A program made the translations under genes and the position numbers. The notes beneath the pieces are model-generated. The model had not been told where the DNA came from. It worked only from the letters and a program-made list of their open reading frames with translations, and did no database searches. Shown piece after piece: positions 1 through 64,000 of a DNA stretch of 64,000 nt. How positions within the stretch are numbered: the first letter of the stretch is position 1; each line of letters begins with the position of its first letter. Location: positions 2,336,001 to 2,400,000 of the forward strand of contig OZ244744.1 in the NCBI GenBank assembly GCA_965219455.1, given 5' to 3'. The stretch is from Candidatus Latescibacterota bacterium. Its GTDB lineage: Bacteria; Latescibacterota; UBA2968; GCA-2709665.

Positions 1-1032
1 CACCCCGACGGTCGTGTCTCAGGCGGCCCGATGTATTACCTGGAAAACGGCCTCAAATTAAAGGGCATGCGGCAATTCGGCCGCACCCTGGCCGTGATGT
101 TCGCCTTTCTGACCGTGGGCGGAAGCCTCGGCGGCGGCAACATGTTTCAGGCCAATCAGACGCTGGAAATACTGGGTACCGTTTCGCCGGTCTTCAAGAC
201 CTACAACTGGTTGGTCGGCATCCTGCTCGCCGTTATGGTCGCCGTCGTGATTGTCGGCGGCATCCGGCGAATCGGCCGCGTCACGTCCCGGGTGGTGCCC
301 ACAATGTGCCTGTTGTACGTGGCAACCTGCCTTCTGATTATCGTTTCCAACTTTACCCGGATTCCGGAATTGCTGGGCACCATCTTCAGCCAGGCCTTTT
401 CGCCGCAGGCGCTCTATGGCGGCTTCGTGGGTGTGATGGTAACCGGCATCAAACGCGCCGCCTTCTCGAACGAGGCCGGCCTCGGATCCGCTGCGTTCGC
501 GCACGCCGCCGCCAAAACCGACGAACCCGCCCGGGAGGGCATGGTGGCCATGATCGGACCCTTTATTGACACAGTCATCATCTGCCTGATGACGGGCCTT
601 GTCTGTCTGATCACGGGCGTCTACGCAGACCCTCAATTCCTCGGCCAGGCCCAGCAGGGTCAACCGGTCGGCGCCGCGATGACAGCCGCGGCTTTCGAAA
701 CCTTCATTCCCGGCGCCCGCCATGTACTCGCAATCGCCGTCGTGCTCTTTGCCTATTCCACCATGATATCCTGGTCCTATTACGGCGAGCGTGCCTGGGA
801 GTATCTTTTCGGAGAGGGGACGATCCTTGCGTACCGCGTTATCTTCGTCGTTTTTGTCTTCCTGGGCGCCGTTACCGCCCTGGACAACGTGCTCAGCTTC
901 ACGGACATGATGATCCTTGGAATGGCCTTCCCCAACATCATCGGCGGCGTGATCCTGAGCCCACAGATCAAAGCCACCCTCAACGAATACTGGAACCGCC
1001 TGAAGTCCGGCCAGATGACCATGTACAAGTAA
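1..1032 (+). CDS. Alanine/glycine:cation symporter (AGCS family), 5' end outside window
   Basis: Frame open from base 1 (HPDGRVSGGPMYY). AGCS motifs GGPMYY, GGGNMFQAN, FSNEAGLGS, PFIDT, STMISWSYYG and MAFPN; hydrophobic helices. Confidence 0.93.
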   Translation, partial: HPDGRVSGGPMYYLENGLKLKGMRQFGRTLAVMFAFLTVGGSLGGGNMFQANQTLEILGTVSPVFKTYNWLVGILLAVMVAVVIVGGIRRIGRVTSRVVPTMCLLYVATCLLIIVSNFTRIPELLGTIFSQAFSPQALYGGFVGVMVTGIKRAAFSNEAGLGSAAFAHAAAKTDEPAREGMVAMIGPFIDTVIICLMTGLVCLITGVYADPQFLGQAQQGQPVGAAMTAAAFETFIPGARHVLAIAVVLFAYSTMISWSYYGERAWEYLFGEGTILAYRVIFVVFVFLGAVTALDNVLSFTDMMILGMAFPNIIGGVILSPQIKATLNEYWNRLKSGQMTMYK

Positions 1033-1051
1033 CCGAAACCGAAAACAGCCG

Positions 1052-1094
1052 AAATAAAGGGGCGCTGCAATTTCGCAGCGCCCCTCTTTTATTT
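1052..1094. terminator. Intrinsic terminator, probably bidirectional
   Basis: AGGGGCGCTGC-aatttc-GCAGCGCCCCT hairpin with A- and T-rich flanks, about 20 bp after the stop codon. Confidence 0.8.
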
Positions 1095-1159
1095 AAGGGC
1101 ATCACCTTTTTGCGAGTAACAACACCGGGATCTCGCGTTTCGCTACCTGCGAAATAGAA

Positions 1160-1431
1160 TCTCCTCCACCCCCATAACGTCCCCTATTCCCTTGCCCTTT
1201 TTCTTTCTCGCCAAAGAAAAAGGGCCAAAAAGAACGGCGCCGCTCGGCGCGGGGCCGGTTTTTCCACGAATCCCCTCAGTGGCATAGACGGGTGACTGTG
1301 CCCTGCGTACAAATCCGACCCCGCGATGCTTCTATGCAGGACGGAATAACGTGGAAAAACCCCCCGCTCCTCCACCGGAAGGTCGTGAGGTAGACCTGGA
1401 AGGACGGCCGCCTCGATTTGCATTCGAACCG
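1160..1431 (+). repeat. Structured dispersed element, subtype A (copy A1)
   Basis: A/T-tract hairpin, then CAAAAAGAACGGCGCCGCTCGGCGCGGGGCC, then a stem enclosing conserved boxes. Homologous to copies at ~30150, ~40075, ~60653 and ~62337. Ends approximate. Confidence 0.85.
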
Positions 1432-1471
1432 CCGATCGCCGATAGATTTCGCCAGGCCATATCGCTCGCTC

Positions 1472-1714
1472 TCAGATATCCATTCGGTTATCGAACGCGA
1501 CGTCTCCCGCGAGCACTCCCAGAGCAGAGCGCGCTATTCCGTTCCCCAGCGAACTCCGATATCCACCTTCGCTTGCAGGGCAGTGCATTACGTGCGTCCC
1601 CTGAGGGTATTCGCGCTGTGCATTTGGCAGGCCCCGCGCCCAGCGGCGACTTTTGGTTCCTTTTGGTCGCTTCAAAAGGAACACGCCGTAGGCAGGGAAT
1701 TTGGAGAAAGGTGG
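1472..1714 (-). repeat. Structured dispersed element, subtype B (copy B1), tail-to-tail with A1
   Basis: Reverse complement matches GTTCCTTTTG-N7-CAAAAGGAACCAAAAGTCGCCGCT.GGCGCGGGGCC copies at ~52981, ~58898, ~60280 and ~61903. Confidence 0.85.
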
Positions 1715-1815
1715 TTCTTAAATTTGGTTTTGATCCTTCATTGTCCTTCCCCGCCGGAGGCGTGGAGCCGGGGGGAGAGGTCTCGCCTTAAGCTGAAAGC
1801 TGATAGCTAATTCCG

Positions 1816-2790
1816 CTATACTTCCGCAACGGATACCGGTTCGCCCGTCTCGAGCGAACGGTTCACCGCCACAACCACCTGCTGGGTTTTCACGGCATCC
1901 GAGTACGGACATCGCAGCTTCGATCCATCACCGGTGCGCACCGCCTCAATAAACGCGTTATCCATTTCCTGCCAGTAGTCGTTGCCGACCTCGATATACT
2001 CGGACCGATCCCCCTGCACAACTGTAATGGACTTTCTCTCTCTATACTCAATAGCCATATCCTTCGTGTAGATATCCAGCCCGCCGCGATGCCCACACGA
2101 TAGGAAACACGCTGAAAAAATCGTCGCCAGCGTTCCGTTCTCGAAAATCAACGTGGCCGCACTCGCGTCTTCAATATCGTAATCCTCCACGTCCGTTATC
2201 AACCCCGTACGGCCCCCGGCATACACCGTTTTCACGTCGCCGAACAAATACCTGGCCATATCCGTCACGTGAACCGTCTGCTCGACGGCCTGCCCGCCGG
2301 ACATCTGCTTCCGCCGCCACCAGTACGTGCCCGGCAGCCCGCCCATCCAATACCCGATGGCCAGCCCAACCGGGCGGCTTGCAAGCAGACCCTGCGTCTT
2401 TTCGATAATGTCCAGGTACCGACCCTGGAAGCCCACGCAAGAGATCACGCCGTGTTCCCGAATGGCCGCGTCCGCTTCCCGCGCCGTATCCATGTGAAGG
2501 GCGATCGGCTTCTCCACAAACAGCGCGATCCCCTTTTCCGCGGCCAGTATTTCCTGCGTCTCGTGCGCAAAGGGAGGGATGCAGATATATACCGCATCCA
2601 ACGCCACTTCGTTCAACATGGACCTGTAGTCCGTAAATACCCTGGCATCCCATTCCGCCGCCGCATCGGCGGCCTTCGCCTCATCCACGTCGCAAATGGC
2701 CACCACCGTCGCGTCATCGTTGTGCTTCAAATGCCGGCGATGCGCACGTGAGATATTCCCCGCGCCTATAAAACCGACTTTCACCGTCAT
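1816..2790 (-). CDS. Gfo/Idh/MocA family oxidoreductase
   Basis: MTVKVGFIGAGNI Rossmann motif, FVEKP, GGQAVEQTVHVTD. Start trimmed to ATG 2790. Confidence 0.92.
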   Translation of the reverse strand: MTVKVGFIGAGNISRAHRRHLKHNDDATVVAICDVDEAKAADAAAEWDARVFTDYRSMLNEVALDAVYICIPPFAHETQEILAAEKGIALFVEKPIALHMDTAREADAAIREHGVISCVGFQGRYLDIIEKTQGLLASRPVGLAIGYWMGGLPGTYWWRRKQMSGGQAVEQTVHVTDMARYLFGDVKTVYAGGRTGLITDVEDYDIEDASAATLIFENGTLATIFSACFLSCGHRGGLDIYTKDMAIEYRERKSITVVQGDRSEYIEVGNDYWQEMDNAFIEAVRTGDGSKLRCPYSDAVKTQQVVVAVNRSLETGEPVSVAEV

Positions 2791-2826
2791 CCGCAGATCC
2801 TCTACAGAAAACGAACCCTGCCGCAA

Positions 2827-2883
2827 GTGTCCCGTCCCAGAAACATATTACCATTCAGGCAATCTATTTCCGGGACAGAACAC
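2827..2883. mobile_element. 57-bp palindromic mini-element (GTGTYCYGTCCCAGAAA...TTTCNGKGACAGAACAC)
   Basis: Imperfect 17-bp terminal inverted repeats. Further copies at 5698-5753 and 28355-28464. Confidence 0.7.
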
Positions 2884-2899
2884 GAGGACCGTCCGGCTT

Positions 2900-5674
2900 C
2901 TATTTCAACTCTTCCTTCAGCGCCCTGATCGTCTCCTCCAGCGCTTTCATCTCCTTTCCCGCCTGCTCCCAGTCCCACTGCTGAAACGCCGAACGCACGC
3001 GGGAATAGTGCGCGTCCGCTTTCGCCGCCAGTTCGGCCGCCGAACGGCCTGTCTGCAAGGCAACGGAAGACGCCGGCGTTTCCTCCTCACTTGCGGCCAT
3101 GGCGATGCCGGATCCCCCGCCGAACAGGACGGTCAGCGCCTCATCGAACGTTTTCCGCATCACCACCCGTCCACCGAAAGCGACAATCACCTGCTTCAAC
3201 TCCGGAATCGCCGAACTGCGTTCCTGCTGGCGCCTCGGCGGGGGCTGGCCCCCGGGTATGCCTTCCTCCTGCCCGTACCCCTGCTGTTCGGGCTCCTGCC
3301 TCGCTTGCAGATAGATGGGTTCGACATAGATGAACGACCGCTCCACCGGAATGGCCAGGAGGTTCCCCCGGATCACCTCCGACCCCCGCTGCCCCCACAA
3401 CGTCAACTGGCTGGAGATCTCCGGCTGCTGGTCCACCCGGGCCTCGATCTGCATCGGGCCGTAGATCAGCTTGTCTTTGGGCAGTTTGTACACCAGCAGA
3501 TGCCCGTAGTTTTCTCCGTCCGACCGCGCGGCGAGCCACGCAATCATATTGTCTCTCTTTGCCGGGGTAAACGGCACCATCAGCAGAAACTCCTCCCGGT
3601 CCTCTCCCGGCAGCTTGACGATAATATAGTAAGGCAGCATCGGCTGTGGCTGGTCGCTGTAGATCTCGTTGGGGACCTCCCAGAGATCCTCCTGGTTGAA
3701 AAAGACGTTGACGTCTTCCATATGGTAATTCCGGTACATAACCGCCTGTCGGAAAAACAGGTCGATCGGATACCTCACGTGCGCCTTCAAATCTTCCGGC
3801 ATGGCGGACATCGGCTGGAACAGTCCCGGAAACATCTCGCCGTAGGATCGAATCAGCGGGTCTTCCGTATCCACCTGGTAGAACGTGACCGTGCCGTTGT
3901 AGGCATCGACCACCACCTTCACCGAGTTCCTGATATAGTTGATCCGCATCCGCCCCGAGCGCGTCGAGTACGGATACATATCCGAAATCGTGTACGCGTC
4001 CTGAATCCAGAAAAGCCTTCCTTCGGAAGCCACGATATAGGGATCGGTATCGTACAGGAGAAATGGAACCAGCGTCTGAACCCGCTCCCGAATCTGCCGG
4101 CGGAACATGATGCGGCTTTCGGGCGATATGTAACCGCTCAACAGAAGGCTGACGTCCCAGAATCGAAAGGCAAACGCCAACCGATTGAAGAAGCTGCCCG
4201 TGGGCACGCCGCCCAGTCCCTCATACGTCGAATACCGGTTATCGTCTCCCTTCGGGTAGTCGAATTCCTCAATCCCCGTCTTTACCACCACGTAAGCGTA
4301 TGTTCTCTCTCCGTAATAAATCTCGGGCTGCTCGATCTCCAGCCCCGAATCCGCAATCGGCGGGATATCCTTTACCATAAACGCCGGCAGACCCTCGGAG
4401 GTCACGTGGTTGACCGGGCTCATTGCCACCCCGTATCCGTGGGTATACTGAAGGCGCTCGTTGACCCAGTTCCTCGCCTGGTCCGGCAAACGGTTGGTAT
4501 CCAGTTCCCGGGCGGACAACATCACCTGCCGGTAAACGCCATCCACCGTGTATCGATCCACGTCCACATTCGGAAATACGTAGTACGGCCGAATCTCCTG
4601 CACCTGCTGGTAAGTCTGTTTCAGGGGGCGCTCATCCCAGATCCGGATATTGCGCATCGTCAGCGGATTGGCGCGAATATCCTCCAGCGTCAGGTCTTCC
4701 GAAGCTTCAAAAGGCTGTTCGACGATTCGATCCAGCCCGTATGCCCGATTGGTCGCCTCGATATTATATTTGATATACGGACCTTCCCTGCGAAGTTCAC
4801 TCGGCTCCACCACCAGTTTCTGGACCAGGGTGGAGGGGACCGCCCCCACGACGATTGTGCCGACGACCAGAACGCCGATACCCTTGAGCGGCAACCGGGT
4901 GTTGCGCGCTCTGAAGTTAAGAAACAGAAAGACCGCCGTCGCCAGGAAAACAATCACCATCACCCAGTAAGCCCAGATCTGGACGTTGACATCCACGTAA
5001 CCGGCTCCGAAAAACCGTCCCTGCGAATACAGCAAGCCGAATATTTTAAGCCGGTACTTCCAGGCCAGCGCCAGAAGAAACACCCCGCCCAGGGCCGACA
5101 GATGAGCCATGGGCCGTTCCTTCACCTCGAGACCCTCCCGGATTCCAATACCGCCCGCCGCCACGTATACCACCACCACCACCAGCGTCGCCAGCACCAG
5201 CGCCGCAATCAGAAACCCGGACAGAAAATCGTAAAACGGGAGCAGGAATACATAAAACCCCACCTCCCGATTGAAAATCGGGTCCGCGGCCCCGAACGGC
5301 TGTTCGTAGATGTACCGCAATAGAACCGGCCACTGGCTTGCGCCGATGTTGCCCAGGATAAACACCAAAACGCCCGCGATTAACACATAGGTTTTCCTGG
5401 ACTGCAACACGCCAGCGGGTACGCCGTCAAGCTGCAATGCATGCCGCGTAACCCGTCCGGCAATCCACAGGTTCACCCCCACCACGACCGCCGCAATCGC
5501 TCCGAAAATCATACCCGACCCGAAGCGGGCGCGAACGATACGCCAGAACACCGAATCGTACTCCAGACTCCTGAACCATAGCCAATCCGTATAGTACGAC
5601 ACCAGAAAACTGATTCCGAAAAACCCGCCAACCAGCACGGCAAGAATAACCCACCCCTTCGGACGCCGATCCAT
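2900..5674 (-). CDS. UPF0182 family membrane protein
   Basis: YTDWLWF, DPIF.R.VGFYVF.LP, DVDRY, RLQYTHGYG, NYIRNSVKVVVDAY.G, YGPMQIE and GNLL motifs. RBS AAGGAG before ATG 5674. Confidence 0.95.
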   Translation of the reverse strand: MDRRPKGWVILAVLVGGFFGISFLVSYYTDWLWFRSLEYDSVFWRIVRARFGSGMIFGAIAAVVVGVNLWIAGRVTRHALQLDGVPAGVLQSRKTYVLIAGVLVFILGNIGASQWPVLLRYIYEQPFGAADPIFNREVGFYVFLLPFYDFLSGFLIAALVLATLVVVVVYVAAGGIGIREGLEVKERPMAHLSALGGVFLLALAWKYRLKIFGLLYSQGRFFGAGYVDVNVQIWAYWVMVIVFLATAVFLFLNFRARNTRLPLKGIGVLVVGTIVVGAVPSTLVQKLVVEPSELRREGPYIKYNIEATNRAYGLDRIVEQPFEASEDLTLEDIRANPLTMRNIRIWDERPLKQTYQQVQEIRPYYVFPNVDVDRYTVDGVYRQVMLSARELDTNRLPDQARNWVNERLQYTHGYGVAMSPVNHVTSEGLPAFMVKDIPPIADSGLEIEQPEIYYGERTYAYVVVKTGIEEFDYPKGDDNRYSTYEGLGGVPTGSFFNRLAFAFRFWDVSLLLSGYISPESRIMFRRQIRERVQTLVPFLLYDTDPYIVASEGRLFWIQDAYTISDMYPYSTRSGRMRINYIRNSVKVVVDAYNGTVTFYQVDTEDPLIRSYGEMFPGLFQPMSAMPEDLKAHVRYPIDLFFRQAVMYRNYHMEDVNVFFNQEDLWEVPNEIYSDQPQPMLPYYIIVKLPGEDREEFLLMVPFTPAKRDNMIAWLAARSDGENYGHLLVYKLPKDKLIYGPMQIEARVDQQPEISSQLTLWGQRGSEVIRGNLLAIPVERSFIYVEPIYLQARQEPEQQGYGQEEGIPGGQPPPRRQQERSSAIPELKQVIVAFGGRVVMRKTFDEALTVLFGGGSGIAMAASEEETPASSVALQTGRSAAELAAKADAHYSRVRSAFQQWDWEQAGKEMKALEETIRALKEELK

Positions 5675-5697
5675 GATTTCTCCTTTGCCGATAACTG

Positions 5698-5753
5698 GTG
5701 TTCCGTCCCAGAAATATGTCACCACTCGGCAATCTATTTCAGTGACAGAACAC
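5698..5753. mobile_element. 56-bp palindromic mini-element, second copy
   Basis: Near-identical to 2827-2883. Confidence 0.7.
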
Positions 5754-6052
5754 GCGACGAAATGATGAATTCGTCTACAAGTAAACAAAAAAACTGCTCT
5801 CTGTCAGTAAAAAAACAGTCTGCCGCGACCCGCCGTCGGCCTGCCTGCCCTACAGACACCCTGCAGACGAACCGCCCGCGAGCCCATCCGTCCCCCCTCG
5901 CAGCAGGTTCGGGAGCGTGTATGCACGCGGGATATCGGACCTGCGCCGACCATAGCACCACGCCAAATCGTTGACATCCGTTGCGGGCTTTAACTTAATT
6001 GTTCCTGTCCGTCCGTATGTTTCCGTGACCCGTCTTGAACCTGGAGTACGCC

Positions 6053-6841
6053 ATGTCGGAATTTCAGAATAAAGTCGTCATTGTCACCGGCGGAGCCAAA
6101 GGCATCGGCAGCGGGATCTGCCGGGCTTTTTCCCGGGACGGCGCCCATGTACTCTGCGCCGACGTGGACGTTAAAGCCGGTGAACGCCTGGCAGCGGAAA
6201 GCGGTTCTCTTTCCGGACAAATCCGCTTCCAGGAGGCCGACGTGGCGCAAAACGACGCCTGTCGATCGCTCGCTCGGACCGCCGTTTCCGAATGGGGCGG
6301 CGTGGACATTCTCTGCAACAACGTCGGCGTCCAGCCCACCAGCAGCTACGTGCCCGCTCATGAACTGTCCGAAGAAGCGTGGGACTACATCCTGAACGTC
6401 AACCTGAAAAGTGCCTTTCTGATGATCCGACACTGCGTACCCGAAATGATTAAACGCGGAGGCGGCGTGATCATAAACACGGCCAGCGTCCAGGGTCTGC
6501 AATCCACGAAAGGCGTCTGCGCCTACGCGGCCAGCAAGGGCGGCATCCTCTCGCTGACGCGACAACTCGCCCTGGAATACGCTGGAGACAACGTGCGCGT
6601 GCTGGCCGTAAGCCCCGGCACCATCGATACCCCGCTGGTCGACGAAGCCCTGCAGGCCATGGGTGGCAATGAGACGGAACACAGGGAACGGATGAGCCGG
6701 TCCCATCCCATCGGCCGGATCGGAACACCCGACGACATCGCGCAGGCCGTGCTGTTCCTCGCCAGCGAGAAAGCCTCGTTCATGACCGGCGAAAACGTCT
6801 GCGTGGACGGCGGGATGATGGCAAAAGGCGCGTGGAGCTGA
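6053..6841 (+). CDS. SDR family NAD(P)-dependent oxidoreductase
   Basis: TGGAKGIG, NNVG, YAASKGG and PGTIDT motifs. GGAG RBS before ATG 6053. Confidence 0.93.
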   Translation: MSEFQNKVVIVTGGAKGIGSGICRAFSRDGAHVLCADVDVKAGERLAAESGSLSGQIRFQEADVAQNDACRSLARTAVSEWGGVDILCNNVGVQPTSSYVPAHELSEEAWDYILNVNLKSAFLMIRHCVPEMIKRGGGVIINTASVQGLQSTKGVCAYAASKGGILSLTRQLALEYAGDNVRVLAVSPGTIDTPLVDEALQAMGGNETEHRERMSRSHPIGRIGTPDDIAQAVLFLASEKASFMTGENVCVDGGMMAKGAWS

Positions 6842-6871
6842 TCGCACGAATCCCAGGCCACAACCGCATCT

Positions 6872-7354
6872 ATGGACTTCCATCCGTTTATCGTCCACTT
6901 CCCCGTCGCCCTGCTCACCGTCGGCTTCGTCTGCGACGCCGCCGGCATTCTGTTCCGCAGGGATCAGCTCCTCCGCACCGGCTATCTCCTTCTGGTTCTG
7001 GGCGCCGTCTCCGCAATTGCGGCCTCAATGACCGGGAACGCGGCCGAGGATACGGCCGCCGAAATCCCCGGCATTGCCGCTGCGCTTGAACAGCACGAAT
7101 CCATCTCCACCGCCGCCACGTGGCTGGCCATCGCGCTTGCCCTCGTCCGCACCCACCTCGCCGTCAAGAGAAAGTTCGCCGGAACGGTGCGTTTCGTCTA
7201 TCTGGCCGGTGTGGCGGCAACGGCAGTTCTCGTTGCGCTCAGCGGATATACGGGGGGTCGAATGACATACGAATACGGGCCGGGCATCCGGCCTGTGCTG
7301 GAATCCCTCGGCCCCGCCCTGCCGCTTCCAGGCGAAGACACGACGACGCCTTAA
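6872..7354 (+). CDS. DUF2231-type membrane protein
   Basis: HPFIVHFPVAL N-terminus, conserved mid-protein His (LEQHE), GYTGGRMTYEYG, four hydrophobic segments. Confidence 0.82.
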   Translation: MDFHPFIVHFPVALLTVGFVCDAAGILFRRDQLLRTGYLLLVLGAVSAIAASMTGNAAEDTAAEIPGIAAALEQHESISTAATWLAIALALVRTHLAVKRKFAGTVRFVYLAGVAATAVLVALSGYTGGRMTYEYGPGIRPVLESLGPALPLPGEDTTTP

Positions 7355-7491
7355 TGTCGTTCTTGATCGGGGAACCGTTGTACCGTACCTTTCCAGGGAA
7401 AGGCATACGTACGTCTATGCCGTTTCCGGCGCCGTTTCTTCCCGCGAACCGCGATACCTTTACATGATGTCGTTCGGAAAGGTCAGGCAGA

Positions 7492-9846
7492 ATGCATCCG
7501 GAAGCACATCCTCCGTTCCGCACCGCCGCCGTTCTGGGCGCGGGTGTGATGGGATCGCAAATTGCCGCCCACCTGGCCAACGCCGGGCTGTCCGTACATC
7601 TGCTGGATCTTCCCGGCGACCAAAAAAACAGAAACGCCATCGTCGAGGGGGCACTCAAGGGACTCGAACGTGTCAGCCCCGCTCCTCTTTTTACGGAAGG
7701 GACTGCCCGTCGCATCACTCCCGGCAACATCGAGGACGACTTCCACCGCGCGTCTGAAGCGGACTGGATCATCGAAGCCGTCGTTGAGAAGCCGGACGTC
7801 AAGCAACAGATTATGGCGCGCGTGGAAGCCGCCGCGAAACGCCATACCGTTATTTCCACCAACACCAGCGGCATTCCGATCCACCTGATTGCACAGGACC
7901 GGTCGCCGGACTTCAAGAGACGCTTCCTCGGCACGCACTTCTTCAACCCGCCGCGCTACCTCAAGCTACTTGAACTCATTCCCCTTCCCGAAACCGATCC
8001 GGCCGTTGTCGACCGCGTTTCCCGGTTTGGCCGCGTGCGGCTGGGCAAAGGCATAGTGGTTGCAAACGACGTGCCGGGCTTCATTGGCAACCGCATCGGC
8101 GTGTACGCCATGATGCAGTGTATCCGCGCCGTCGCGGAGGGCGGCTACACGATCGAGGAAATAGACACCCTGACAGGGCCCCTGCTGGGACGTCCGGGAT
8201 CCGCTACGTTCAGAACGGCCGACGTTGTCGGACTGGACACCCTCGCGCACGTTGCCGGTTACCTGTACGGCGCCCTGCCGGACGACGAAAGCCGGGAACA
8301 GTTTCGGGTTCCCGAACTGGTAAGACAGCTGGTCGAAGATGGGGCCACCGGCGCCAAGGCGGGCAGGGGTTTTTACAGGAAAGAGGGCCGGAACATCCTC
8401 TCGTTCAGCCCGGAAACCCGCGCCTACGGACCACCCGAGGAACAGAAACTGGGCGACCTCGAACCCATACGGAAACAGAGGAAACTTTCCCTGCGCCTCC
8501 GCGACCTTTATGCGCACGAAGGGCGGGCAGGCGCCTTCTTTCGGAAGCACCTCCTGGAAACGCTGGCATATAGCGCCAGCCGTATCCCCGAAATCACCAC
8601 GAATCCGGCCGACATAGATCGCGCCCTTCGCTGGGGATTCGGCTGGGAGGCGGGCCCCTTTGAAATGTGGGATATCATCGGGTTCGATACTATCCTCGAG
8701 GACATGTCAGCCGGGAACATCCCCCTGCCGGGCTGGGTCGAAACCATGTCCGGAACGGGCGCCGACAGATTCCGCGACCGCTCACGGGTCTATATGCCCG
8801 ACCGCGGATACGTGCGGGAGTCCGGGGCGACCGACGAATTCCGCTCGCCCGCCATCCGCTCGGAAAAACAGCACGTCCGCTGGCAAAGCGAGGAAGCCGT
8901 TCTGCTTGACCTCGGAGATGATATCGCCCGCTTCGAATACCGCACCAAGGCAAACTCCATGGGCGAAAAACTCGTACGCGGTCTCGTCGACGCGGTCGAC
9001 ATCGTCGAAGCGGGGAATTACCGCGGAATGGTCATCTGCAACAAGGGAAAGAACTTCTCCGTAGGCGCCAACCTGCAGGAAATGGTCACGCATGCGGAGC
9101 AGAAACGCTTCGACCTGATGGACCGGCTCCTGGTCAATTTCCAGCAGATGATCCAGCGTGTCCACTATTCCGCCAAACCGGTCGTGGTCGCCACCCACGG
9201 CCGCGTCCTCGGCGGCGGGTGTGAGCTCACTCTGGCCTGCGCCAGCCCCGTGGCCGCGGCCGAATCCTACATCGGTCTTGTCGAACTGGCCGTGGGACTC
9301 ATCCCTGGCGGCTGCGGCACCATGCGCATGGCGGCGCTTTCACACGAGCGCGCATCGTCCGAGTACGACAGCCACATACAGCCCTTTCTGGCAAGGGCTT
9401 TTGAAACCGTTGCCATGGCAAAGGTATCCAACAGCGCCTATCAGGCGCGGGAATACGGTTTTCTACCGCCCGGCGCGCCCATTGTCATGAACCAGGATCA
9501 CCGGCTCCACGCCGCCAAACAGGAAGTCCTGCGCCTTTCGAACCAGGGATACGCGCCGCCGCCGGTTCGCAATGCCATCAGGGTTCTTGGCCAACCGGCC
9601 CGTGCGCGGTTCGAGGTGACAACCTACAGTATGCTCCGCTCGAGATTCATCACCGAATACGACCGCTACCTGGCCAACCGGTTCGCCTACGTGCTGACCG
9701 GCGGGGACCTCACCGGTCCCGCGGACGTACATGAAGACTACCTTCTGGAGCTGGAACGCGAAGTCTTCCTCGCCCTTACGGGCGAAGAGAAAACCCGGGA
9801 AAGGATCAACAGCATTCTGCGAACCAACAGACCCCTGCGAAATTGA
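7492..9846 (+). CDS. fadN: 3-hydroxyacyl-CoA dehydrogenase / enoyl-CoA hydratase (FadN-like)
   Basis: GAGVMGSQIA, TNTSGIP, HFFNPPRYLKLLE and FIGNRIG motifs; C-terminal crotonase domain (FSVGANL, GGGCE, GLVELAVG). Confidence 0.93.
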   Translation: MHPEAHPPFRTAAVLGAGVMGSQIAAHLANAGLSVHLLDLPGDQKNRNAIVEGALKGLERVSPAPLFTEGTARRITPGNIEDDFHRASEADWIIEAVVEKPDVKQQIMARVEAAAKRHTVISTNTSGIPIHLIAQDRSPDFKRRFLGTHFFNPPRYLKLLELIPLPETDPAVVDRVSRFGRVRLGKGIVVANDVPGFIGNRIGVYAMMQCIRAVAEGGYTIEEIDTLTGPLLGRPGSATFRTADVVGLDTLAHVAGYLYGALPDDESREQFRVPELVRQLVEDGATGAKAGRGFYRKEGRNILSFSPETRAYGPPEEQKLGDLEPIRKQRKLSLRLRDLYAHEGRAGAFFRKHLLETLAYSASRIPEITTNPADIDRALRWGFGWEAGPFEMWDIIGFDTILEDMSAGNIPLPGWVETMSGTGADRFRDRSRVYMPDRGYVRESGATDEFRSPAIRSEKQHVRWQSEEAVLLDLGDDIARFEYRTKANSMGEKLVRGLVDAVDIVEAGNYRGMVICNKGKNFSVGANLQEMVTHAEQKRFDLMDRLLVNFQQMIQRVHYSAKPVVVATHGRVLGGGCELTLACASPVAAAESYIGLVELAVGLIPGGCGTMRMAALSHERASSEYDSHIQPFLARAFETVAMAKVSNSAYQAREYGFLPPGAPIVMNQDHRLHAAKQEVLRLSNQGYAPPPVRNAIRVLGQPARARFEVTTYSMLRSRFITEYDRYLANRFAYVLTGGDLTGPADVHEDYLLELEREVFLALTGEEKTRERINSILRTNRPLRN

Positions 9847-9901
9847 TTCCCGCGGAATCCGGACCGCCGGACTGCACACGAGAAAAGAGGGCGAACCTCC
9901 C

Positions 9902-11086
<1,185 letters not shown>

Positions 11087-11091
11087 AATGC

Positions 11092-13211
11092 ATGGATGTT
11101 CTGACTTCCACCTACGGCGTCCTGTCCTTCTCGTCCGTCGAAGCCTTCGGGATCGTGGCTCTCGTATGCGGTCTGGGATTCACCGGCGCGCCGCTGTGGC
11201 TGTGGACCGCCCTCTCAGCCGCGGTTCTTTGGACATTCGGTGCGCCCGGCGGCCTCTGGCTGGGCTTCGGCGTCATCGCGCTGCTCTTCAACCTCCGGCC
11301 GCTCCGCCGCATACTGATCTCCTCCTGGATCCTCAGAGTCCTTAAGGCCCTCCGCCTCCTTCCATCCATCTCTCCGACCGAACAGGCCGCCATCGAAGCC
11401 GGAAGCGTATGGATTGACCGCGACCTCTTCTCCGGCAAACCCGATTTCAGACGTCTGAACAGCGAACCCTATCCCGAACTGAGCGAAAAGGAACGGGCAT
11501 TTCTCAGCGGCCCCGCGGAAGCCGCGTGCCGCCTGTCCGATGACTGGCAGATCCACCGGAACCGGGATCTGCCGCCGGAACTCTGGGATTACCTCAAGCA
11601 GCACCGGTTCTACGGTATCATCGTCCCGGAGGAATTCGGGGGGCTTGGATTCTCCGCGTCCGCGCACAGCGCCATCGTCGGCAAGCTGGCGTCCCGTTCC
11701 ATGCCTCTCGCCGTCACCGTAATGGTGCCCAACTCGCTCGGGCCCGCGGAACTCCTGATCCACTACGGCACCCCGGACCAGAAAGATCACTACCTGCCGC
11801 GGCTGGCGCGAGGCGATGAAATCCCCTGCTTTGCCCTCACCGAACCAAACGCCGGTTCCGACGCCGGCAGCATCCGATCCAGCGGGGTCGTCTTCAGAGA
11901 CGAGGATGGGCGGCTGTATTTGCGATTGAACTGGAACAAACGATACATCACCCTCGCTTCCATTTCCACACTCATTGGCCTGGCCTTTAAACTCAAAGAC
12001 CCGGACAATCTGCTCGGCAAAGGCGAAAATCCGGGCATCACGTGCGCCCTCGTTCCCCGCGACACGCCCGGCGTCGTCGTGGATAGACGGCACGACCCGA
12101 TGGGGGTGCCCTTTCACAACGCTCCCACCGAAGGTAGGGACGTTATCGTCCCGGCTGACGCCATCATCGGCGGACCCGATAGCGCCGGCCGGGGGTGGCG
12201 CATGCTCATGGAATCCCTCGCCGCGGGGCGCGGCATCTCCCTGCCCGCAACAGCAGCCTTCGGCGCCAAGCTGACCGCGCGAGTGGCGGGCGCCCACGCC
12301 ACCGTGCGCAAACAATTCGGCCTGTCCATCGGCCGATTCCAGGGCGTAGAGGAGCCGCTCGCGCGTATCGGCGCCTTTACCTACCTGATGGAAGCAGCGA
12401 GACGTTTCACGTGCGGAGGCCTGGACGGGGGCGCAAGATCCGCCGTTGTCTCGGCCATCGTCAAATTCAATCTCACGGAACTTCATCGGCGGGCCATTCT
12501 GGACGGCATGGACGTCCTCGCCGGCAACGCCATCGCCCAGGGGCCAAGAAACCTGCTCGCCCGGGCGTATCTCTGGGCGCCCTGAAAAAGGAAGAAAAAC
12601 TGGCGGGTCGCTTCGCGGACATCCTTTCCTGGATGTATCTGGGTGCGGCCGTCCTGCGCCGCTTCGAAGCGGAAGGCCGCAGACCCGGCCACCTGCCCTA
12701 TCTGCACTGGGCGATGCAATACGCGCTCGCGCAGATTCAGATCGGTTTCAGCGGCCTGTTCCAAAATCTGCGCGTCTTCCCGGGGCTGGGTCTGATATTC
12801 CGCTATCCCGTTGCGCTGTGGTCGCGCCTCAACCCCATCGGCAGGATGCCTTCCGACGCCCTCGGCGGCGACGTCGCCCGCGCCATCCGGACACCCGGCC
12901 CCGACAGGGACGCGCTGACCTCGGGAATATACCTGCCAGACTCAACCGATGAAGCCCTGGGCCGGCTGGAAGCCGCGTTCGAACTTTCCTGCAAGGCCGA
13001 ACCCATTGCGGTTAAGATAAAAGAAGCCGCCCGCGCGGGCCTGCTCTCGGGCCGAGACCCCAACCGTCTGGTCATACAGGCACTGGAAGAAGAGCTGATC
13101 TCACAGGAAGACGCGCAGCTGTTCCGGCGCGCCGAGGCTGCCCGGGACGAGGCGATCCGGGTGGACGCGTTCACCCCTGAAGAGTACCTCCCTTTAATGA
13201 AGAACGGGTAA
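11092..13211 (+). pseudogene. fadE: FadE-type acyl-CoA dehydrogenase with an internal deletion and frameshift
   Basis: The N-terminal part (VMVPNSLGPAELL, CFALTEP.AGSDAG) stops at TGA 12583-12585. The C-terminal domain (ALKKEEKLAGRFADILSWMYL...VDAF) continues in another frame. The usual ITVEGANILTR segment is absent. Confidence 0.82.
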
Positions 13212-13265
13212 CGGGCCGCTGCGGCGTACCGATTAACGGGCGCCAGCCCCCGAGGAGCGCAATCC

Positions 13266-14891
13266 ATGCAAGGCCTTATGATGGACTACCCCCTCACGAT
13301 GGACCGGATCCTCGAGCACGCCAATCGTCTGTACCCCCATAAACGCATTACCACGGGTTTGCCCGACGGAACCGTTCACCGATACACCTATGCGGACCTG
13401 CATAGGCGGTCGAAGCGGCTCGCCGGCGCACTGGGTGGCCTGGGCATTGAACCCGGCGACCGGGTGGGCACCTTCGCGTGGAACAACTACCAGCACCTGG
13501 AACTGTATTTCGCCGTCCCGTGCAGCGGCGCCGTCTGCCACACACTCAACATCCGCCTATCTCCGGATCAGCTGGCCTATATCATCAGCCACGCGGAAGA
13601 CAAAGCCATCTTTGTCGACGCGACCCTGCTGCCCCTCTTTGAAGCGGTCGCCGCCAGACTCGACCGCCCCCCGCGCATCGTCCTGTTCAATACCGATCCG
13701 GGTATCCGGACAGCCCTGTCCGACACCTGCTGCTATGAAGACCTGCTAACCAGCGGAAGCGAAGCCTTCGAATGGCCCGTAACCGACGAAAACGCGGCCA
13801 TGGGCCTCTGTTACACCAGCGGCACCACCGGCGAGCCCCGGGGCGCGCTCTACTCGCACCGCTCGATGTTTCTGCATACCCTCGGCGTGAACCAGTCCAA
13901 CGCCGTGGGCATTGTTGAATCGGACATCGTTATGCCGGTCGTACCGCAGTTTCACGCCATGGCCTGGGGTCTGCCCTATGCCTGCGCCATGGCCGGCGCG
14001 GAAATGGTCCTGCCCGGACCCCACCTGAAACCCCACGCCCTGTCCAGGATGATCGCGGACGAAGGCGTGACGGTTCCCGCCGGCGTACCCACCATCTGGA
14101 CCGGGCTATTTGAAGAACTGAAAGTCAATCCGCGCGACATCTCCTGCATCCGGTCCCTGATCGTTGGGGGTTCGGCCATGCCGCGCGGTCTGATAGAAGC
14201 CTATGAAACGGAACTCAACGTCCCGGTCGTACACGCCTGGGGAATGACCGAACTCTCGCCCCTGGGCACCGTCTCCAGGCTGCAACGCCATCACCATGCC
14301 CTTTCTGACGCGGACAGGTGGGACGTCAAAGCCAGACAGGGGTATCCCATTTCCGTTGTTGAAATGCGGATTGTGGACGATTCCGGAAACGAAGCGCCCT
14401 GGGACGGCCGCAGCATGGGTGAGATACAGGTCAGGGGCCCGTGGGTGATCGGGAGTTATTACAAAGAGGATCCCGATCCCGATCACTTCACGACCGACGG
14501 GTGGTTTCGAACCGGCGACGTCGGATCGATGAGTCCGGACGGCTTCCTCACGATCACGGACCGGACCAGAGACCTCATCAAGAGCGGCGGCGAGTGGATC
14601 TCCAGCGTCGAACTGGAAAACAGGCTGATGGGCCACCCCGCCGTCACCGAGGCCGCCGTAATTGCCATACCCGACACGAAATGGGCGGAGCGCCCCTTCG
14701 CAATCGCCGTACGGTCGCCCAACGCGGACCCGGCCACGGCCGAGGAACTCCGGGCGTACCTGGCGACTGTATATCCGAAATACTGGGTGCCCGACAGAAT
14801 TGTCTTCGTGGAGCAGATCCCCAAGACCAGTGTAGGAAAACTGAATAAAAAAGTCATCCGCCGGCAATATGCGGAGAGACTGTTCGGATAG
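13266..14891 (+). CDS. Long-chain fatty acid-CoA ligase
   Basis: [30 protein letters not shown] and PKTSVGK adenylation-domain motifs. Confidence 0.94.
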
Positions 14892-14920
14892 TCAACCAAG
14901 GCCCGAGACAAAGGACAGCG

Positions 14921-15652
14921 ATGCCTCTCCATCTCAAGAACCCGCACAGCATCCTGGCCGTCCTAGAGACCCGACCCCAGGACGTCTTTGAAATCCGTCT
15001 TCCGGATCCCGTCGCCGGTCCGTGGAGAGAGATCAGGGCGTCCGCCGCGGAAATCGGCGTTAGAATCACCCGCGAAACCCGGACATCCGGGACACAAAAG
15101 CGGACCGGCCGAGCCGGCAGCGCCGAAGCCGTTGTCAAGGAACGACGCTCCGTCTCCACCCAGGACTTCTTCGCGCACGTCACCGAGACCGGTCTCTGGC
15201 TTGCGCTTGACCGGGTCCAGGATCCGCACAACGTCGGGGCGATCTTCAGAACCGCCGCCTTCTTCGGTGTCCGCGGCATCCTGCTTACACGCGACCGTTC
15301 CGCCCCGCTCACCGATACCGTGCATGACGTCGCCTCCGGCGGCGTCGAACACGTGCCCTTTTCCTTCGCGACCAACCTCAGCCAGGCTCTGGACCTGGCG
15401 CGAACGACAAACCTGTGGATTCTGGGCGCGTCCGAACACGCCGATACCGACCTCGGCCAGATCGCCGCCGACCGACCCTGGCTGCTCGTTCTGGGCAACG
15501 AGGAACGCGGGCTCCGCCGTCTCACCCTGGACAAGTGCGACGCCACCTGCAGAATTCCTTCCATCGGTAACGTCGCCTCCCTCAACGTCTCCGTCGCCGC
15601 GGGCATCATCATCCAGAAACTCGTCGCACCGCCAGAAACGACCACGCCGTAG
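14921..15652 (+). CDS. TrmH/SpoU family RNA methyltransferase (RlmB-like)
   Basis: DRVQDPHNVGAIFRTA, LGNEERG and SLNVSVA motifs. Confidence 0.9.
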   Translation: MPLHLKNPHSILAVLETRPQDVFEIRLPDPVAGPWREIRASAAEIGVRITRETRTSGTQKRTGRAGSAEAVVKERRSVSTQDFFAHVTETGLWLALDRVQDPHNVGAIFRTAAFFGVRGILLTRDRSAPLTDTVHDVASGGVEHVPFSFATNLSQALDLARTTNLWILGASEHADTDLGQIAADRPWLLVLGNEERGLRRLTLDKCDATCRIPSIGNVASLNVSVAAGIIIQKLVAPPETTTP

Positions 15653-15669
15653 ACTGTCGATTCATCCCG

Positions 15670-15702
15670 CCTGCCTGCGCCAAGCAACGCGCGGCAGGCA
15701 GG
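15670..15702. repeat. CCTGYCTGC...CAGGCAGG mini-hairpin
   Basis: Palindromic 30-33-bp unit, also at 26309-26341 and 40164-40193. Confidence 0.7.
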
Positions 15703-15719
15703 TCTCTTTGAGTTGTTTG

Positions 15720-15862
15720 CACTGAACTTGCCGAAGTGCCTTCGCTCGCCGAAACGTGGTCATTGAGCTTGTCGAAATGCCCTCGGTTCCGTTTCGGTCG
15801 ATTCCAATACACAACCCTTCGCCGACCCTTCGACAAGCTCAGGGAGCGGCTCAGGGCTCAGG
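15720..15862. repeat. Cluster of TGAGCTTGTCGAA / TTCGACAAGCTCA inverted short repeats
   Basis: TGAGCTTGTCGAA (~15764) and TTCGACAAGCTCA (~15829) are reverse complements. A degenerate copy lies at ~15723, with tandem GCTCAGG after. Confidence 0.6.
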
Positions 15863-15951
15863 CGCCGGTTTCTGATCCTGTCGATGGCGCCGCCCTTGTC
15901 ACTATTTCCGTTTTGCCGTATCTTTTGTGAAAAAATTCAGGGGAAGAGCCG

Positions 15952-16611
15952 ATGCCCGAAACCATCTTCTGGGACGTGGATACCCAGTACGACTTTATCA
16001 TGCCCGATGGCCGACTCTATATCCGGGAGGCTGAGAAAATCCTGCCCAACCTGGAGCGGCTCACGGCCTGCGCCCGGCAACGGAATATCCCCGTCTTCGG
16101 CTCAGTAGACTACCACAACCCCGAAGATCCGGAGATTTCAGATTCGCCCGACTTCCGGAACACCTTTCCGCCGCACTGCCTGAAGGGCACTCCCGGCCAG
16201 CGAAAGGTCCTGGAAACAAGCCCCGTGAATCCGCTTTGGATCGACGGCGACGCCGAAGTACCCACGTCCCTCGGCCAGCGGGTCCGGAACCACGCCGGCG
16301 AGGTCATCTTCCGCAAACAGCGTTTCGACGTTTTCACCAACCGGAACGTGGAACCTGTTCTGGACATCGTCAGACCCGAGCGAATCGTACTGTACGGCGT
16401 TGCCCTGGACGTCTGCAACGCCTACGCCATCGACGGCTTCCTTAAGAGAAACACCGCGCCCATCCAACTGGTCCTGGACGCCACGCAGGCCATCTTCCCC
16501 GAACGCGGAGAATCGCTCGTGGAAGGCTGGAAGGCCCAGGGCGTCACCGTCGTGTCTACCGACGAAGTCACAGGGCAGAGAAACTGGCATTCAGGAGATC
16601 GCGTGGGCTAA
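15952..16611 (+). CDS. Isochorismatase/nicotinamidase family cysteine hydrolase
   Basis: DVDTQYDF, DYH, FPPHCLKGT and GVALDVC motifs. Confidence 0.88.
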   Translation: MPETIFWDVDTQYDFIMPDGRLYIREAEKILPNLERLTACARQRNIPVFGSVDYHNPEDPEISDSPDFRNTFPPHCLKGTPGQRKVLETSPVNPLWIDGDAEVPTSLGQRVRNHAGEVIFRKQRFDVFTNRNVEPVLDIVRPERIVLYGVALDVCNAYAIDGFLKRNTAPIQLVLDATQAIFPERGESLVEGWKAQGVTVVSTDEVTGQRNWHSGDRVG

Positions 16612-16673
16612 GGGATGGGCGAATTCGAACGGGGACCTGCCAGAGGCCAATCCTGTAGCCGCGGATGTAAACG

Positions 16674-16714
16674 AAAACACCATCGCCCGCAAATTGCGGG
16701 CGATGGTGTTTTTT
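16674..16714. terminator. Bidirectional terminator between convergent genes
   Basis: Perfect 18-bp stem AAAACACCATCGCCCGCA-aat-TGCGGGCGATGGTGTTTT. Confidence 0.85.
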
Positions 16715-16730
16715 GTTTTGCGCGTTGCGC

Positions 16731-17828
16731 CTATTTCCCCGCGGACATATCGAGTTCTTTGAACAGGTCGAGGTACTTGCCGTACCCCGCGCCCTTCAGT
16801 TCTTCCACGGGAATAAACCGCAGCGAAGCGGAATTGATGCAATAGCGCAGCCCGGTGGGGGGAGGCCCGTCGGGAAACAGGTGGCCAAGGTGGGAATCCC
16901 CGTTTCTGCTGCGAACCTCGGTGCGGGTCATAAAGAGGTTGTTATCGACGTGCTTCACCACGTGTTCCCGGACCAACGGCTGCGTGAAACTCGGCCATCC
17001 GGTACCCGACCGGAATTTGTGCGTTGAACTGAAGAGCGGCTCGCCCGAGACGACGTCCACGTAGATTCCCGGTTTCTTGTTATCCCAGTACTCGTTGCGG
17101 AACGGGCGCTCGGTGCCGTCTTCCTGCGTCACGTTCCACTGCAGGGGTGTCAGCTTACCGCGCAACTCCGCTTCGGGTGGCTTGACCCAGGACATGCCGG
17201 AGGATTTGGCGGGTATGTCCCGCCCCCAGTTCCGTTCGATAAATCGGTCGCGGCCTGAGCCTTTCCGGTAGCGGTTGTAATGAGCCGGCTTTTTCCTGTA
17301 GTAATCCTGGTGGTATTCCTCCGCCGGATAGAACGTCTGCGCGGCGCGGATGGGCGTGACGATGGGGGCTTTGAATCGGCCAGATCCGGTAAGCGCTTCT
17401 TTCGAAGCTTCGGCCAGCTGTTTCTGCTGCTCGTCGTGGTAGAAAACGGCGGACGTGTACTGGTGTCCCCGGTCGTAGAAAGAGCCCCCGGCATCGGTTG
17501 GGTCGAACTGCCGCCAGAAAACGTCGAGCAATTGGGCATAGGTGACAACGGCCGGGTCGAATGTGACCAGGACCGACTCGATGTGCCTGGTACTGCCTGA
17601 ACTGACCTGCCCGTAGGTGGGACTCCGGGTCTCTCCGCCGGTATAGCCGGATACCGCGGAGACGACCCCCTCGAGCTTATCGAACGGGGCTTCGATGCAC
17701 CAGAAGCAGCCGCCCGCAAACGTGGCCTGCGCCAGGTTTTTCGTTTCCGTCCGGCCGTCCCGCGCGCCGAAGGCCAGGGCGACAATCAGGGCGGCAGCGG
17801 TCAATAACAGCACGAGCGTCGTTTTCAT
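16731..17828 (-). CDS. msrAB: Exported bifunctional methionine sulfoxide reductase MsrA/MsrB
   Basis: Signal peptide; GGCFWC and AEEYHQDYY (MsrA); [14 protein letters not shown] and RYCINSASL (MsrB). Confidence 0.95.
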
Positions 17829-18038
17829 TTGAGATCCTCCTGAGATTCCCGGCAATCGGGCTGGATGTTGCACGATGGATCAATTCGACTAAAAATAACA
17901 AAATTGGGGTGTGGATGGTATCCCTAAAACCTGAAAATGGCGGATTTTTGGGGAACAAAAAAATACCCTCTCCACCACCGGTCGCCCGAGGGATAGAACG
18001 CAGGAGAAGGCGAAGCGACCCAAAGTCCACCCTTTGCG

Positions 18039-18080
18039 GGTTTTTGTAGGGGCGGTTCGCGAACCGCCCCTACAAAAACC
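18039..18080. repeat. REP-like GTAG palindrome
   Basis: Perfect palindrome GGTTTTTGTAGGGGCGGTTCGCGAACCGCCCCTACAAAAACC. Related GTAGGGGCG hairpins at 26463, 30467, 52762, 58765 and 59211. Confidence 0.75.
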
Positions 18081-18131
18081 TGAGATCCGTGATATAGATA
18101 TCGCCGTGTTTCGCGCCCACCTCTTTCGGAC

Positions 18132-18160
18132 TTGATAACTATACATTTGTACAGTATATT
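18132..18160 (+). promoter_or_regulatory. Sigma70-like promoter with an SOS-box-like palindrome in the spacer
   Basis: TTGATA-17 bp-TATATT, 6 nt before ATG 18167. The spacer contains CTAT-N8-ACAG (18139-18154). Confidence 0.6.
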
Positions 18161-18166
18161 CAGTAT

Positions 18167-18964
18167 ATGGCGCACACGCATCTGGAAATTGAAGAGACCG
18201 GGGCGCGTTCGGTCCTGATGCCGCAGGACGGCCCGCCCGTCACCCGATACACCCTGAATCCTTATATCGGTTGCGGCATGGGGTGCGCCTATTGCTACGT
18301 TATGAAATACCACTACGCTATGGAACACCCCCTGCCGTGGGGCGCATGGGTCCAGCCTAAAACGAACGCGCCCTTTCTTCTGGGCAAGGCGCGCGACAAA
18401 ATCTGGGGGCGGCGGATTTTCGTGGGTTCGGCCACCGACCCGTACCAATACGTGGAACGGCAATACCGGCTGACCCGCCGCTGCCTGCGCGTCCTGCTGG
18501 ACAGCAACCCGAAAGACGTCGTGGTGCATACGCGCAGCCACCTGATTCTGGACGACGTGGAATTGCTGCAGGCGTTCAAGACCCCCCTGCGGGTGTGTTT
18601 TTCCGTGCCCACCGACGACGACCGCGTTCGGCAGAAGCTGGAGCCGCACGCCCCTCGCATCGACGTCCGGCTGAAAACCATGCGGCGCCTCAGGTCCGCG
18701 GGCATTCACGTTACCGCGGCGGTGGCGCCTCTGCTCCACTGTAAGCCGGCCCGCTTCGTCCGGTTGCTGAAAGACGCCGTTGACGACGTCTACACCGGCA
18801 CGATGCGCTACACGGACAAAACGGGCCTGCAGCGGACGGACCGGGCGAGGGCCTATTTCCGGAGCGCCCGTTACAGGGACCTGGTCGGCGAAATGGACCG
18901 CTGCCTCGACGCCTCGGGCCTGAAGGCAAACCGGGACGACGATAGAGATTTCGCGTCACGATGA
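18167..18964 (+). CDS. Spore photoproduct lyase-like radical SAM protein
   Basis: LNPYIGCGMGCAYCY (CxxxCxxC), GSATDPYQ and LEPHAP motifs. Confidence 0.88.
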   Translation: MAHTHLEIEETGARSVLMPQDGPPVTRYTLNPYIGCGMGCAYCYVMKYHYAMEHPLPWGAWVQPKTNAPFLLGKARDKIWGRRIFVGSATDPYQYVERQYRLTRRCLRVLLDSNPKDVVVHTRSHLILDDVELLQAFKTPLRVCFSVPTDDDRVRQKLEPHAPRIDVRLKTMRRLRSAGIHVTAAVAPLLHCKPARFVRLLKDAVDDVYTGTMRYTDKTGLQRTDRARAYFRSARYRDLVGEMDRCLDASGLKANRDDDRDFASR

Positions 18965-19229
18965 ATGCTGCGCGGCAAGCAGGCGGAACGGAAAACAAGC
19001 GGGAAACGAAGGTTAAATCAGATCGCAGGAAATCGCATAACTTATTATTTTTAAAGCGCTGGTATTTAAATGAAAAGAAAATGAAGACGAACTATGGAAG
19101 AATATTCGGCAGGATCGTGTTCCCGAAACTGCATCGTCCGATACAGACGGTTTTAACGCTGTATCAAGTTTACGAAGGCGAAGACATACCCATTCCTGCG
19201 AGTCCCGCCACACGCACCGACGTTTGGCA

Positions 19230-22200
19230 TCAGTTCTCCCGCCAGTCCGCATCCTCCCCGCTGACATTAATTACACGCACCGATATCCGATGAGTTTCCT
19301 CTTCCGAGAGCGTCGCCTTCAGCTGTTCCTGTAGCTCATGGGGAGTTTCCAGGCGCCTTCCCGATGGAGAAACTCGGGTGAACGCCTTTCCGAACCAGAA
19401 TACCAGGTAGATGCCGTGTCCGGCCGCACCCGGGTCTCGAGTGTATTTGGCGATCAACTGCGTCTTTATCGCAGTCCACAGATCGGGACGGTTGTTCTTT
19501 TTAATTTCCACCGGCACGTTGAAGTCCTCGAAGGAAACTCGAATGTCCGCCCGTTTCTCGTCTGCGTAACGGCCCTCCGGTTGGGCGTCAATTGGCAATG
19601 GGGCCAATTTGTATTTCAAATCGGATAGCAACGCGTCCCTGCAAAGCTCTTCATGTTTCGGTTTTCGGGTTTTCTCGTCAGAAGGGTTTTCCCAATATTG
19701 ACGCCAATCGGAGGTACTGCCGTCATGTATATTTCGCGCGATCTCATGTAGATGATCGGTCACGAGAGCGGCGAGGTCGGCCGCGTTGGCAGGGCTGCCG
19801 TTGTCCAGAGTCCGGCAGACGTGTTCGAATTCGGGATGACGATAACTGGCGTCGCGTTGAATAACCCTTTGGGAATCTCGCGCGCGAGACAGGACGTCGT
19901 GCCAGGCCGAAAGCGCTGGTTCCGCAAGAAGCCTGTCCAGTGCATCGCCAGCCTCTTTGCCGTGGGAAGCAGCGAGACGTTGAATAAACGCATGCACAAG
20001 TTCAGAGTCCGTGTTTATAGAAGTATTCCATTCGTCGTCCCGTTCGTGCCGGGGCTCATAGGGTCGGAAGTAGCTACCTATAAGGCGAACTAGGACTTCC
20101 AATACCGGAATTTCCAGCTCAACGTCCGAAAGTGAAAAGCCCGCGCGTGGAAACACGTAGGGAAAGAACCCTACCAGGTTTCGCACCCGCCTTTCTTGAC
20201 CCTGCACGAAATCTACCAAAGGGTTCGTATACGCCTCGGGCACAATAACGACCGCAGCGGCCAACCAGCGCACCCGCTGAGCAACATTCATGCTTGTAGT
20301 AGCCAGCTTTCTATCGATCAGTTCCTTAAGCGACATCCTGTCCGTGTGTCGAATTGCGGCCCAAAGAAGATAGTCCAATGCTTCAATCTGTACTGCATTA
20401 CATCGCGTCGGAAAGGCCCGCAAGAACGGCAGGCTGGCGAGCTTCGCGACCTGGGCGTGGTCCTTATCATGTGCGAGCGCGAAGAGCCCGGAAACAGGCC
20501 CGCTACCACTACGAAGCTCGGAAATGCCACACTTTACCAGCATTTCGGCTACGACATCCGGGCGTGCCTCGCGGCTTCGACGATACCAATCGGGCTCGTG
20601 GGAACTTCCCGAACAGAAATGGAACGCGAGCGCCTTTCGCATCTGTTCATCGTCGAGCCGGCAGAGTGCGTCTGGCGTGGATTTTTCGATCTCCGCCAGG
20701 GCCGCCAGGAAAGGCCACCCGATATGATACACCTGGCCCTTTTTCTTGAGGGCGAGAATCTCCTCGACGCCTGGAACGTCCTTCCTTTCGATAACATCGC
20801 GGATTCCAACACGAACGGCATCGATCAAACTTTGATCCGATCCCAAGTCATTCTTAATGTCACTAGTGCCCCCGGCGATGCGGAGATTGATCGAGTCTGC
20901 GAAGTATATGCCCGCAATATGGTATAGCAGATCGTGGGTGGCCCGGTTTTCGCGCAACGCGGCCTCGTTGGCCCGGAGATGGTCCAGCCATTTCTCCTCC
21001 TCACGTCGGCGCCGGTCGATATATTGGGACCGAACCCCGCCGCTGTCTTTCACTCTAAAGCCGCTCGGGATGGATTGCGGCGCGCGTAGTCGATCCAACC
21101 TGGCTCGAAGTACTTGATTTTCCTCCGCGTGTTCTACTATCAGATCAAGCGACAGACCCTCGTTAACGCTTCGATTGTCAAGCGACTGACAGGCGAGTTC
21201 CAACAGGTGTTCCGCGACTCGAGGACTCATGTTCACTGTCGCGACGGCCATCGCCAGACACCAGCGACCGAAGTCAGGCGGCAGTTTGGCGCCGTAAAGA
21301 CGCTCTTGCACTTTCAAGGCGTGATACCTGAATTCGTCGGATTGGGGACATCGTTTCAGACCCTCGACGAACACTTTCTTCAGAATTTCGGAGCGTTCCT
21401 CCAGCCAAGACCCAATCTCACGAATCGCGTTTTTGTCGCCTCTCCAGGCGCCGTGAATCTCTGAGAAACCCACGTTCAACCAGTCATAAAGGCGCTCGGT
21501 TTCCAGTTCGTCACCGCGGGCATTTAGACCACGTGCCAGCAGTCTCGCCGGAAGTCGTTCGAGGTGCAGGCGGCCTTCCAGTGCGGAACGCAAGTCGGGA
21601 AGCCTTTGCTGCAGGGCATCCAGGAGTTCGACTATCTCCTCGTCCGAAGACCTTTCATGAAGTTCATGCTCCCAGAACCACCAGTACATGCCAGCCAGGT
21701 TCGTCTCCCCGGTCTCGATCAGGTGGTCCCATACTTCGATGGGAGATAGTTGCCGGGGGTACAGTTGCGATAACAGGATTCCCAGGAGTTCGTGGTCAGG
21801 ATCGGAGACGCTTCCGTTTTGAATCTCTTTAAGCAGGGTCTTGAGTTCGCACGTTTTGTTGTTATCGTCCTCCAAATGGATAAATGCGTTAAGGGCAGAT
21901 ATATTGACACTGGGCCACCACGTATCGTCGCGAACAATTCCGAGCAGAATCTCTGCAAAGTTTGCCGGACGCGAACTATGACACAGAATGCTCAGTACAA
22001 AATCGACGAACATCTGATACTCGTTGTCACGGCTGGCATTATCCAGGACGTTTCTGAGCACGGGTTCCATGTCCAGCGTCGCGAGAGGACCGAAAGCCGC
22101 CGCCAACTGAATGGAACCGAGCCTGGACACCTCACTGTGCAGAGCGTTCAGGAGCGCCCGTTTCTCGTCAAACGAAAACCCGCGTATATCGCCGTAGAGA

Positions 22201-23327
22201 CCGACACCTACGGGATCCCGAATGATAAGCTCACTTCGGGCGCTCTTACAGTACGCCGCGAGCCAGGCGGACAGACTCCTCAACCCGGTCACCACGATTC
22301 CGTCCTCTCCCGTGATGAGCGAAAGAACCCGCCGGGCAGGAAGTCCGTCTTCGATCAGCCGTGCGAGGTACCGAGCACCGAGGAATTCAGCGACGTGCCG
22401 GTGAATCGGGGCGAAACGGCTAAACGAACCGGAGTCCGCCTTGAACAGCTTTGTGGACAGCACCGACTGTAGCAACTCCGGGTTTTCGAATTGAATTTCC
22501 TCCAAAGTGGGAAAGTCTGTGTCCGGTTCACCGTGGCCCAGCGTGTACCCTTCGATTCCCGAAATCAATTGAACGGCGCAAAGACGCCCGGCGGCGTTCA
22601 ATAACCTATGCGTATTCGCCGGCTGACTGGCAACTTTGTGCTCAATATTGTGCTCACGTACCAGGTACGAACAGGCCTGCTCGAATGTTTGCAAGCGGCT
22701 GTCCGGCCATTGTTCGTTACGCGCTATAACAGTGGCCAGCAACTCGAGGGTCAGCGGGTTTTGGAGCAGCCCGTCGATCCGCCGCCCTCGGGCGTTTTCC
22801 AGGAACGCCCCGGTATCTTCGACGCCCTTGTCTTCCAATATCCGTACAATGTCCGATTCCGTAAGGGGATCAAGCCGGAGTACGGTGAGATCCCCGTCAG
22901 GGGATACGTCTTTCAGGCGCTGCCAATCGTTCTCTCCGAGCCAGTCCGCTTCCCGGCACGACAGGCGGAAACGCGGACGACGCAGACTTTCGAGACGATT
23001 GCGAATACTGTCAAAAGGTGTGCGTGCGTCTGCAGCGCCAACGCGGACCTCGTCAAGACCGTCGATAAAGAGTGTCTTATTGCGCCACTCGGCGTGCATT
23101 TCCACGTCTAGAGCGAGAAAGTCGCGGGCGGAGATCATACAGGCGCCGTCCCCAAGCGCCTCTTTCTCGGTCTCGAACGCGGTGGTCTTCCCCGAGCCGG
23201 GGTCACCCAGCAACACATAGGCCGGAGTGTCCCGAAACCCGGCCAGGGGTCGTGAGTCCCTTGCCTGATTCCGTTTCTCATCACCCTGCGGGATCACTGT
23301 ACTCGTGCGTGCGACGATCGTGTTCAT
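19230..23327 (-). CDS. 1365-aa NACHT/STAND-like NTPase with a C-terminal PD-(D/E)xK-like nuclease domain; putative defence protein
   Basis: Walker A GDPGSGKT, Walker B FIDGLDE, LSCR sensor, NPLTL and PIHRHVAEFLGA; long helical middle; C-terminal E...KRADI...VEIKK. Confidence 0.75.
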   Translation of the reverse strand: MNTIVARTSTVIPQGDEKRNQARDSRPLAGFRDTPAYVLLGDPGSGKTTAFETEKEALGDGACMISARDFLALDVEMHAEWRNKTLFIDGLDEVRVGAADARTPFDSIRNRLESLRRPRFRLSCREADWLGENDWQRLKDVSPDGDLTVLRLDPLTESDIVRILEDKGVEDTGAFLENARGRRIDGLLQNPLTLELLATVIARNEQWPDSRLQTFEQACSYLVREHNIEHKVASQPANTHRLLNAAGRLCAVQLISGIEGYTLGHGEPDTDFPTLEEIQFENPELLQSVLSTKLFKADSGSFSRFAPIHRHVAEFLGARYLARLIEDGLPARRVLSLITGEDGIVVTGLRSLSAWLAAYCKSARSELIIRDPVGVGLYGDIRGFSFDEKRALLNALHSEVSRLGSIQLAAAFGPLATLDMEPVLRNVLDNASRDNEYQMFVDFVLSILCHSSRPANFAEILLGIVRDDTWWPSVNISALNAFIHLEDDNNKTCELKTLLKEIQNGSVSDPDHELLGILLSQLYPRQLSPIEVWDHLIETGETNLAGMYWWFWEHELHERSSDEEIVELLDALQQRLPDLRSALEGRLHLERLPARLLARGLNARGDELETERLYDWLNVGFSEIHGAWRGDKNAIREIGSWLEERSEILKKVFVEGLKRCPQSDEFRYHALKVQERLYGAKLPPDFGRWCLAMAVATVNMSPRVAEHLLELACQSLDNRSVNEGLSLDLIVEHAEENQVLRARLDRLRAPQSIPSGFRVKDSGGVRSQYIDRRRREEEKWLDHLRANEAALRENRATHDLLYHIAGIYFADSINLRIAGGTSDIKNDLGSDQSLIDAVRVGIRDVIERKDVPGVEEILALKKKGQVYHIGWPFLAALAEIEKSTPDALCRLDDEQMRKALAFHFCSGSSHEPDWYRRSREARPDVVAEMLVKCGISELRSGSGPVSGLFALAHDKDHAQVAKLASLPFLRAFPTRCNAVQIEALDYLLWAAIRHTDRMSLKELIDRKLATTSMNVAQRVRWLAAAVVIVPEAYTNPLVDFVQGQERRVRNLVGFFPYVFPRAGFSLSDVELEIPVLEVLVRLIGSYFRPYEPRHERDDEWNTSINTDSELVHAFIQRLAASHGKEAGDALDRLLAEPALSAWHDVLSRARDSQRVIQRDASYRHPEFEHVCRTLDNGSPANAADLAALVTDHLHEIARNIHDGSTSDWRQYWENPSDEKTRKPKHEELCRDALLSDLKYKLAPLPIDAQPEGRYADEKRADIRVSFEDFNVPVEIKKNNRPDLWTAIKTQLIAKYTRDPGAAGHGIYLVFWFGKAFTRVSPSGRRLETPHELQEQLKATLSEEETHRISVRVINVSGEDADWREN

Positions 23328-24577
23328 TATTCCTCAAACCAGTGATTGGCCGGTACTGTCAGAAACTCATTCAGCCCGATACCACCTTCCCCGACAAGCA
23401 GACACCTATCCGGACGAAAACGCTGCTCGAAAATGCGCATTCCCCGAAAAGTCAGGTTCTTTGTACTGCTTTTGACCTCGATGGCGATGATGCGAGGACC
23501 GCGTTGCAGGACGAAATCGACTTCGTTTGAACCATCCCGCCAGTAGTAGAGGCGGGTGTCGGGCGACAAGGTATTGAACAGATGCGCGCCGACCGCGCTC
23601 TCGACAATGCGCCCCCAGAATGAGCGGTCGGCCCTCGCTTCATCAAACGAGTACCCTGAACCGGCCGTCATCAGTGCGGTATTGAGCACGTTGAGCTTCG
23701 GGCTCGAGGCGCGACGTCGATGCGGACGGTTGGAATACTTCGGCAAGCCCGCGAGTAGGCCGGCGCTCGAAAGCAGGTCCAGGTAGCGGGCAAGGGTGGT
23801 GGTGTTGCCGGCATCATGCAACTGGCCCAGCATCTTCGTGTACGAAAGGATCTGCCCGGAATAGCCGGCCCCGAGTTCGAACACCCGTTTGAGTAGCGCC
23901 GGTTTGTCCACACGGGTCATAGCGAGGATATCCCGCTCCACGTTCGGTTCGATGAGCGCGCCGAGGATATAGTTGCGCCACCTATCGGGGTTTCGGATGA
24001 ATCGTACAGCGCCCGGGTAGCCTCCAAAGTAGAGATAGCTCGCCGGATCGAGACGAAACGCCTGCATCATTTCGGCGAACGACCAGTGTGTGACGCGGAT
24101 GGACTCGAAGCGGCCGGCGAGGCTCTCGCTCAATCCCGATTGCATTAATAGCGGGGCCGAGCCCAGGATAACCACATGCAAGGGGCAGTTCCGGGCCCGG
24201 TCCGCGTCCCACAGGCCCTTGACCGTATCGGACCACCGCGGAATCTTCTGTATTTCGTCTATCGCCAGCACGAAGCCGCGTCTGAATCGCTCGGCCTCCT
24301 GCCGAGCGTGTTCCCAGTTACGCACGAGCCACTCCGTGTCTCGCGCCTGTGTCAGAGGAAAGGTTAACGTGGATGAATCGGAAGGGAAGGGATTTTCATA
24401 TCTATCGGGTTCGTCCACGGACAGGTAGCGGCTTTCGATGTGGATCTGACGCAACGCCTGGCGCACGATGGTCGTCTTGCCGGTTTGACGTGGTCCAAAC
24501 AAGGCGATGAGTTGGTGGGGGGCCTCGTCCAACCTGTCCATCAGGGTCTTTACGTGAACACGTTGAAAGGAAGTCAT
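23327..24577 (-). CDS. AAA_14 ATPase with a C-terminal DUF4143 domain
   Basis: GPRQTGKT, IDEIQK, LGSA, ESLAGR, GGYPG and EVDFVL...IEVKS motifs. TAATG stop/start overlap with the downstream gene. Confidence 0.9.
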   Translation of the reverse strand: MTSFQRVHVKTLMDRLDEAPHQLIALFGPRQTGKTTIVRQALRQIHIESRYLSVDEPDRYENPFPSDSSTLTFPLTQARDTEWLVRNWEHARQEAERFRRGFVLAIDEIQKIPRWSDTVKGLWDADRARNCPLHVVILGSAPLLMQSGLSESLAGRFESIRVTHWSFAEMMQAFRLDPASYLYFGGYPGAVRFIRNPDRWRNYILGALIEPNVERDILAMTRVDKPALLKRVFELGAGYSGQILSYTKMLGQLHDAGNTTTLARYLDLLSSAGLLAGLPKYSNRPHRRRASSPKLNVLNTALMTAGSGYSFDEARADRSFWGRIVESAVGAHLFNTLSPDTRLYYWRDGSNEVDFVLQRGPRIIAIEVKSSTKNLTFRGMRIFEQRFRPDRCLLVGEGGIGLNEFLTVPANHWFEE

Positions 24578-24583
24578 ATTGTA

Positions 24584-24612
24584 AATTTACTATATTGAGT
24601 AAATTCAGGCAA
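24584..24612 (-). promoter_or_regulatory. Putative leaderless promoter with an overlapping palindromic operator
   Basis: Minus strand TTGCCT-17-TAAATT, then TACAAT-ATG. Inverted repeat AATTTACT-N6-AGTAAATT at 24584-24605. Confidence 0.5.
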
Positions 24613-24693
24613 GAGGATAATTCACGGTTTTTCCTGGTAAATGTGAATGCAGGTTGATGCGCCGCCAAACCGCCTGATGTCGGTATGAATCAC

Positions 24694-24737
24694 AAAAACG
24701 GGATGCGCGAAGGTGGGGGTTCCTTCGGGCATCCCGT
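24694..24737 (-). terminator. Terminator after pafA
   Basis: ACGGGATGCGCGAAGG/CCTTCGGGCATCCCGT stem followed by T5 on the minus strand. Confidence 0.7.
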
Positions 24738-24788
24738 GTGCGCCATTTTGCTTATGGCAGGACGATTACGATGGTTGCATGCGGGTAT

Positions 24789-26255
24789 TCACTTCAACCG
24801 GCGCCGCATGGGGCGACGTGGAGAGGGTGAGGCCGAGCGGATCTCGTGGATGAACTCGGCCGCCACATCCCGGTAGGTCTCGAACGGATCCTGGAGACTC
24901 AGGTGGCTTTCGTTCTCAAGATAGACCGAGTCCCAGTCCACGATATACCGCATCCGGTTCTCCGACAGGGCCCTGATCACGTCGGACCGGCCCCGGGCCC
25001 GCGTATCGGCGGGCGGTTCGTCTTCCGCGTGGGCGATTTGCTTTTCCGTTAAAATGCGGCGCGTCATCCCCGTGTGTTCGAGGTCGAGGAAAAAACCCCG
25101 GTTGGGATTGATATTGTGATACTCCAGATCCAGACTCTGGAGCCACGGATCGTTCCAATCCAGGCCTTCCGACTGCACGAACATCTCCAGCATCCACTTC
25201 TTGGCCACCCAGTCCAGACGGTCCTTCAGGACCATCGGATCCAGCTCCAGGGCGTCCAGCGTCTGCTCCCACTCGTCCAGCACCCAGTCCGACTCCTCGT
25301 CCATCCCCCGCAGATGGCGCTTCGCCAGATCCAGGTACCGACGCTGGATATCCACGGCCGAAACCGGCCGGCCGTTCTTGCGTTCCAGAATCCATTTATG
25401 GGTGGGATCTCGAGAAATCTCCTTCAACGCCCAGACCGGGTCGCCCAGGCCCACGTCCTGCGGAAAAATCTTGTGCTCGAGCAGATTCAACACCATCGCG
25501 GTGGTACCGACCTTCAACGCGGTGGCGTACTCCGACATATTCGAATCGCCCATCAGCAGGTGCAGCCTTCGGTACTTGTTATAGTCCGCCAGCGGTTCGT
25601 CGCGCGTATTGATAATCGCCCGGGAAAACTGGATCCACTGGTAGATCTCCGTGACAATGTGGTCCGCGCGCTGCGAAATCTGAAAGGCGACGGGATCTTC
25701 GTGACCGGCGTCGACGTCGTCGTCCCGGCCATAATAATAGAAGCTGTCGTCGTAGCTGCCCACCCGGCCGGCGCCGCTGTAAATCTGCCGCGTTACCAGA
25801 AAAGGCAGCAACGCCGGAATCACAACCATGGAAAACGGCACGTTTCGCCGAATCAGATAGTTCTCGTGGCAACCGAAGGTAGCGCCAGTATAGTGGTCGA
25901 TGTTGTTCTTGAGGAACGATGCCTCTTTCGCCAGCCCGAGCGAACGAAGCGCGCGCTGCAGAATCCGTTCTCCCGCCCGGTCGGAGGCCACCAGGTCGAA
26001 CAGGCTCTTGCATTCCGGCGTTGTATATTCGATATGCCCCATATCGATATATACCCTGCCGGAATTGAACAAAAAACCGCCGTTACCCGGCGGTTCGTCC
26101 CGGCCCCGATAATGGATATCTATAATCCCCTTACGTTCGGTGTGGAAAATATGGTCCTTCACCTTCACCGTGATGGCATCCGGGCTGACGAACCCCTCGT
26201 GCTCCGGCGCCATGCACCCATATTCAGTTTCCAGACCGAAAATGCGACGTTCCAT
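24789..26255 (-). CDS. pafA: PafA-family ligase of the UBact conjugation system
   Basis: RIFGLETEYG, GGFLFNSGRVYIDMGHIEY, GCHENY, ISQRADH, INTRDEP, RRLHL..GDSNMSE and TRA motifs. Confidence 0.88.
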   Translation of the reverse strand: MERRIFGLETEYGCMAPEHEGFVSPDAITVKVKDHIFHTERKGIIDIHYRGRDEPPGNGGFLFNSGRVYIDMGHIEYTTPECKSLFDLVASDRAGERILQRALRSLGLAKEASFLKNNIDHYTGATFGCHENYLIRRNVPFSMVVIPALLPFLVTRQIYSGAGRVGSYDDSFYYYGRDDDVDAGHEDPVAFQISQRADHIVTEIYQWIQFSRAIINTRDEPLADYNKYRRLHLLMGDSNMSEYATALKVGTTAMVLNLLEHKIFPQDVGLGDPVWALKEISRDPTHKWILERKNGRPVSAVDIQRRYLDLAKRHLRGMDEESDWVLDEWEQTLDALELDPMVLKDRLDWVAKKWMLEMFVQSEGLDWNDPWLQSLDLEYHNINPNRGFFLDLEHTGMTRRILTEKQIAHAEDEPPADTRARGRSDVIRALSENRMRYIVDWDSVYLENESHLSLQDPFETYRDVAAEFIHEIRSASPSPRRPMRRRLK

Positions 26256-26548
26256 TTCGGGCCCTTACATGCCTAATAAAGTCAAAAGCCGGAATTTACA
26301 TGGATGGACCTGTCTGCGTGCGTGCCACACGCACAGGCAGGCAGGATCGACAGGATAAAAACCCACAAGCCGGAAGCATGCTATTTGATACGGGTGATCG
26401 CAATGAATCCGTCGATCATAAACCGTGTAACGCTACGCCTCCCCCCACCGTCGCCGCAGGCCGGGCGCCCACGAGGGACGCCCCTACACGGCAGGGGAAG
26501 TGGTACGGACATGCAGGCGTAAGATCAGGTTGCAGGATCCGCCGGCTC

Positions 26549-27328
26549 TCAGCGATACGGCTTGATCACGGGCAGAATCTCTTTTTCGGTAACGACGCGA
26601 TACCTGCGTTTGTCCGGACCGGACCGGTCGAAAACCACGGCCTCAACCGTGGACGATTTCAACTCGGCCTTCAAAATACCCTGCAGATCCGCCTCGTCGG
26701 CCACCCGTTCCAACTCCGACGTCTCCTGGGGGATCTCGTCCAGGTCTCCCACAAACCGCCCGGCCGCCCATACCTCCAGTGCGGCCTTCAACGCGTTCCG
26801 CAGGCTGAGCCGGTCGGTTTCCGGCAGATAGCGCCGCATCAACCCGTCCGCTTCCGGAATATCGCCCACAACGCCGCGGCCTTCGTGTTTCTGAAACGCG
26901 CCGTCGTAGTCCACCGTATAGAAGACGGCGCCTTCCTCCGATACATCCAGCTCCAGCATCAGGATCCGCACGATATACGGCGACCGGAACACCTCGTCAA
27001 AAGCCGTCTTGACCGCGGGACCCAGGCCGAAATGTATTATCTGCTGCAGGTTTACGTCCTGCTCCGAATAGTTGAACCCGATCACCGACGCCAGGTCCAC
27101 GGCGGACTGGCGCAGCTTCTCGATATCGGCGGGATGCCCGAGCGCGGCCATGCCGATACGGTCGTAAACCTCGAAGATCTTCTGTTGTCCCCGGCCCAGC
27201 GTCAAAAGCAGCGCGCCGTCCCGGTAGGTCAGGCCCACAACCGGGCTGCCGCCCCGCAGCTGGTCCTCGATATACTCCCGCCGGTTGGCTACCGCCTCCG
27301 CCCAGCGATAGGGTTCGTCCAGCATCAT
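26549..27328 (-). CDS. prcA: 20S proteasome alpha subunit
   Basis: EPYRW....RREYI...L..GSPVV and KIFEVYDRIGMAALG motifs; overlaps the prcB stop codon. Confidence 0.88.
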   Translation of the reverse strand: MMLDEPYRWAEAVANRREYIEDQLRGGSPVVGLTYRDGALLLTLGRGQQKIFEVYDRIGMAALGHPADIEKLRQSAVDLASVIGFNYSEQDVNLQQIIHFGLGPAVKTAFDEVFRSPYIVRILMLELDVSEEGAVFYTVDYDGAFQKHEGRGVVGDIPEADGLMRRYLPETDRLSLRNALKAALEVWAAGRFVGDLDEIPQETSELERVADEADLQGILKAELKSSTVEAVVFDRSGPDKRRYRVVTEKEILPVIKPYR

Positions 27329-28143
27329 CCCTCAGTGTCTCCAGGCCCTTCAGCTTGAGCGAAATACCGCTCGTAGGACGCCCGCAGATCCTCCTCGGAC
27401 ACGGTACGCAGTCCATCCGCCGAGATCGTTTTCACCGTGGGCAACACCCCGGTATCACGCTCGTATCTTCCGGTGGCGGCGTCGTATTCCGCGGCCGTAT
27501 GCAGCAGGCGCAGCGCCATTCCAATGCTCTCGTTACAGTCCAGTTCGGCAAACGGACGCTCGCCCCACTGGTTGTTGTAGTACATTGCGCCCCGTATGGC
27601 CGCTGCGCCGGAACCCGTGGTGGAAAAATCGGCGCTCTCGAACTGCGCGCCCAGCACGTCGTAGAAAAAGATCTTGCCGCGGCTGTCCTGTCGATCGTAC
27701 GTGGCGAAAATGGGGATCACCGGGCCGATGCCCTGCATGGCCATCGGCAGATTGTCGCGAATCAGAAGGGAGAGGCGCCGCAGTTTGGCCGCCAGGCTCA
27801 TTTCCTGCAACTGCCGGCGCCGGTGATATTGAAACGTGTGTTCAAGAATACGGGCGATTTCGTACGCCATCGCCGGCGATCCGGAAATGGCCATCACCGA
27901 ATACGCGTCGATATCGATGACCTTGTCGGCGCGGTCGTAGAGCACCGTATGGCCGGCGGTCGCCCGGCGGTCGCCCGCTACGAGGACGCCATCCCGGTAG
28001 CGAAGCGCGAGGATGGTCGTGCCTTCGGTGGGCTGAAACGGAAGGGACGCCGCGCCGCCCGGCGCACTTTCCCGCAGGTCGGCGCCGGGCATCCGGTATC
28101 CTTCGGCCTTCAGCAGATCCAGAAAATCTCCACCCGCACCCAT
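27325..28143 (-). CDS. prcB: 20S proteasome beta subunit
   Basis: Propeptide, then G|TTILALRYRDGVLVAGDRRAT; TGSG and DAATG. Start at ATG 28143, just after ubact. Confidence 0.93.
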   Translation of the reverse strand: MGAGGDFLDLLKAEGYRMPGADLRESAPGGAASLPFQPTEGTTILALRYRDGVLVAGDRRATAGHTVLYDRADKVIDIDAYSVMAISGSPAMAYEIARILEHTFQYHRRRQLQEMSLAAKLRRLSLLIRDNLPMAMQGIGPVIPIFATYDRQDSRGKIFFYDVLGAQFESADFSTTGSGAAAIRGAMYYNNQWGERPFAELDCNESIGMALRLLHTAAEYDAATGRYERDTGVLPTVKTISADGLRTVSEEDLRASYERYFAQAEGPGDTEG

Positions 28144-28147
28144 AGGC

Positions 28148-28339
28148 TCACTCACCCGTACGCTGGCGGTAACGTCGCGCCTGATTCGGGTCCACGCGCC
28201 GCATGCGGCGCAGCAGATCCTGGGTATCGGGACGGTCAACGTCCGGTCGGGACGGTCCCTCGTCTCCGTCGTTCGGCGCCCCGTCGGGGGGCTCCGACCG
28301 TCGGGTTCGCCGTTCAAAACCGGCCAGGTCTTTTTTCAT
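28148..28339 (-). CDS. ubact: Ubiquitin-like protein UBact (63 aa)
   Basis: Disordered N-terminus and C-terminal LLRRMRRVDPNQARRYRQRTGE, the R[TS]G[EQ] UBact signature. RBS AAGGAGGAG; lies between dop and prcB. Confidence 0.92.
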   Translation of the reverse strand: MKKDLAGFERRTRRSEPPDGAPNDGDEGPSRPDVDRPDTQDLLRRMRRVDPNQARRYRQRTGE

Positions 28340-28354
28340 AGCCAACTCCTCCTT

Positions 28355-28464
28355 GTGTCCCGTCCCAGAAATATTTCACCATTCATCCGCCGATTCATCC
28401 CGTCTCGCTGTGTTGCCCTCGCTCGGCGGCCGAATTCAGTCAATCTATTTCAGGGACAGAACAT
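28355..28464. mobile_element. 110-bp version of the GTGT..GTCCCAGAAA mini-element
   Basis: Same ends as 2827-2883 and 5698-5753 plus ~54 bp of extra interior; abuts the ubact RBS. Confidence 0.65.
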
Positions 28465-28537
28465 TCGAATCCGTTCAAGAATGCCCGCAGGTTCTCCCGA
28501 ACGGTTAAGCTGCACGCTTCGCCAACGCGACCGGCGG

Positions 28538-30058
28538 TCAGGCCTCGAGCGCGTTCAGGAACTCCTCCAGTTCATCCGATCGATCCAGCACCCTATTATA
28601 ATACGCGACCTTCTCCCCATCAACCAGATCCTTCATATCCACGGAACGCTGTTCCCCGTTCCGGGAGAAAACAATCCGGTCCCAGTTGACCGATTTGACG
28701 TCGTGGCCGAATTTCTCCAGGCATCGTCCGCGAAAATACGCCCGCGTGTCCGTGGGCGGAACGGACATCGCCTCCACGATTCGCTCGTCGTCCAGAAGCC
28801 GCACCATTTTGCCCTGGTCTTCCAGCAGAAAATAGAGTCCGGCCTCCCGATCCACGTTGTGGTACTCCAGATCCTGGCTCTGAAGCCACGACAGGTCCTC
28901 CGGATTGTCCCAGGAAAGTCCCTCCGCCTCGCAAAAACAATCCAGCAACCACTTCTTGCTTACCCAGTCGCAGGTGCCAACCATCGCCATGGGATCCCGT
29001 TCCAGGCCTGCAAGAATCTCCTCCCAGGCGTTCAGGACCCAGTCCGTTTCCACGTCCAGGCCTCCGAACCGCTCTCGCGCCCGCGCCAGGTACATCCGCT
29101 GCACGTCTACGGCCGGTACCAGCCGGTTGCTCTTGCGATCCAGTTCCACCAACCACTGATAACTCTGGTCGCGCGATACGTTCTTCAACGCCGCAATCGG
29201 ATCCTTCAAGACCACGTCGGGCAGATCATCCTGTTCAACCAGCGCCACCACCAGGGCCATCGCGCCCACTTTCAGCGCCGTGACGTATTCCGACATGTTC
29301 GCGTCGCCGAGAATCACGTGGAGCCTGCGGTAGCGGGCCGCGTCGGCGTGGGGTTCGTCGCGGGTATTGATGAGCGGCCGTTTGTGCATGGTGTCGACGC
29401 TGGCGATCACCTCGAAGAATTCGGACCGCTGCGAGAGTTGATAGATGGATGCCCTGTCGCCGCGTTCCACGCCCATCTTGCCCGCGCCCGCGTATATCTG
29501 CCGCGTAACCAGAAAGGGCAGGAGGCCCGTCACGATTCGTTCGAACGGGGTCTCACGGTCCATCAGATAATTCTCGTGACACCCGTAGCTATGGCCTTCG
29601 AAATCGGTGTTGTTCTTGTAGATCCGGACCTCGCCCTCGGGCAGCATCTCCGTTCGCCGTTGGGCGCAGATGTCGACGATCCGCTCGCCCGCGCGGTCCT
29701 GCGCGACCAGCTCGAAGAGGCTCAGACACTCGCCCGTTGAGTATTCCGGATGGGTATGGTCGTTGTAAAAGCGGGCGCCGTTGCGGATAATCAGGTCGCT
29801 CTTCAATTCCCCGAGCGGCACCTTTCGCTGACGATCCTTCTGGAGGTGTACCTTCTCGTCCGTATCGTTCAGCAGGGAATTCACTTCAAACCCCCGCACA
29901 TCCTTGCGGGGGTTCTCCAGCTGATAGTCCCACAGAGGCGTAAATTCACCCTGGAGATAGCACCGGATCAGTTGCATCGACTCTTCCACCACGTCGATCC
30001 CGTCCACTCCGTCTATCGTGATTCCGTACTCCGTTTCCAGACCGAAAAGTCGATTCAT
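28538..30058 (-). CDS. dop: Dop/PafA2-family deconjugase/deamidase
   Basis: GLETEYGI, WDY..ENP.KD.RGF (Dop loop), NGARFYNDHTHPEYST, YKNNTD..GHSYGCHENY and PPTDTRAYFRG motifs. Confidence 0.9.
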   Translation of the reverse strand: MNRLFGLETEYGITIDGVDGIDVVEESMQLIRCYLQGEFTPLWDYQLENPRKDVRGFEVNSLLNDTDEKVHLQKDRQRKVPLGELKSDLIIRNGARFYNDHTHPEYSTGECLSLFELVAQDRAGERIVDICAQRRTEMLPEGEVRIYKNNTDFEGHSYGCHENYLMDRETPFERIVTGLLPFLVTRQIYAGAGKMGVERGDRASIYQLSQRSEFFEVIASVDTMHKRPLINTRDEPHADAARYRRLHVILGDANMSEYVTALKVGAMALVVALVEQDDLPDVVLKDPIAALKNVSRDQSYQWLVELDRKSNRLVPAVDVQRMYLARARERFGGLDVETDWVLNAWEEILAGLERDPMAMVGTCDWVSKKWLLDCFCEAEGLSWDNPEDLSWLQSQDLEYHNVDREAGLYFLLEDQGKMVRLLDDERIVEAMSVPPTDTRAYFRGRCLEKFGHDVKSVNWDRIVFSRNGEQRSVDMKDLVDGEKVAYYNRVLDRSDELEEFLNALEA

Positions 30059-30108
30059 GGGCTCTGCTCAGTTCTTGATCTCAGGGAAAGGCAAATACCG
30101 CGGTTCGC

Positions 30109-30138
30109 TACGCGTGGATACGCGTGGATACGCGTGAA
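30109..30138. repeat. 10-bp tandem repeat (TACGCGTGGA)x~3
   Basis: Directly visible in the sequence. Confidence 0.7.
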
Positions 30139-30149
30139 ATGGAGTCTAC

Positions 30150-30420
30150 CCCTCCCACTAACGTCCCCTTTTCCCTTGCCCTTTTTCTTGCTTCGCCCAA
30201 GAAAAAGGGCGAAAAAGAAGGGCGCCGCTCAGACGCCGCGGGGCTGCTTTTCCGCGAATCGCCTCAGTGTGAAAGCGACGTCAGGTGGCCTACAGGGATC
30301 GCAGGTTTCACCGAGTCGAAATGCTAAACGGATAAGCGCGGAAAAGCCCCTTCCCTACAACCGTGCGCTTGAAAAGACCTCGCGAGATTCGGTACCATAG
30401 AAAAGCTGTACGATAAAGCG
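30150..30420 (+). repeat. Structured element subtype A (copy A2), between arc and dop
   Basis: Head hairpin, GCTTTTCCGCG...CGCGGAAAAGC stem and conserved boxes. Confidence 0.8.
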
Positions 30421-30757
30421 CCGAATCTGCCCCCACTCCGCCACCGGTCGCGCCGTCGTTGTTTTTGTAGGGGCGACTTTCAAAGTCGCCCACGTCACGG
30501 CGTTGACAATTGACATCACAAGGCCCTATCGCTAACCGGTTTTAGCTGACAGCTTACGGCTGATAGCTCTTTCCGAGGGGGCCGGGGGGAGAGGTCCCGC
30601 GACCGCGGCTATCGTGGATCGATTTCGCCAGTCCGTATCGCTCACTGCATTTTGCTTTTTGTTTCAAGCTGATTGCTGAAAGCTGACGGCTGACAGCTTT
30701 TTCTGAGGGGGCCGGGGGGAGAGGTCCGGCTCTTAGCTGACAGCTGACACCGGAACG

Positions 30758-32479
30758 CTAAACAGTACGACTGCCCCGCCGGGTCATCTTCCGTCCGGGG
30801 CGAATCGGCGACGCCCGCACGACGTTTTCCGGATCGTAATCGAGCAACTTCAGCCAGTCTTCCGTGTTATCCGTCGGCGGAAAAATCTCGTTTTCCGTAT
30901 ACTCGGTCTCGACGGCCTGGAGCAGATCGTCCCGGGAAATGCCCTCTTCCTCTCCCGACGCGATGGACCGCCGGATGGCCATCTCCTTTGCCCGTCTCAC
31001 AATCGATTCCATGATCGCCCCACTGGCCAGGTCCCCCCATCGGAGAACGTCCTTCCGGCCGCTTCGCAGGGTCACTTCGAGAAATCGTGTATGGCCCTTT
31101 CGGGAAAAAATCTCTTCCGCCGTGCAGGCAACGAGCGACTCCACGGCCCCTGAGGCGTCGCCCCCGTGTTGTTCAAGCGTCTTCCGGTCGATTGGCAGAC
31201 CGGGCGCCAGATAGATCTTAAGGATATCGAGGGCGCCCTCCCGGTCCGGGCGCTTTACCTTTATTTTTCTGTCGATTCTTCCCGGCCGCAATATGGCGGG
31301 ATCGATCAGGTCGGGCCGGTTGGACGCCAGAATGATCACCACGTCCTGCAGCGACTCGATGCCGTCCATCTCCGAGCAGAACATCGGCACCACCGTATTG
31401 GAAATGCTGTGCGACCGCATCGCCCGGCGCGTACCGAGAACCGACTCCGCCTCGTCGATGAATACCACCGGCAGGCAGCCCTCTTTCCGCTTCTCCCGCG
31501 CCCGGGAAAAAATCTCGCGAACCTGGCGTTCGGACTCGCCCAGCCACATATTCAGAATTTCCGGCCCTTTGATATTCATGAAACATTCTTTCAGGTTCAG
31601 ACCGGCCTTCTGCTGTGCCTGCTTAACGAGGTTGTAGGCGGTTGCCTTGCCGATGAGCGTCTTGCCGCAGCCCGGCGGGCCGTACAACAGGAACCCCTTG
31701 GGTACGCTGTATTGGAACCTGGAGAACAGATCCGGATGCAAGGCCGGCATCTCGATCGTATCTTTAATGGCCTGGATGGCCTCCTCCTGGCCGCCGATTT
31801 TATCCCAGGGCAGATATGGAATCTCTTCGAGGTAATAGTCTTTCGCCTCTTTTTCGGGCATCCGTTCCAGCGCCACGCGGAAATTCGGATCCACGCGAAC
31901 CTCGTCGCCCGCCTTCAGAGACGCCGGTATCAGGTCGCTCGAGCGGGAAAGTACGGTGACCTGACCCCCCGGCTCCTGGCCGACCCGCAGCCGGCCGTCT
32001 TCGAGCACGTCGGAGATCTTCGCCACCTGACCGGAAGACGAATGGCCCAGGTCGCCGACGATTGCAAACGCGTCGTTAACCAGCACCCTCGTGCCCACCT
32101 TCAACGCCTGCTGGTCCAGCCGGGAATCGACATTGGCGTAATATTCCGACCCGCCCACGCTGATATAGGCCACACCGTCGCGGGGGGACTCCAGAAGCGT
32201 GCCCACGCGGTTGGCCGGCGCCGTCACCTTCTCGAGCGCGGCCTCCATCTCCACGATGGTCCGCCTCGCCTCCTCGAACGTAATCTCGTCTTCCTGAAGC
32301 TGTCGCCGGAGATGGTAAAGCATGGGCCGCCGTTTGTCCTTTTCGTCCATGGACATCAATATCTGGTCGATAATGGACAGCGAGCGGAACGTGTGCTGCA
32401 TATCCACGTAGTCCTGCAGAAAGTCATCCGGCGACTCTTGCTGGCGATTTGCGTCGTTAGGGCGGCTAATGGCGCTCAC
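30758..32479 (-). CDS. arc: Proteasome-associated AAA+ ATPase (ARC/Mpa family)
   Basis: N-terminal coiled coil and OB region; IGG, GPPGCGKT, IKGPEILNMWLGESE, FIDEAE, SNRPDLIDPAILRPGR and SGA motifs. GTG start with GGAG RBS. Confidence 0.93.
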   Translation of the reverse strand: MSAISRPNDANRQQESPDDFLQDYVDMQHTFRSLSIIDQILMSMDEKDKRRPMLYHLRRQLQEDEITFEEARRTIVEMEAALEKVTAPANRVGTLLESPRDGVAYISVGGSEYYANVDSRLDQQALKVGTRVLVNDAFAIVGDLGHSSSGQVAKISDVLEDGRLRVGQEPGGQVTVLSRSSDLIPASLKAGDEVRVDPNFRVALERMPEKEAKDYYLEEIPYLPWDKIGGQEEAIQAIKDTIEMPALHPDLFSRFQYSVPKGFLLYGPPGCGKTLIGKATAYNLVKQAQQKAGLNLKECFMNIKGPEILNMWLGESERQVREIFSRAREKRKEGCLPVVFIDEAESVLGTRRAMRSHSISNTVVPMFCSEMDGIESLQDVVIILASNRPDLIDPAILRPGRIDRKIKVKRPDREGALDILKIYLAPGLPIDRKTLEQHGGDASGAVESLVACTAEEIFSRKGHTRFLEVTLRSGRKDVLRWGDLASGAIMESIVRRAKEMAIRRSIASGEEEGISRDDLLQAVETEYTENEIFPPTDNTEDWLKLLDYDPENVVRASPIRPGRKMTRRGSRTV

Positions 32480-32611
32480 CTCCGGAATCCGAATGCCGGC
32501 GGGACGCGGTCGCGCGTTCGCCGTGCGGTGAAAGTCCGCGTGGAGGATCGAAGACCCGGCGGAGGGTCTTCAATGGAAGGTCAATCCGCTGTTTTCCACC
32601 GGCGTTAATGT

Positions 32612-33517
32612 CTAATCGTCCAGTTCGCGTTTGAAGGTGAACTTCATCTTGGCGCCCACGTTCTCCACCTTGACGTTGCCCCTGATCACGGTCACGTCCA
32701 GGTCTTTGAACGACAACTTGACCTCGTGTCCGATCACGAGCCCCCGGCCCACGTCGACGGTCCACTTGCCCTTCCCCTTGCCCGTGCCTTCGACCATAAT
32801 CGACACCGCGTTTGAAAATATCCAGCCGCGGTACCGCATCTGCCGGTTCTCCTCAATGACGGCGACCCGCCGGCCTTTTTTCTTCGCCAGCCTTTTCAAT
32901 ACGTAGACGCTGTTGATCTCCACCATACCTTTATCCCGTAGCGCCGGGATTGGGATCTCGTGCCGCCGCAGCCCGGACCACGAATCGCCGGACCCGACCT
33001 CCCTGTTGGGCAGGACCGGATGAATTTCCGGCACCCAGAGCTGGTGCAGATCGCTGATCGCGCCTTCGCGGCGCACCTCATACGTCTTGAAGTCGGGCCT
33101 GAATCCCGTCACATCGCCTGCCGAGGTCACTTTCCACGAGAACGACCGATTGTTGAACATATCGAGCAGATACGGAAAATTGTCCACGTGAATCTGGACG
33201 CGGTCTTCCATCACCGTACTTTCGGCGTCCTGAACGACCGCCGTAACGGTGGCGGCGCCCTCCTCAATCGAGCTGACCGCTTCCCTGCTCTTCCATTTTC
33301 CATAGATCCGCACGTCGACCGTGCCGGAAGTCTTGTCTTCGTCGATCAGATCGGCGCGACCGCTGTAATATTCCATTGTCCAGGCATTCTTATAGAGATT
33401 CGACTGCCCCGATTTGTAGACGAAATTGAGCGCCACCTTCTCCCCGCCATACACCGGTCCCCCCGGAACGAACAGAACAGATGAAATGAAAAGGCAAAGA
33501 AAACGAAACCGCCCCAT
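32612..33517 (-). CDS. Hypothetical exported beta-rich protein
   Basis: Signal-peptide-like N-terminus, GGGGAG RBS, 301-aa ORF with an LP..EV..GDSW motif. Confidence 0.7.
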   Translation of the reverse strand: MGRFRFLCLFISSVLFVPGGPVYGGEKVALNFVYKSGQSNLYKNAWTMEYYSGRADLIDEDKTSGTVDVRIYGKWKSREAVSSIEEGAATVTAVVQDAESTVMEDRVQIHVDNFPYLLDMFNNRSFSWKVTSAGDVTGFRPDFKTYEVRREGAISDLHQLWVPEIHPVLPNREVGSGDSWSGLRRHEIPIPALRDKGMVEINSVYVLKRLAKKKGRRVAVIEENRQMRYRGWIFSNAVSIMVEGTGKGKGKWTVDVGRGLVIGHEVKLSFKDLDVTVIRGNVKVENVGAKMKFTFKRELDD

Positions 33518-33541
33518 GGCTCCCCCGACTGTGATTAAAGT

Positions 33542-33767
33542 GATTAAGGCAAAAATGGACTATGATTAAAATGATTCAAATGATGGCTGGGATTAAGGCA
33601 AAAGCGGACTATGATTAAAATGATTCAAATGATGGCTGGGATTAAGGCAAAAATGGACTATGATTAAAATGATTCAAATGATGGCTGGGATTAAGGCAAA
33701 AATGGACTATGATTAAAATGATTCAAATGATGGCTGGGATTAAGGCAAAAATGGACTATGATTAAAA
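33542..33767. repeat. 49-bp tandem repeat, ~4.6 copies
   Basis: GATTAAGGCAAAAATGGACTATGATTAAAATGATTCAAATGATGGCTGG starting at 33542, 33591, 33640, 33689 and 33738 (partial). Copy 2 has two substitutions; no spacers. Confidence 0.95.
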
Positions 33768-34012
33768 CGAGGATTGCTGTGGTGTGTGGTTACCGAAAAG
33801 GCCGCCGCCCTCGGCCAGCGGCGACAGCCCGTATAGAACCTTCCAATCCGAAGACCCTTTTTTTTGACAATGAATGTGCCCACAAGTATAGCCCGGTGCT
33901 TTTGGAATGTCAACCACTAACTATGATTATAATGATTGCTGTGATTAAGAGCTGATTAAAACCCTGCGAAAGACTTTGGGTGGATTGACACCATGATGAA
34001 CTATGGTTACCG

Positions 34013-34462
34013 TCATTGGTGGGATGGGCGGGACGGTGGGATGGCGGGGTTGCCCTGGGACCGCTGTTTGAACTCTTTATTGGTAACTCTTTTGAATTCC
34101 AGGCTCTTTGCGCCGAAGTTGATGAGCAGCCCGACCTCCAGGTCGTACGCCTCGAGGTAGTTGATTGCCTGCGCAAAATGGACGTCCTTCAACTCGATTA
34201 CTGCCTTCAATTCAACACAGACGACCTCTTCCACCAGAAAATCGACTCTTCTCAAACCTATTTTCCGCCCCTTGTAAAATATGGGCATCTCATGCTCACA
34301 ACTATAGGAAATACACTGATCCTCCATTTCTATCTGCATTGCCTTCTGGTAGATGAACTCCTGGAAGCCGTTACCCAGCCCGGGATGTACCGCCATCGCA
34401 CACCCGATGATCCTGCCCGTAAGCGCCGAATATTTATGTTCATTGTTTATCACGTCCAACAT
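34013..34462 (-). CDS. GxxExxY protein (PD-(D/E)xK-like nuclease fold)
   Basis: IIGCAMAVH.GLGNGFQEFIYQ, RVDFLVE...VELKA, Q.INYL and GLLINFG motifs. Start uncertain. Confidence 0.92.
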   Translation of the reverse strand: MLDVINNEHKYSALTGRIIGCAMAVHPGLGNGFQEFIYQKAMQIEMEDQCISYSCEHEMPIFYKGRKIGLRRVDFLVEEVVCVELKAVIELKDVHFAQAINYLEAYDLEVGLLINFGAKSLEFKRVTNKEFKQRSQGNPAIPPSRPSHQ

Positions 34463-34718
34463 TCAAGCAAATCATGGGCCGACGGTCATTGCTGCGATCA
34501 AGTGGAACTAAAGTAGAGGCCGAGGGATTGTATGGGTTCGAATGAGTGGACGAACGAGAAGGTCAGGATTTGAGCGGTGCCAGTCGACATCCTGTCGATC
34601 CTGTTGCGTCGCTGTTGCCTGACACCCACATGCGCCAACCTTCGTCACGTCCAACATTCAAGCAAATCACGGACCGACGGTCATTACTGCGATCAAATGG
34701 ATCGAAAGTAGAGGCCGA
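34450..34718. repeat. Two 74-bp direct repeats (34450-34523 and 34645-34718)
   Basis: TCACGTCCAACATTCAAGCAAATCA...AAAGTAGAGGCCGA occurs twice with a few substitutions. Confidence 0.85.
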
Positions 34719-34873
34719 TTGCAAAACTGGAGTTCATATCCCTGGAAAATCTCGTGTAATCGACCTTTGAAATATGGCTTGATAACAGATATCGCGCAGC
34801 CATGTTTACGTTATGTTCAGAATGGTTTGTCCATTATTTTCCATGATGTGAATCAACTGCCCGGCGGTACCGA

Positions 34874-35870
34874 ATGAGATATCGAGCGTATTCCTTCCTC
34901 CTGTTGTTGACTTGCTTTCAGCCGGTTTTTGCGCAGAAAATCGGAGAACCCGTTGCTGTTAACCTCCTGGGAACGTCGACGCCGCTGACACTCGAGTTTT
35001 CAGACCGGGACTACATGCTGATTGTCTATTCCCTGAATGCGGATGAACCGCCGGATCTCAAGGACAATCCCGAGTACGGCTTCTCTGTTTTCAGTGTATC
35101 CAGCGGCGCTAATTCCGCGACCGTTCGCAATCCAGGCGCAAGTCTGGCGGCACATTCGGGCGGTCGTCTGGAAATCCAGCTTCGAAGGCAGGAACAGGAC
35201 CTGGCCCGGCGTGTTCAACAAACCGGCGGCTATCGCGCCATGGCGGCGAAGGTCGCGCCGCATCTGGTCGGGGCTAAACGCCACGCTCGAATACACGACG
35301 CCTTTTGGGCGGACACCACCAGCGGCGCCCGCCGTTTCCCCCATCCGGAGGAATTTCTCGTCTCGCCCGAGACCTCGCCTGCAATCGGAAGCGTCCAACC
35401 CCTTTCCGCAGGACGCATTCAGCCCCATTGTCGTAAGGGAAGGAGAAGGAACGGTCCTGATCCCCGAGGATTTCTTCGAAGAAATCCAACTCCACGCGCC
35501 CATGCCGGTTGAATACCGGATCGGTCATCCGGTGCGGGTTGGCGGCGCCATATCCGATCCGTCGGTATCCCTGATAGAATTCAGTTTTTTCACGTTCAGC
35601 ACGGATACGGAGACGTCACCCGGCTAGGCGGACACACGTTTCCTCGCGCAAGTGGTGAACGGACAATTCAGCGCGGAAATCGCTTTTTCATCCGAACAGC
35701 AACTCTCAGACGACTATACGCTTGAAGTATTGCTGTGGAGAAGCGGGGAACGTTCCGGGGGCTTCAGAGATTCGAGCCGATTTCCATCGTCGCGCCGCCA
35801 TCTCCCGACTTCAACTCTGATGGAACGGTCGGGTTCGCGGATTTCGTCGCGTTGGCGGAGGCGTTCAGGT
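34874..35870 (+). pseudogene. Degraded secreted protein with a C-terminal dockerin-like motif
   Basis: Signal peptide MRYRAYSFLLLL...; continues across frame changes and an in-frame TAG (35625-35627); ends PDFNSDGTVGFADFVALAEAF. Confidence 0.6.
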
Positions 35871-36455
35871 GTGAATGCGGAATTGGGGCTTGTCCGGGAC
35901 GGGCTGTCCTTCGTGGGGTTCATGTTCCTCGCCGATGCATGCCCTGTACAGGCGCTCGTTGTAAATGCCATATTCAACTGCCTTCCGTGAAACTTCGTCG
36001 AGTTTCCTCACCAGCTTTACATAGCAATTGTGGTGGTACTTTGAATACTCGTCTGCCGCGAGTATGTCGATCCACAGTGCACACCACCTCCGGTTCAGTC
36101 CGCGGCACTCGTCGGACAAAATGGCGCTCAGTGCCGATCTGCGCGGCCAACTCAGGGGATTCTGCCAAATCGTGGCCACCGCCAGTACGAGTACCAGCAG
36201 TGGCGGCGCCCAGAAGCGATACGGGCGCATCCCGGACCCGGCCGTTCCGGACGTCGGATTGTAGACGCCAATAAGAAACGCCGCCGATACAAGAGACACG
36301 AAAATTGCCGCATACCACACAAACCTGCGCTCGTATCGATGATTGAGCACTTTGTAATAACGACTCAGAGATCCCGTAAACCACCAGTTTCTGCAGACCT
36401 TTGTGAAAAATGGATCTTCATCTTCGGTGACGAATAAAGTCGGTTTTCTTTTCAT
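35865..36455 (-). CDS. Hypothetical two-TM membrane protein (SLATT-like architecture)
   Basis: Helix, two hydrophobic segments, helical tail. GAGGA RBS upstream. Confidence 0.55.
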   Translation of the reverse strand: MKRKPTLFVTEDEDPFFTKVCRNWWFTGSLSRYYKVLNHRYERRFVWYAAIFVSLVSAAFLIGVYNPTSGTAGSGMRPYRFWAPPLLVLVLAVATIWQNPLSWPRRSALSAILSDECRGLNRRWCALWIDILAADEYSKYHHNCYVKLVRKLDEVSRKAVEYGIYNERLYRACIGEEHEPHEGQPVPDKPQFRIHT

Positions 36456-36510
36456 CCAATCCTCGCTTCATGACACACGCGTTGCCCTGTGTGCATCCAT
36501 TGATTTCCGC

Positions 36511-37278
36511 CTAATGCCCGCACCGCAGCATCGCGTCGGCGTTTCGCCAGGCGATGGCTTCCCTGACCTCCTCGGGCGCGTCCAGAATCTGTAATTTCAG
36601 CAATGCCGGCGTGGGCGCGTTGAACGGCATTCCGGAACCGAAGGCCAGGCGCTCCATACCCCACGCCTGTGTAAGACCCTGAATGCTTCGCTCCAGGACG
36701 GCGGTCAGACGGGAGATGTCCACCAGGAACCGGACGTCCGGGGGCAATATGCGCTCGGTGAAGCCGGCGCCGTTCAGAATCATCCAGCGGATATGCGGAC
36801 GCAAAATTAAAAGCCGGCGAAACATCGCCGGCTTCAAGTCATCGGCCATATCCCAGGCATGACGTTGTCGCCGGTCCACAATTCGCATCGGTACCTGTAC
36901 GGGCCAACCCAGGTCCGAAACGGCATCCAGGAAATCCAACGCCGCGTCCGTATCCAGATCGTACCCGTGATACTGCGGATACAGGCGAATCCCGCACAGT
37001 TCCAGGTCGTCGACGCAACGGCGGAGATCCTCCTCCCATCCCGCGTAGGTCGGATTCAGCGTGGCGAACGGAATCAACCGGTCCCGGTGGCGCAGCACCT
37101 GCCTGGCCAGTTCCTCGTTGGCCGAATGGGCATTCTTGTAGAACACCCCGTGGACCGACCCAACTACCGCCCGGTCGATCCCGCTACGGTCCATCAGCCT
37201 CAGCAGCCCCTGCACCGTATTGTGGCGCAACTGCCGGAACGGCCAGTGCCCGAGCCACGCATTGACGTCAATGATCAC
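36511..37278 (-). CDS. Amidohydrolase family protein
   Basis: IIDVNAWLGHWP, GIRLYPQYHGY and FGSGMP motifs. Confidence 0.85.
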   Translation of the reverse strand: MIIDVNAWLGHWPFRQLRHNTVQGLLRLMDRSGIDRAVVGSVHGVFYKNAHSANEELARQVLRHRDRLIPFATLNPTYAGWEEDLRRCVDDLELCGIRLYPQYHGYDLDTDAALDFLDAVSDLGWPVQVPMRIVDRRQRHAWDMADDLKPAMFRRLLILRPHIRWMILNGAGFTERILPPDVRFLVDISRLTAVLERSIQGLTQAWGMERLAFGSGMPFNAPTPALLKLQILDAPEEVREAIAWRNADAMLRCGH

Positions 37279-37302
37279 TTTAATACCCCGCCGTTACACT
37301 CG

Positions 37303-37499
37303 CCTAAATTCGAAAAAACAATGAGTCAAAAACGTAGTCAGGCGAGGAGAAATGTGGTATTTCTCCCCTTCAAATGCGCTGTTTCTCCGCTTACGTTCGG
37401 TGAAATCAAGCATCACCTGCTTGTGACCCAAAATCGCCTTCGTTCTTCCTGCCGAATCCAATCTAACGTCGCCGAAATACTTCCGGGACAGAATACTAG
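37303..37499 (+). repeat. ~190-bp element, copy 1, downstream of msrP
   Basis: Colinear with 38793-38983 (AGAAATGTGG, TTTCTCCG, CGGTGAA, AAATCGCCTTCGTTCTT, ACGTCGC). Ends in GGGACAGAATACTAG, overlapping the msrP stop codon. Confidence 0.7.
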
Positions 37500-38527
37500 A
37501 CATACAACTGCTGCACGAATTCCTGATATCCGTTGTACAGAAGCGTGGGGCGCACGAGGGGCTTCGACACGTCGGTTGTGATGAACCGTTCCGTGGCCTG
37601 CGACCAGCGCGGATGCGGCACCTGCGGCTCCACGTTGGCCAGGAATCCATATTCCCTGGGCACGAGATTGTTCCAGAACGTCTCCGGCTGTTCATTCACG
37701 AACTCGATGATCACGATCGACTTCGCACTCTTGAACCCGTATTTCCACGGTATCACGAGCCGGACGGGGGCGCCGTGCTGCTTCGGCAGTTCGTGGCCGT
37801 AGATACCCGTGGTGATGAACGTGAGTTCGTTCATCGCTTCATCCATCCTCAACCCCTCCTGGTAGGGCCACGGCCACTGGGGGTTGTCGAACTGTCCGGG
37901 CGCCTGGTCCGGGTTGATGAACGTATTGAACTTGACGTGGGTGGCGTCGGACCGGGGTTCCACGGCGTCGATCAGCGCCTTCATCGGAAACCCCGTCCAG
38001 GGAACGGCCATGGACCACGCCTCCACGCAGCGCAGGCGGTAGAGCCGCTCCTCCAGCGGGAATCGCCGGGAGATCCCGTCGTAATCCAACGTCAACGGGT
38101 TCCCCACCAGCCCCTTGACCTCCAGCGTCCAGGGGTTCGTCACGAAATTCTCCGCCTTTTCCTCGATCCCGGTTTTTCCGCGGCTGAACTCGTAATAATT
38201 GTTGTAGTCCCCGGCGATCGTCTCGTCCGTCAGGTTGCGGTCCAGTTCCGAGAACGTCGGATTCGTCTGTGCCGGGTACGCCGGCTTAACCTCTTCTTGC
38301 TCCTCCTCTTCTTCCTCTTCCTCTTCCTCTTCCTTATCAGGGTCGGGGGTGACCGGATCCGGTTCGAACGGCTCGAACACGCGCTCGCTCCCGCACCCCA
38401 CCAGCATGCCCGCCGCGCCAACCGCACCCGCCGCTTTCAGGAACTTCCGCCGGTTCACGTACACGTCTTCCGACGTGGCTTCACGCTCCGGAATTCGCCA
38501 CCCCTTCGGGATCAGAATGTTTGCCAT
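37496..38527 (-). CDS. msrP: Protein-methionine-sulfoxide reductase catalytic subunit MsrP (YedY)
   Basis: Tat motif NRRKFLK; YNNYYEF, RLRCVEAWSM, GAPVRL.IPWKYGFKS.KSI and HPRWSQA motifs. Confidence 0.95.
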   Translation of the reverse strand: MANILIPKGWRIPEREATSEDVYVNRRKFLKAAGAVGAAGMLVGCGSERVFEPFEPDPVTPDPDKEEEEEEEEEEEQEEVKPAYPAQTNPTFSELDRNLTDETIAGDYNNYYEFSRGKTGIEEKAENFVTNPWTLEVKGLVGNPLTLDYDGISRRFPLEERLYRLRCVEAWSMAVPWTGFPMKALIDAVEPRSDATHVKFNTFINPDQAPGQFDNPQWPWPYQEGLRMDEAMNELTFITTGIYGHELPKQHGAPVRLVIPWKYGFKSAKSIVIIEFVNEQPETFWNNLVPREYGFLANVEPQVPHPRWSQATERFITTDVSKPLVRPTLLYNGYQEFVQQLYV

Positions 38528-38594
38528 ATAAAAGCCCCCCTTACTATGATTGACTGTGATTACGTTGATTAAAGGCTGATTAAGAGCTAACCTT

Positions 38595-38790
38595 GAGTCC
38601 ACTCCGAAAAGTCAAAATCGACTCTGACAAGGTCTAAAATGTCGTTTTATTCAAAAGAAAATCGAAATTATAATTGATATAACAATATTATATATAATGA
38701 TTTATGTGGATATGGCTTATATTGAATAATGGCCCTTCCTGATCCAAATTGGAGGAAAATTACGAGAATCTCACTTTTCGGAGTGGACTC
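38595..38790. mobile_element. MITE, 196 bp, with 18-bp TIRs and a 6-bp target duplication
   Basis: GAGTCCACTCCGAAAAGT ... ACTTTTCGGAGTGGACTC, flanked by AACCTT at 38589-38594 and 38791-38796; AT-rich non-coding interior. Confidence 0.88.
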
Positions 38791-38792
38791 AA

Positions 38793-38983
38793 CCTTGATT
38801 CAAAAAAAACAGTCAATTGCCAGCTTTCCCTTACCGCCAGAAATGTGGGATCAATTCGATTAGGATGCACCTTTTCTCCGGTCACATCCGGTGAACTAAA
38901 GAATCGCCGACCTGTATAGTCAAATCGCCTTCGTTCTTCTGGGCAAATTCACACTTACGTCGCTGTAATATTTCGAATCAAGG
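38793..38983 (+). repeat. ~190-bp element, copy 2, with CCTTGATTC/GAATCAAGG ends
   Basis: Homologous to 37303-37499; short terminal inverted repeat. Confidence 0.7.
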
Positions 38984-39099
38984 CTAAACTCTGATGTGAA
39001 CGCCGGAATGGGAGCCGGCGCAAATACTGTGATTCATAGCATTACCGTGCTTTGAACACGGCAATGCGGCAGGCCGACGGATGCTGTTTCGCGCGTTGG

Positions 39100-39927
39100 T
39101 TAAGGCTTGAGCGCGACGCCGACGAAAAACGTATTGCCGGCCGTGGTGTTGCATCCCGACGCAATGTGAATCAGGTCCATATTCACTTCCACCTTCGCGT
39201 TCAGTTTGTAGATGATTCCCGGGGAGATCTTGAGCACGTTCTGGTCCCCGATGAGGCCCACTTCATCTCCCGGCTCGCAGTTGCCCAACGTCTGAATCCC
39301 GGATATGAAGCCCTTGATCAGGACGCGATCCACCGTGATACCGGCCTCCAGGGTGTAGAACCATTCGTTGCTGAACGTCCCTCCGCGCATCCGGTACCCC
39401 AACTCACCGGTGACATAGCCCGGCACGGGGTACAGGGACTTCCCCAGCAGCACCCGTACGTCCCCGTCCAGCTTCCTGGTGCTCAACGGCACACGGGTGC
39501 TTTCATCGTCCTCGAACCAGGTGGGGACCTTCGCGCCCGCGGCAAACGATGCCACGAAGTCCTTGCTCCACAGGAGGCGGCGTATTCGAAGCTCGACGTC
39601 GCCAAACCCCCACCGCCTCTCCAGAGCGGTTCCGGTCTGAAACGTGCGCGTGTCCTCCATATTCTTGTAGGGCGCAGAGGCGACGAGCGTGAGTTGGTCC
39701 GATATCCCGTACTCGAGATAGGCAGAACCGTTCACGTCGCGCAACCTGCCCTCTCCGTCCTTATCGACCTTATCTCCCATCGCGTCGATATCCTGGGTGG
39801 TATTCAAATACCCGCCCGCCAGCTTCAGGTAATATTCCCCCTTCTTCTGGGTCCATGCGCCTGCAAAGGATTGTGATGCCAGGGCCAAAGTCAGGACACA
39901 GCCTGCCGAGAGCACTCGGACGTTCAT
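39100..39927 (-). CDS. Putative outer-membrane beta-barrel protein
   Basis: Signal peptide, AGAWTQKKG, YLEYGI, GFGDVEL and alternating beta-strand patterns. GGAGG RBS. Confidence 0.7.
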   Translation of the reverse strand: MNVRVLSAGCVLTLALASQSFAGAWTQKKGEYYLKLAGGYLNTTQDIDAMGDKVDKDGEGRLRDVNGSAYLEYGISDQLTLVASAPYKNMEDTRTFQTGTALERRWGFGDVELRIRRLLWSKDFVASFAAGAKVPTWFEDDESTRVPLSTRKLDGDVRVLLGKSLYPVPGYVTGELGYRMRGGTFSNEWFYTLEAGITVDRVLIKGFISGIQTLGNCEPGDEVGLIGDQNVLKISPGIIYKLNAKVEVNMDLIHIASGCNTTAGNTFFVGVALKP

Positions 39928-40074
39928 TTCATTACCCTCCTCCTCGTCTCCAGAGTCTTTTTGCCCGTTAAGGAGCCGAAACCGGTTAATCCTTTAACGA
40001 ATCTGACGGGGTTCCGTTCCGTGTTCGAGGTGATTTTTCCTACCGGAAGGCGGTAGTCTTTGCGTAACATAGAA

Positions 40075-40345
40075 TCTCCCCCTCCCCCTAACGTCCCTTA
40101 TTCCCATGTCCTTTTTGTTGTACGCCCAAGAAAAAGGACCAAAAAGAACGGCGCCGTTCGGCACCTGTCTGCGTGCGGACACGCACAGGCAGGCGGGGCC
40201 GGTGGGGAAACGCCTTAGAGGAGCAGACCAACTTCAGTGCCCTACGAACGCTTGCGGAATTCCTCGGCGATGGTGCTGGACGGATCAGCGCGGAAAAACC
40301 CCCCACGCCACCACCGGTCGCACGAGGGCGGCACGCATGATAAGG
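40075..40345 (+). repeat. Structured element subtype A (copy A3) carrying a nested 30-bp mini-hairpin
   Basis: Head and conserved boxes as in A1; insertion at 40164-40193. Confidence 0.8.
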
Positions 40346-40544
40346 CGAGACCTACCCCCTATCCCTCTTCCTGAAGGAGGGCGGAACGGCGATGGGCCAA
40401 TGTACTGGCCTTCCGAAAGTGCCGAGATCGCGTTCTCCTATCAATCAGAGCGTACATGAAGCACCGCTAACCCTCCCCCTCTCCCTGTGGGAGAGGGGGA
40501 GGGGGGGTGGGGGTCTTGGGGCCGGGGGGAGAGGTCCCGCGCCG

Positions 40545-40577
40545 AAAAAAACCGCCGGACGGGTGTCCGGCGGTTTT
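40545..40577 (-). terminator. Intrinsic terminator
   Basis: ACCGCCGGAC-gggt-GTCCGGCGGT stem with a T-run on the minus strand. Confidence 0.82.
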
Positions 40578-40602
40578 CGTATGTAACTCTATGCAGCCGC
40601 CA

Positions 40603-42081
40603 TTATTTCAGCAGCAGCATCTTCTGGGACAGGGTGGACGTTCCAGCGTTGATCTTGGCGATGTACACGCCGCTTGCAACGCCGCGTCCCTGGTTATCCC
40701 TTGCGTCCCACTGAACCTGGTATCGACCCGCTGAGTTGAACTGCGAAATCAGATGCCGTACCTGCTGGCCCAGCACGTCGTAGATGACGACCGTAACCGG
40801 CGCGCCCTCGGGGAGTTCGTAGGAAATCGTGGTGCTCGGGTTGAACGGATTCGGATACACGTTGACCGCAAACTCCGTCGGTAACGGCATGCGGGCGCCC
40901 AGGATCACCTCGATCACGTTCGACCGGGAAACCGAACCGTCCAGGTCCACCTGCTCGACCCGATAGTAGACCTTCTCCACGCCGGGCAGGTTTTTGTCTT
41001 CGAACGAGTAATTCAGCAGTTCGTCGGACGTTCCCGCGCCCTGGACGAAGTTTCCGACGGACTCAAAGTTCTCCCCGTCGACGCTGCGCATGATCTGCCA
41101 GCCCGCGTTGTTCGTCTGCGACACCGTGGACCAGTTAAGAACCACCTTTTCTTCCTGCAACGCGCCGTCGAAAGAAGCAAGTTCGGCGGGGTTGAGCTGC
41201 GTGAAGGTAAAGACCTCGGCGTCGGTCTCCACCCCATCCACGTTGGCTTTCACGGTCACCTGGGAGGCACCTGTGAGCACCTGCAGAAGAATTACGGTCG
41301 GCCCCGACAACATCATATGCTCGTCGAGTTCGAGCATATTGCCTTCCTGATCAAAGATGAGCGGCTTGCTGCCCGTATAGGTCACCGTCCACATCACCAC
41401 CGGATCTTCAGATTCGACGTTCTCCAACGTGACGGCCACGCCGACACCACTGCCGTCGACCGGAACCTGAAGCATATTCCCTTCCATCAGATCAGGGCCC
41501 ATGCCCATGACACTGGGGCCCTTCGGCGTGACGAAGGTCACGATGGCCTCGGATACGTCCAGACTATCGCCCTCGGCGGCCTGCAGGCTCTCGCCCACTG
41601 CAAAGGTCGCGGACTTGACGTAAAAGGAAGAACCCTCTTTGATGTCCGCAAGCGCGACAATCTTCACGGTGCCAAAATATCCGTTTTCCAGAAATGCCGT
41701 CGGTGAAACTGTGGCAAGCGTAAACTCTGAGTCCTTCATCCCGAGCGGGGCAATAATAGCGTCGACGGCGACGATCTTCCAACTCTCATTGAACATCATC
41801 TCCATATTGCTATCGGCAAACTTGAGTTCGGCGCCAATCGTCTTGACTCCTCCGGCGTCTTCAACAAACATCTGAACCTTCACGGTATCGCCGGCAGCCA
41901 CGGGCGCGAGCGTATTGACGCTATCGTTCACCGCATCCGCGGGACTGTCCGCCATTTCCAATGCGGTATCTACCATCAGCTTCTTTCCGACCAGCGCCCC
42001 GGCCTCGGCGCTTCCGATGGTACCGACAATAAAAAAAATACAGACCGCAATAGGACCCAAAATCGGTTTGACTCTGTACAT
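40603..42081 (-). CDS. Secreted protein: cohesin-like domain, one ~110-aa repeat and a FlgD-Ig/T9SS-CTD-like C-terminus
   Basis: Signal peptide; YPNPFNPSTTISYEL...WDARD..G..VASGVY...KMLLLK. Paralog of 42648-46109. Confidence 0.88.
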   Translation of the reverse strand: MYRVKPILGPIAVCIFFIVGTIGSAEAGALVGKKLMVDTALEMADSPADAVNDSVNTLAPVAAGDTVKVQMFVEDAGGVKTIGAELKFADSNMEMMFNESWKIVAVDAIIAPLGMKDSEFTLATVSPTAFLENGYFGTVKIVALADIKEGSSFYVKSATFAVGESLQAAEGDSLDVSEAIVTFVTPKGPSVMGMGPDLMEGNMLQVPVDGSGVGVAVTLENVESEDPVVMWTVTYTGSKPLIFDQEGNMLELDEHMMLSGPTVILLQVLTGASQVTVKANVDGVETDAEVFTFTQLNPAELASFDGALQEEKVVLNWSTVSQTNNAGWQIMRSVDGENFESVGNFVQGAGTSDELLNYSFEDKNLPGVEKVYYRVEQVDLDGSVSRSNVIEVILGARMPLPTEFAVNVYPNPFNPSTTISYELPEGAPVTVVIYDVLGQQVRHLISQFNSAGRYQVQWDARDNQGRGVASGVYIAKINAGTSTLSQKMLLLK

Positions 42082-42200
42082 CGGGATTCTCCTTCTCTCG
42101 GTGTGGGTTTCGCTCCAGAATCTTGAATAAATGCTCGCTCCAAAAGGTTTACGCTAAATAGGTATGGGAGGGCCCGAATCGGACCATCCCATACGCCAGT

Positions 42201-42612
42201 TTACTTCAGCAACATCAACCGTTTAGCATCCTGGAACTTACCGGCAACCGAGACCTGATAGAAGTAAATTCCACTTGAAACCGATACGCCGCGGTCGTCC
42301 ATTCCAGTCCACTGCACTTTGTAGCGACCGGCGGGGCTGGCGCTCACGTACCAGCGTGCGCACTTCCTGGCCCAGCAGGTTGTAGATCCGGAGAACCACG
42401 TCGCCGCTTTCAGCCAGGTCGTACGGTATGTTGGTTTGTGGGTTGAACGGGTTCGGGAAGTTCTGATGCAGCGCGAACTCGGTAGGCGTGCTCTGCACGT
42501 CCAGCGCGCCGAGTGACACCACCGGGTTCTGCAACTGATCGGCATCGAACACCACGCCCTGTGCGATCTCAAACCTAGCATTGTCTGCAAACTCCCTCAG
42601 AACCTTGAACGT
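42201..42612 (-). pseudogene. Duplicated, frameshifted 3' fragment of the 46232-50938 gene
   Basis: Near-identical to 46232-46642; extra G at ~42333-42336; no start codon. Confidence 0.9.
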
Positions 42613-42647
42613 GGCGGTTTACCATATATACCTCTATGCCGCCGCTA

Positions 42648-45600
42648 TTACTTCAGCAGCAGCATTTTCTGGGACAGAGTAGAGGTCCCGGCGTCGATCC
42701 TGGCGATGTACACGCCGCTTGCAACGCCGCGTCCCTGGTTATCCCTGGCATCCCACTTAACCTGGTACCGACCCGCCGAGTTGAACTGCGAAATCAGATG
42801 CCGTACCTGCTGCCCCACCACATCGTAGATGACGACCGTAACCGGCGCGCCCTCTGGGAGTTCGTAGGAAATCGTGGTGCTCGGGTTGAACGGATTCGGA
42901 TACACGTTGACCGCAAACTCCGTCGGTAACGGCATGCGGGCGCCCAGAATCACCTCGATCACGTTCGACCGGGACACCGAACCATCCAGGTCCACCTGCT
43001 CGAGCCGGTAGTAGACCTTCTCCACGCCGGGCAGGTTCTTGTCTTCGAACGAGTAATTCTGCAGCGCGTCGGAGGTTCCCGCGCCCTGTACGAAGTCGCC
43101 GATGGCCTCGAAGTTTTCCCCGTCGAGGCTGCGCGTGATCTGCCAGCCCGCGTTGTTCGTCTGCGACACCGTGGACCAGTTCAGGACCACTTTCTCTTCC
43201 TGCAACGCCCCGTCGAAAGAAGCAAGTTCGGCGGGGTTGAGCTGCGTGAAGGTAAAGACCACGGCGTCGGTCTCCACCCCATCCACGTTGGCTTTCACGG
43301 TCACCTGGGAGGCACCCGTGAGCACCTGCAGAAGAATTACGGTCGGCCCCGACAACATCATATGCTCGTCGAGTTCAAGCATATTAAGTTCCTGATCAAA
43401 GATGAGCGGCTTGCTGCCCGTATAGGTCACGGTCCACAACACCGCCGGCTCTTCAGATTCGACGTTCTGCAACGTCACGGCCACGCCGGCGCCGCTGCCG
43501 TCGGCCGGTACCTGAAGCATATTACCTTCCAACAGATCGGGGCCCATGCCGACCACGACAATGGTAGAGACCTCGTCGAACGTAAACACCGCCGGCTTGG
43601 ACTCCAGGCCGCCCACGCTGGCCTTAACCGTCACCGTAAGGTCGCCGCCGGTAACCATCAGCGTGAGTGAAGTTGGCCCCTCGGACAACATCATCTGTTC
43701 GTCCAGATCAAGCGTGTTGCCATCCGCATCCATGATGACCAGCGTTCCGTCACCCTCCGTGGAAATCGTCCAGGAAGCGACGGAATCCCCCTCGGCCACG
43801 TTTTCCAGCCCAATGTTGACTGAGACGCTGTCGCCACGGCCCATCTCGACCATGTTTCCTTCCATCAACGCATCGCCCGAGCCAACCACTGCGGGGAGAA
43901 CAATCTGCGTGAACGTGAAACTCACGGGCTCCGTCTCCTCGCCGTTTACGTTGGCCTTAACGGTCACCTCAAGGTCTCCGCCGGATACCTTCAACTTCAG
44001 TGACGCTGGCCCGGATACCATCATATTCTCGTCCGGCTCCAGCACATTGCCTTCCATATCCAATACGACCAGCGTTCCGGTACCTACCGAGGTTATCGTC
44101 CACCTGATGCTCGGCTCTTCGGCTTCTACGTTTTTCAACCCAACGTCGAGTTCAACGGCATCGCTAGCGGGAATCTGAAGCATGTTCCCTTCCATCAGCG
44201 CATCGCCCATGCCAACCACGACAATGGCCAAAACCTGGTCGAACGTAAACACCGCCGGCTTAGACTCGAGGCCACCGACGCTTGCTTTAATCGTCACCGT
44301 AAGGTCGCCGCCGGTAACCAACAACGTCAGTGAAGTCGGCCCCTCGGACAACATCATCTGTTCGTCCAGATCAAGCGTGTTGCCATCCGCATCCATGATG
44401 ACCAGCGTTCCGTCACCCTCCGTGGAAATCGTCCAGGAAGCGACGGAATCGCCCTCGGCCAGGTTCTGCAGTTCGATGTTGACCGAGACGCTATCGCCAG
44501 GGCCTATCTCGACCATGTTCCCTTCCATCAACGAATCGCCCGAGCCAACCACTGCAGGGAGAACAATCTGCGTGAACGTAAACGTCACGGGCTCTGACTC
44601 GACGCCATTCACATTGGCCTTGACAGTCACCTCAAGGTCTCCGCCGGATACCTTCAACGTCAGCGACGCCGGACCGGAAACCATCATATGTACGTCCGGC
44701 TCCAGCATATTGCCTTCCATATCCTCTATCACCAGCGTTCCAGCGCCTGCCGAGGTTACCGTCCACCTGACGTTTGGATCTTCGGCGTCTACGTTCTCCA
44801 AACCAAGTTGGACCGCCACGCTGCTATCCGGTGGAATGTCGAGCATGTTCCCTTCCATCAGCGCGTCGCCGCTGCCAACTACGATCGGGCTCTCGATGGG
44901 CGGAAGCTGTGTGAACGTAAACACCGCGGGCACTGCGTCCCTACCGTCTACGTTGGCCTTGACCGTTACCTTGAGATCGCCACCGGTCACCTTCAAACTC
45001 AGCGAAGTCGGCCCGGACAACATCATCTGATCGTCCAGATCCAGCATGTTGCCTTCCATATCCACAATGAGCAGCGTTCCGTCGCCCTCCGTGGAAATTG
45101 TCCAGGAAACGCCTGGATCTTCGCCCATCATGTTCTGCAAAGAGACATTGACGGCGACGGTGTCGCCGGGTGGAACATCCAACATGTTCCCTTCCATCAG
45201 CGCGTCGCCGCTGCCAACTACGAGCGGAAGCTGTGTGAACGTAAACACCGCGGGCACCGCGTCCCTACCGTCTACGTTGGCCTTGACCGTTACCTTGAGA
45301 TCGCCACCGGTCACCTTCAAACTCAGCGAAGTCGGCCCGGACAACATCATCTGATCGTCCAGATCCAGCATGTTGCCTTCCATATCCACAATGAGCAGCG
45401 TTCCGTCGCCCTCCGTGGAAATTGTCCAGGAAACGCCTGGATCTTCGCCCATCATGTTCTGCAAAGAGACATTGACGGCGACGGTGTCGCCGGGTGGAAC
45501 ATCCAACATGTTCCCTTCCGTCAGCGCGTCGCCGGCGCCAATCACGTTAATGGGCGTATAAAAGCTCACCCTGGCCGCCGAGGTGTCAAGACTGTCCAAC

Positions 45601-46109
45601 CCCGCCCCGGTTCCAATATCGGCTTTGCTGACATAGAAATATGCCCCTTCGCCGATATCGGTCTGCGCAACCACTTCCACAGTTCCGATATAACCATTTG
45701 CCGGAACCTCCGCGCCCACCACCCCTGGGGCAAAATAAGTCAGTGTTAGGACATCCGGCCCCACGGCAAGCGGAACGTTAAATATCCCGTCAAATCCGAC
45801 TATCTTCCAGCTGTCCGTAAACATAGCCTCCATATTGCTATCAGCAAATTTGGCGTCGAATCCCACGGCTACGACGCCACCGGCGTCTTCGACAAACAAC
45901 TGGACCTTTATGGTGTCCCCGGCAGCCGCGGGCGGAAGCGTATTCACACTATCGTTCACCGCATCCGCGGGACTGTCCGCCATTTCCAATGCGGTATCTA
46001 CCATCAGCTTCTTTCCGACCAGCGCTCCGGCCTCGGCGCTTCCGATGGTACCCATAACAAAAAAAAGGCAGACCGCAATAGGAACCAAAATCGGTTTGAC
46101 TCTATACAT
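42648..46109 (-). CDS. Secreted protein with seven ~108-112-aa Met-rich repeats and a FlgD-Ig/T9SS-CTD-like C-terminus
   Basis: Repeats VVG.GD.L.EGNM...W......G......D..GN.L..D..MM.SGP...FTF; signal peptide; C-terminus shared with 40603-42081. Confidence 0.9.
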   Translation of the reverse strand: MYRVKPILVPIAVCLFFVMGTIGSAEAGALVGKKLMVDTALEMADSPADAVNDSVNTLPPAAAGDTIKVQLFVEDAGGVVAVGFDAKFADSNMEAMFTDSWKIVGFDGIFNVPLAVGPDVLTLTYFAPGVVGAEVPANGYIGTVEVVAQTDIGEGAYFYVSKADIGTGAGLDSLDTSAARVSFYTPINVIGAGDALTEGNMLDVPPGDTVAVNVSLQNMMGEDPGVSWTISTEGDGTLLIVDMEGNMLDLDDQMMLSGPTSLSLKVTGGDLKVTVKANVDGRDAVPAVFTFTQLPLVVGSGDALMEGNMLDVPPGDTVAVNVSLQNMMGEDPGVSWTISTEGDGTLLIVDMEGNMLDLDDQMMLSGPTSLSLKVTGGDLKVTVKANVDGRDAVPAVFTFTQLPPIESPIVVGSGDALMEGNMLDIPPDSSVAVQLGLENVDAEDPNVRWTVTSAGAGTLVIEDMEGNMLEPDVHMMVSGPASLTLKVSGGDLEVTVKANVNGVESEPVTFTFTQIVLPAVVGSGDSLMEGNMVEIGPGDSVSVNIELQNLAEGDSVASWTISTEGDGTLVIMDADGNTLDLDEQMMLSEGPTSLTLLVTGGDLTVTIKASVGGLESKPAVFTFDQVLAIVVVGMGDALMEGNMLQIPASDAVELDVGLKNVEAEEPSIRWTITSVGTGTLVVLDMEGNVLEPDENMMVSGPASLKLKVSGGDLEVTVKANVNGEETEPVSFTFTQIVLPAVVGSGDALMEGNMVEMGRGDSVSVNIGLENVAEGDSVASWTISTEGDGTLVIMDADGNTLDLDEQMMLSEGPTSLTLMVTGGDLTVTVKASVGGLESKPAVFTFDEVSTIVVVGMGPDLLEGNMLQVPADGSGAGVAVTLQNVESEEPAVLWTVTYTGSKPLIFDQELNMLELDEHMMLSGPTVILLQVLTGASQVTVKANVDGVETDAVVFTFTQLNPAELASFDGALQEEKVVLNWSTVSQTNNAGWQITRSLDGENFEAIGDFVQGAGTSDALQNYSFEDKNLPGVEKVYYRLEQVDLDGSVSRSNVIEVILGARMPLPTEFAVNVYPNPFNPSTTISYELPEGAPVTVVIYDVVGQQVRHLISQFNSAGRYQVKWDARDNQGRGVASGVYIARIDAGTSTLSQKMLLLK

Positions 46110-46192
46110 CACGCTTCTCCTTCTCTCGGTGTGGGTTTCGCTCCAGAATCCTGAATAAATGCTCGCTCCAAAAGGTTTACGCTAAATAGCAG

Positions 46193-46225
46193 GTATGGGA
46201 GGGCCCGAATCGGACCCTCCCATAC
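46193..46225 (-). terminator. Intercistronic stem-loop without a clear U-tract (copy at 42162-42194)
   Basis: GTATGGGAGGG...CCCTCCCATAC, 6 bp after the stop codon. Confidence 0.6.
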
Positions 46226-46231
46226 GCCAGT

Positions 46232-49200
46232 TTACTTCAGCAACATCAACCGTTTGGCATCCTGGAACTTACCGGCAACTGAGACCTGATAGAAGTAAAT
46301 TCCGCTCGAAACCGATACGCCGCGGTCGTCCATTCCAGCCCACTGCACTTTGTAACGACCGGCGGGCTGGCGCTCACTCACCAACGTGCGCACCTCCTGG
46401 CCCAGCAGGTTGTAGATCCGGAGAACCACGTCGCCGCTTTCCGCCAGGTCGTACGGAATGTTGGTTTGAGGGTTGAAGGGGTTCGGGAAGTTCTGGTGCA
46501 GCGCGAACTCTGAGGGGGTGCTCTGGACGTCCAGCGCACCAAGTGAAACCACCGGGTTCGACAGCTGGCTGGGATCGAAGACCACGCCCTGAGCGATCTC
46601 GAACCTGGCGTTGTCTGCAAACTCCCTCAGAACCTTGAACGTGAAGGTCACAAGCGCACCCTCGCCGCTCACGGAACCCGCGTCGACTATGGCGTTGACC
46701 ACCGCGACCCGGCCATCTTCCGGCCAGTTCTTGAATAATGGTGTGTCGCCGCCCTGAGACTTCAGCAAATCGTTATCGGCGGGTACGGCGCTGACGAATT
46801 CGAACTTGTCGGCGTCATACGTCAACTCGAAACCGAAGCCCATCAACTGTTCGGCATTGGCCAAGGAAACCGTTACCGAGATCTCCTCACCCACCAGCAC
46901 ACGGTCGCTGGTCAGCTCCATATTCAACTCGGTATCGGGGTTCACACCCGGCCGCTGCGGCGCAATAGCGATCTTGCTGCCCGCGGCAAGCACGGCAGTA
47001 CGGCCGTAGGACATTGCCGCGATCACAAAGTCCGCGAAATCGATCACGCCGTCATTATCGACGTCTGCCTGCGGGTTAAAGTTACTCTGGCCCCTCTGAG
47101 AGTTGAAGGCCGCAGCAAAGGCGACGAAATCTTCGAAGTCAACCGTCAGGTTTCCGCCCTGGAAAGGCAGCCTGATGAGATAGACCGGCTCGCCCTCGGC
47201 GTTGGTGAAGGGAAGCCGTTTCGCCAGGTTAACCGCAACTATCTGGCCCGGCGACGTGTTTTCGCCGTCGAACGCATCGATACGATAAACGAGAGCGCCG
47301 ACGACTTCCGGTAGATTCTTGTCTACGAATTGCGCCGAACCCGGTTCGAGGGTGGTAAGCTCCTCTAACTCTTCGGCAGAGGCGCCCCGCATCACCTTAT
47401 AGTCCTTTACGCCCATGATCGGGATGCTATGCCCACGGTAGGGAATAAAGCCAACGATACCCTCATCCACCGAACCCTTCCAGGTGAGGGAGGTTCGCAG
47501 CGCCGCATTGCCATCCGCCGACACGACGACCGGCATACCGGCGCTTTCCGTTACCTCGGCAGGCGCAATGTTGTCAACCGCCCTTACCGGCGCCTTAGTG
47601 GTTGTGAGTGCAGACATGAGCTGTCCGTGCGCGCTCGTCCGGATGTTGGCCGGAACCGAGGCGTCGCCCATCAACACGCTCACGTCGGGATTTACGGGCA
47701 GGAAGACCAGATCCTTCTGGTCGCCGATGATGGACTGGACATAGTCCTCGGGCGCGTTGAACTGGTTCATCAACTCATCGTTCGTCAACACGGCCTCGGG
47801 CGCCATACCCAGCAACTCAAGGGTCTGCTGCACGCTCTCCTTCGTGAACGTACGTTTGCCGAGCGCTGAAGTTCTGACAGAAGAGCCAGCGGCGCCAACC
47901 GCCGCCACCGCCCAATTGGTGGACACGTTGTCCAGCGCAGGAACCACGGCGCGCTGAATCTCAGCGACTATGGTTCTATCCGGGCTGAGGTCTGCCCACG
48001 GCACCCACGCCAACTTCGGCTCTTCCAGCAACATCAGTTTGCCGTCCTCATCCAGACCGGTGCTAACCATTAGTTGCCTGAAGAGCTTATAGACGTCTAC
48101 GCTGGCGTGATCCGGTGAATTATTGAAGCTCACCAGCACCATGCCGCCCTGGTCGCCATCGCCCCTCGGCCCCATGTAATCTTCAACGATCAACACCGAG
48201 TCGGGCGCAGCAGGCGCGCCAGGAGCCGGAGGAGGAGGCTCGGTACCGAATGTCAACGTGTCGGTTCCGGTTGCCGTTCCGGCGGTCATTCCCTCCAGTC
48301 CCACATTGACCACTCTTATCACAACCTCGCCCGATGACTCGGATGCCATCCCGGGGAAGGTTTTCTGGCCATTTTGGATATCCTGCGGGCCCTGGGGCAC
48401 ACGAACCTGGATGTTGTCAGACGTAAGTTGGATAGCCATGGTCAGGTATTTGTCATCTTCAGGCTTTTCGATTTTCGAGTCGATCTTGTCGGCCTTCTTC
48501 GTGCTCGTGTTGCCGAACTTGTCCGTGGCAGTCACGGAGATTTCGAAATCACCGATGACATGTTGCGTTGGCTCGCCGTCTTCCATCGCCTGGACGGTGA
48601 ACTCGGAGAACGCGCCCGTGTCGAAACTGAAACCCTTCAGCGTCGTCGTGAATGACGCATTCTCCTGAGCGTCGATATCTTCCACTACGATCGTGACATT
48701 CTTGAGCTCCTTCTCAGACGTGATACTGATGCTGCGCTCACCGGCTTCCCAGTCTTCGGGTTGAAGCGTGGCGATACCCTGTAAGGAATCCCCAGCGGCG
48801 ACAGAAACGCCGGTTCCTTCGAACGTGACGGTTGTCAGATCCTGTCCGTCGGCCAACACCTTCAGCCGCGACATCTCGTTTTTCTGTCCGTAAGTGACTC
48901 CCCGGACATCCTCGTCCGCAGCACGCGTGGCCTTCGAATCGAGCGCCGTGATTTTGAACTCCAATGGTGTACCGACAATAACCGATTTCTGATCGTCGAC
49001 GACCGTAGCCACCATAAACGAGTCGGCAGTCGGGTTATCGAACTCGTCTTTGAACGTCAATGTGTCGGTAATCTTCGCACCAACATTACCAGCTTTGTCG
49101 AACGCGAGAATTTGCAGATAATATTCCGCTCCGTCATCGAGCGAATCGTCGATGGCAGCAACCCGGACACGTCCCTTGCTGAGTTCCTCTCTGTTCCCGC

Positions 49201-50938
49201 CGAAAGACGCTTTGCCTCCATCCGCTGGCGACGCGTCCTTAATCACGTACTGCACGAACAACGAGTCCAGATCTTCGCTGGTGGTGAATATCGGCAACAA
49301 GGTCTGCAACGTTATCGTCGGGTTATCACTGTCATCCTTCGGCGCCGAGTCCTCGGACGGGAACAGGTTGGTGATCTCCGGCTTAATGCTGTCGTAGGTG
49401 ATATCCACATTCTCAACACTCATATCGTTCCCTACGACATCCCAGGCCTGCACGACCAATTTATCGGGTACGCCGCCTTCGCCGTCATCGTGTGTCCACA
49501 AGGGCAAGGGCAATTTGAATTCAACCTTAACGTCCTCAATGCCGGCCAGCGGCCCATCGGTGTCCGTGGTTCGGTACGTCTCTGTGGAGTCGCCGTGCGA
49601 GACCTTGATCGAGTCAACGTTCTCGCTGATCTTCAACGTCAATGGCTTTAAGTAAGACGAAAGCTTAACAGGAAAACCTTTTAGTGTCCCGTCACTGACG
49701 TCATAATAGCTCGTGTCTTGTTCAACTGCAGCAGACATATGCGTGGAATCCACGGCGTCTTCTTTTGGATAGACAACGGTAACTTCCGGTAACGTGGTGT
49801 CTATCATGAACAGGTTGACACGATCTTCCGTAATGTCATCTCCCGTGTCCGCTGTCCCTTTGTCGTCCGTAAAAACGTAGCTACCAGAGAAACCCGCCGG
49901 CTCGGCGTCGTCGTCGTTTTCACCACTCAGGTTGCCCGCTTCGTCCACCAGGAATGCAAACACCCTGACCCTCTGGCCGTCGGGGAATCTGTCCTTCGAG
50001 GTGACGAGCGTCTTTTCAAGAAACGCCTCGTATGGATCGACGAATTCGACGGTCGCGAGAATCGAGTCCGTAGGGCCCAGATCTCCGGGCGTTACCATTA
50101 TATCCGCCCGGGGATCCGCGTCATTCAAATAAGTTTCCTTCACGAAAATGACCGAGACCTTGCCTCCGCCTGATTGGATCACGGCGCCCGTATCGAGAGT
50201 GAGTTGGACAGCGACCTTTTGTCCCTGCATTATCTCCGAGTTTACGGTGCTGGTCTCAATGGCTTCAACATCGCCAGGCAAAAGGGCACCTTCAAGCTCT
50301 TTTTTGGCGATAACGTCATATAGTTTCACCTTTTCAAACGCAGTCCCAAATTCAGGACGACGGTTGTCGATACCAAACCTTTTTCCGTCGCCGACAATCG
50401 TTGTGGAAAGACCGGTGCTGCCGGGGAGGATCTGTTTGTCTACGGTCAGGTTACTAATTTGTCCTCCTGTGCTTCCGGTGCCGTCGACGGTAACAAGGGC
50501 ATACAAATCATTCCGTCCTTGAATGGGGTCGGCGCCGAGCGGAGTCCCGCTGGTAGTAACAGGAAAGTAAAATAAAATGACGGTGGCGTTTGCGTTTCCC
50601 TGATCTACCTTTGCAAGAGTCAGGTCGGTGATTTCCTCATCATTCTCAGCGATTAAATTTACGCCGGATCTGTCTATCGTGGCACCAACAGCCTCAGGAT
50701 CAGCATCAGCATCAGTGCCCGGTCTCATTATCTGAACGGTCAATGCCGTTGCCGCACTCACCGTACTAACCTTGACAATGACCGAATCGCCAATTCCGAC
50801 ATATTGGCCGTCCGCCGGATGCTCAATCTCGACCCAAGTGCCCCGGGTACTGGAAACATCCAATGCCGATGAAACGCCGGCAAAGGCAAGAACCAACAGA
50901 AACGCAAACCCGCAACTCAACAGCTTTTTAGCCTGCAT
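46232..50938 (-). CDS. Large acidic secreted surface protein (1568 aa) with FN3-like, dockerin-like, cohesin-like and FlgD-Ig/CTD domains
   Basis: Signal peptide MQAKKLL after GGGAGG; DFEDF...ADVDNDGVIDFADF; GEEISVTV...GFGFELTYD; NFPNPFNP...AKRLMLLK. Confidence 0.88.
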   Translation of the reverse strand: MQAKKLLSCGFAFLLVLAFAGVSSALDVSSTRGTWVEIEHPADGQYVGIGDSVIVKVSTVSAATALTVQIMRPGTDADADPEAVGATIDRSGVNLIAENDEEITDLTLAKVDQGNANATVILFYFPVTTSGTPLGADPIQGRNDLYALVTVDGTGSTGGQISNLTVDKQILPGSTGLSTTIVGDGKRFGIDNRRPEFGTAFEKVKLYDVIAKKELEGALLPGDVEAIETSTVNSEIMQGQKVAVQLTLDTGAVIQSGGGKVSVIFVKETYLNDADPRADIMVTPGDLGPTDSILATVEFVDPYEAFLEKTLVTSKDRFPDGQRVRVFAFLVDEAGNLSGENDDDAEPAGFSGSYVFTDDKGTADTGDDITEDRVNLFMIDTTLPEVTVVYPKEDAVDSTHMSAAVEQDTSYYDVSDGTLKGFPVKLSSYLKPLTLKISENVDSIKVSHGDSTETYRTTDTDGPLAGIEDVKVEFKLPLPLWTHDDGEGGVPDKLVVQAWDVVGNDMSVENVDITYDSIKPEITNLFPSEDSAPKDDSDNPTITLQTLLPIFTTSEDLDSLFVQYVIKDASPADGGKASFGGNREELSKGRVRVAAIDDSLDDGAEYYLQILAFDKAGNVGAKITDTLTFKDEFDNPTADSFMVATVVDDQKSVIVGTPLEFKITALDSKATRAADEDVRGVTYGQKNEMSRLKVLADGQDLTTVTFEGTGVSVAAGDSLQGIATLQPEDWEAGERSISITSEKELKNVTIVVEDIDAQENASFTTTLKGFSFDTGAFSEFTVQAMEDGEPTQHVIGDFEISVTATDKFGNTSTKKADKIDSKIEKPEDDKYLTMAIQLTSDNIQVRVPQGPQDIQNGQKTFPGMASESSGEVVIRVVNVGLEGMTAGTATGTDTLTFGTEPPPPAPGAPAAPDSVLIVEDYMGPRGDGDQGGMVLVSFNNSPDHASVDVYKLFRQLMVSTGLDEDGKLMLLEEPKLAWVPWADLSPDRTIVAEIQRAVVPALDNVSTNWAVAAVGAAGSSVRTSALGKRTFTKESVQQTLELLGMAPEAVLTNDELMNQFNAPEDYVQSIIGDQKDLVFLPVNPDVSVLMGDASVPANIRTSAHGQLMSALTTTKAPVRAVDNIAPAEVTESAGMPVVVSADGNAALRTSLTWKGSVDEGIVGFIPYRGHSIPIMGVKDYKVMRGASAEELEELTTLEPGSAQFVDKNLPEVVGALVYRIDAFDGENTSPGQIVAVNLAKRLPFTNAEGEPVYLIRLPFQGGNLTVDFEDFVAFAAAFNSQRGQSNFNPQADVDNDGVIDFADFVIAAMSYGRTAVLAAGSKIAIAPQRPGVNPDTELNMELTSDRVLVGEEISVTVSLANAEQLMGFGFELTYDADKFEFVSAVPADNDLLKSQGGDTPLFKNWPEDGRVAVVNAIVDAGSVSGEGALVTFTFKVLREFADNARFEIAQGVVFDPSQLSNPVVSLGALDVQSTPSEFALHQNFPNPFNPQTNIPYDLAESGDVVLRIYNLLGQEVRTLVSERQPAGRYKVQWAGMDDRGVSVSSGIYFYQVSVAGKFQDAKRLMLLK

Positions 50939-51331
50939 CTCAACCTCCCTGAAAAAAAGACGACTGGGAAACTTCCTCACAACGTCAACCTCTGATACCG
51001 ACTCTGACTCTGAATTTCTCTTCAACCGTCCGGAATGGCGGTTTTTGAATGAATCCTGATGTGCAACGACGATAGGGTGCCTCCCTTCCTCTTTATGCTG
51101 CCAAAACCTGCTTTGAAACAAATGGTTCGTGGTGAACGTGGGTGTGTCTGATGCGCGACAACCGTTTAACATCGCATTTTCGTTTGCACCTCCTTGCTTA
51201 TATATACAATAGCGAAAACGCGACCAACCTTATCGCCCAATCGGAACACCACAAACGTTGGCGCAATATTCCGCATTTCTTCAGTCATTCCGGGTTATTT
51301 CGGTCATCTATATGTAGCGAAAAGCAACCTA

Positions 51332-51379
51332 ATTATACGCAAGGCAAAACCGGCTGTCAAGTGTTTTTTTATGTTTATT
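51332..51379 (-). promoter_or_regulatory. Perfect consensus sigma70 promoter with an A-rich UP element
   Basis: Minus strand TTGACA (51360-51355), 17 bp, TATAAT (51337-51332), preceded by AATAAACATAAAAAAACAC. Confidence 0.88.
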
Positions 51380-51498
51380 CATTCGCCGGAAGCCACAACG
51401 CCGAAGCGATCTAAGACACTGTAAATTAATCTGCAAGCCCAACCCCGCGCAACTACTATATAGAGGGGCTCCGCTATCGGCTACCCCAATACTCAGTT

Positions 51499-52056
51499 TC
51501 AGCGCATCTGATGTTCGAGGCGCCGGATCTCGTCGCGAAGGCTGGCCGCCTCTTCGTACTGTTCCCGGGCCACGGCCTCCCGCAACTCCGCCTTAAGGGC
51601 CAAAACCCTTTCGGAAATCCCCCCCTCCACCTGTTCGACTTCGATATCGAGAGAGGAATTGATGGGCAGCCCGGCCTCCTGGATGACGCGTTCCGCCACA
51701 AATACCGGCGCGCCCGTGCGGAGCGCCAGGGCGAGGGCGTCGCTGGGGCGAGAATCCACACCGATGGTCTTGCCGCTGGCATTAAGGCTGACCTCGGCGA
51801 AGAAGACGTCCTCTTTGAGTGCGCTGATGAGCACCCGCGTGACCTTGACGCCCATCCCATCAAGAATGGACCGGAGCAACTCGCAGGTAGGCGGCCGGGG
51901 CGGCTCTTCGTCGTACAGCGCCATGTAGATGGCGGTGGCTTCGAAATTGCCGATGGAGATGGGCAGGAAAATCTGCTGCTCCCTGTCTTTCAGCCACACC
52001 AGCGGCCGGTTGGTGTTGGGTTCGACCGCCACGCCGACCACGTTCATTTCAACCAT
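51499..52056 (-). CDS. Bifunctional nuclease family (DUF151) protein with a C-terminal UVR domain
   Basis: LPISIG.FEA.AI, RPPT, DSRPSDALALALR and EAVAREQYEEAASLRDEI motifs. Confidence 0.9.
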   Translation of the reverse strand: MVEMNVVGVAVEPNTNRPLVWLKDREQQIFLPISIGNFEATAIYMALYDEEPPRPPTCELLRSILDGMGVKVTRVLISALKEDVFFAEVSLNASGKTIGVDSRPSDALALALRTGAPVFVAERVIQEAGLPINSSLDIEVEQVEGGISERVLALKAELREAVAREQYEEAASLRDEIRRLEHQMR

Positions 52057-52189
52057 TGGGTGCGCATCCTTCGCACGGGGGAGGATGGGTTGCGCCGATG
52101 GGGACATTTTCTTTAAATACACTTATTAAATGATAATATATGGCCATGCCCACGAAAAAATCAAGGAAAAAGAGCAGCGATCAGGAAAA

Positions 52190-53410
52190 ACAGCTATCAG
52201 CCGTCAGCCGTCAGCTTGAAACGAGAAGGCGAAACCGAAGACCAAAATGCATAAAACAGCAAGAACGACAAACAGCTCACACCAAGGCACAGCGAGACCT
52301 CTCCCCCCAGCCCCCTCTCCTAAAGGAAAGGGGGGGGAAGTCCAAATCAGAAAAAACAGTGATCAGTGGTCAGCGGTCAGCTTGAAGCAAATCAAAAACC
52401 GAAAACCAATAAGCATAACGCAGCAATAACAACAATCAGCTCACACCAAGGCACAGCGAGACCTCTCCCCCCAGCCCCCTCTCCTAAAGGAAAGGGGGAG
52501 AAAGTCCAAATCAGGAAAAACAGTGGTCAGTGGTCAGTGGTCAGTGGTCAGCGGTCAGCGGTCAGCTTAAAGCAAATCAAAAACCGAAGACCAATAGGCA
52601 TAACGTCAATCAGCTCACACAAAGGCACAGCGAGACCTCTCCCCCCGGCCCCCTCGGACAAAGCTATCTGCTTTCAGCCGTTAGCTGTCAGCTAAAAACG
52701 AAATGCAAAACGCAGATTGCGATATGGACTGGCGAAGTCAATTCACAGATACCTGGTTTTTGTAGGGGCGACCGGCCGGTCGCCCTCGAATCGGGAAAAC
52801 AGCAGTCGGCAGGAAACGAGAAGCAAAAAGCGAAAACCAATAAGCATAATGCAGGAAAAATGACAATCGGCTCACACAAAGGCACAAAGGGAAAGGCAGC
52901 GATCAGCGGTCAGTTGTCCGCCGTCAGCCAAAAGGCGTTAGCGATACGGACCGGCGATGTCAATTCCATTTGTTCTTACCACTTCTCCCCATATTCCCTG
53001 CCTGCGGCGCGTTCCTTTTGACACGACCAAAAGGAACCAAAAGTCGCCGCTAGGCGCGGGGCCGTCCATATGCACAGCGCGAATTGCCTCACGGGTTGCA
53101 CCGGAACTACTGCCCTGCCAACCACGGAGAAACATCGGTCCTCGGCGATGAACGGAACCGCACGCTCTGCTCTGCGAGTCCTCTCGAAAGGCATTTTGAG
53201 CGTATCTACATTGGTCTTCCGTTTGCGAGGAGCAGTCACCTAAAACCGGTTAGCGATATGGCCTGGCGATGCCAATTCACAGATACCTGGTTTTTGTAGG
53301 GGCGGTTCTTTTGGGTCCTTTTTCGCAAATAAGAAAAAGGACGTAAAAATAAAAAAAACAATAAGAAAGTAGGAAAATGACCTTACCGACCCGGAGCGCG
53401 ACCCATCAAC
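52190..53410. repeat. Mosaic repeat region: ~170-bp tandem units, (CAGYGGT)n heptamers, a REP-like hairpin, element B2 (52981-53222) and a truncated A head (53303-53345)
   Basis: Modules recur at 30540-30750, 58555-59380, 60020-60640 and 61730-62330. Confidence 0.85.
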
Positions 53411-53447
53411 CGCCTATATTGTGCCTTCGGGGGAGGCCCGTGCCTCT

Positions 53448-53485
53448 AAAAACAGGAGCCGCTGGACGACGTCCGGCGGCTCCTG
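53448..53485 (-). terminator. Intrinsic terminator
   Basis: CAGGAGCCGCTGGAC-gac-GTCCGGCGGCTCCTG with T5 on the minus strand. Confidence 0.8.
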
Positions 53486-53508
53486 AATACCCTGCTTCGC
53501 GAAAGCGA

Positions 53509-56500
53509 TTACTTGAGCAACATCAACCGCCTGGCGCCCTGGAACTTGCCCGCAACCGAGACCTGATAAAAATAAATCCCACTCGAAACCACTACTCCGC
53601 GGTCGTCCATTCCGCTCCACAGCACGTTGTAGCGACCCGCGGGCTGGCGCTCGCGCACCAGCGTTCGCACCTCCTGGCCCAGCAGGTTGTAAACCCGGAG
53701 AACCACGTCGCCGCCTTCAGCCAGGTCGTACGGAATGCTGGTTTGCGGGTTGAACGGGTTCGGATAGTTCTGGTGCAGCGCAAACGCCGTGGGCGTGCTC
53801 CGGAGGCTTAGCGCGCCGAGTGACACCACCGGGTTCGACAACTGCTCCGGATCGAATACCACGCCCTGCGCGATCTCGAACCGGGCGTTGTCCTCGAATT
53901 CCCGCAGAACCTTGAACGTGAAGGTGACAAGCTCACCCTCGCCGCTCACGGAGCCCCCGTTGACAATGGCGTTGACCACCGAGACGCCGCCCTCTTCCGG
54001 CCAGTTCCCGAACAGCGGAGTTTCGCCACCCCGAGACTTCAGCAGATCGTTTTCGGCAGGTACGGCGCTGACGAATTCGAACTTGCCCGCGTCATACGTC
54101 AGTTCCATACCGAAGCCTGTCAACTCTCTGGCATTGGCCATGGAAACCGATAGCGAAATCGTCTCGTCAACCCGCACCGTCTCGCCTGCCGGTTCGAGTG
54201 TCATCTCCGTATGGGGGTTCACGCCAGGACGCTGCGGCGCGATGGCCAACTTGCTGCCGGCAGGAACCACGGCCGTGCGTCCGAACGACGCGGCCGCCGC
54301 TACGAAGTCTAGAAAGTCCACCGCGCCGTCGTCGTTGACGTCGGCCTGCGGGTTATAGTTCGCGTCGCCCTTTTGAGAATTGAAGGCCATGGCGAAGGCG
54401 ACGAAGTCTTCGAAGTCAACCTCCAGGTCACCGCCCTGGGCGGGCAGCATTACGAGGTAGACCGGATCGCCGTTGGCGTCGACGAAGGTCACACGGAGGG
54501 AAATGTTATCAACCGTGATTAAATCGCTCATCGCCACGTTGTTGTCGTCATACGCGTCGATCCGATACACCAGCGCGGTGGCCCCGTCCGGCACGTTGTC
54601 GTCCTTAAACTGTTTGGAACCGGGCGGTAGTGTGGCTATCTCCTCGAGGTCGTCGGCCGCGGCGCCTCTCATCACCGTGTATCCCTTCACACCCGGGATC
54701 GGGATGTTGCTGTCCTCGTAGTTGTATATGGTAAAGGGGATGTATGACACGATCCTGTCATCGGCGGAAGGCGTCCACCGCAGTACAACCCCTCCGGCGC
54801 CGTCGCCGGAAGCGGCAGTGACCGCCGCGGGCGCGATGTTGTCAGCGGCTGCGACGGGCGCCTCTGTGACCGTACGATCGGACAGCAGGAAGTTACCCGC
54901 GGCCGTCCGGACGTTGGCAGGAGCCGAGGCGCTGCCCATCAACACGCCCACGTCGGGATTGACAGGAACGAAGATCAGGTTCTTCCGATCGCCGATGATG
55001 GACTTGACGTCGTCTTGGGGAGCGTTGAACCGATCCGCCGGTTCCTCGTCCGTCGGAACCGCGTCGGGCGCCATACCCGGCAACCCGAGGGTTTGCCGCA
55101 CGCTCTCCACCGTGAACACGCGCTTGCCGGCCGCGGTCCTGTCGGCGGTTCCCGCCTTGCCCACAGACACGACGCCCCAGTTGGTGGATACGTTGTCGAG
55201 TGCCGGGATGACCGCGTTCTGCATGCCGCCCTTCACGTTGCCGCCGAGATCGTCGGCGCCGAAGCTGATGCTGGCCCAGGGCACCCATTCCTTCATGGCT
55301 ACTTCGAGCTCGATCACGTTGCCTTCTTCATCCAGCCTGGTGGTCCTGTTGATTTCCCTGTGGATCTGGTAGGCCACCACGGCGTCGTGCTGCGCGGAAT
55401 ACGGGAAGTTGATCATCACCAGGCCGCCCTGGTCGCCCTGCCCGTCCGCGCCCATGTAGTCCCGGACCACGATGTTTGCCGGAGCAGCCGGCGCGCCCGG
55501 ATCCGGTACGGGACCGCCTTCGGGCGCGAAACTGACTGTCACGCGACCGCTGAGAGCGCCGGTGGCATCATCACTATCGGTTCCATCGGCCGCGGCGAAG
55601 TGGTTGTCCGCGTCAGTAATGAAGTCTTCCCTGATCGTCCGTACGGAAACCACCGCACTGCCGTCCACGTCGGCCGCCACCGCGCCGAAATCGGTCCCGC
55701 CGGCGGCAACTTCCTGCCGGCCAAAAGGCACCGTTACCGCGGCATTATTGGAAGCGAACGTAACGGCCACCCATTCATACACCCTGGAATCGGGCGTTGC
55801 ATCGATCTTCATACTCGGGTTGCCGAATTCATCGGTTGGTACCACCCGGACGGTAAACCCGCCAACGACGTTGCCGGACGAGGCCCGGCCCTCGATGGCC
55901 GTTACCACAAACTGCGACAACTCGGAAGCGCTGACGTCGACGGGAACATCCAGCTGCCCAACGGTCTTCAGGGCGTAGCTCCCGGTGACGGGGTCTTTGA
56001 ATCCCTGTGCCGCCATAACGGTGACGTTGCTGAGCGGCTTTGACGATTTGAACCTGACGTCGCGTTGGCCCGCGTGCCATCCCTCGCTGTCCAGAACGGC
56101 GGCTTTGGCAACCATGCCCGCAGCCGTCAACCCGGCAGGGAGGGTAGAGTCCGGCGCATCGGATACGCCGGTTCCGCTGAAGCTCACGCCGGCAAGCGCG
56201 TCGGCCTGGTCTCCGGAAACGATGACGCCCAGCGACGCAACCTGATGATAGGTCACCGCACGAACGTCGGCTTCCTCGATGCGGGTGAGCATGGTGTCCA
56301 GGACGGAGATCCGCATTGAGAAATCCAGACCGGTAACGGCCACGGCCTTCTGATCCGGCATGTCGACGATCTTGAAGACGTCGGCATTCGGGTTCAGGAA
56401 GCCCCTGGTGAACGTGAGGGTCCCGCCGTCGGTCACGCTGGCGTTACCGGCGAGGTCGATCGCCAGGATCTGCAAATCGTACCGACTTCGTTCGACAAAG

Positions 56501-58203
56501 TTCGTATTGTCCACCGGCCAGTTCACGAGTTCACCCGTGATCTCCAGACGAGGGTTGCCCGGGCCGAAACTCTGCTCGACAGCCGTGGCTCCGCCGCCGG
56601 TTTCGACATAGCGGACGGACAGCGAATCCAACGCCTCGTCGATGGTGAAGACCGGATCCCTGGTGGCCAGGTTGATGGTGCGCTCGTCGTCGTTGTCCAC
56701 GTCCCTGGGCGCGGTGGCGTCGGAGGGGAACAGATTGCCGATTTCCGGCGCTTTCTCGTCGTACCAGATGCCTTTAAGGTCCAATGAAGACGAGTTCCCA
56801 AGGCTGTCCCATACCTCAATCTTCAGGTCTCTCTTTACACCGCCCGCTTTGGCGTATTTCCACGGGAGGCTGAGCGTGGCCGTGGAATCGTTGCCGGTCG
56901 GCGCCCTATCTTCGTCGACGTCAGATGTGGTTACATCATCGATGGCGCCACTTCCGATACCGTGCGTGCTGTCGCCATAGGTGATCCTGATTGAGTCCGG
57001 AACTTCGCTGACTTCAAACTCGAGCGGCTTCAACCTGCGGTCGGTCTGAACATCCTGCGCCTCCCCGGGCAGGGTGTAATAACCCCGCAGCGTCTGCGTG
57101 GCGGCCGCCGAGATCCGGTCTTCCATGCGATCCGGATGGGGGTAGATGATCTTAATTTCGGGCGAGGTTGCGTCCGCGATCCACTCGACACCATCGGGAT
57201 CGAATACGTCGGGAAGTCCTTGCGGGGCGCTGACGGCTGAAGCCGTTCGAGCACCCATTGAGGCGCCGCCCAGGTTGCCGGCGGCATCCACGAGATAGGC
57301 TTCGACCCGTACCCGCCGGTTATCGGCAAAATCGCCCTCCTCAACTTTCTTCGAATCCCGCAGATTCGCACTGTATAGCTTGTCCCGGCGAAGCTCATAG
57401 AGAACCGGCGCCGTGGAAAATGCCGAGTCTGGCTCCACAATACCGACCCGGATGCCGTTTGCTCCTGCATTTAACACACGGCCCGTGTTCAAACCGAGTC
57501 TGATGGTAATTTCATCTCCACTCCTGATCCTCACCCGCTCGATCAGCCCCGCCCGGGTTGTATCGACACCCAGGTTCTCCGTTTCAACGGAGAAGGTTTC
57601 GAATACGTTGGCGTTGCCCGGGCGATTGGCATCGATGCCGAACCGCACCCCGTCGCCGACCCTGCTGGCGCCGAAGCCCGAGGAACCGGGGGTGATCTTC
57701 TTGTTCGTCATCAGGTTGTTCAACTCGTTCCCAGCCGTGGCCGCGTCGAGGTCGACCACAACTTTCACCGCACGGCTGTTTTCCGACTCGAAGGCTGTGC
57801 CCTGCGCCGCGACGGTTATGGAAACCTTGAACGTGTCGATGCCCGACGACTCGCCGTCGCCAAAATCGACTTCGCGTGGGACATTGCCGGGATTGGGCAC
57901 ATATATGTTGTAATAAACAAACCCATCGGCGGCGGCGGACCCACCGGCAGTGGTACCGACGTCGTCGTCGTCGAGCGTTGAATCGACGACCGACACCCGG
58001 AAACCGCCGTTGAGGAGACCGTCGAAAGCCAGGATGCGAATCTCGATCCTGTCGTCGATTTTGACCCACTCGTTTGCAGCCGGTTCGTCGACGCGAATCA
58101 TAATACCCCGCGTGCGGGCGACTTCCTGAGAGGACGCGACGCCAACAACGCCAACAGACAGCAAAAACGCCAAACCCAGACTTGAAAACGTTCGAACCTG
58201 CAT
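53509..58203 (-). CDS. Large secreted surface protein, full-length paralog of 46232-50938
   Basis: Same architecture and shared motifs (GDG.RFGID, LVD.AGNL, DYMG..GDQGG, PALDNVSTNW, dockerin, cohesin, CTD). GGGAGG RBS. Confidence 0.88.
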   Translation of the reverse strand: MQVRTFSSLGLAFLLSVGVVGVASSQEVARTRGIMIRVDEPAANEWVKIDDRIEIRILAFDGLLNGGFRVSVVDSTLDDDDVGTTAGGSAAADGFVYYNIYVPNPGNVPREVDFGDGESSGIDTFKVSITVAAQGTAFESENSRAVKVVVDLDAATAGNELNNLMTNKKITPGSSGFGASRVGDGVRFGIDANRPGNANVFETFSVETENLGVDTTRAGLIERVRIRSGDEITIRLGLNTGRVLNAGANGIRVGIVEPDSAFSTAPVLYELRRDKLYSANLRDSKKVEEGDFADNRRVRVEAYLVDAAGNLGGASMGARTASAVSAPQGLPDVFDPDGVEWIADATSPEIKIIYPHPDRMEDRISAAATQTLRGYYTLPGEAQDVQTDRRLKPLEFEVSEVPDSIRITYGDSTHGIGSGAIDDVTTSDVDEDRAPTGNDSTATLSLPWKYAKAGGVKRDLKIEVWDSLGNSSSLDLKGIWYDEKAPEIGNLFPSDATAPRDVDNDDERTINLATRDPVFTIDEALDSLSVRYVETGGGATAVEQSFGPGNPRLEITGELVNWPVDNTNFVERSRYDLQILAIDLAGNASVTDGGTLTFTRGFLNPNADVFKIVDMPDQKAVAVTGLDFSMRISVLDTMLTRIEEADVRAVTYHQVASLGVIVSGDQADALAGVSFSGTGVSDAPDSTLPAGLTAAGMVAKAAVLDSEGWHAGQRDVRFKSSKPLSNVTVMAAQGFKDPVTGSYALKTVGQLDVPVDVSASELSQFVVTAIEGRASSGNVVGGFTVRVVPTDEFGNPSMKIDATPDSRVYEWVAVTFASNNAAVTVPFGRQEVAAGGTDFGAVAADVDGSAVVSVRTIREDFITDADNHFAAADGTDSDDATGALSGRVTVSFAPEGGPVPDPGAPAAPANIVVRDYMGADGQGDQGGLVMINFPYSAQHDAVVAYQIHREINRTTRLDEEGNVIELEVAMKEWVPWASISFGADDLGGNVKGGMQNAVIPALDNVSTNWGVVSVGKAGTADRTAAGKRVFTVESVRQTLGLPGMAPDAVPTDEEPADRFNAPQDDVKSIIGDRKNLIFVPVNPDVGVLMGSASAPANVRTAAGNFLLSDRTVTEAPVAAADNIAPAAVTAASGDGAGGVVLRWTPSADDRIVSYIPFTIYNYEDSNIPIPGVKGYTVMRGAAADDLEEIATLPPGSKQFKDDNVPDGATALVYRIDAYDDNNVAMSDLITVDNISLRVTFVDANGDPVYLVMLPAQGGDLEVDFEDFVAFAMAFNSQKGDANYNPQADVNDDGAVDFLDFVAAAASFGRTAVVPAGSKLAIAPQRPGVNPHTEMTLEPAGETVRVDETISLSVSMANARELTGFGMELTYDAGKFEFVSAVPAENDLLKSRGGETPLFGNWPEEGGVSVVNAIVNGGSVSGEGELVTFTFKVLREFEDNARFEIAQGVVFDPEQLSNPVVSLGALSLRSTPTAFALHQNYPNPFNPQTSIPYDLAEGGDVVLRVYNLLGQEVRTLVRERQPAGRYNVLWSGMDDRGVVVSSGIYFYQVSVAGKFQGARRLMLLK

Positions 58204-58280
58204 CACCAACCTCCCTGTGAATCAGACCGCTCCGATAAACCTGCCTTGCGACGATGAAACCACCATCGGTGGCAAGGAGC

Positions 58281-58295
58281 GCAAAAAGCATGCCA
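58281..58295 (-). promoter_or_regulatory. Sigma54 (-24/-12) promoter
   Basis: Minus strand TGGCATG-CTTT-TTGC with exact spacing, ~78 bp upstream of ATG 58203. Confidence 0.7.
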
Positions 58296-58554
58296 GCACG
58301 AAGCAGAATGCTGGATGCGGCGCTGCAGGCAAGACGGCAGTTGCGGGAGCGCGGGCCGGGGCAACCAAATGGGGTTGACGCTGAGGTTGCAGAAGCTATT
58401 GGAGGGGCTTTGAAGGGCTTTGCAGCGCGACATACGGACAGAAACGCTACAGGACAAACAGATGATGCCTCAGCCTTTAGAGGGATTCAAGGCGTGAGGC
58501 ATCGGGCGGTGAAATACTCGGAAGGATTGAAATTTTCTTTCACGTACGTGAAAG

Positions 58555-59380
58555 AAATCAGCTATCAGCGGTCAGGAAAAACAGCTATCAGCGGTCAGCC
58601 GTTAGCTGTCAGCTTGAAGCAAAACCAAAAGGCGGGACCTCTCCCCCCGGCCCCCTCGGACAGAGCTATCAGCGGTCAGCCGTTAGCTGTCAGCTAAAAA
58701 CGAAAAGCAAAACGCAGATTGCCATACGGCCTGGCGATATCGATTCGCGGATGCCTGGTTTTTTGTAGGGGCGACCGGCCGGTCGCCCTTGTTTCGGGAA
58801 AACAGCAGTCAGCAGGGAAAACGACAATCAGCTCACACAAAGGCACAAAGGGAAAGGCAGCGGTCAGTTAGAAGGAAAAGGCAAATTCAACATTCACATC
58901 TCCCCATATTCCCTGCCTGCGGCGCGTTCCTTTTGACACGACCAAAAGGAACCAAAAGTCGCCGCTAGGCGCGGGGCCGTCCATATGCATAGCGCGAATT
59001 GCCTCACGGGTTGCACATGATCCTCTGCCCTGCCAACCACGGAGGAACATCGGTCCTCCGCGCTGGACGGAAACGCACGCTCTGCTCTGAGAGTCCTCTC
59101 GAAAGGCAATTCGAGCGTATCTACATTGGTTTTCCGTTTGCGAGGAGCTGTCACCTAAAACCGGTTTGCCATACGGCCTGGCGATGTCAATTCGCGGATG
59201 CCTGGTTTTCGTAGGGGCGACCGGCCGGTCGCCCTTGTTTCGGGAAAACAGCAGTCAGCAGGGAAAACGACAATCAGCTCACACAAAGGCACAAAGGGAA
59301 AGGCAGCGGCGGAGACCGCTCCCCCCGGCCCCAAGGCCCTCACCCCCCGGCCCCCTCGCCCACGGGGAGAGGGGGAGGAG
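58555..59380. repeat. Mosaic repeat region including element B3 (58898-59137)
   Basis: Long similarity to 52636-53305; internal ~145-bp duplication (about 58720-58862 versus 59166-59308). Confidence 0.85.
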
Positions 59381-59519
59381 AACGAAGTGTTTTTTTGCGT
59401 GAATGAGAAAAAGGGCGCAAATGAAGAAAAAACAAAAATAAAGGAGGAAAAACGTCTCGTGGGCCTGGAACAAGACCCACCATTCGTCTTTCCCCATTGT
59501 CTTTGTATGCCGGTGTGAG

Positions 59520-59963
59520 CTATTCCTTGACCACCCAAACCTTCACGGTGGCGCGTACCTCGGCGTGGAGCCGGACGGACACGTCGTAGACCCCGAGCGC
59601 GCGGATGGGCTCCTCGAGTTCGATCCACCGCCTGTCGATCTCGAAGCCCTGCTCCACGAGTTGATCGGAAATGTGCTGCGCGGTCACGGAGCCGAAGATC
59701 TGGTCTTCCTTGCCCACGGCCACGGGAATGGAGCAGGATGCCTTCTCCAGCTTCCGCGAAAGGGCCACGCCCTCACGCTGCGAGCGGGTGTTCCGGGCCT
59801 CCTTCTGGCGCTTGAGTTCTTCGTAGACGTTCATGTTTCCCTTGCTGGCAGCGAGGGCCAGTTTCCGGGGGATGAGGTAGTTCCGGGCGTAGCCGTCCTT
59901 GACGACGACAACGGAGCCGGCCTCGCCAAGGTTTTCGTGACCTTCGGTCAATATAACCTTCAT
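59520..59963 (-). CDS. rplI: 50S ribosomal protein L9
   Basis: MKVIL....NLG..G.VV.VKDGYARNYLIP and IFGSVT motifs. Confidence 0.97.
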   Translation of the reverse strand: MKVILTEGHENLGEAGSVVVVKDGYARNYLIPRKLALAASKGNMNVYEELKRQKEARNTRSQREGVALSRKLEKASCSIPVAVGKEDQIFGSVTAQHISDQLVEQGFEIDRRWIELEEPIRALGVYDVSVRLHAEVRATVKVWVVKE

Positions 59964-60279
59964 GGTGGTTCCCTTTCGTTCGGAGCGGTGGCTACGTGGC
60001 CTTATACAATAATATATGAAGAACAGCTATCAGTAGTCAGCGATCAGCCGTCAGCTTGAAGCAAAAGGCGAAAACCTAATTCAACATCTACTTCTCCCCA
60101 AATTCCCTGCCTTCGGCGAGAATAGCGATCAGCTTGAAACGAGAAGCTAAAAGCGAAAACCAATAAACATAAAGCTGGAAAAACGATAATCAACTCACAC
60201 AAAGACACAAAGGGAAAAGCAGCTATCAGCGGTCAGCCATCCGCTTGAAGCAAAAGGCGAAAACCAAATTCAACATCTA

Positions 60280-60895
60280 CTTCTCCCCAATTTCCCTGCC
60301 TTCGGCGAGTTCCTTTTGACGCGACCAAAAGGAACCAAAAGTCGCCGCTAGGCGCGGGGCCGTCGATATGCATAGCGCGAATTGCCGCACGGGATGCACA
60401 GGATCCTCTGCCCTGCCAGCAACGGTGGAACAAGAGGTCCTCGGCGCTGAACGGAACCGCGCGCTCTGCTCTGGTAGCCCTTTGGTCAGGTTTCGCCTCC
60501 ATCGATCCAATGGTTACCGGATTAAAAGGGCAGCCATCAGCTATCAGCTTGAAACGAGAAGCAAAAAGCGAAAACCAATAAACATAAAGCTGGAAAAACG
60601 ATAATCAACTCACACAAAGACACAAAGGGAAAAGCAGCAATTGCTGAAAGTGCGGTACGACGCCAAACCACGTGGCGGTCCTATCCGATCAATTTCTCAC
60701 CCGAACGGTGGAGAATTTGGGGGGTTTTGCCGCGTCGATCCATTCAGCAATGTCGTGTGGCCTATCATCCTCAATCCGCAGGGCACAAGTGCTTGTTTCT
60801 TCCCCTGAGGCGATTCGCGGAAAAACCGGCCCCGTGCCGAACGGCGCGGTTCTTTTTGGTCCTTTTTCTTACGCGAATAAGAAAAAGGACGTAAA
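60280..60895. repeat. Tail-to-tail pair B4 (+, 60280-60521) and A5 (-, 60653-60895)
   Basis: Homology to A1/B1. Confidence 0.85.
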
Positions 60896-61065
60896 AATAA
60901 AAAAAACAATAAGAAAGTAGGAAAATGACCTTACAGACCCGGAGCGCGACCCATTATTCGCCTTTCCCCGTTAGCTGCCTGTTAGCAAGAATCCGGATGC
61001 GGAAGTGTCATATGACAAAGTTACCGTCACCTCTTGCCTCTTGCTTCCAGCGTCTCCCCCCTCTA

Positions 61066-61287
61066 CTACATATTGTCTGCTGCAAAAGCCAACAGCGCGA
61101 TCTGGCGTGCGCGCTTGAGATGCCGGGTGACGGTGCGCTGGTGCCTGGCGCAGGTTCCCGACACGCGCCTGGGGATGATCTTGCCCCGTTCCGTAACGAA
61201 CCGCTGCATCATCCGCGCGTCCTTGTAGTCGATTGTCAACGCCTTATCTTCGCAAAATCTGCATACTTTCACGCTGGACCGGTTCAT
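61066..61287 (-). CDS. rpsR: 30S ribosomal protein S18
   Basis: CRFC, IDYKD, TERGKIIPRR.SG.C..HQR and KRAR.IALL motifs. Confidence 0.97.
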   Translation of the reverse strand: MNRSSVKVCRFCEDKALTIDYKDARMMQRFVTERGKIIPRRVSGTCARHQRTVTRHLKRARQIALLAFAADNM

Positions 61288-61658
61288 GCATCCTCCTTGT
61301 TTTCCGCGTCTGATTCCGTGTTCTCTTCCTCATCCTGTCCGTCTTCTTCTTCCGGTTCTTCCTCCACCGCGCTTTCGTCCAGAACCACCATGTGCCGCAA
61401 CACGGACTCGTCCAGTTTGAACATCCGGTCGACCTCGGGCAGGATCTCCGGCGGGGCCTCGAAGCGGACAAACGTGTAGTCGGCGCGCTGCTGTTTACCG
61501 ATTTCATAAGCCAGCTTGCGCGAGCCCAAGCGGACGACCTCTACCGACCTGCCGCCGCCTTCGGAAACGAGGCGATCGAAACGCGCGACGATGTTGTCCA
61601 CCGCGCCATCGGGCGCCTGCGTATTGACGATGACCGTGAGTTCGTAACGTCTTGACAT
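61284..61658 (-). CDS. rpsF: 30S ribosomal protein S6
   Basis: RRYELTVI, G.RKLAYEI and VLRHMVV motifs; acidic tail; overlaps the rpsR start. Confidence 0.95.
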   Translation of the reverse strand: MSRRYELTVIVNTQAPDGAVDNIVARFDRLVSEGGGRSVEVVRLGSRKLAYEIGKQQRADYTFVRFEAPPEILPEVDRMFKLDESVLRHMVVLDESAVEEEPEEEDGQDEEENTESDAENKEDA

Positions 61659-61720
61659 GGAACCTCCCCCTTGGACTATTGGCCCGGGAGCGACCCGACC
61701 GGGCGCCCGCGAGCGGGGTG
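61659..61720 (-). promoter_or_regulatory. Probable S6:S18 autoregulatory leader RNA
   Basis: Minus strand CCCCGCTC...GGGCCAATAGTCCAAGGGGGAGGT directly before rpsF; resembles the CCC-containing S6:S18-binding motif. Confidence 0.55.
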
Positions 61721-61902
61721 AATGGGAAACAGCAATCAGCAGTCAGGAAAAGCAGCTATCAGCGGTCAGCGATCAGCTTGAAGCAAAAGCGAGAATCAAA
61801 TTCAACATCCACTTCTCCCCAATTTCCCTGCCTTCGGCGGGAATAGCGATCAGCCGTCAGCGGTCAGCTTGAAGCAAAAGGCGAAAACCAAATTCAACAT
61901 CC

Positions 61903-62582
61903 ACTTCTCCCCAATTTCCCTGCCTTCGGCGAGTTCCTTTTGAAGCGACCAAAAGGAACCAAAAGTCGCCGCTAGGCGCGGGGCCTGCCATATGCATAGC
62001 GCGAATTGCCTCACGGGATGCACATGATACTCTGCCCTACGAACCACGGATGAACATCGGTACCCGGCGATGGACGGAACCGCGCGCTCTGCTTTGATCT
62101 CGCTCTGCAATGGCATCGCGTTTGAAACCTGCGTGGCTTTCTGATAGCAAGATGCAAGCAATCAGCAGTCAGCGGTCAGCTTGAAGCAAAAGCGAGAATC
62201 AAATTCATGACCTCTCCCCCCGGCCCCCTCTCCTAAAGGAAAGGGGGAGGGAAACCGAATATATATTTGGCGGGCAGCAGAAAAGACGAAAATCAGCTAT
62301 CAGTAGTCAGCCATCAGCAAACAGCAAAAATCTAAAACCGGTAACACCGCCAAACCGAGCGGTGGACCTTCCCTGTAAAACTCCCGCCCGTCCGGAGGTG
62401 GAGATGGGGCTTTTCCGCGCCAATCCGTCCATCGCCTGCGCCACGGAACTCTTGAAAAGCACTCAGGCCACGTACACCTTTCACCACCACCGGGGCGATT
62501 CGCGGAAAAGCAGCCCCGCGGCGTTTGAGCGGCGCCGTTCTTTTTGGTCCTTTTTCTTGGCGTACAAGAAAAAGGACGTAAA
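61903..62582. repeat. Tail-to-tail pair B5 (+, 61903-62144) and A6 (-, 62337-62582)
   Basis: Homology to A1/B1. Confidence 0.85.
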
Positions 62583-62709
62583 AAAATAAATATATGACAA
62601 AGAACGAAAGGGAAATGGCCTCACAGACCCGGAGCACAACCCACCATTCGCCTTTACCCGTGTATTTTTTCGCCTCCGACAGGTTGCACCAACAATTCCC
62701 CCGACGAAG

Positions 62710-64000
62710 TCAATCAATCAACAGAGGGGCCAGGACGAGCGAGACGACGGACATGAGTTTGATCAATATGTTCAGCGAAGGGCCGGAGGTGTCCTTCAAC
62801 GGATCCCCCACGGTGTCGCCGACCACCGAGGCCTTGTGGGCGTCGGACCCCTTGCCGCCGAAGTGGCCCTCCTCGATATGTTTCTTGCCGTTGTCCAGGA
62901 CGCCGCCGCTGTTGGCCATCATCAGCGCCATGAGCATACCGCTCAACAGGGCGCCGGCCAGCATGCCTCCGAGCGCCTCTTTGCCAAGAATGAATCCGAC
63001 CAGCACGGGCGTGAGTACGGCAACCAACCCGGGCGGCACCATTTCCCGCAGCGCCGCGACCGTACTGATGTCCACGCAGCGCCGGGTATCGGGCTTGCCG
63101 GTGCCTTCCATCAATCCCGGAATCTCCCGGAACTGCCGCCGGACCTCTTCCACCATCAGGAAGGCCGCCCGACCGACCGAGGTCATGGTCTGGGCGGCGA
63201 CAAGGAACGGGATGGAACCGCCGATGAACAGGCCGATCACCACCATCGGCGAGGTGAGGTTGATTACCTCCAGCTTCACGGTCGAGGCGTAGGCCGAGAA
63301 GAGGGCCAGGGCCGTCAGGGCCGCCGAACCGATGGCGAAGCCCTTGCCGATGGCCGCCGTGGTATTGCCCAGCGCGTCCAGGCCGTCCGTGATCTTCCGG
63401 GTTTCGGGGCCAAGTTCCGCCATTTCGGAAATCCCGCCCGCGTTGTCGGCAATGGGGCCGTATGCGTCTACCGCCATGGTGATGCCCACCGTTGCCAGCA
63501 TCCCCACGGCCGCGATGCCGATGCCGTAAAGCCCGGCGAAATGATAGGCGAACCCGATGGCGGCGCAGATGCCCAGTACCGGCAGAAAGGTGCTCTGCAT
63601 GCCGATGGCCAGGCCCGAGATGATATTGGTGGCGGGCCCGGTTTCAGAGGCTTTGGCCACCTTGATCACCGGAGGGCCGCCGGTGTAATATTCGGTGAGA
63701 AGGCCAATCAGAATGCCGGTGAGGCCGCCCAGCAGGATCGCCCAGAACACACCTTCGGAGAGGCCCAAGCCGTCCACGGCGAAATAGCTTCCGGCGAACA
63801 TGACGCCCGCGGCCACGAAAGAGGCGTAGCGGAGGGCGGCCGCGGGATTGAAACGCTGCAGGACCGGCATCGCCAGCATGCCGATGAGGGACGCCACCAG
63901 GCCGATTGTGGCCACGATGAGTGGCAGTTGCATGGCCGTCAGCTTCACGGCCGCGTCGTCATACACGGAACTGCCGGCCAGCGTGGCCATCAGCGCCGGC
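62710..64000 (-). CDS. hppA: Membrane-bound ion-translocating pyrophosphatase, K+-dependent type; 5' end outside window
   Basis: [34 protein letters not shown] (Ala at the K+-dependence position) and [21 protein letters not shown] motifs. Confidence 0.96.

What the first reader, a model, noticed from the sequence alone, without database searches (positions are those of the whole stretch)
1283..1334. Fixed-length hypervariable windows inside the element: guide-like or hypermutated cassettes
Seen: between the conserved boxes, window 2 is exactly 28 nt in all five A copies but differs in sequence (1307-1334, 30294-30321, 40246-40273, 60750-60777, 62435-62462). Window 1 is 15, 14, 15, 15 and 15 nt. 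In B, window 2 is 26-28 nt, and the 48-nt tails of B1, B2, B4 and B5 align without gaps, keeping only a few anchors such as TGG at 38-40. The heads are highly conserved. Heavy substitution with almost no indels is not what neutral decay usually gives. Caveat: the A3 and A6 windows still match at 16/28 and the B windows are clearly related, so these look diverged rather than independently acquired. Inference: programmable loops (bridge-RNA or guide-like), a molecular ruler, or polar mutagenic copying.
Basis: partly seen in the sequence, partly recalled or inferred. Interest (0 to 1): 0.82.

Follow-up and report, generated by a model that had tools for sequence, protein, structure and literature searches.

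The report
Length-locked variable loops in repeat
A sponge-symbiont bacterium carries about fifty copies of a folded, roughly 200-base intergenic element in which two stretches keep an exact length while their letters differ from copy to copy; this most likely marks spacer loops of an undescribed structured RNA-like repeat rather than guides or hypermutated cassettes.

Summary
The element occurs 51 times in this Candidatus Latescibacterota genome. It is found in all 18 searched genomes of its family and in 4 of 30 genomes of a sister family. A 12-bp closing stem (P1, with compensatory changes) encloses about 81 nt: box 1, window 1 (14-16 nt), box 2, window 2 (28 nt), box 3. The box 2 to box 3 distance is 42 nt in 113 of 123 copies. 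Window columns are near maximal entropy, with mean identity 41% against 79% for the scaffold.

Tests for guides or hypermutation were negative:
- The interior is not stably folded and shows no internal covariation.
- It holds no conserved reading frame.
- No host-genome, own-flank or phage match exceeds chance.
- The genome has no IS110 or TnpB gene.
- Substitutions are ordinary (transitions about equal to transversions, no adenine bias).
- Copies at the same locus in different genomes mostly have near-identical windows.

Indels per substitution are about six times rarer in the windows than in the tails. My best reading is length-locked, unpaired linkers in a folded RNA (or single-strand) scaffold of a new dispersed repeat family. 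Strand, transcript ends and function remain unknown.

The parts
1134..1192 (+). A1 leader, partly conserved among copies. It contains a TAGAAT-like hexamer; promoter function is not shown.
   Evidence: Alignment of 51 copies. The promoter scan found no sigma-70-type site here.
1194..1225 (+). A1 head hairpin P0: two 13-nt arms and a 6-nt loop.
   Evidence: 13 predicted pairs, 2 of them with compensatory changes in 42 copies. 1344 of 1352 cells are Watson-Crick in 104 copies. Also present in the fold.
1226..1236 (+). A-rich linker between P0 and the GC hairpin.
   Evidence: Nearly invariant in 42 copies.
1237..1250 (+). GC hairpin hp2. Read on the minus strand it is followed by a T-run, which looks like a terminator.
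   Evidence: Four copies carry a 26-nt palindromic insertion here.
1257..1268 (+). 5' strand of the closing stem P1 of A1.
   Evidence: 94.4% of cells are paired and 6 of 12 pairs changed on both sides in 135 copies. In the second family 96.5% are paired.
1269..1282 (+). Box 1 (AATCnCCTCAGnGG). Positions 1274-1278 are the proposed 5' strand of P1b.
   Evidence: Conserved in A, B and the second family. P1b is 85.2% paired and 91.9% paired, mostly through G-U intermediates.
1283..1297 (+). Window 1: 15 nt, hypervariable, 14-16 nt across the family.
1298..1306 (+). Box 2 (GTGCCCTGC).
   Evidence: The CC at its centre is invariant. Pairing with box 1 (P2) is weak: 77.3% of cells paired in the first family and 47.8% in the second.
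1307..1334 (+). Window 2: 28 nt, hypervariable. This is the core of the finding.
   Evidence: Box 2 to box 3 spacing is 42 nt in 113 of 123 copies. No internal covariation. A tried hairpin P3 was rejected at 42.8% paired.
1335..1349 (+). Box 3 (TGCnGGACGGAAT). It includes the proposed 3' strand of P1b.
1350..1361 (+). 3' strand of the closing stem P1 of A1.
1362..1432 (+). A1 tail: C-rich run and short hairpins. Tails are modular and vary between copies.
   Evidence: Indels are about six times commoner per substitution here than in the windows.
1433..1740 (-). B1: a paralogous element with the same layout but different P1 letters, lying convergent to A1.
   Evidence: A1 plus B1 are missing from the orthologous intergenic site in 5 of 5 relatives.
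30177..30372 (+). A2 head and body. It lies on the opposite strand between the proteasomal ATPase gene and the Pup-ligase gene.
40107..40324 (+). A3 head and body, with a 26-nt insertion in hp2 and a replaced 5' strand of P1.
60699..60891 (-). A4 head and body.
62384..62578 (-). A5 head and body.
52955..53161 (+). B2.
58870..59075 (+). B3.
60253..60463 (+). B4, convergent to A4.
61877..62086 (+). B5, convergent to A5.

Best explanation
The two windows are unpaired, length-locked linkers inside the fold of a lineage-specific, high-copy intergenic element of sponge-associated Latescibacterota.

**Anatomy (shown).** The head is a 13-bp hairpin P0, an A-rich linker and a GC hairpin. The body is a 12-bp closing stem P1 plus a probable 5-bp extension P1b. 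P1 encloses about 81 nt: box 1, window 1, box 2, window 2, box 3.

**How it works (inferred).**
- The element acts as a folded single strand, most likely an RNA of about 0.2-0.3 kb bound by a partner that reads the three boxes.
- The boxes must sit at fixed distances, so insertions and deletions in the linkers are purged, while most linker bases are not read in the family-wide fold.
- Paralogous lineages are old and have drifted nearly to saturation.
- Copies are gained, lost and exchange bodies by recombination within repeat-rich intergenic DNA.

**Status of the steps.**
- Shown: the stems and their compensatory changes, the fixed spacing, the lack of fold or coding in the interior, ordinary substitutions, presence/absence differences between species, and presence in RNA libraries.
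- Inferred: that the folded strand is RNA, which strand it is, the protein partner, and the biological role.
For: - P1 is 94.4% paired, with 6 of 12 pairs changed on both sides in 135 copies. The same structure with partners slid by 1-3 columns pairs only 37-53%.
- The B type and the second family use different P1 letters that still pair.
- P1b is 85-92% paired in both families through C-G, U-G and U-A series.
- Spacing is fixed to about one base in 135 copies and again in 30 copies of the second family.
- Indel events per substitution are 0.033 in the windows (90 per 2749, 260 pairs) against 0.208 in the tails (111 per 534, 30 alignable pairs).
- The interior is no more stable than shuffles: mean z -0.15 over 135 copies.
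- No Watson-Crick covariation appears inside.
- No frame stays open: at best 75 of 135 copies.
- Head plus body folds with z -3.9.
- Contigs from 4 metatranscriptome libraries of 2 studies cover the unique interior 1243-1682 at depths similar to the neighbouring genes.
- No Rfam family matches.
Against: - Orthologous copies keep their windows better than the flanking DNA: 5 independent loci have windows at least 94% identical while their flanks are 76-94% identical. This hints that window letters are read after all, or that these tracts were recently exchanged.
- Bins of at least 99% identity also occur away from the element, in 158 of 2346 bins against 9 of 31 at the element.
- The transcribed strand is undecided. 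A-C mismatches outnumber G-T 26 to 5 in P1 of the first family, which favours the opposite strand, but the count is 8 to 12 in the second family. hp2 plus a T-run looks like a terminator on the opposite strand, whereas the G-U series of P1b only works on the named strand.
- The RNA evidence comes from assembled contigs only. It gives no strand and no ends, and DNA carry-over is not excluded.
- P2 is weak (77% and 48% paired).
- No protein partner was identified.
Confidence: 0.5

Rival explanations
1. The element is a DNA-level mobile element of the foldback or MITE kind. The conserved heads are terminal inverted repeats bound by a transposase or recombinase. The boxes are further protein sites, and the windows are spacers whose length sets the phasing of those sites on the DNA.
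For: - A and B lie head-outward in inverted orientation in 11 of 51 cases.
- The heads are the best conserved part.
- The A1-B1 unit is absent from the orthologous site in 5 of 5 relatives.
- Only 6 of 105 copies in other genomes are shared in place with this genome by a strict test.
- Bodies are swapped at some orthologous sites.
Against: - Compensatory changes in P1 and P0, and the different but still complementary P1 of the B type, point to base pairing of one strand rather than protein reading of duplex DNA.
- 40 of 51 A copies have no B partner.
- No clean ends or target duplications could be read, because filled and empty sites differ in several other repeats.
- No candidate autonomous element was found. 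There is no IS110 or TnpB gene, and the two Y1 (RAYT-like) genes are flanked by a different palindrome.
Confidence: 0.25
2. The windows are specificity loops (guide-like). Each copy displays its own 15-nt plus 28-nt sequence in a common scaffold to pair with a nucleic-acid target, in the manner of bridge-RNA loops or box C/D guides.
For: - The windows vary among paralogues yet are at least 94% identical among orthologues at 5 independent loci, often better conserved than the flanks.
- Window 2 is unpaired and of fixed length between conserved boxes.
- There are about 50 distinct versions per genome.
Against: - No host-genome match exceeds shuffles. Best scores are 25.9 against 25.3 bits for window 1 and 27.9 against 27.8 bits for window 2, over 46 copies.
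- Windows are no more complementary to their own flanks or tail than to those of other copies.
- No phage, plasmid or viral-contig match was found.
- The genome has no IS110 or TnpB gene.
- The windows form a continuum of descent rather than independent acquisitions.
- High-identity tracts also occur away from the element.
Confidence: 0.12
3. The windows are diversified by a targeted mutagenic process, such as a diversity-generating retroelement (DGR)-like mechanism or error-prone copying, each time or often.
For: - The genome holds 16 reverse-transcriptase matches.
- At two orthologous sites the windows differ strongly while the head is identical.
Against: - The reverse transcriptases checked lie in group II introns.
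- The spectrum is ordinary: 1411 transitions against 1338 transversions. Bases are involved evenly: A 1505, G 1455, C 1267 and T 1271 of 2749 mismatches.
- Most orthologous copies have near-identical windows.
- The two divergent cases match window types of other copies, so they are swaps, not new mutations.
Confidence: 0.03
4. The pattern is plain neutral decay of an old repeat, and the fixed length is chance.
For: The windows are related by descent and lie near saturation.
Against: - Length is held to about one base in 135 plus 30 copies across two families.
- The indel rate per substitution is about six times lower than in the tails of the same pairs.
Confidence: 0.03

Closest known systems
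REP / REPIN and other structured interspersed bacterial repeats (ERIC, Correia and similar MITE-like elements)
   Same: These are high-copy, intergenic and lineage-restricted. They occur as inverted pairs, form hairpins kept by compensatory change, and vary in presence between relatives. REPINs are described as two REPs in inverted orientation mobilised by a RAYT transposase (PMC3337134 and PMC3116915; I saw only the abstracts in the listing).
   Different: This element is much larger, at about 200 nt per arm. Its closing stem encloses an unpaired 81-nt interior with three boxes and two length-locked variable linkers. The RAYT-like genes of this genome are flanked by a different palindrome. 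40 of 51 A copies stand alone.
IS110-family bridge RNA
   Same: It is a structured RNA scaffold with internal loops whose sequence differs between versions while the scaffold is kept (PMC11208160 and PMC11208158; I saw only the abstract starts in the listing).
   Different: No IS110 recombinase domain is present in the genome. The copies do not sit beside any recombinase gene. The windows show no complementarity to their own flanks. There are about 50 diverged copies per genome rather than identical copies of one insertion sequence.
Box C/D guide RNAs of archaea (recalled from general knowledge, no call)
   Same: They have conserved boxes separated by guide stretches of fixed length. The guides differ between paralogues and are kept between orthologues.
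   Different: The box motifs here are different. The system is bacterial. No target complementarity was detected in the genome-wide search. The dedicated rRNA test could not be completed (timed out).
Multi-copy bacterial small RNA families and large structured RNAs of unknown function (Rfam motifs)
   Same: These are intergenic, structured and supported by covariation, sometimes with several copies per genome.
   Different: None of the 4227 Rfam models matches. The copy number is far higher than usual, and the copies turn over like mobile DNA.

Membership tests
IS110 bridge RNA | Encoded in the non-coding end of an IS110/IS1111 element, next to its DEDD/Tnp recombinase gene. | tested here: not met
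   PF02371 and PF01548 each give 0 matches in the genome, which is rated 100% complete. The same searches hit 6 of 14 control genomes.
IS110 bridge RNA | Loop halves are complementary to the target and to the element's own ends. | tested here: not met
   Duplex energies of a copy's windows with its own upstream region or tail equal those with other copies. The median rank of the own partner is 15.5-27.5 of 46. The exact element ends are unknown, which weakens this test.
Diversity-generating retroelement (template/variable repeat) | Differences are confined to adenines of the template, with a dedicated reverse transcriptase nearby. | tested here: not met
   Mismatches involve A, G, C and T about equally, and transitions about equal transversions. 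The reverse transcriptases next to elements lie in group II introns.
REPIN / RAYT system | The repeat flanks the single-copy RAYT gene and forms a short REP doublet hairpin. | tested here: not met
   The 244-aa Y1 gene in L162 is flanked by a different palindrome, not by A or B.
MITE (non-autonomous DNA transposon) | Terminal inverted repeats, target-site duplication and a related autonomous element. | tested here: inconclusive
   Inverted A/B pairs occur in 11 of 51 cases. No duplication or clean ends could be read at 5 filled/empty comparisons. No autonomous partner was found.
Any Rfam RNA family | Match to a curated covariance model. | tested here: not met
   There are 0 matches at gathering score over the window. 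At E up to 0.1, five loci holding A and B copies match only group II intron models.
Independent small-RNA gene | Own promoter, defined 5' and 3' ends, and an intrinsic terminator. | tested here: inconclusive
   RNA-library contigs cover the interior, but they give no strand or ends. No sigma-70-type promoter was found at the leader. The only terminator-like site at the head is on the opposite strand.
Small protein-coding gene | A reading frame kept open across copies. | tested here: not met
   The best of six frames is open in only 75 of 135 copies.

The most novel reading that the evidence does not exclude
The element is a new class of bacterial scaffold RNA present in about fifty versions per genome. 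Each version displays its own 15-nt and 28-nt loops as specificity determinants. The targets would lie outside the symbiont genome (phage, plasmid or sponge-host nucleic acids), or the loops would direct site-specific insertion. This would explain why the loops differ between paralogues but are almost identical at the same locus in different species.
Probability: 0.12. Interest if true: 0.9.

Novelty: new variant of a known kind. Interest (0 to 1): 0.6.

Why it matters
If the reading holds, this is an undescribed structured element. It accounts for hundreds of conserved stems in each genome of a widespread, uncultured group of sponge symbionts.

Its architecture is rare in bacteria: conserved boxes held at fixed distances by linkers of free sequence. 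That is the architecture of ruler-type or guide-type ribonucleoproteins.

It gives a concrete, testable object (fold, partner protein, strand) in organisms for which almost no RNA biology is known.

It also warns that intergenic DNA in these genomes is a mosaic of several repeat families that recombine, which matters for assembling and comparing such genomes.

Tried and rejected
- **Hidden hairpins or a pseudoknot in the windows.** Column-pair mutual information on 45 and then 135 copies found only P1. An anti-diagonal scan found only P1 and the 3-bp core of P1b. The hairpin P3 that I saw by eye is 42.8% paired. Window 1 against window 2 of the same copy is no better than against other copies.
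- **Interior fold.** Mean z is -0.15.
- **Coding.** No frame is conserved.
- **Targets.** Windows against the masked host genome equal shuffled controls. There is no match among phages or plasmids, and the head pattern is absent from viral contigs.
- **rRNA-specific duplex test.** It is therefore untested.
- **Strand from wobble counts.** The two families contradict each other. P0 is uninformative at 2 against 2. Both strands fold equally well, z -3.9 and -3.6.
- **Promoter.** The TAGAAT-like hexamer in the leader was not confirmed by the scan.
- **Clean insertion ends.** Five filled/empty comparisons were too diverged and carried other repeats.
- **Autonomous partner between widely spaced A and B.** The inserts were ORF-less group II introns or ordinary genes.
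- **RNA cover.** No RNA contig covers 1088-1148, and contigs of the upstream gene stop near 1035-1051.
- **Literature.** Four searches listed no paper on such a repeat in Latescibacterota or sponge symbionts. I read listings and abstract starts only, and supplements were not consulted.

Full report
**Where and in what.** The window lies in a single-contig genome of 5.84 Mb with 58% G+C. The 80 listed rows are all titled metagenome-assembled genomes: Candidatus Latescibacterota in all but two, and those two are titled Gemmatimonadota. Runs holding the locus include sponge metatranscriptomes. Genes in the window fit such an organism: a Pup ligase, a proteasomal ATPase, a protein with a type-IX secretion tail, and a proton pyrophosphatase.

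**Checking the observation.**
- A profile built from the five copies finds 151 hits in the genome, 51 of them at 100 bits or more. Two of those 51 are truncated inside the body.
- The distance between the two arms of the closing stem is 98-101 nt in 47 of 48 anchored copies of this genome and in 97 of 101 copies from other genomes. The search would have accepted 89-140 nt.
- Among 135 non-identical copies, 123 had internal anchors. Box 2 starts at position 39 or 40 in 117 of them. Box 2 to box 3 is 42 nt in 113. Box 3 to the end is 18 nt in 121.
- Window columns carry about 1.2-2.0 bits of entropy and the stems and boxes about 0-0.6 bits (digit strings).
- Mean pairwise identity is 0.41 in the windows, 0.79 in the scaffold and 0.21 for shuffled windows.
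- The B type has the same layout with other letters in the closing stem. Its bodies are 90-92 nt in the 13 of 31 copies that matched my anchors.

**Anatomy.** RNAalifold on 42 copies gives two stems.
- A 13-bp hairpin P0, with two pairs showing compensatory change.
- A closing stem P1, with four pairs showing compensatory change.

On 135 copies P1 is 94.4% paired, and 6 of 12 pairs changed on both sides. For example, one pair is U-A in 80 copies and C-G in 45, and another is G-C in 98 and A-U in 29. The whole structure pairs 83% of cells, against 37-53% when the partners are slid by 1-3 columns.

A 5-bp extension P1b joins box 1 to box 3. It is 85.2% paired, mostly through C-G, U-G and U-A series. 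A box 1/box 2 helix (P2) that would close window 1 as a loop is weak at 77.3%. A hairpin I thought I saw in window 2 is not supported at 42.8%.

Between P0 and P1 lie an A-rich linker and a GC hairpin. The region downstream of P1 (the tail) is built from other repeats and differs between copies.

**What the windows are not.**
- *Not a stable fold.* The 81-nt interior folds no better than dinucleotide shuffles: mean z -0.15, with 4.4% of 135 copies below -2.
- *Not covarying.* Column-pair information finds no Watson-Crick covariation inside.
- *Not coding.* No reading frame is kept; the best is open in 75 of 135 copies.
- *No match in the host genome.* With all A/B hits masked, the best scores are 25.9 bits for real window 1 against 25.3 bits shuffled, and 27.9 against 27.8 bits for window 2. 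The maxima do not exceed the shuffles (46 copies, 5 shuffles each).
- *Not complementary to their own element.* Pairing with the partner window, tail or upstream region is no better than with those of other copies.
- *Not in mobile-DNA collections.* The body has no match in the phage collection and the A1-B1 unit none in the plasmid collection. The head pattern is absent from viral contigs.
- *No known RNA-guided enzyme in the genome.* There is no IS110-type recombinase domain and no TnpB-type domain.
- *Not tied to the RAYT-like genes.* Two Y1 transposase matches exist. The 244-aa one is flanked by a different palindrome.
- *No known RNA family.* No Rfam model matches the element.

**Substitutions and indels.** I took the 260 pairs of copies whose windows are 70% to under 100% identical.
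- The windows show 2749 substitutions and 90 gap events, a ratio of 0.033.
- Tails could be aligned for 30 of these pairs. They show 534 substitutions and 111 gap events, a ratio of 0.208.
- The two figures come from different aligners, and the pairs are not independent.
- Transitions number 1411 and transversions 1338. A, G, C and T are involved in 1505, 1455, 1267 and 1271 of the mismatches.

This is an ordinary spectrum with strong purging of indels.

**Copies at the same locus in different genomes.**
- *A1-B1 is absent elsewhere.* At the orthologous site of 5 of 5 relatives the gap between the flanking genes is 54-471 nt, against about 740 nt here, and it is filled with other repeats.
- *Few copies are shared in place.* By a strict test, 6 of 105 strong copies in other genomes are shared with this genome.
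- *The six shared pairs split in two.* Four are almost identical over the whole element, windows included, while neighbouring coding and intergenic DNA is 50-90% identical. In the other two the body, or the body with part of the head, has been replaced by the type of another copy.
- *A second screen agrees.* It gave 12 pairs with flank identity of at least 0.72. Windows are at least 0.94 identical in 7 pairs (5 independent loci), 0.85 in one, and 0.57-0.70 in four.
- *High-identity bins cluster at the element but are not unique to it.* Bins of 100 nt with at least 99% identity make up 9 of 31 bins at the element and 158 of 2346 elsewhere.

So there is no sign of ongoing diversification at a locus. 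The windows are either constrained in each lineage, or they ride on recently exchanged tracts. Bodies can also be swapped between copies.

**Distribution.**
- A DNA search found the element in 18 of 21 other genomes of the same family and in 0 of 19 genomes of the sister family.
- A covariance model of the body found it in 18 of 18 genomes of the same family, in 4 of 30 of the sister family (genera g7 and g10), and in 0 of 102 genomes of twelve further families of the phylum. This search used the stricter filters.
- The four sister-family genomes hold 144 matches of 105-110 nt.
- Thirty of those, aligned, measure 105-109 nt. They carry the same three boxes and AT-richer windows. P1 is 96.5% paired with a new A-U/G-C exchange, P1b is 91.9% paired and P2 47.8%.
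- More distant genera also have copies that share the head but carry another, longer body.
- The metagenome scan found 8 stretches, all in one record set.

**Is it RNA, and which strand?**
- *RNA presence.* Contigs from four metatranscriptome libraries of two studies cover the unique interior from about 1243 to 1682 with at most 3 differing letters per aligned piece (one contig also carries an extra ~70-nt stretch near 1438). Depths are 5.5-25, against 3-32 on the flanking genes. These are assembled contigs, so they show neither strand nor ends, and DNA carry-over is not excluded.
- *Both strands fold well.* z is -3.9 and -3.6.
- *For the named strand.* The G-U series of P1b in both families only works on it. 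Some tails carry terminator-like hairpins followed by T-runs. An ORF-less group II intron follows the A tail in the same direction at two loci. IIC introns are typically found downstream of terminator motifs or other inverted repeats (abstract of PMC1702495, seen in the listing). I did not establish the class of these introns.
- *For the opposite strand.* A-C mismatches outnumber G-T 26 to 5 in P1 of the first family, but this is not repeated in the second family, at 8 to 12. The GC hairpin plus T-run at the head looks like a terminator on that strand.

I leave the strand open, leaning slightly to the named strand.

**Reading.** The data fit a folded single-strand scaffold. Stems are kept by compensatory change, three boxes must sit at set distances, and two linkers may take almost any letters but not any length.
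- The guide idea is not excluded, and the orthologue pattern keeps it alive. Every target test I could run was negative.
- Mutagenic copying is contradicted.
- A DNA-level mobile element remains a serious rival for how the copies spread. The two views can both hold: a mobile module whose product is a structured RNA.

**Comparison with known systems.** The nearest kinds are structured interspersed repeats such as REP/REPIN and MITE-like elements, and multi-copy structured RNAs. Against all of these, the element differs by its size, its boxed interior with length-locked linkers, and its copy number. It fails the defining tests for IS110 bridge RNAs, diversity-generating retroelements, the REPIN/RAYT system and every Rfam family. 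The MITE and small-RNA-gene tests are inconclusive.

Four literature searches listed nothing on such a repeat in these bacteria. I saw listings and abstract starts only.

Noticed in passing
L021:585-1350 and L022 (genome 2,868,085-2,868,850 and about 2,676,150-2,676,860); L207, L208, L209: Group II introns sit beside or between A and B elements. ORF-less copies of about 0.8 kb lie between an A tail and a convergent B. Copies with a 463-aa reverse transcriptase lie within 0.1-0.3 kb of A or B. The genome has 16 reverse-transcriptase matches in all.
   Followed up: partly
window 52178-52605, 58555-58714, 60011-60075, 61726-61907, 62136-62345: Arrays of 7-nt tandem units (CAGCnnT), usually ending in CAGCTTGAA, lie next to many A and B elements here and in relatives. 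Their role is unknown.
   Followed up: no
window 33493-33786: A tandem array of a 49-nt AT-rich unit, about six copies at 85-100% identity, lies in an intergenic region.
   Followed up: no
L162:1417-2151 (genome about 1,922,860-1,923,600): A 244-aa Y1 (RAYT-like) transposase gene carries HUH and Y motifs. It is flanked on both sides by its own palindromic repeat, centred on GAGGGCAnnATGCCCTC. The same repeat appears in an orthologous intergenic site of a relative.
   Followed up: partly
window 40470-40545, 30575-30600, 62210-62250; also in many loci of relatives: A further repeat family combines a C/G-rich palindrome (CCCCCTCTCCC ... GGGAGAGGGGG) with a GGCCGGGGGGAGAGGTC box. It often lies near A tails.
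   Followed up: no
L021:490-512; tails of several A copies; L096 and L113: A hairpin repeat, GGGGCAACC-CTTGT-GGTTGCCC, is followed by a T-run in some places, like an intrinsic terminator. It recurs in the tails of different A copies.
   Followed up: no
window 40160-40190 (A3) and three other copies in the genome: A 26-nt palindromic insertion sits inside the GC hairpin of the head. Indels therefore do occur in the head, while the body keeps its length.
   Followed up: no
window 42648-46112, 46232-51172, 53509-58209 (minus strand): Three very large open frames (1154, 1646 and 1566 aa) hold internal repeats of about 330 nt. They are separated by 2.3-kb and 4.5-kb non-coding stretches packed with A, B and heptad repeats.
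   Followed up: no
window 28538-32479: The Pup-ligase gene and the proteasomal ATPase gene, both on the minus strand, are separated by a 700-nt spacer that holds an A element on the plus strand.
   Followed up: no
L018:278-391 and L019:468-598 (genomes of another genus): A third element type shares the conserved head (hairpin, A-rich linker, GC hairpin). It has another closing stem and a longer interior of about 150 nt.
   Followed up: no
8-kb loci L073-L160 compared with the genome: Identity between related genomes is mosaic. Tracts of 0.3-1.5 kb at 99% or more lie within regions at 80-90%, which suggests frequent recombination between lineages or mixed assemblies.
   Followed up: partly

Follow-up and report, generated by a model that had tools for sequence, protein, structure and literature searches.

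A 64-kb stretch of a Latescibacterota genome (the window; window coordinates equal genome coordinates minus 2,336,000) carries repeated copies of a structured, non-coding sequence in two subtypes, A and B, and raises the question of what these modules are and by what means they have been multiplied. Long-lived repeat populations are rare inside bacterial genomes and the well-studied REPINs rely on a known transposase. BIMEs are composed of Y and Z unit subtypes. The MITE-like Correia, ERIC and BOX elements are intergenic, foldable and modular sequences of 100-300 nt, transcribed with neighbouring genes. The bridge RNA of IS110 and the omega RNA of TnpB/IscB have a conserved scaffold, about 150-250 nt long, in which variable segments are embedded, and the attC sites of integrons are folded single-strand sites between genes, conserved in structure and variable in sequence.

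With moderate confidence we consider A and B to be two old subfamilies of a single family of intergenic modules, structured and non-coding, each about 250-320 nt long. The modules would represent non-autonomous mobile DNA of the REP/BIME/REPIN kind, inherited vertically with gain and loss of sites. The family appears to be long-lived across an uncultured order of Latescibacterota-like bacteria, in which a genome carries from dozens up to about a hundred copies; the bacterium of the window is a sponge-associated member. It is comparable to REPINs in copy number and persistence, but its compensated fold is much richer, its two cognate subtypes are old and no mover could be recognised. A mover, if found, could copy DNA or RNA by a new route; should the modules prove to be RNA genes, they would be among the largest small-RNA families in a bacterium.

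Copies, layout and pairing

A profile was built from the ten full copies in the window and searched with nhmmer against the 5.84-Mb genome (E ≤ 1e-3). The eleven copies named by the first-pass annotation were each recovered in place (Table 1), and the alignments bore out the layout proposed for all of them: A/T hairpin, CAAAA, GC box, stem arm, GAAT-box, TG[CG]CCT box, ACGGA box and stem arm. The stem reported as broken in A3 is indeed interrupted. As to the extent of the element, the core delimited earlier is real, but the whole units are longer, reaching the size given above.

Table 1 Modules of subtypes A and B in the 64-kb window and the elements of copy A1 (window coordinates)
Feature	Unit or element	Profile match	Strand	Remarks
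A1	1140..1430	1185-1373	+	
A1 leader	1140-1193		+	
A1 A/T hairpin	1194-1225		+	
A1 CAAAAAG	1226-1232		+	
A1 GC box hairpin	1237-1250		+	
A1 closing stem arms	1257-1268 and 1350-1361		+	
A1 conserved boxes	1269-1279, 1299-1306, 1339-1345		+	
A1 third hairpin	about 1366-1390		+	
A1/B1 spacer	about 1431-1470			
B1	1471..1741	1521-1696	-	tail-to-tail with A1
A2	30124..30411	30169-30356	+	solitary; upstream of Pup-ligase gene
A3	40054..40360	40099-40311	+	solitary; extra hairpin within GC box; 5' arm of closing stem spoiled
B2	52952..53223	52997-53173	+	faces truncated A head
Truncated A head		53302-53350	-	profile positions 3-55; tail-to-tail with B2
B3	58867..59138	58912-59088	+	solitary
B4	60250..60522	60295-60472	+	paired with A5; pair lies between genes for ribosomal proteins S6 and L9
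A5	60656..60944	60711-60899	-	subfamily with T-rich leader
B5	61874..62143	61919-62093	+	paired with A6
A6	62342..62631	62397-62586	-	

Genome-wide the search returned 99 matches, 81 of them near full length (50 A and 31 B), with E values of 1e-25 to 1e-45 for full copies. By a crude gene call made for this analysis 98 of the 99 overlap no gene, i.e. they are intergenic. Profiles made for each subtype split A cleanly from B. The earlier view of one structured family with two subtypes is supported.

The four pairs in the window are all convergent with heads pointing outward, as had been claimed, and among the 21 A-B neighbours lying within 1 kb of each other in the genome (read from the match table) 19 are tail-to-tail, two head-to-head and none tandem; pairing is non-random. 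The pairs form inverted doublets. Of the 31 full B copies, 21 have a full or partial A alongside (also read from the match table), four pairs keep just the head part of A, and 41 A and 11 B are solitary. The outward heads, the frequency of A beside B and the A copies reduced to heads would suit a classical transposon, or an IS200/IS605-like or REP/RAYT system, delimited by A at one end and B at the other, with an autonomous copy bearing an HUH, IS110-type or other transposase and with solitary copies as decayed halves. The solitary A (n = 41) are, however, conserved as well as the paired A, and no transposase gene was found inside the A...B intervals, the long ones of which hold ORF-less group II introns (2 loci), a YihY-like membrane-protein gene or no convincing ORF.

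The first-pass annotation had offered as one interpretation the left and right ends of a non-autonomous element. This holds in so far as some whole A/B pairs are homologous to each other across the spacer (73-78% identity over 579-634 nt); against it stand the 41 A and 11 B that are solitary, and the extent of homology between copies, which relative to the profile start generally reaches back about 40-60 nt and forward 220-240 nt. The other interpretation, under which the modules would serve an enzyme from another locus as partner RNAs or as ssDNA substrates, may still hold. A single recent pair of copies was found, 98.7% identical over 317 nt with unlike flanks; it is the only pair in the genome above 92% identity and therefore there has been no recent burst of copying. 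Neither terminal inverted repeats within the unit nor a target-site duplication were seen in this duplicate or at the polymorphic sites described below, where neighbouring repeats complicate the comparison.

Arrays of the heptamer (CAGCNNT)n often adjoin the modules. The group II introns deserve a separate comment, as 15 intron loci are present in this genome (nine full length with the ORF region) and five of the 15 lie within 400 nt of a copy, compared with 1.6% of the genome lying that close. This proximity, the occurrence of modules in RNA libraries and the strand bias of solitary A, which could fit priming at replication forks, would agree with SINE-like retro-elements, copied through RNA by a group II intron reverse transcriptase. 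One intron subgroup, however, inserts into the (CAGCNNT)n arrays beside the modules, so that targeting of the arrays is the simpler cause of the proximity; moreover, introns and modules share no sequence, and neither a 3' poly-A nor intron-like boundaries were seen in the modules. We regard such retro-elements as very improbable.

Fold and covariation

The closing stem had been described as covarying and it does so: A copies have CCACG/CGTGG, CCGCG/CGCGG or CCGTG/CACGG, and B has a stem of another sequence. When RNAalifold was run on 35 A copies, six of the 31 pairs stayed paired despite changes on both sides. For an explicit structure composed of the head hairpin and the closing stem 96.5% of cells were paired, in comparison with 41-59% when the partners were slid, and cells changed on both sides numbered 50 against 14.2 ± 2.7 in shuffles, none of the 500 shuffles reaching 50. 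The outer pairs of the A/T hairpin shift together across families (GCCC/GGGC, GTTCC/GGAAC, CCTAC/GTAGG, CTTCA/TGAAG). In A an extra covarying hairpin is located 3' of the closing stem, as read from the alignment by eye; RNAalifold predicted zero pairs in the A tails because the stems shift between copies. Compensatory change maintains the fold: a perfect A/T-run hairpin is accompanied by a small GC hairpin, and a long closing stem encloses a junction with conserved unpaired boxes.

The reverse complement gives the more stable RNA fold in 48 of the 50 A and 27 of the 31 B copies, and the 5'-to-3' orientation adopted in the first-pass annotation may be the antisense of any RNA. The modules might accordingly be read as multicopy genes for small structured RNAs on the opposite strand, starting near the tail, running through the third hairpin and the closing-stem domain and ending at the head GC hairpin and U tract; tail-to-tail pairs would then be divergent genes, and the product would play a host role, e.g. 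as regulatory RNA, protein sponge or terminator/insulator. Apart from the fold stability, this agrees with the reverse-strand GC hairpin followed by CGTTCTTTTT, terminator-like by scan, with the CAAAA behind the U run, conserved in both subtypes and in the sister family, and with the conserved unpaired boxes within the covarying stem, which resemble putative binding sites. On the other hand, the stability of the reverse strand may stem simply from its G+T richness (C makes up 32% and G 24% of the forward strand). No more than 4-5 pairs form the GC hairpin, and on the forward strand, too, a hairpin precedes a T run. In the A1 head a consensus terminator scan reported terminator-like sites, each with a 5-pair stem, on either strand. 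Where pairing departs from Watson-Crick the two kinds of departure are balanced (A.C 33 vs G.U 29 in B, A.C 95 vs G.U 79 in A), giving no sign of selection on one strand.

Distribution among relatives and turnover of sites

Of 151 genomes sampled from the phylum, 52 contain the family according to a covariance model, including all 18 of family f1 and 27 of the 30 of family f2 (one order); in the 64 of family f3 it was not found. Four sister-family genomes have 31-73 matches each, and A-like and B-like closing stems both occur in that family, by which the subtypes are apparently older than the split into families. An nhmmer search of genome contigs yielded 39 matches; by their titles the loci belong to MAGs of Latescibacterota or Gemmatimonadota, or to one 'uncultured bacterium'. 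A scan of genome contigs with an exact pattern was discarded, as it produced mostly chance matches in GC-rich genomes. Contigs of several relatives end within these modules, and the repeats break short-read assemblies.

Site turnover was judged at four loci from sequence comparisons that are incomplete and do not give exact ends. At the A2 site genome G011 shares the variable windows, G008 has two A copies, G013 has a split copy with other windows and G005 is without an A match. At a second site (L004) the stretch with A and B is absent from G013 and G011 has A but not B. At a third (L003) neither G008 nor G011 has a match to the stretch, which comprises A, a gene and B. At the fourth, none of the five other genomes compared has a copy within about 1.5 kb of rpsF. 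Judging from these comparisons, occupied sites turn over between species. The lack of conservation of sites even within the genus argues against RNA genes with a host role. For A and B as transposon ends the loci cut both ways: the A...B interval at L003 encloses a membrane-protein gene and has no match in two relatives, while at L004 the presence of B is independent of A, which also speaks against left and right ends of one element. No clean target duplication was found at three polymorphic sites, a further point against such ends, and the sites resemble block replacements within the repeat mosaic.

Between the orthologues of G000 and G013 the head has no changes in about 85 nt, whereas the adjacent leader is about 17% changed. 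An invariant head would favour RNA genes, but it fits in-place function or gene conversion among copies as well as mobility; the variable windows gain non-compensated changes between orthologues, contrary to what RNA genes would lead one to expect. Blocks shared by G000 and G011 are 99-99.5% identical, with third codon positions at 87-90%. Selection was considered as the cause of this identity and set aside, since the tract of high identity continues over the first 200 nt of the gene on the right, and similar tracts are found inside genes, so that recent recombination explains it equally well. A search for synteny of the 50-64 kb cluster of the window in G011 returned repeat matches only.

Orientation and transcription

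With origin and terminus placed by GC skew and gene strand bias only, the orientation of solitary A follows the GC-skew switch points in 33 of 41 copies (binomial p = 1.1e-4), whereas no bias is present in paired A (7/15), solitary B (6/11) or paired B (11/20). It is the reverse complement of solitary A that runs with the replication fork in these 33 of 41, as expressed genes tend to, which again suits RNA genes; relative to the genes on either side, it shares the direction of both in 17 of 38 cases and opposes both in seven of 38 (hand count).

Assembled contigs from a sponge metatranscriptome, which give neither strand nor ends of the RNA, span one A/B pair at a depth of 22-25x in two runs of one study, in which the gene to the left has 12-13x and that to the right 0. 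The runs containing this stretch are labelled sponge metagenome, and the gap in coverage that separates the left gene from the pair is uninformative. At least one pair is represented in RNA libraries, and the coverage of the pair also fits an RNA gene. The contig ends at 1238/1243 and 1656/1669 coincide with the two predicted terminators, a point in favour of RNA genes, but they coincide as well with the onset of repeated sequence, at which assemblies break in any case. The modules yielded no conserved promoter: the motif TGGAWTTG occurs in just six of 50 A tails, and a TAGAAT-like box before the A heads was rejected as a promoter when it proved not to be conserved between orthologues. Taken with the turnover of sites, the balance of departures and the behaviour of the variable windows, we hold RNA genes with a host role to be a serious but rather unlikely alternative.

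Under the preferred reading of mobile modules, copying would proceed via a single-stranded nucleic acid intermediate whose fold is recognised in trans by a factor encoded elsewhere. Such a folded intermediate would account for the conserved structure as well as for the link between replication and the orientation of solitary A. The inverted A/B doublet might be one propagating form, like a REPIN, and the modules would be tolerated inside operons, where they may act as RNA structures or terminators.

Searches for a mover and for related families

The family had not been recognised from the sequence and database searches agree: Rfam gave no match at gathering scores over the 64-kb window, the best sub-threshold match over 1080-1800 being at chance level with 21 bits against a cut-off of 91 (pair searched at E ≤ 10). 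Plasmid and phage collections contained no match to the modules, and of the titles and abstract openings consulted on sponge Latescibacter repeats none concerns such an element. The modules match no described RNA or transposon family among those searched.

The suggestion that copies might adjoin an HUH, IS110 or TnpB gene failed, for no such neighbour was found in the genome. PF01548 (IS110, DEDD recombinase) and PF07282 (TnpB zinc ribbon) had no matches in it, and neither of the two matches of Y1_Tnp (PF01797) lies beside a copy. A RAYT-like ORF of 246 aa is present in the genome, which would suit A and B as transposon ends, but it is flanked by a different palindrome and is far from any copy. 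Y1_Tnp was found in seven of the 14 genomes of the genus and not found in the other seven; G008, G014, G012 and G026 have many copies of the module (73 or more in G026) without a Y1_Tnp match, and conversely Y1_Tnp is present in 19 of the 64 f3 genomes, in which the module was not found. Across the 151 genomes Y1 HUH genes do not co-distribute with the module family. The mover is not an adjacent gene and a Y1 HUH transposase is unlikely in this role; the origin of A and B as two ends of one transposon is improbable as well.

Two ideas on the variable windows were rejected. Windows acting as guides would be expected to find targets, but compared with the genome they gave 44 matches of at least 15 nt against 57 for shuffled windows, and three against five at E < 0.05, which also counts against RNA genes. 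The idea of A and B as base-pairing partners fared no better, the energy of A/B window duplexes being -23.5 for partners and -23.2 for non-partners (p 0.74).

A more far-reaching proposal, which we put forward as speculative and doubtful, is that the modules form the nucleic-acid half of a system native to the order: RNA or ssDNA in two cognate types, A and B, which split before the two bacterial families did, each copy having its own helices on a fixed scaffold. A putative protein would recognise them and either copy them or put them to use, for instance in recombination, in defence or in the control of genes, along a route different from those of HUH, IS110 and TnpB. The points of recognition would be the invariant unpaired boxes and a base pair that covaries across GCC-UNC-GGC-GN' in four Watson-Crick forms.

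Comparison with known systems

The reading of the modules as REP/BIME/REPIN-like mobile DNA draws on many shared features. REP, BIME and REPIN populations, mobilised by RAYT (PMC3116915, PMC3337134, 10.1101/2021.07.10.451892), resemble them in their intergenic location, dozens to hundreds of copies, hairpins, inverted doublets, two unit types alternating in orientation, presence inside operons, mosaics with other repeats and long vertical persistence combined with turnover of sites. REPIN populations are reported to persist vertically for very long times (PMC3116915, 10.1101/2021.07.10.451892). The doublet organisation of a REPIN is found here (19/21 tail-to-tail). A REP is, in contrast, a palindrome of 20-40 nt, whereas the modules measure about 250-320 nt and contain several helices with unpaired boxes; they also lack a GTAG end, and no single-copy, co-inherited RAYT flanked by the modules was found, unlike in REP-RAYT systems.

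With the ends of IS200/IS605 elements and of their gene-less derivatives (PMC5027513, PMC6006769), the modules share subterminal hairpins and the retention of structure rather than sequence, and perhaps a replication-linked orientation, which here concerns solitary A only, paired A and all B being unbiased. They differ in having neither TnpA nor TnpB, in ends that are inverted copies of one long module instead of two unlike ends, and in that neither a conserved cleavage tetranucleotide nor exact ends were found for the modules.

The remaining systems are less similar. Modules and MITE-like repeats share the size class, the intergenic place, transcription together with adjacent genes, folding and modularity, but terminal inverted repeats and target-site duplications, as in the MITE of a DDE transposon, are not visible in the modules, and their conservation is order-wide with two subtypes predating the family split. 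Guide RNAs are likewise built of a conserved scaffold with variable segments; unlike the IS110 bridge RNA and the TnpB omega RNA, the modules occur in a genome in which IS110 and TnpB genes were not found, their windows find targets no more often than by chance, and dozens of copies are dispersed without a protein gene. One run of gene, module and gene in the window recalls attC sites, but the modules flank housekeeping genes (ribosomal proteins S6 and L9, Pup ligase) and are dispersed over the chromosome, which speaks against membership in that group.

The modules belong to a mosaic of several repeat families. One of these is a separate family of GTAG-type, REP-like hairpins (GTAGGGGCRAC) with 120 pattern matches in the same genome.

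Copy number, arrangement and anatomy of the repeats

All the structured repeats proposed in the first-pass annotation, at 1160-1714 and at ten further sites of the window, were found to be present as described. With a profile of the window's ten full copies, 99 matches at E≤1e-3 were obtained in the genome, a single contig of 5,844,228 bases with 58.3% G+C in which the window occupies 2,336,001-2,400,000. Of these matches 81 are near full length, and subtype profiles gave a clean division of the full copies, 50 being A and 31 B. According to our own crude gene caller (codon-usage scoring of ORFs of at least 80 aa), 98 of the 99 matches overlap no called gene. Copy density is high between 0.8 and 3.4 Mb and low in the remaining genome. 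The proposed tail-to-tail pairing of A with B, with the heads (A/T hairpin ends) pointing outwards, holds genome-wide: in our own reading of the match table, which includes partial copies, 19 of 21 A-B neighbours within 1 kb are so arranged and the other two are head-to-head, separated by 46 and 47 nt, with no tandem case. The A copy is reduced to its head part in four pairs and to its tail part in one, and in one more case A and B lie 1,955 nt apart and enclose a gene.

Homology between copies begins ~40-60 nt ahead of the profile start and ends ~220-240 nt beyond that point, and a single recent duplicate shows 98.7% identity over 317 nt between unlike flanks; these limits indicate a unit of ~250-320 nt. 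Read forward, from head to tail, the unit comprises a leader (C-rich or T-rich, corresponding to two A subfamilies), a perfect hairpin pairing a run of T with a run of A, CAAAA, a small GC hairpin and a long closing stem enclosing ~95 nt, in which three conserved unpaired boxes (GAAUYNCCUCA, UG[CG]CCUR and GRACGGA) are interspersed with variable segments; in A, a further hairpin with a CCACCGG-type loop follows the closing stem. The B head may be drawn as a single long hairpin of three levels.

Compensatory changes in the fold

The closing stem had been claimed to covary, and this was borne out by an RNAalifold analysis of 35 A copies (this genome supplied 26 and relatives 9), in which six of 31 predicted pairs stay paired despite two-sided changes. 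In an explicit structure of 35 pairs, standard pairs occupy 96.5% of 1,225 cells, and two-sided changes occur in 50 cells versus 14.2 ± 2.7 after shuffling (none of 500 shuffles reached 50), a comparison in which related sequences can outscore shuffles even without structure. When the partners were slid by 1-3 columns, pairing fell to 41-59% and two-sided changes to at most nine cells. In sister-family copies the inner T/A run of the head hairpin is constant while its outer pairs vary (GCCC/GGGC, GTTCC/GGAAC, CCTAC/GTAGG, GTTAC/GTAAC, CATAC/GTATG, CTTCA/TGAAG or CTTCC/GGAAG). An artefact of shared ancestry is disfavoured by the slid controls together with these sister-family copies.

The CAG/CUG helix adjoining the closing stem is paired in 86% of cells, and single-copy folds of the remaining interior are mutually inconsistent. 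The third hairpin of A was recognized by eye (CACACG/CGUGUG, ACUCA/UGAGU and ACCCG/CGGGU are among the examples); its register shifts between copies and RNAalifold predicted no pairs for this region in the alignment of A tails. In B, the motif GCC-U-N-C-GGC-G-N' has N and N' as Watson-Crick partners in all 31 copies (T-A in 10, A-T in 11, C-G in 8 and G-C in 2), and by eye likewise in sister-family copies. N and N' flank a three-base loop only, and no ordinary helix accounts for their pairing.

RNA cover and the sense strand

An A-B pair of the window is covered by contigs from four sponge metatranscriptome runs of two studies; the runs carry the label sponge metagenome. In X17 and X18 a single contig of 490/508 nt, from 1238/1243 to 1656/1669, spans both inner domains and the spacer at a depth of 22-25; the depth is 12-13 across the left gene and 0 across 1801-2800, where most of the right gene lies. 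In X15 a 305-nt contig (1292-1596) has a depth of 9.6 against ~3 for the genes; such contigs carry no strand, ends or levels, and their ends coincide with the onset of repeated sequence. Plain carry-over of DNA in X17 and X18 is disfavoured by the unevenness of the cover.

We lean towards the reverse complement as the sense strand on three indirect signs. First, in 48 of the 50 A copies and 27 of the 31 B copies this strand gives the more stable fold, being also the G+T-rich strand, which is enough alone for this effect. Second, it carries a GC hairpin followed by a U tract, derived from the universally kept CAAAA. Third, 33 of 41 solitary A copies are placed so that it is co-directional with fork movement (p = 1.1e-4), with origin and terminus deduced from GC skew (minimum at 3.52 Mb, turn near 5.4 Mb) and gene-strand bias (45%, 65% and 27% of genes on the + strand in three segments). 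The cumulative GC skew implies very unequal arms of ~1.9 and ~3.9 Mb.

The same three signs favour the main rival explanation, that the repeats are a multicopy small-RNA family transcribed from the reverse strand. Against an RNA made from one strand, departures from pairing of the G.U and A.C kinds are balanced, the forward strand too has a hairpin followed by a T run, and, on that forward strand, two U.G pairs in the outer stem of the B head are invariant. On balance we consider this explanation improbable, though well short of negligible.

Distribution and turnover

By BLAST, the A-B pair was matched in all 14 other genomes of the genus, with weak matches elsewhere. A covariance model was built from 46 copies of both subtypes (187 positions with 13 pairs only, hence largely a sequence profile). 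When at most 17 candidates were scored per genome, it matched 52 of the 151 genomes sampled from the phylum: 18 of 18 in the family f1, 27 of 30 in f2, its sister family of the same order, none of 64 in the third family, f3, and a few borderline matches elsewhere. When 150 candidates were scored, at least 73, 57, 53, 31 and 6 matches were counted in five f2 genomes. In f2, closing stems of both kinds occur, A-like (UUUUCC/GGAAAA) as well as B-like (CACAGCGC/GCGCUGUG); the subtypes therefore predate the split of the two families. An exact-pattern scan of genome contigs returned mainly chance matches in GC-rich genomes, and the profile-confirmed loci belong to Candidatus Latescibacterota MAGs, two MAGs titled Gemmatimonadota and one 'uncultured bacterium'. 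The plasmid and phage collections searched gave no match, and no such element appears among the matches listed for literature on Latescibacter, sponges and repeats.

All four loci examined differ between species. At the site of A2, one of the window copies, the relative G011 shares this copy and has an extra hairpin; G008 carries two A copies, G013 a split copy with other variable windows, and G005 no A match. At locus L004, G011 keeps A and the ~700 nt of mosaic following it and lacks a ~400-nt block with B, and G013 lacks both A and B. At L003, neither G008 nor G011 has a match to the stretch comprising A, a YihY-like gene and B. The A-B pair that lies between the S6 and L9 genes of the window has no counterpart within ~1.5 kb of rpsF in five of five other genomes, one of the same genus. 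The junctions are block replacements amid other repeat families (GTAG-type REP-like hairpins, heptamer arrays, G-rich hairpins and TTTGTG repeats), not clean insertions, and no target duplication was seen at them.

The modules are numerous and intergenic, form inverted doublets, persist across the order while their sites turn over, keep their fold by compensation and, as solitary A copies, show a replication-linked strand bias. Together these features argue in the first place for a non-autonomous, REPIN/BIME-like population, a reading to which we give an even chance. The A and B modules would then be copied in trans, with a folded single strand as the intermediate. The likeness to REPINs is one of behaviour, not kinship; BIME subtypes and the Correia, ERIC and BOX elements offer further comparisons. 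The mobile-element and small-RNA readings may be compatible, as mobile modules with terminators or RNA structures that the host tolerates or uses. Assignment to REP-RAYT, IS200/IS605, IS110, a DDE-type MITE or an Rfam family was tried, and each fails a tested defining feature.

Candidate movers and intron neighbours

None of the A...B intervals encloses a recombinase. The genome has two Y1_Tnp matches, both far from any A/B copy, and no match to IS110 or TnpB signatures. Among the 151 genomes, Y1_Tnp occurs in 11 of 18 (f1), 19 of 30 (f2) and 19 of 64 (f3), and it was not found in G008, G014, G012 and G026, relatives which all have many A/B copies; a Y1 HUH enzyme is therefore unlikely as an obligate partner. 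One of the two matches is a domain within a methylase-like ORF in an apparent defence island, and the other is a RAYT-like ORF with a palindrome, CGAGGGCAGGATGCCCTCG, on both sides, unlike A/B.

Five of the 15 group II intron loci (nine with an ORF region) lie within 400 nt of A/B modules, well above chance expectation, 1.6% of the genome being that close. This proximity is explained by one intron subgroup, which inserts into heptamer arrays neighbouring the modules; a second subgroup sits after TTATCCTGTNTATCCTGTANATCCATG.

Selection or exchange

Between this genome and G011 the A-B pair shows six differences in 590 aligned sites and a 76-nt insertion (a REP-like hairpin, near window position 1436 in the A1-B1 spacer), and identity at third codon positions is 90.4% and 87.2% in the genes on either side. 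At L004, A and the following mosaic are 98.9% and 99.5% identical, compared with 93.7% for the gene and 88% for the 75-nt leader. In 100-nt steps, however, the near-identical tract does not stop at the right-hand gene but covers its first 200 nt, and comparable tracts are found in repeats and within genes alike, which weakens the case for selection; recent exchange between the species explains the pattern as well as constraint. The patchy identity (0.84-1.00 per 100 nt over window positions 1-3000 and L004) suggests that such exchange is frequent.

The comparison with G013, a more distant relative than G011, is more telling. By our own count in one alignment of an orthologous A, the ~85 nt of hairpin and box are unchanged, the ~240-nt core has ~13 changes (eight in variable windows, uncompensated) and the 120-nt leader ~20. 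The head has therefore been retained in place, via selection or via conversion among the many identical heads.

Neighbouring repeats and other features

A separate REP-like family (GTAG followed by a GGGC[AG]AC...GT[CT]GCCC hairpin) gave 120 pattern matches, 55 and 65 per strand with palindromic matches counted twice; 42 have an A/B copy within 400 nt, and the hairpin is frequent in A tails or pair spacers. The heptamer arrays end in CAGCTTGAA and are frequent upstream of B heads or in tails.

Coordinates of features in the window and of selected loci elsewhere on the contig (G000:C1)
Feature	Position	Remarks
GCC-U-N-C-GGC-G-N' motif, examples in B heads	window 1676-1690 (-) and 52999-53012	
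Pup-proteasome gene set	window 26549-32476	two proteasome subunits, Pup ligase, proteasomal ATPase
REP-like hairpin, example	window 30467-30491	
Tandem array, 49-nt unit GATTAAGGCAAAAATGGACTATGATTAAAATGATTCAAATGATGGCTGG	window 33493-33786	~5-6 copies, AT-rich, between genes
Very large secreted-type proteins, several	window 40603-58206	491 to 1,645 aa
Heptamer arrays (CAGCNNT)n	window 52175-52710, 58566-58712, 60008-60262, 61737-61886, 62278-62336	also elsewhere
Methylase-like ORF with Y1_Tnp domain	G000:C1 1,910,352-1,914,014	1,220 aa
RAYT-like ORF	G000:C1 ~1,922,900-1,923,700	246 aa
ORF-less group II intron, L001	G000:C1 2,676,102-2,676,815	RF02003 and RF00029 matches; between tails of an A-B pair
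ORF-less group II intron, L002	G000:C1 2,868,071-2,868,769	RF02003 and RF00029 matches; between tails of an A-B pair

Copy A2 is inserted between the genes of the Pup ligase and the proteasomal ATPase. The secreted-type proteins are mutually paralogous, contain cohesin, FlgD-Ig and Por-secretion-tail domains and have internal repeats of ~330 nt.
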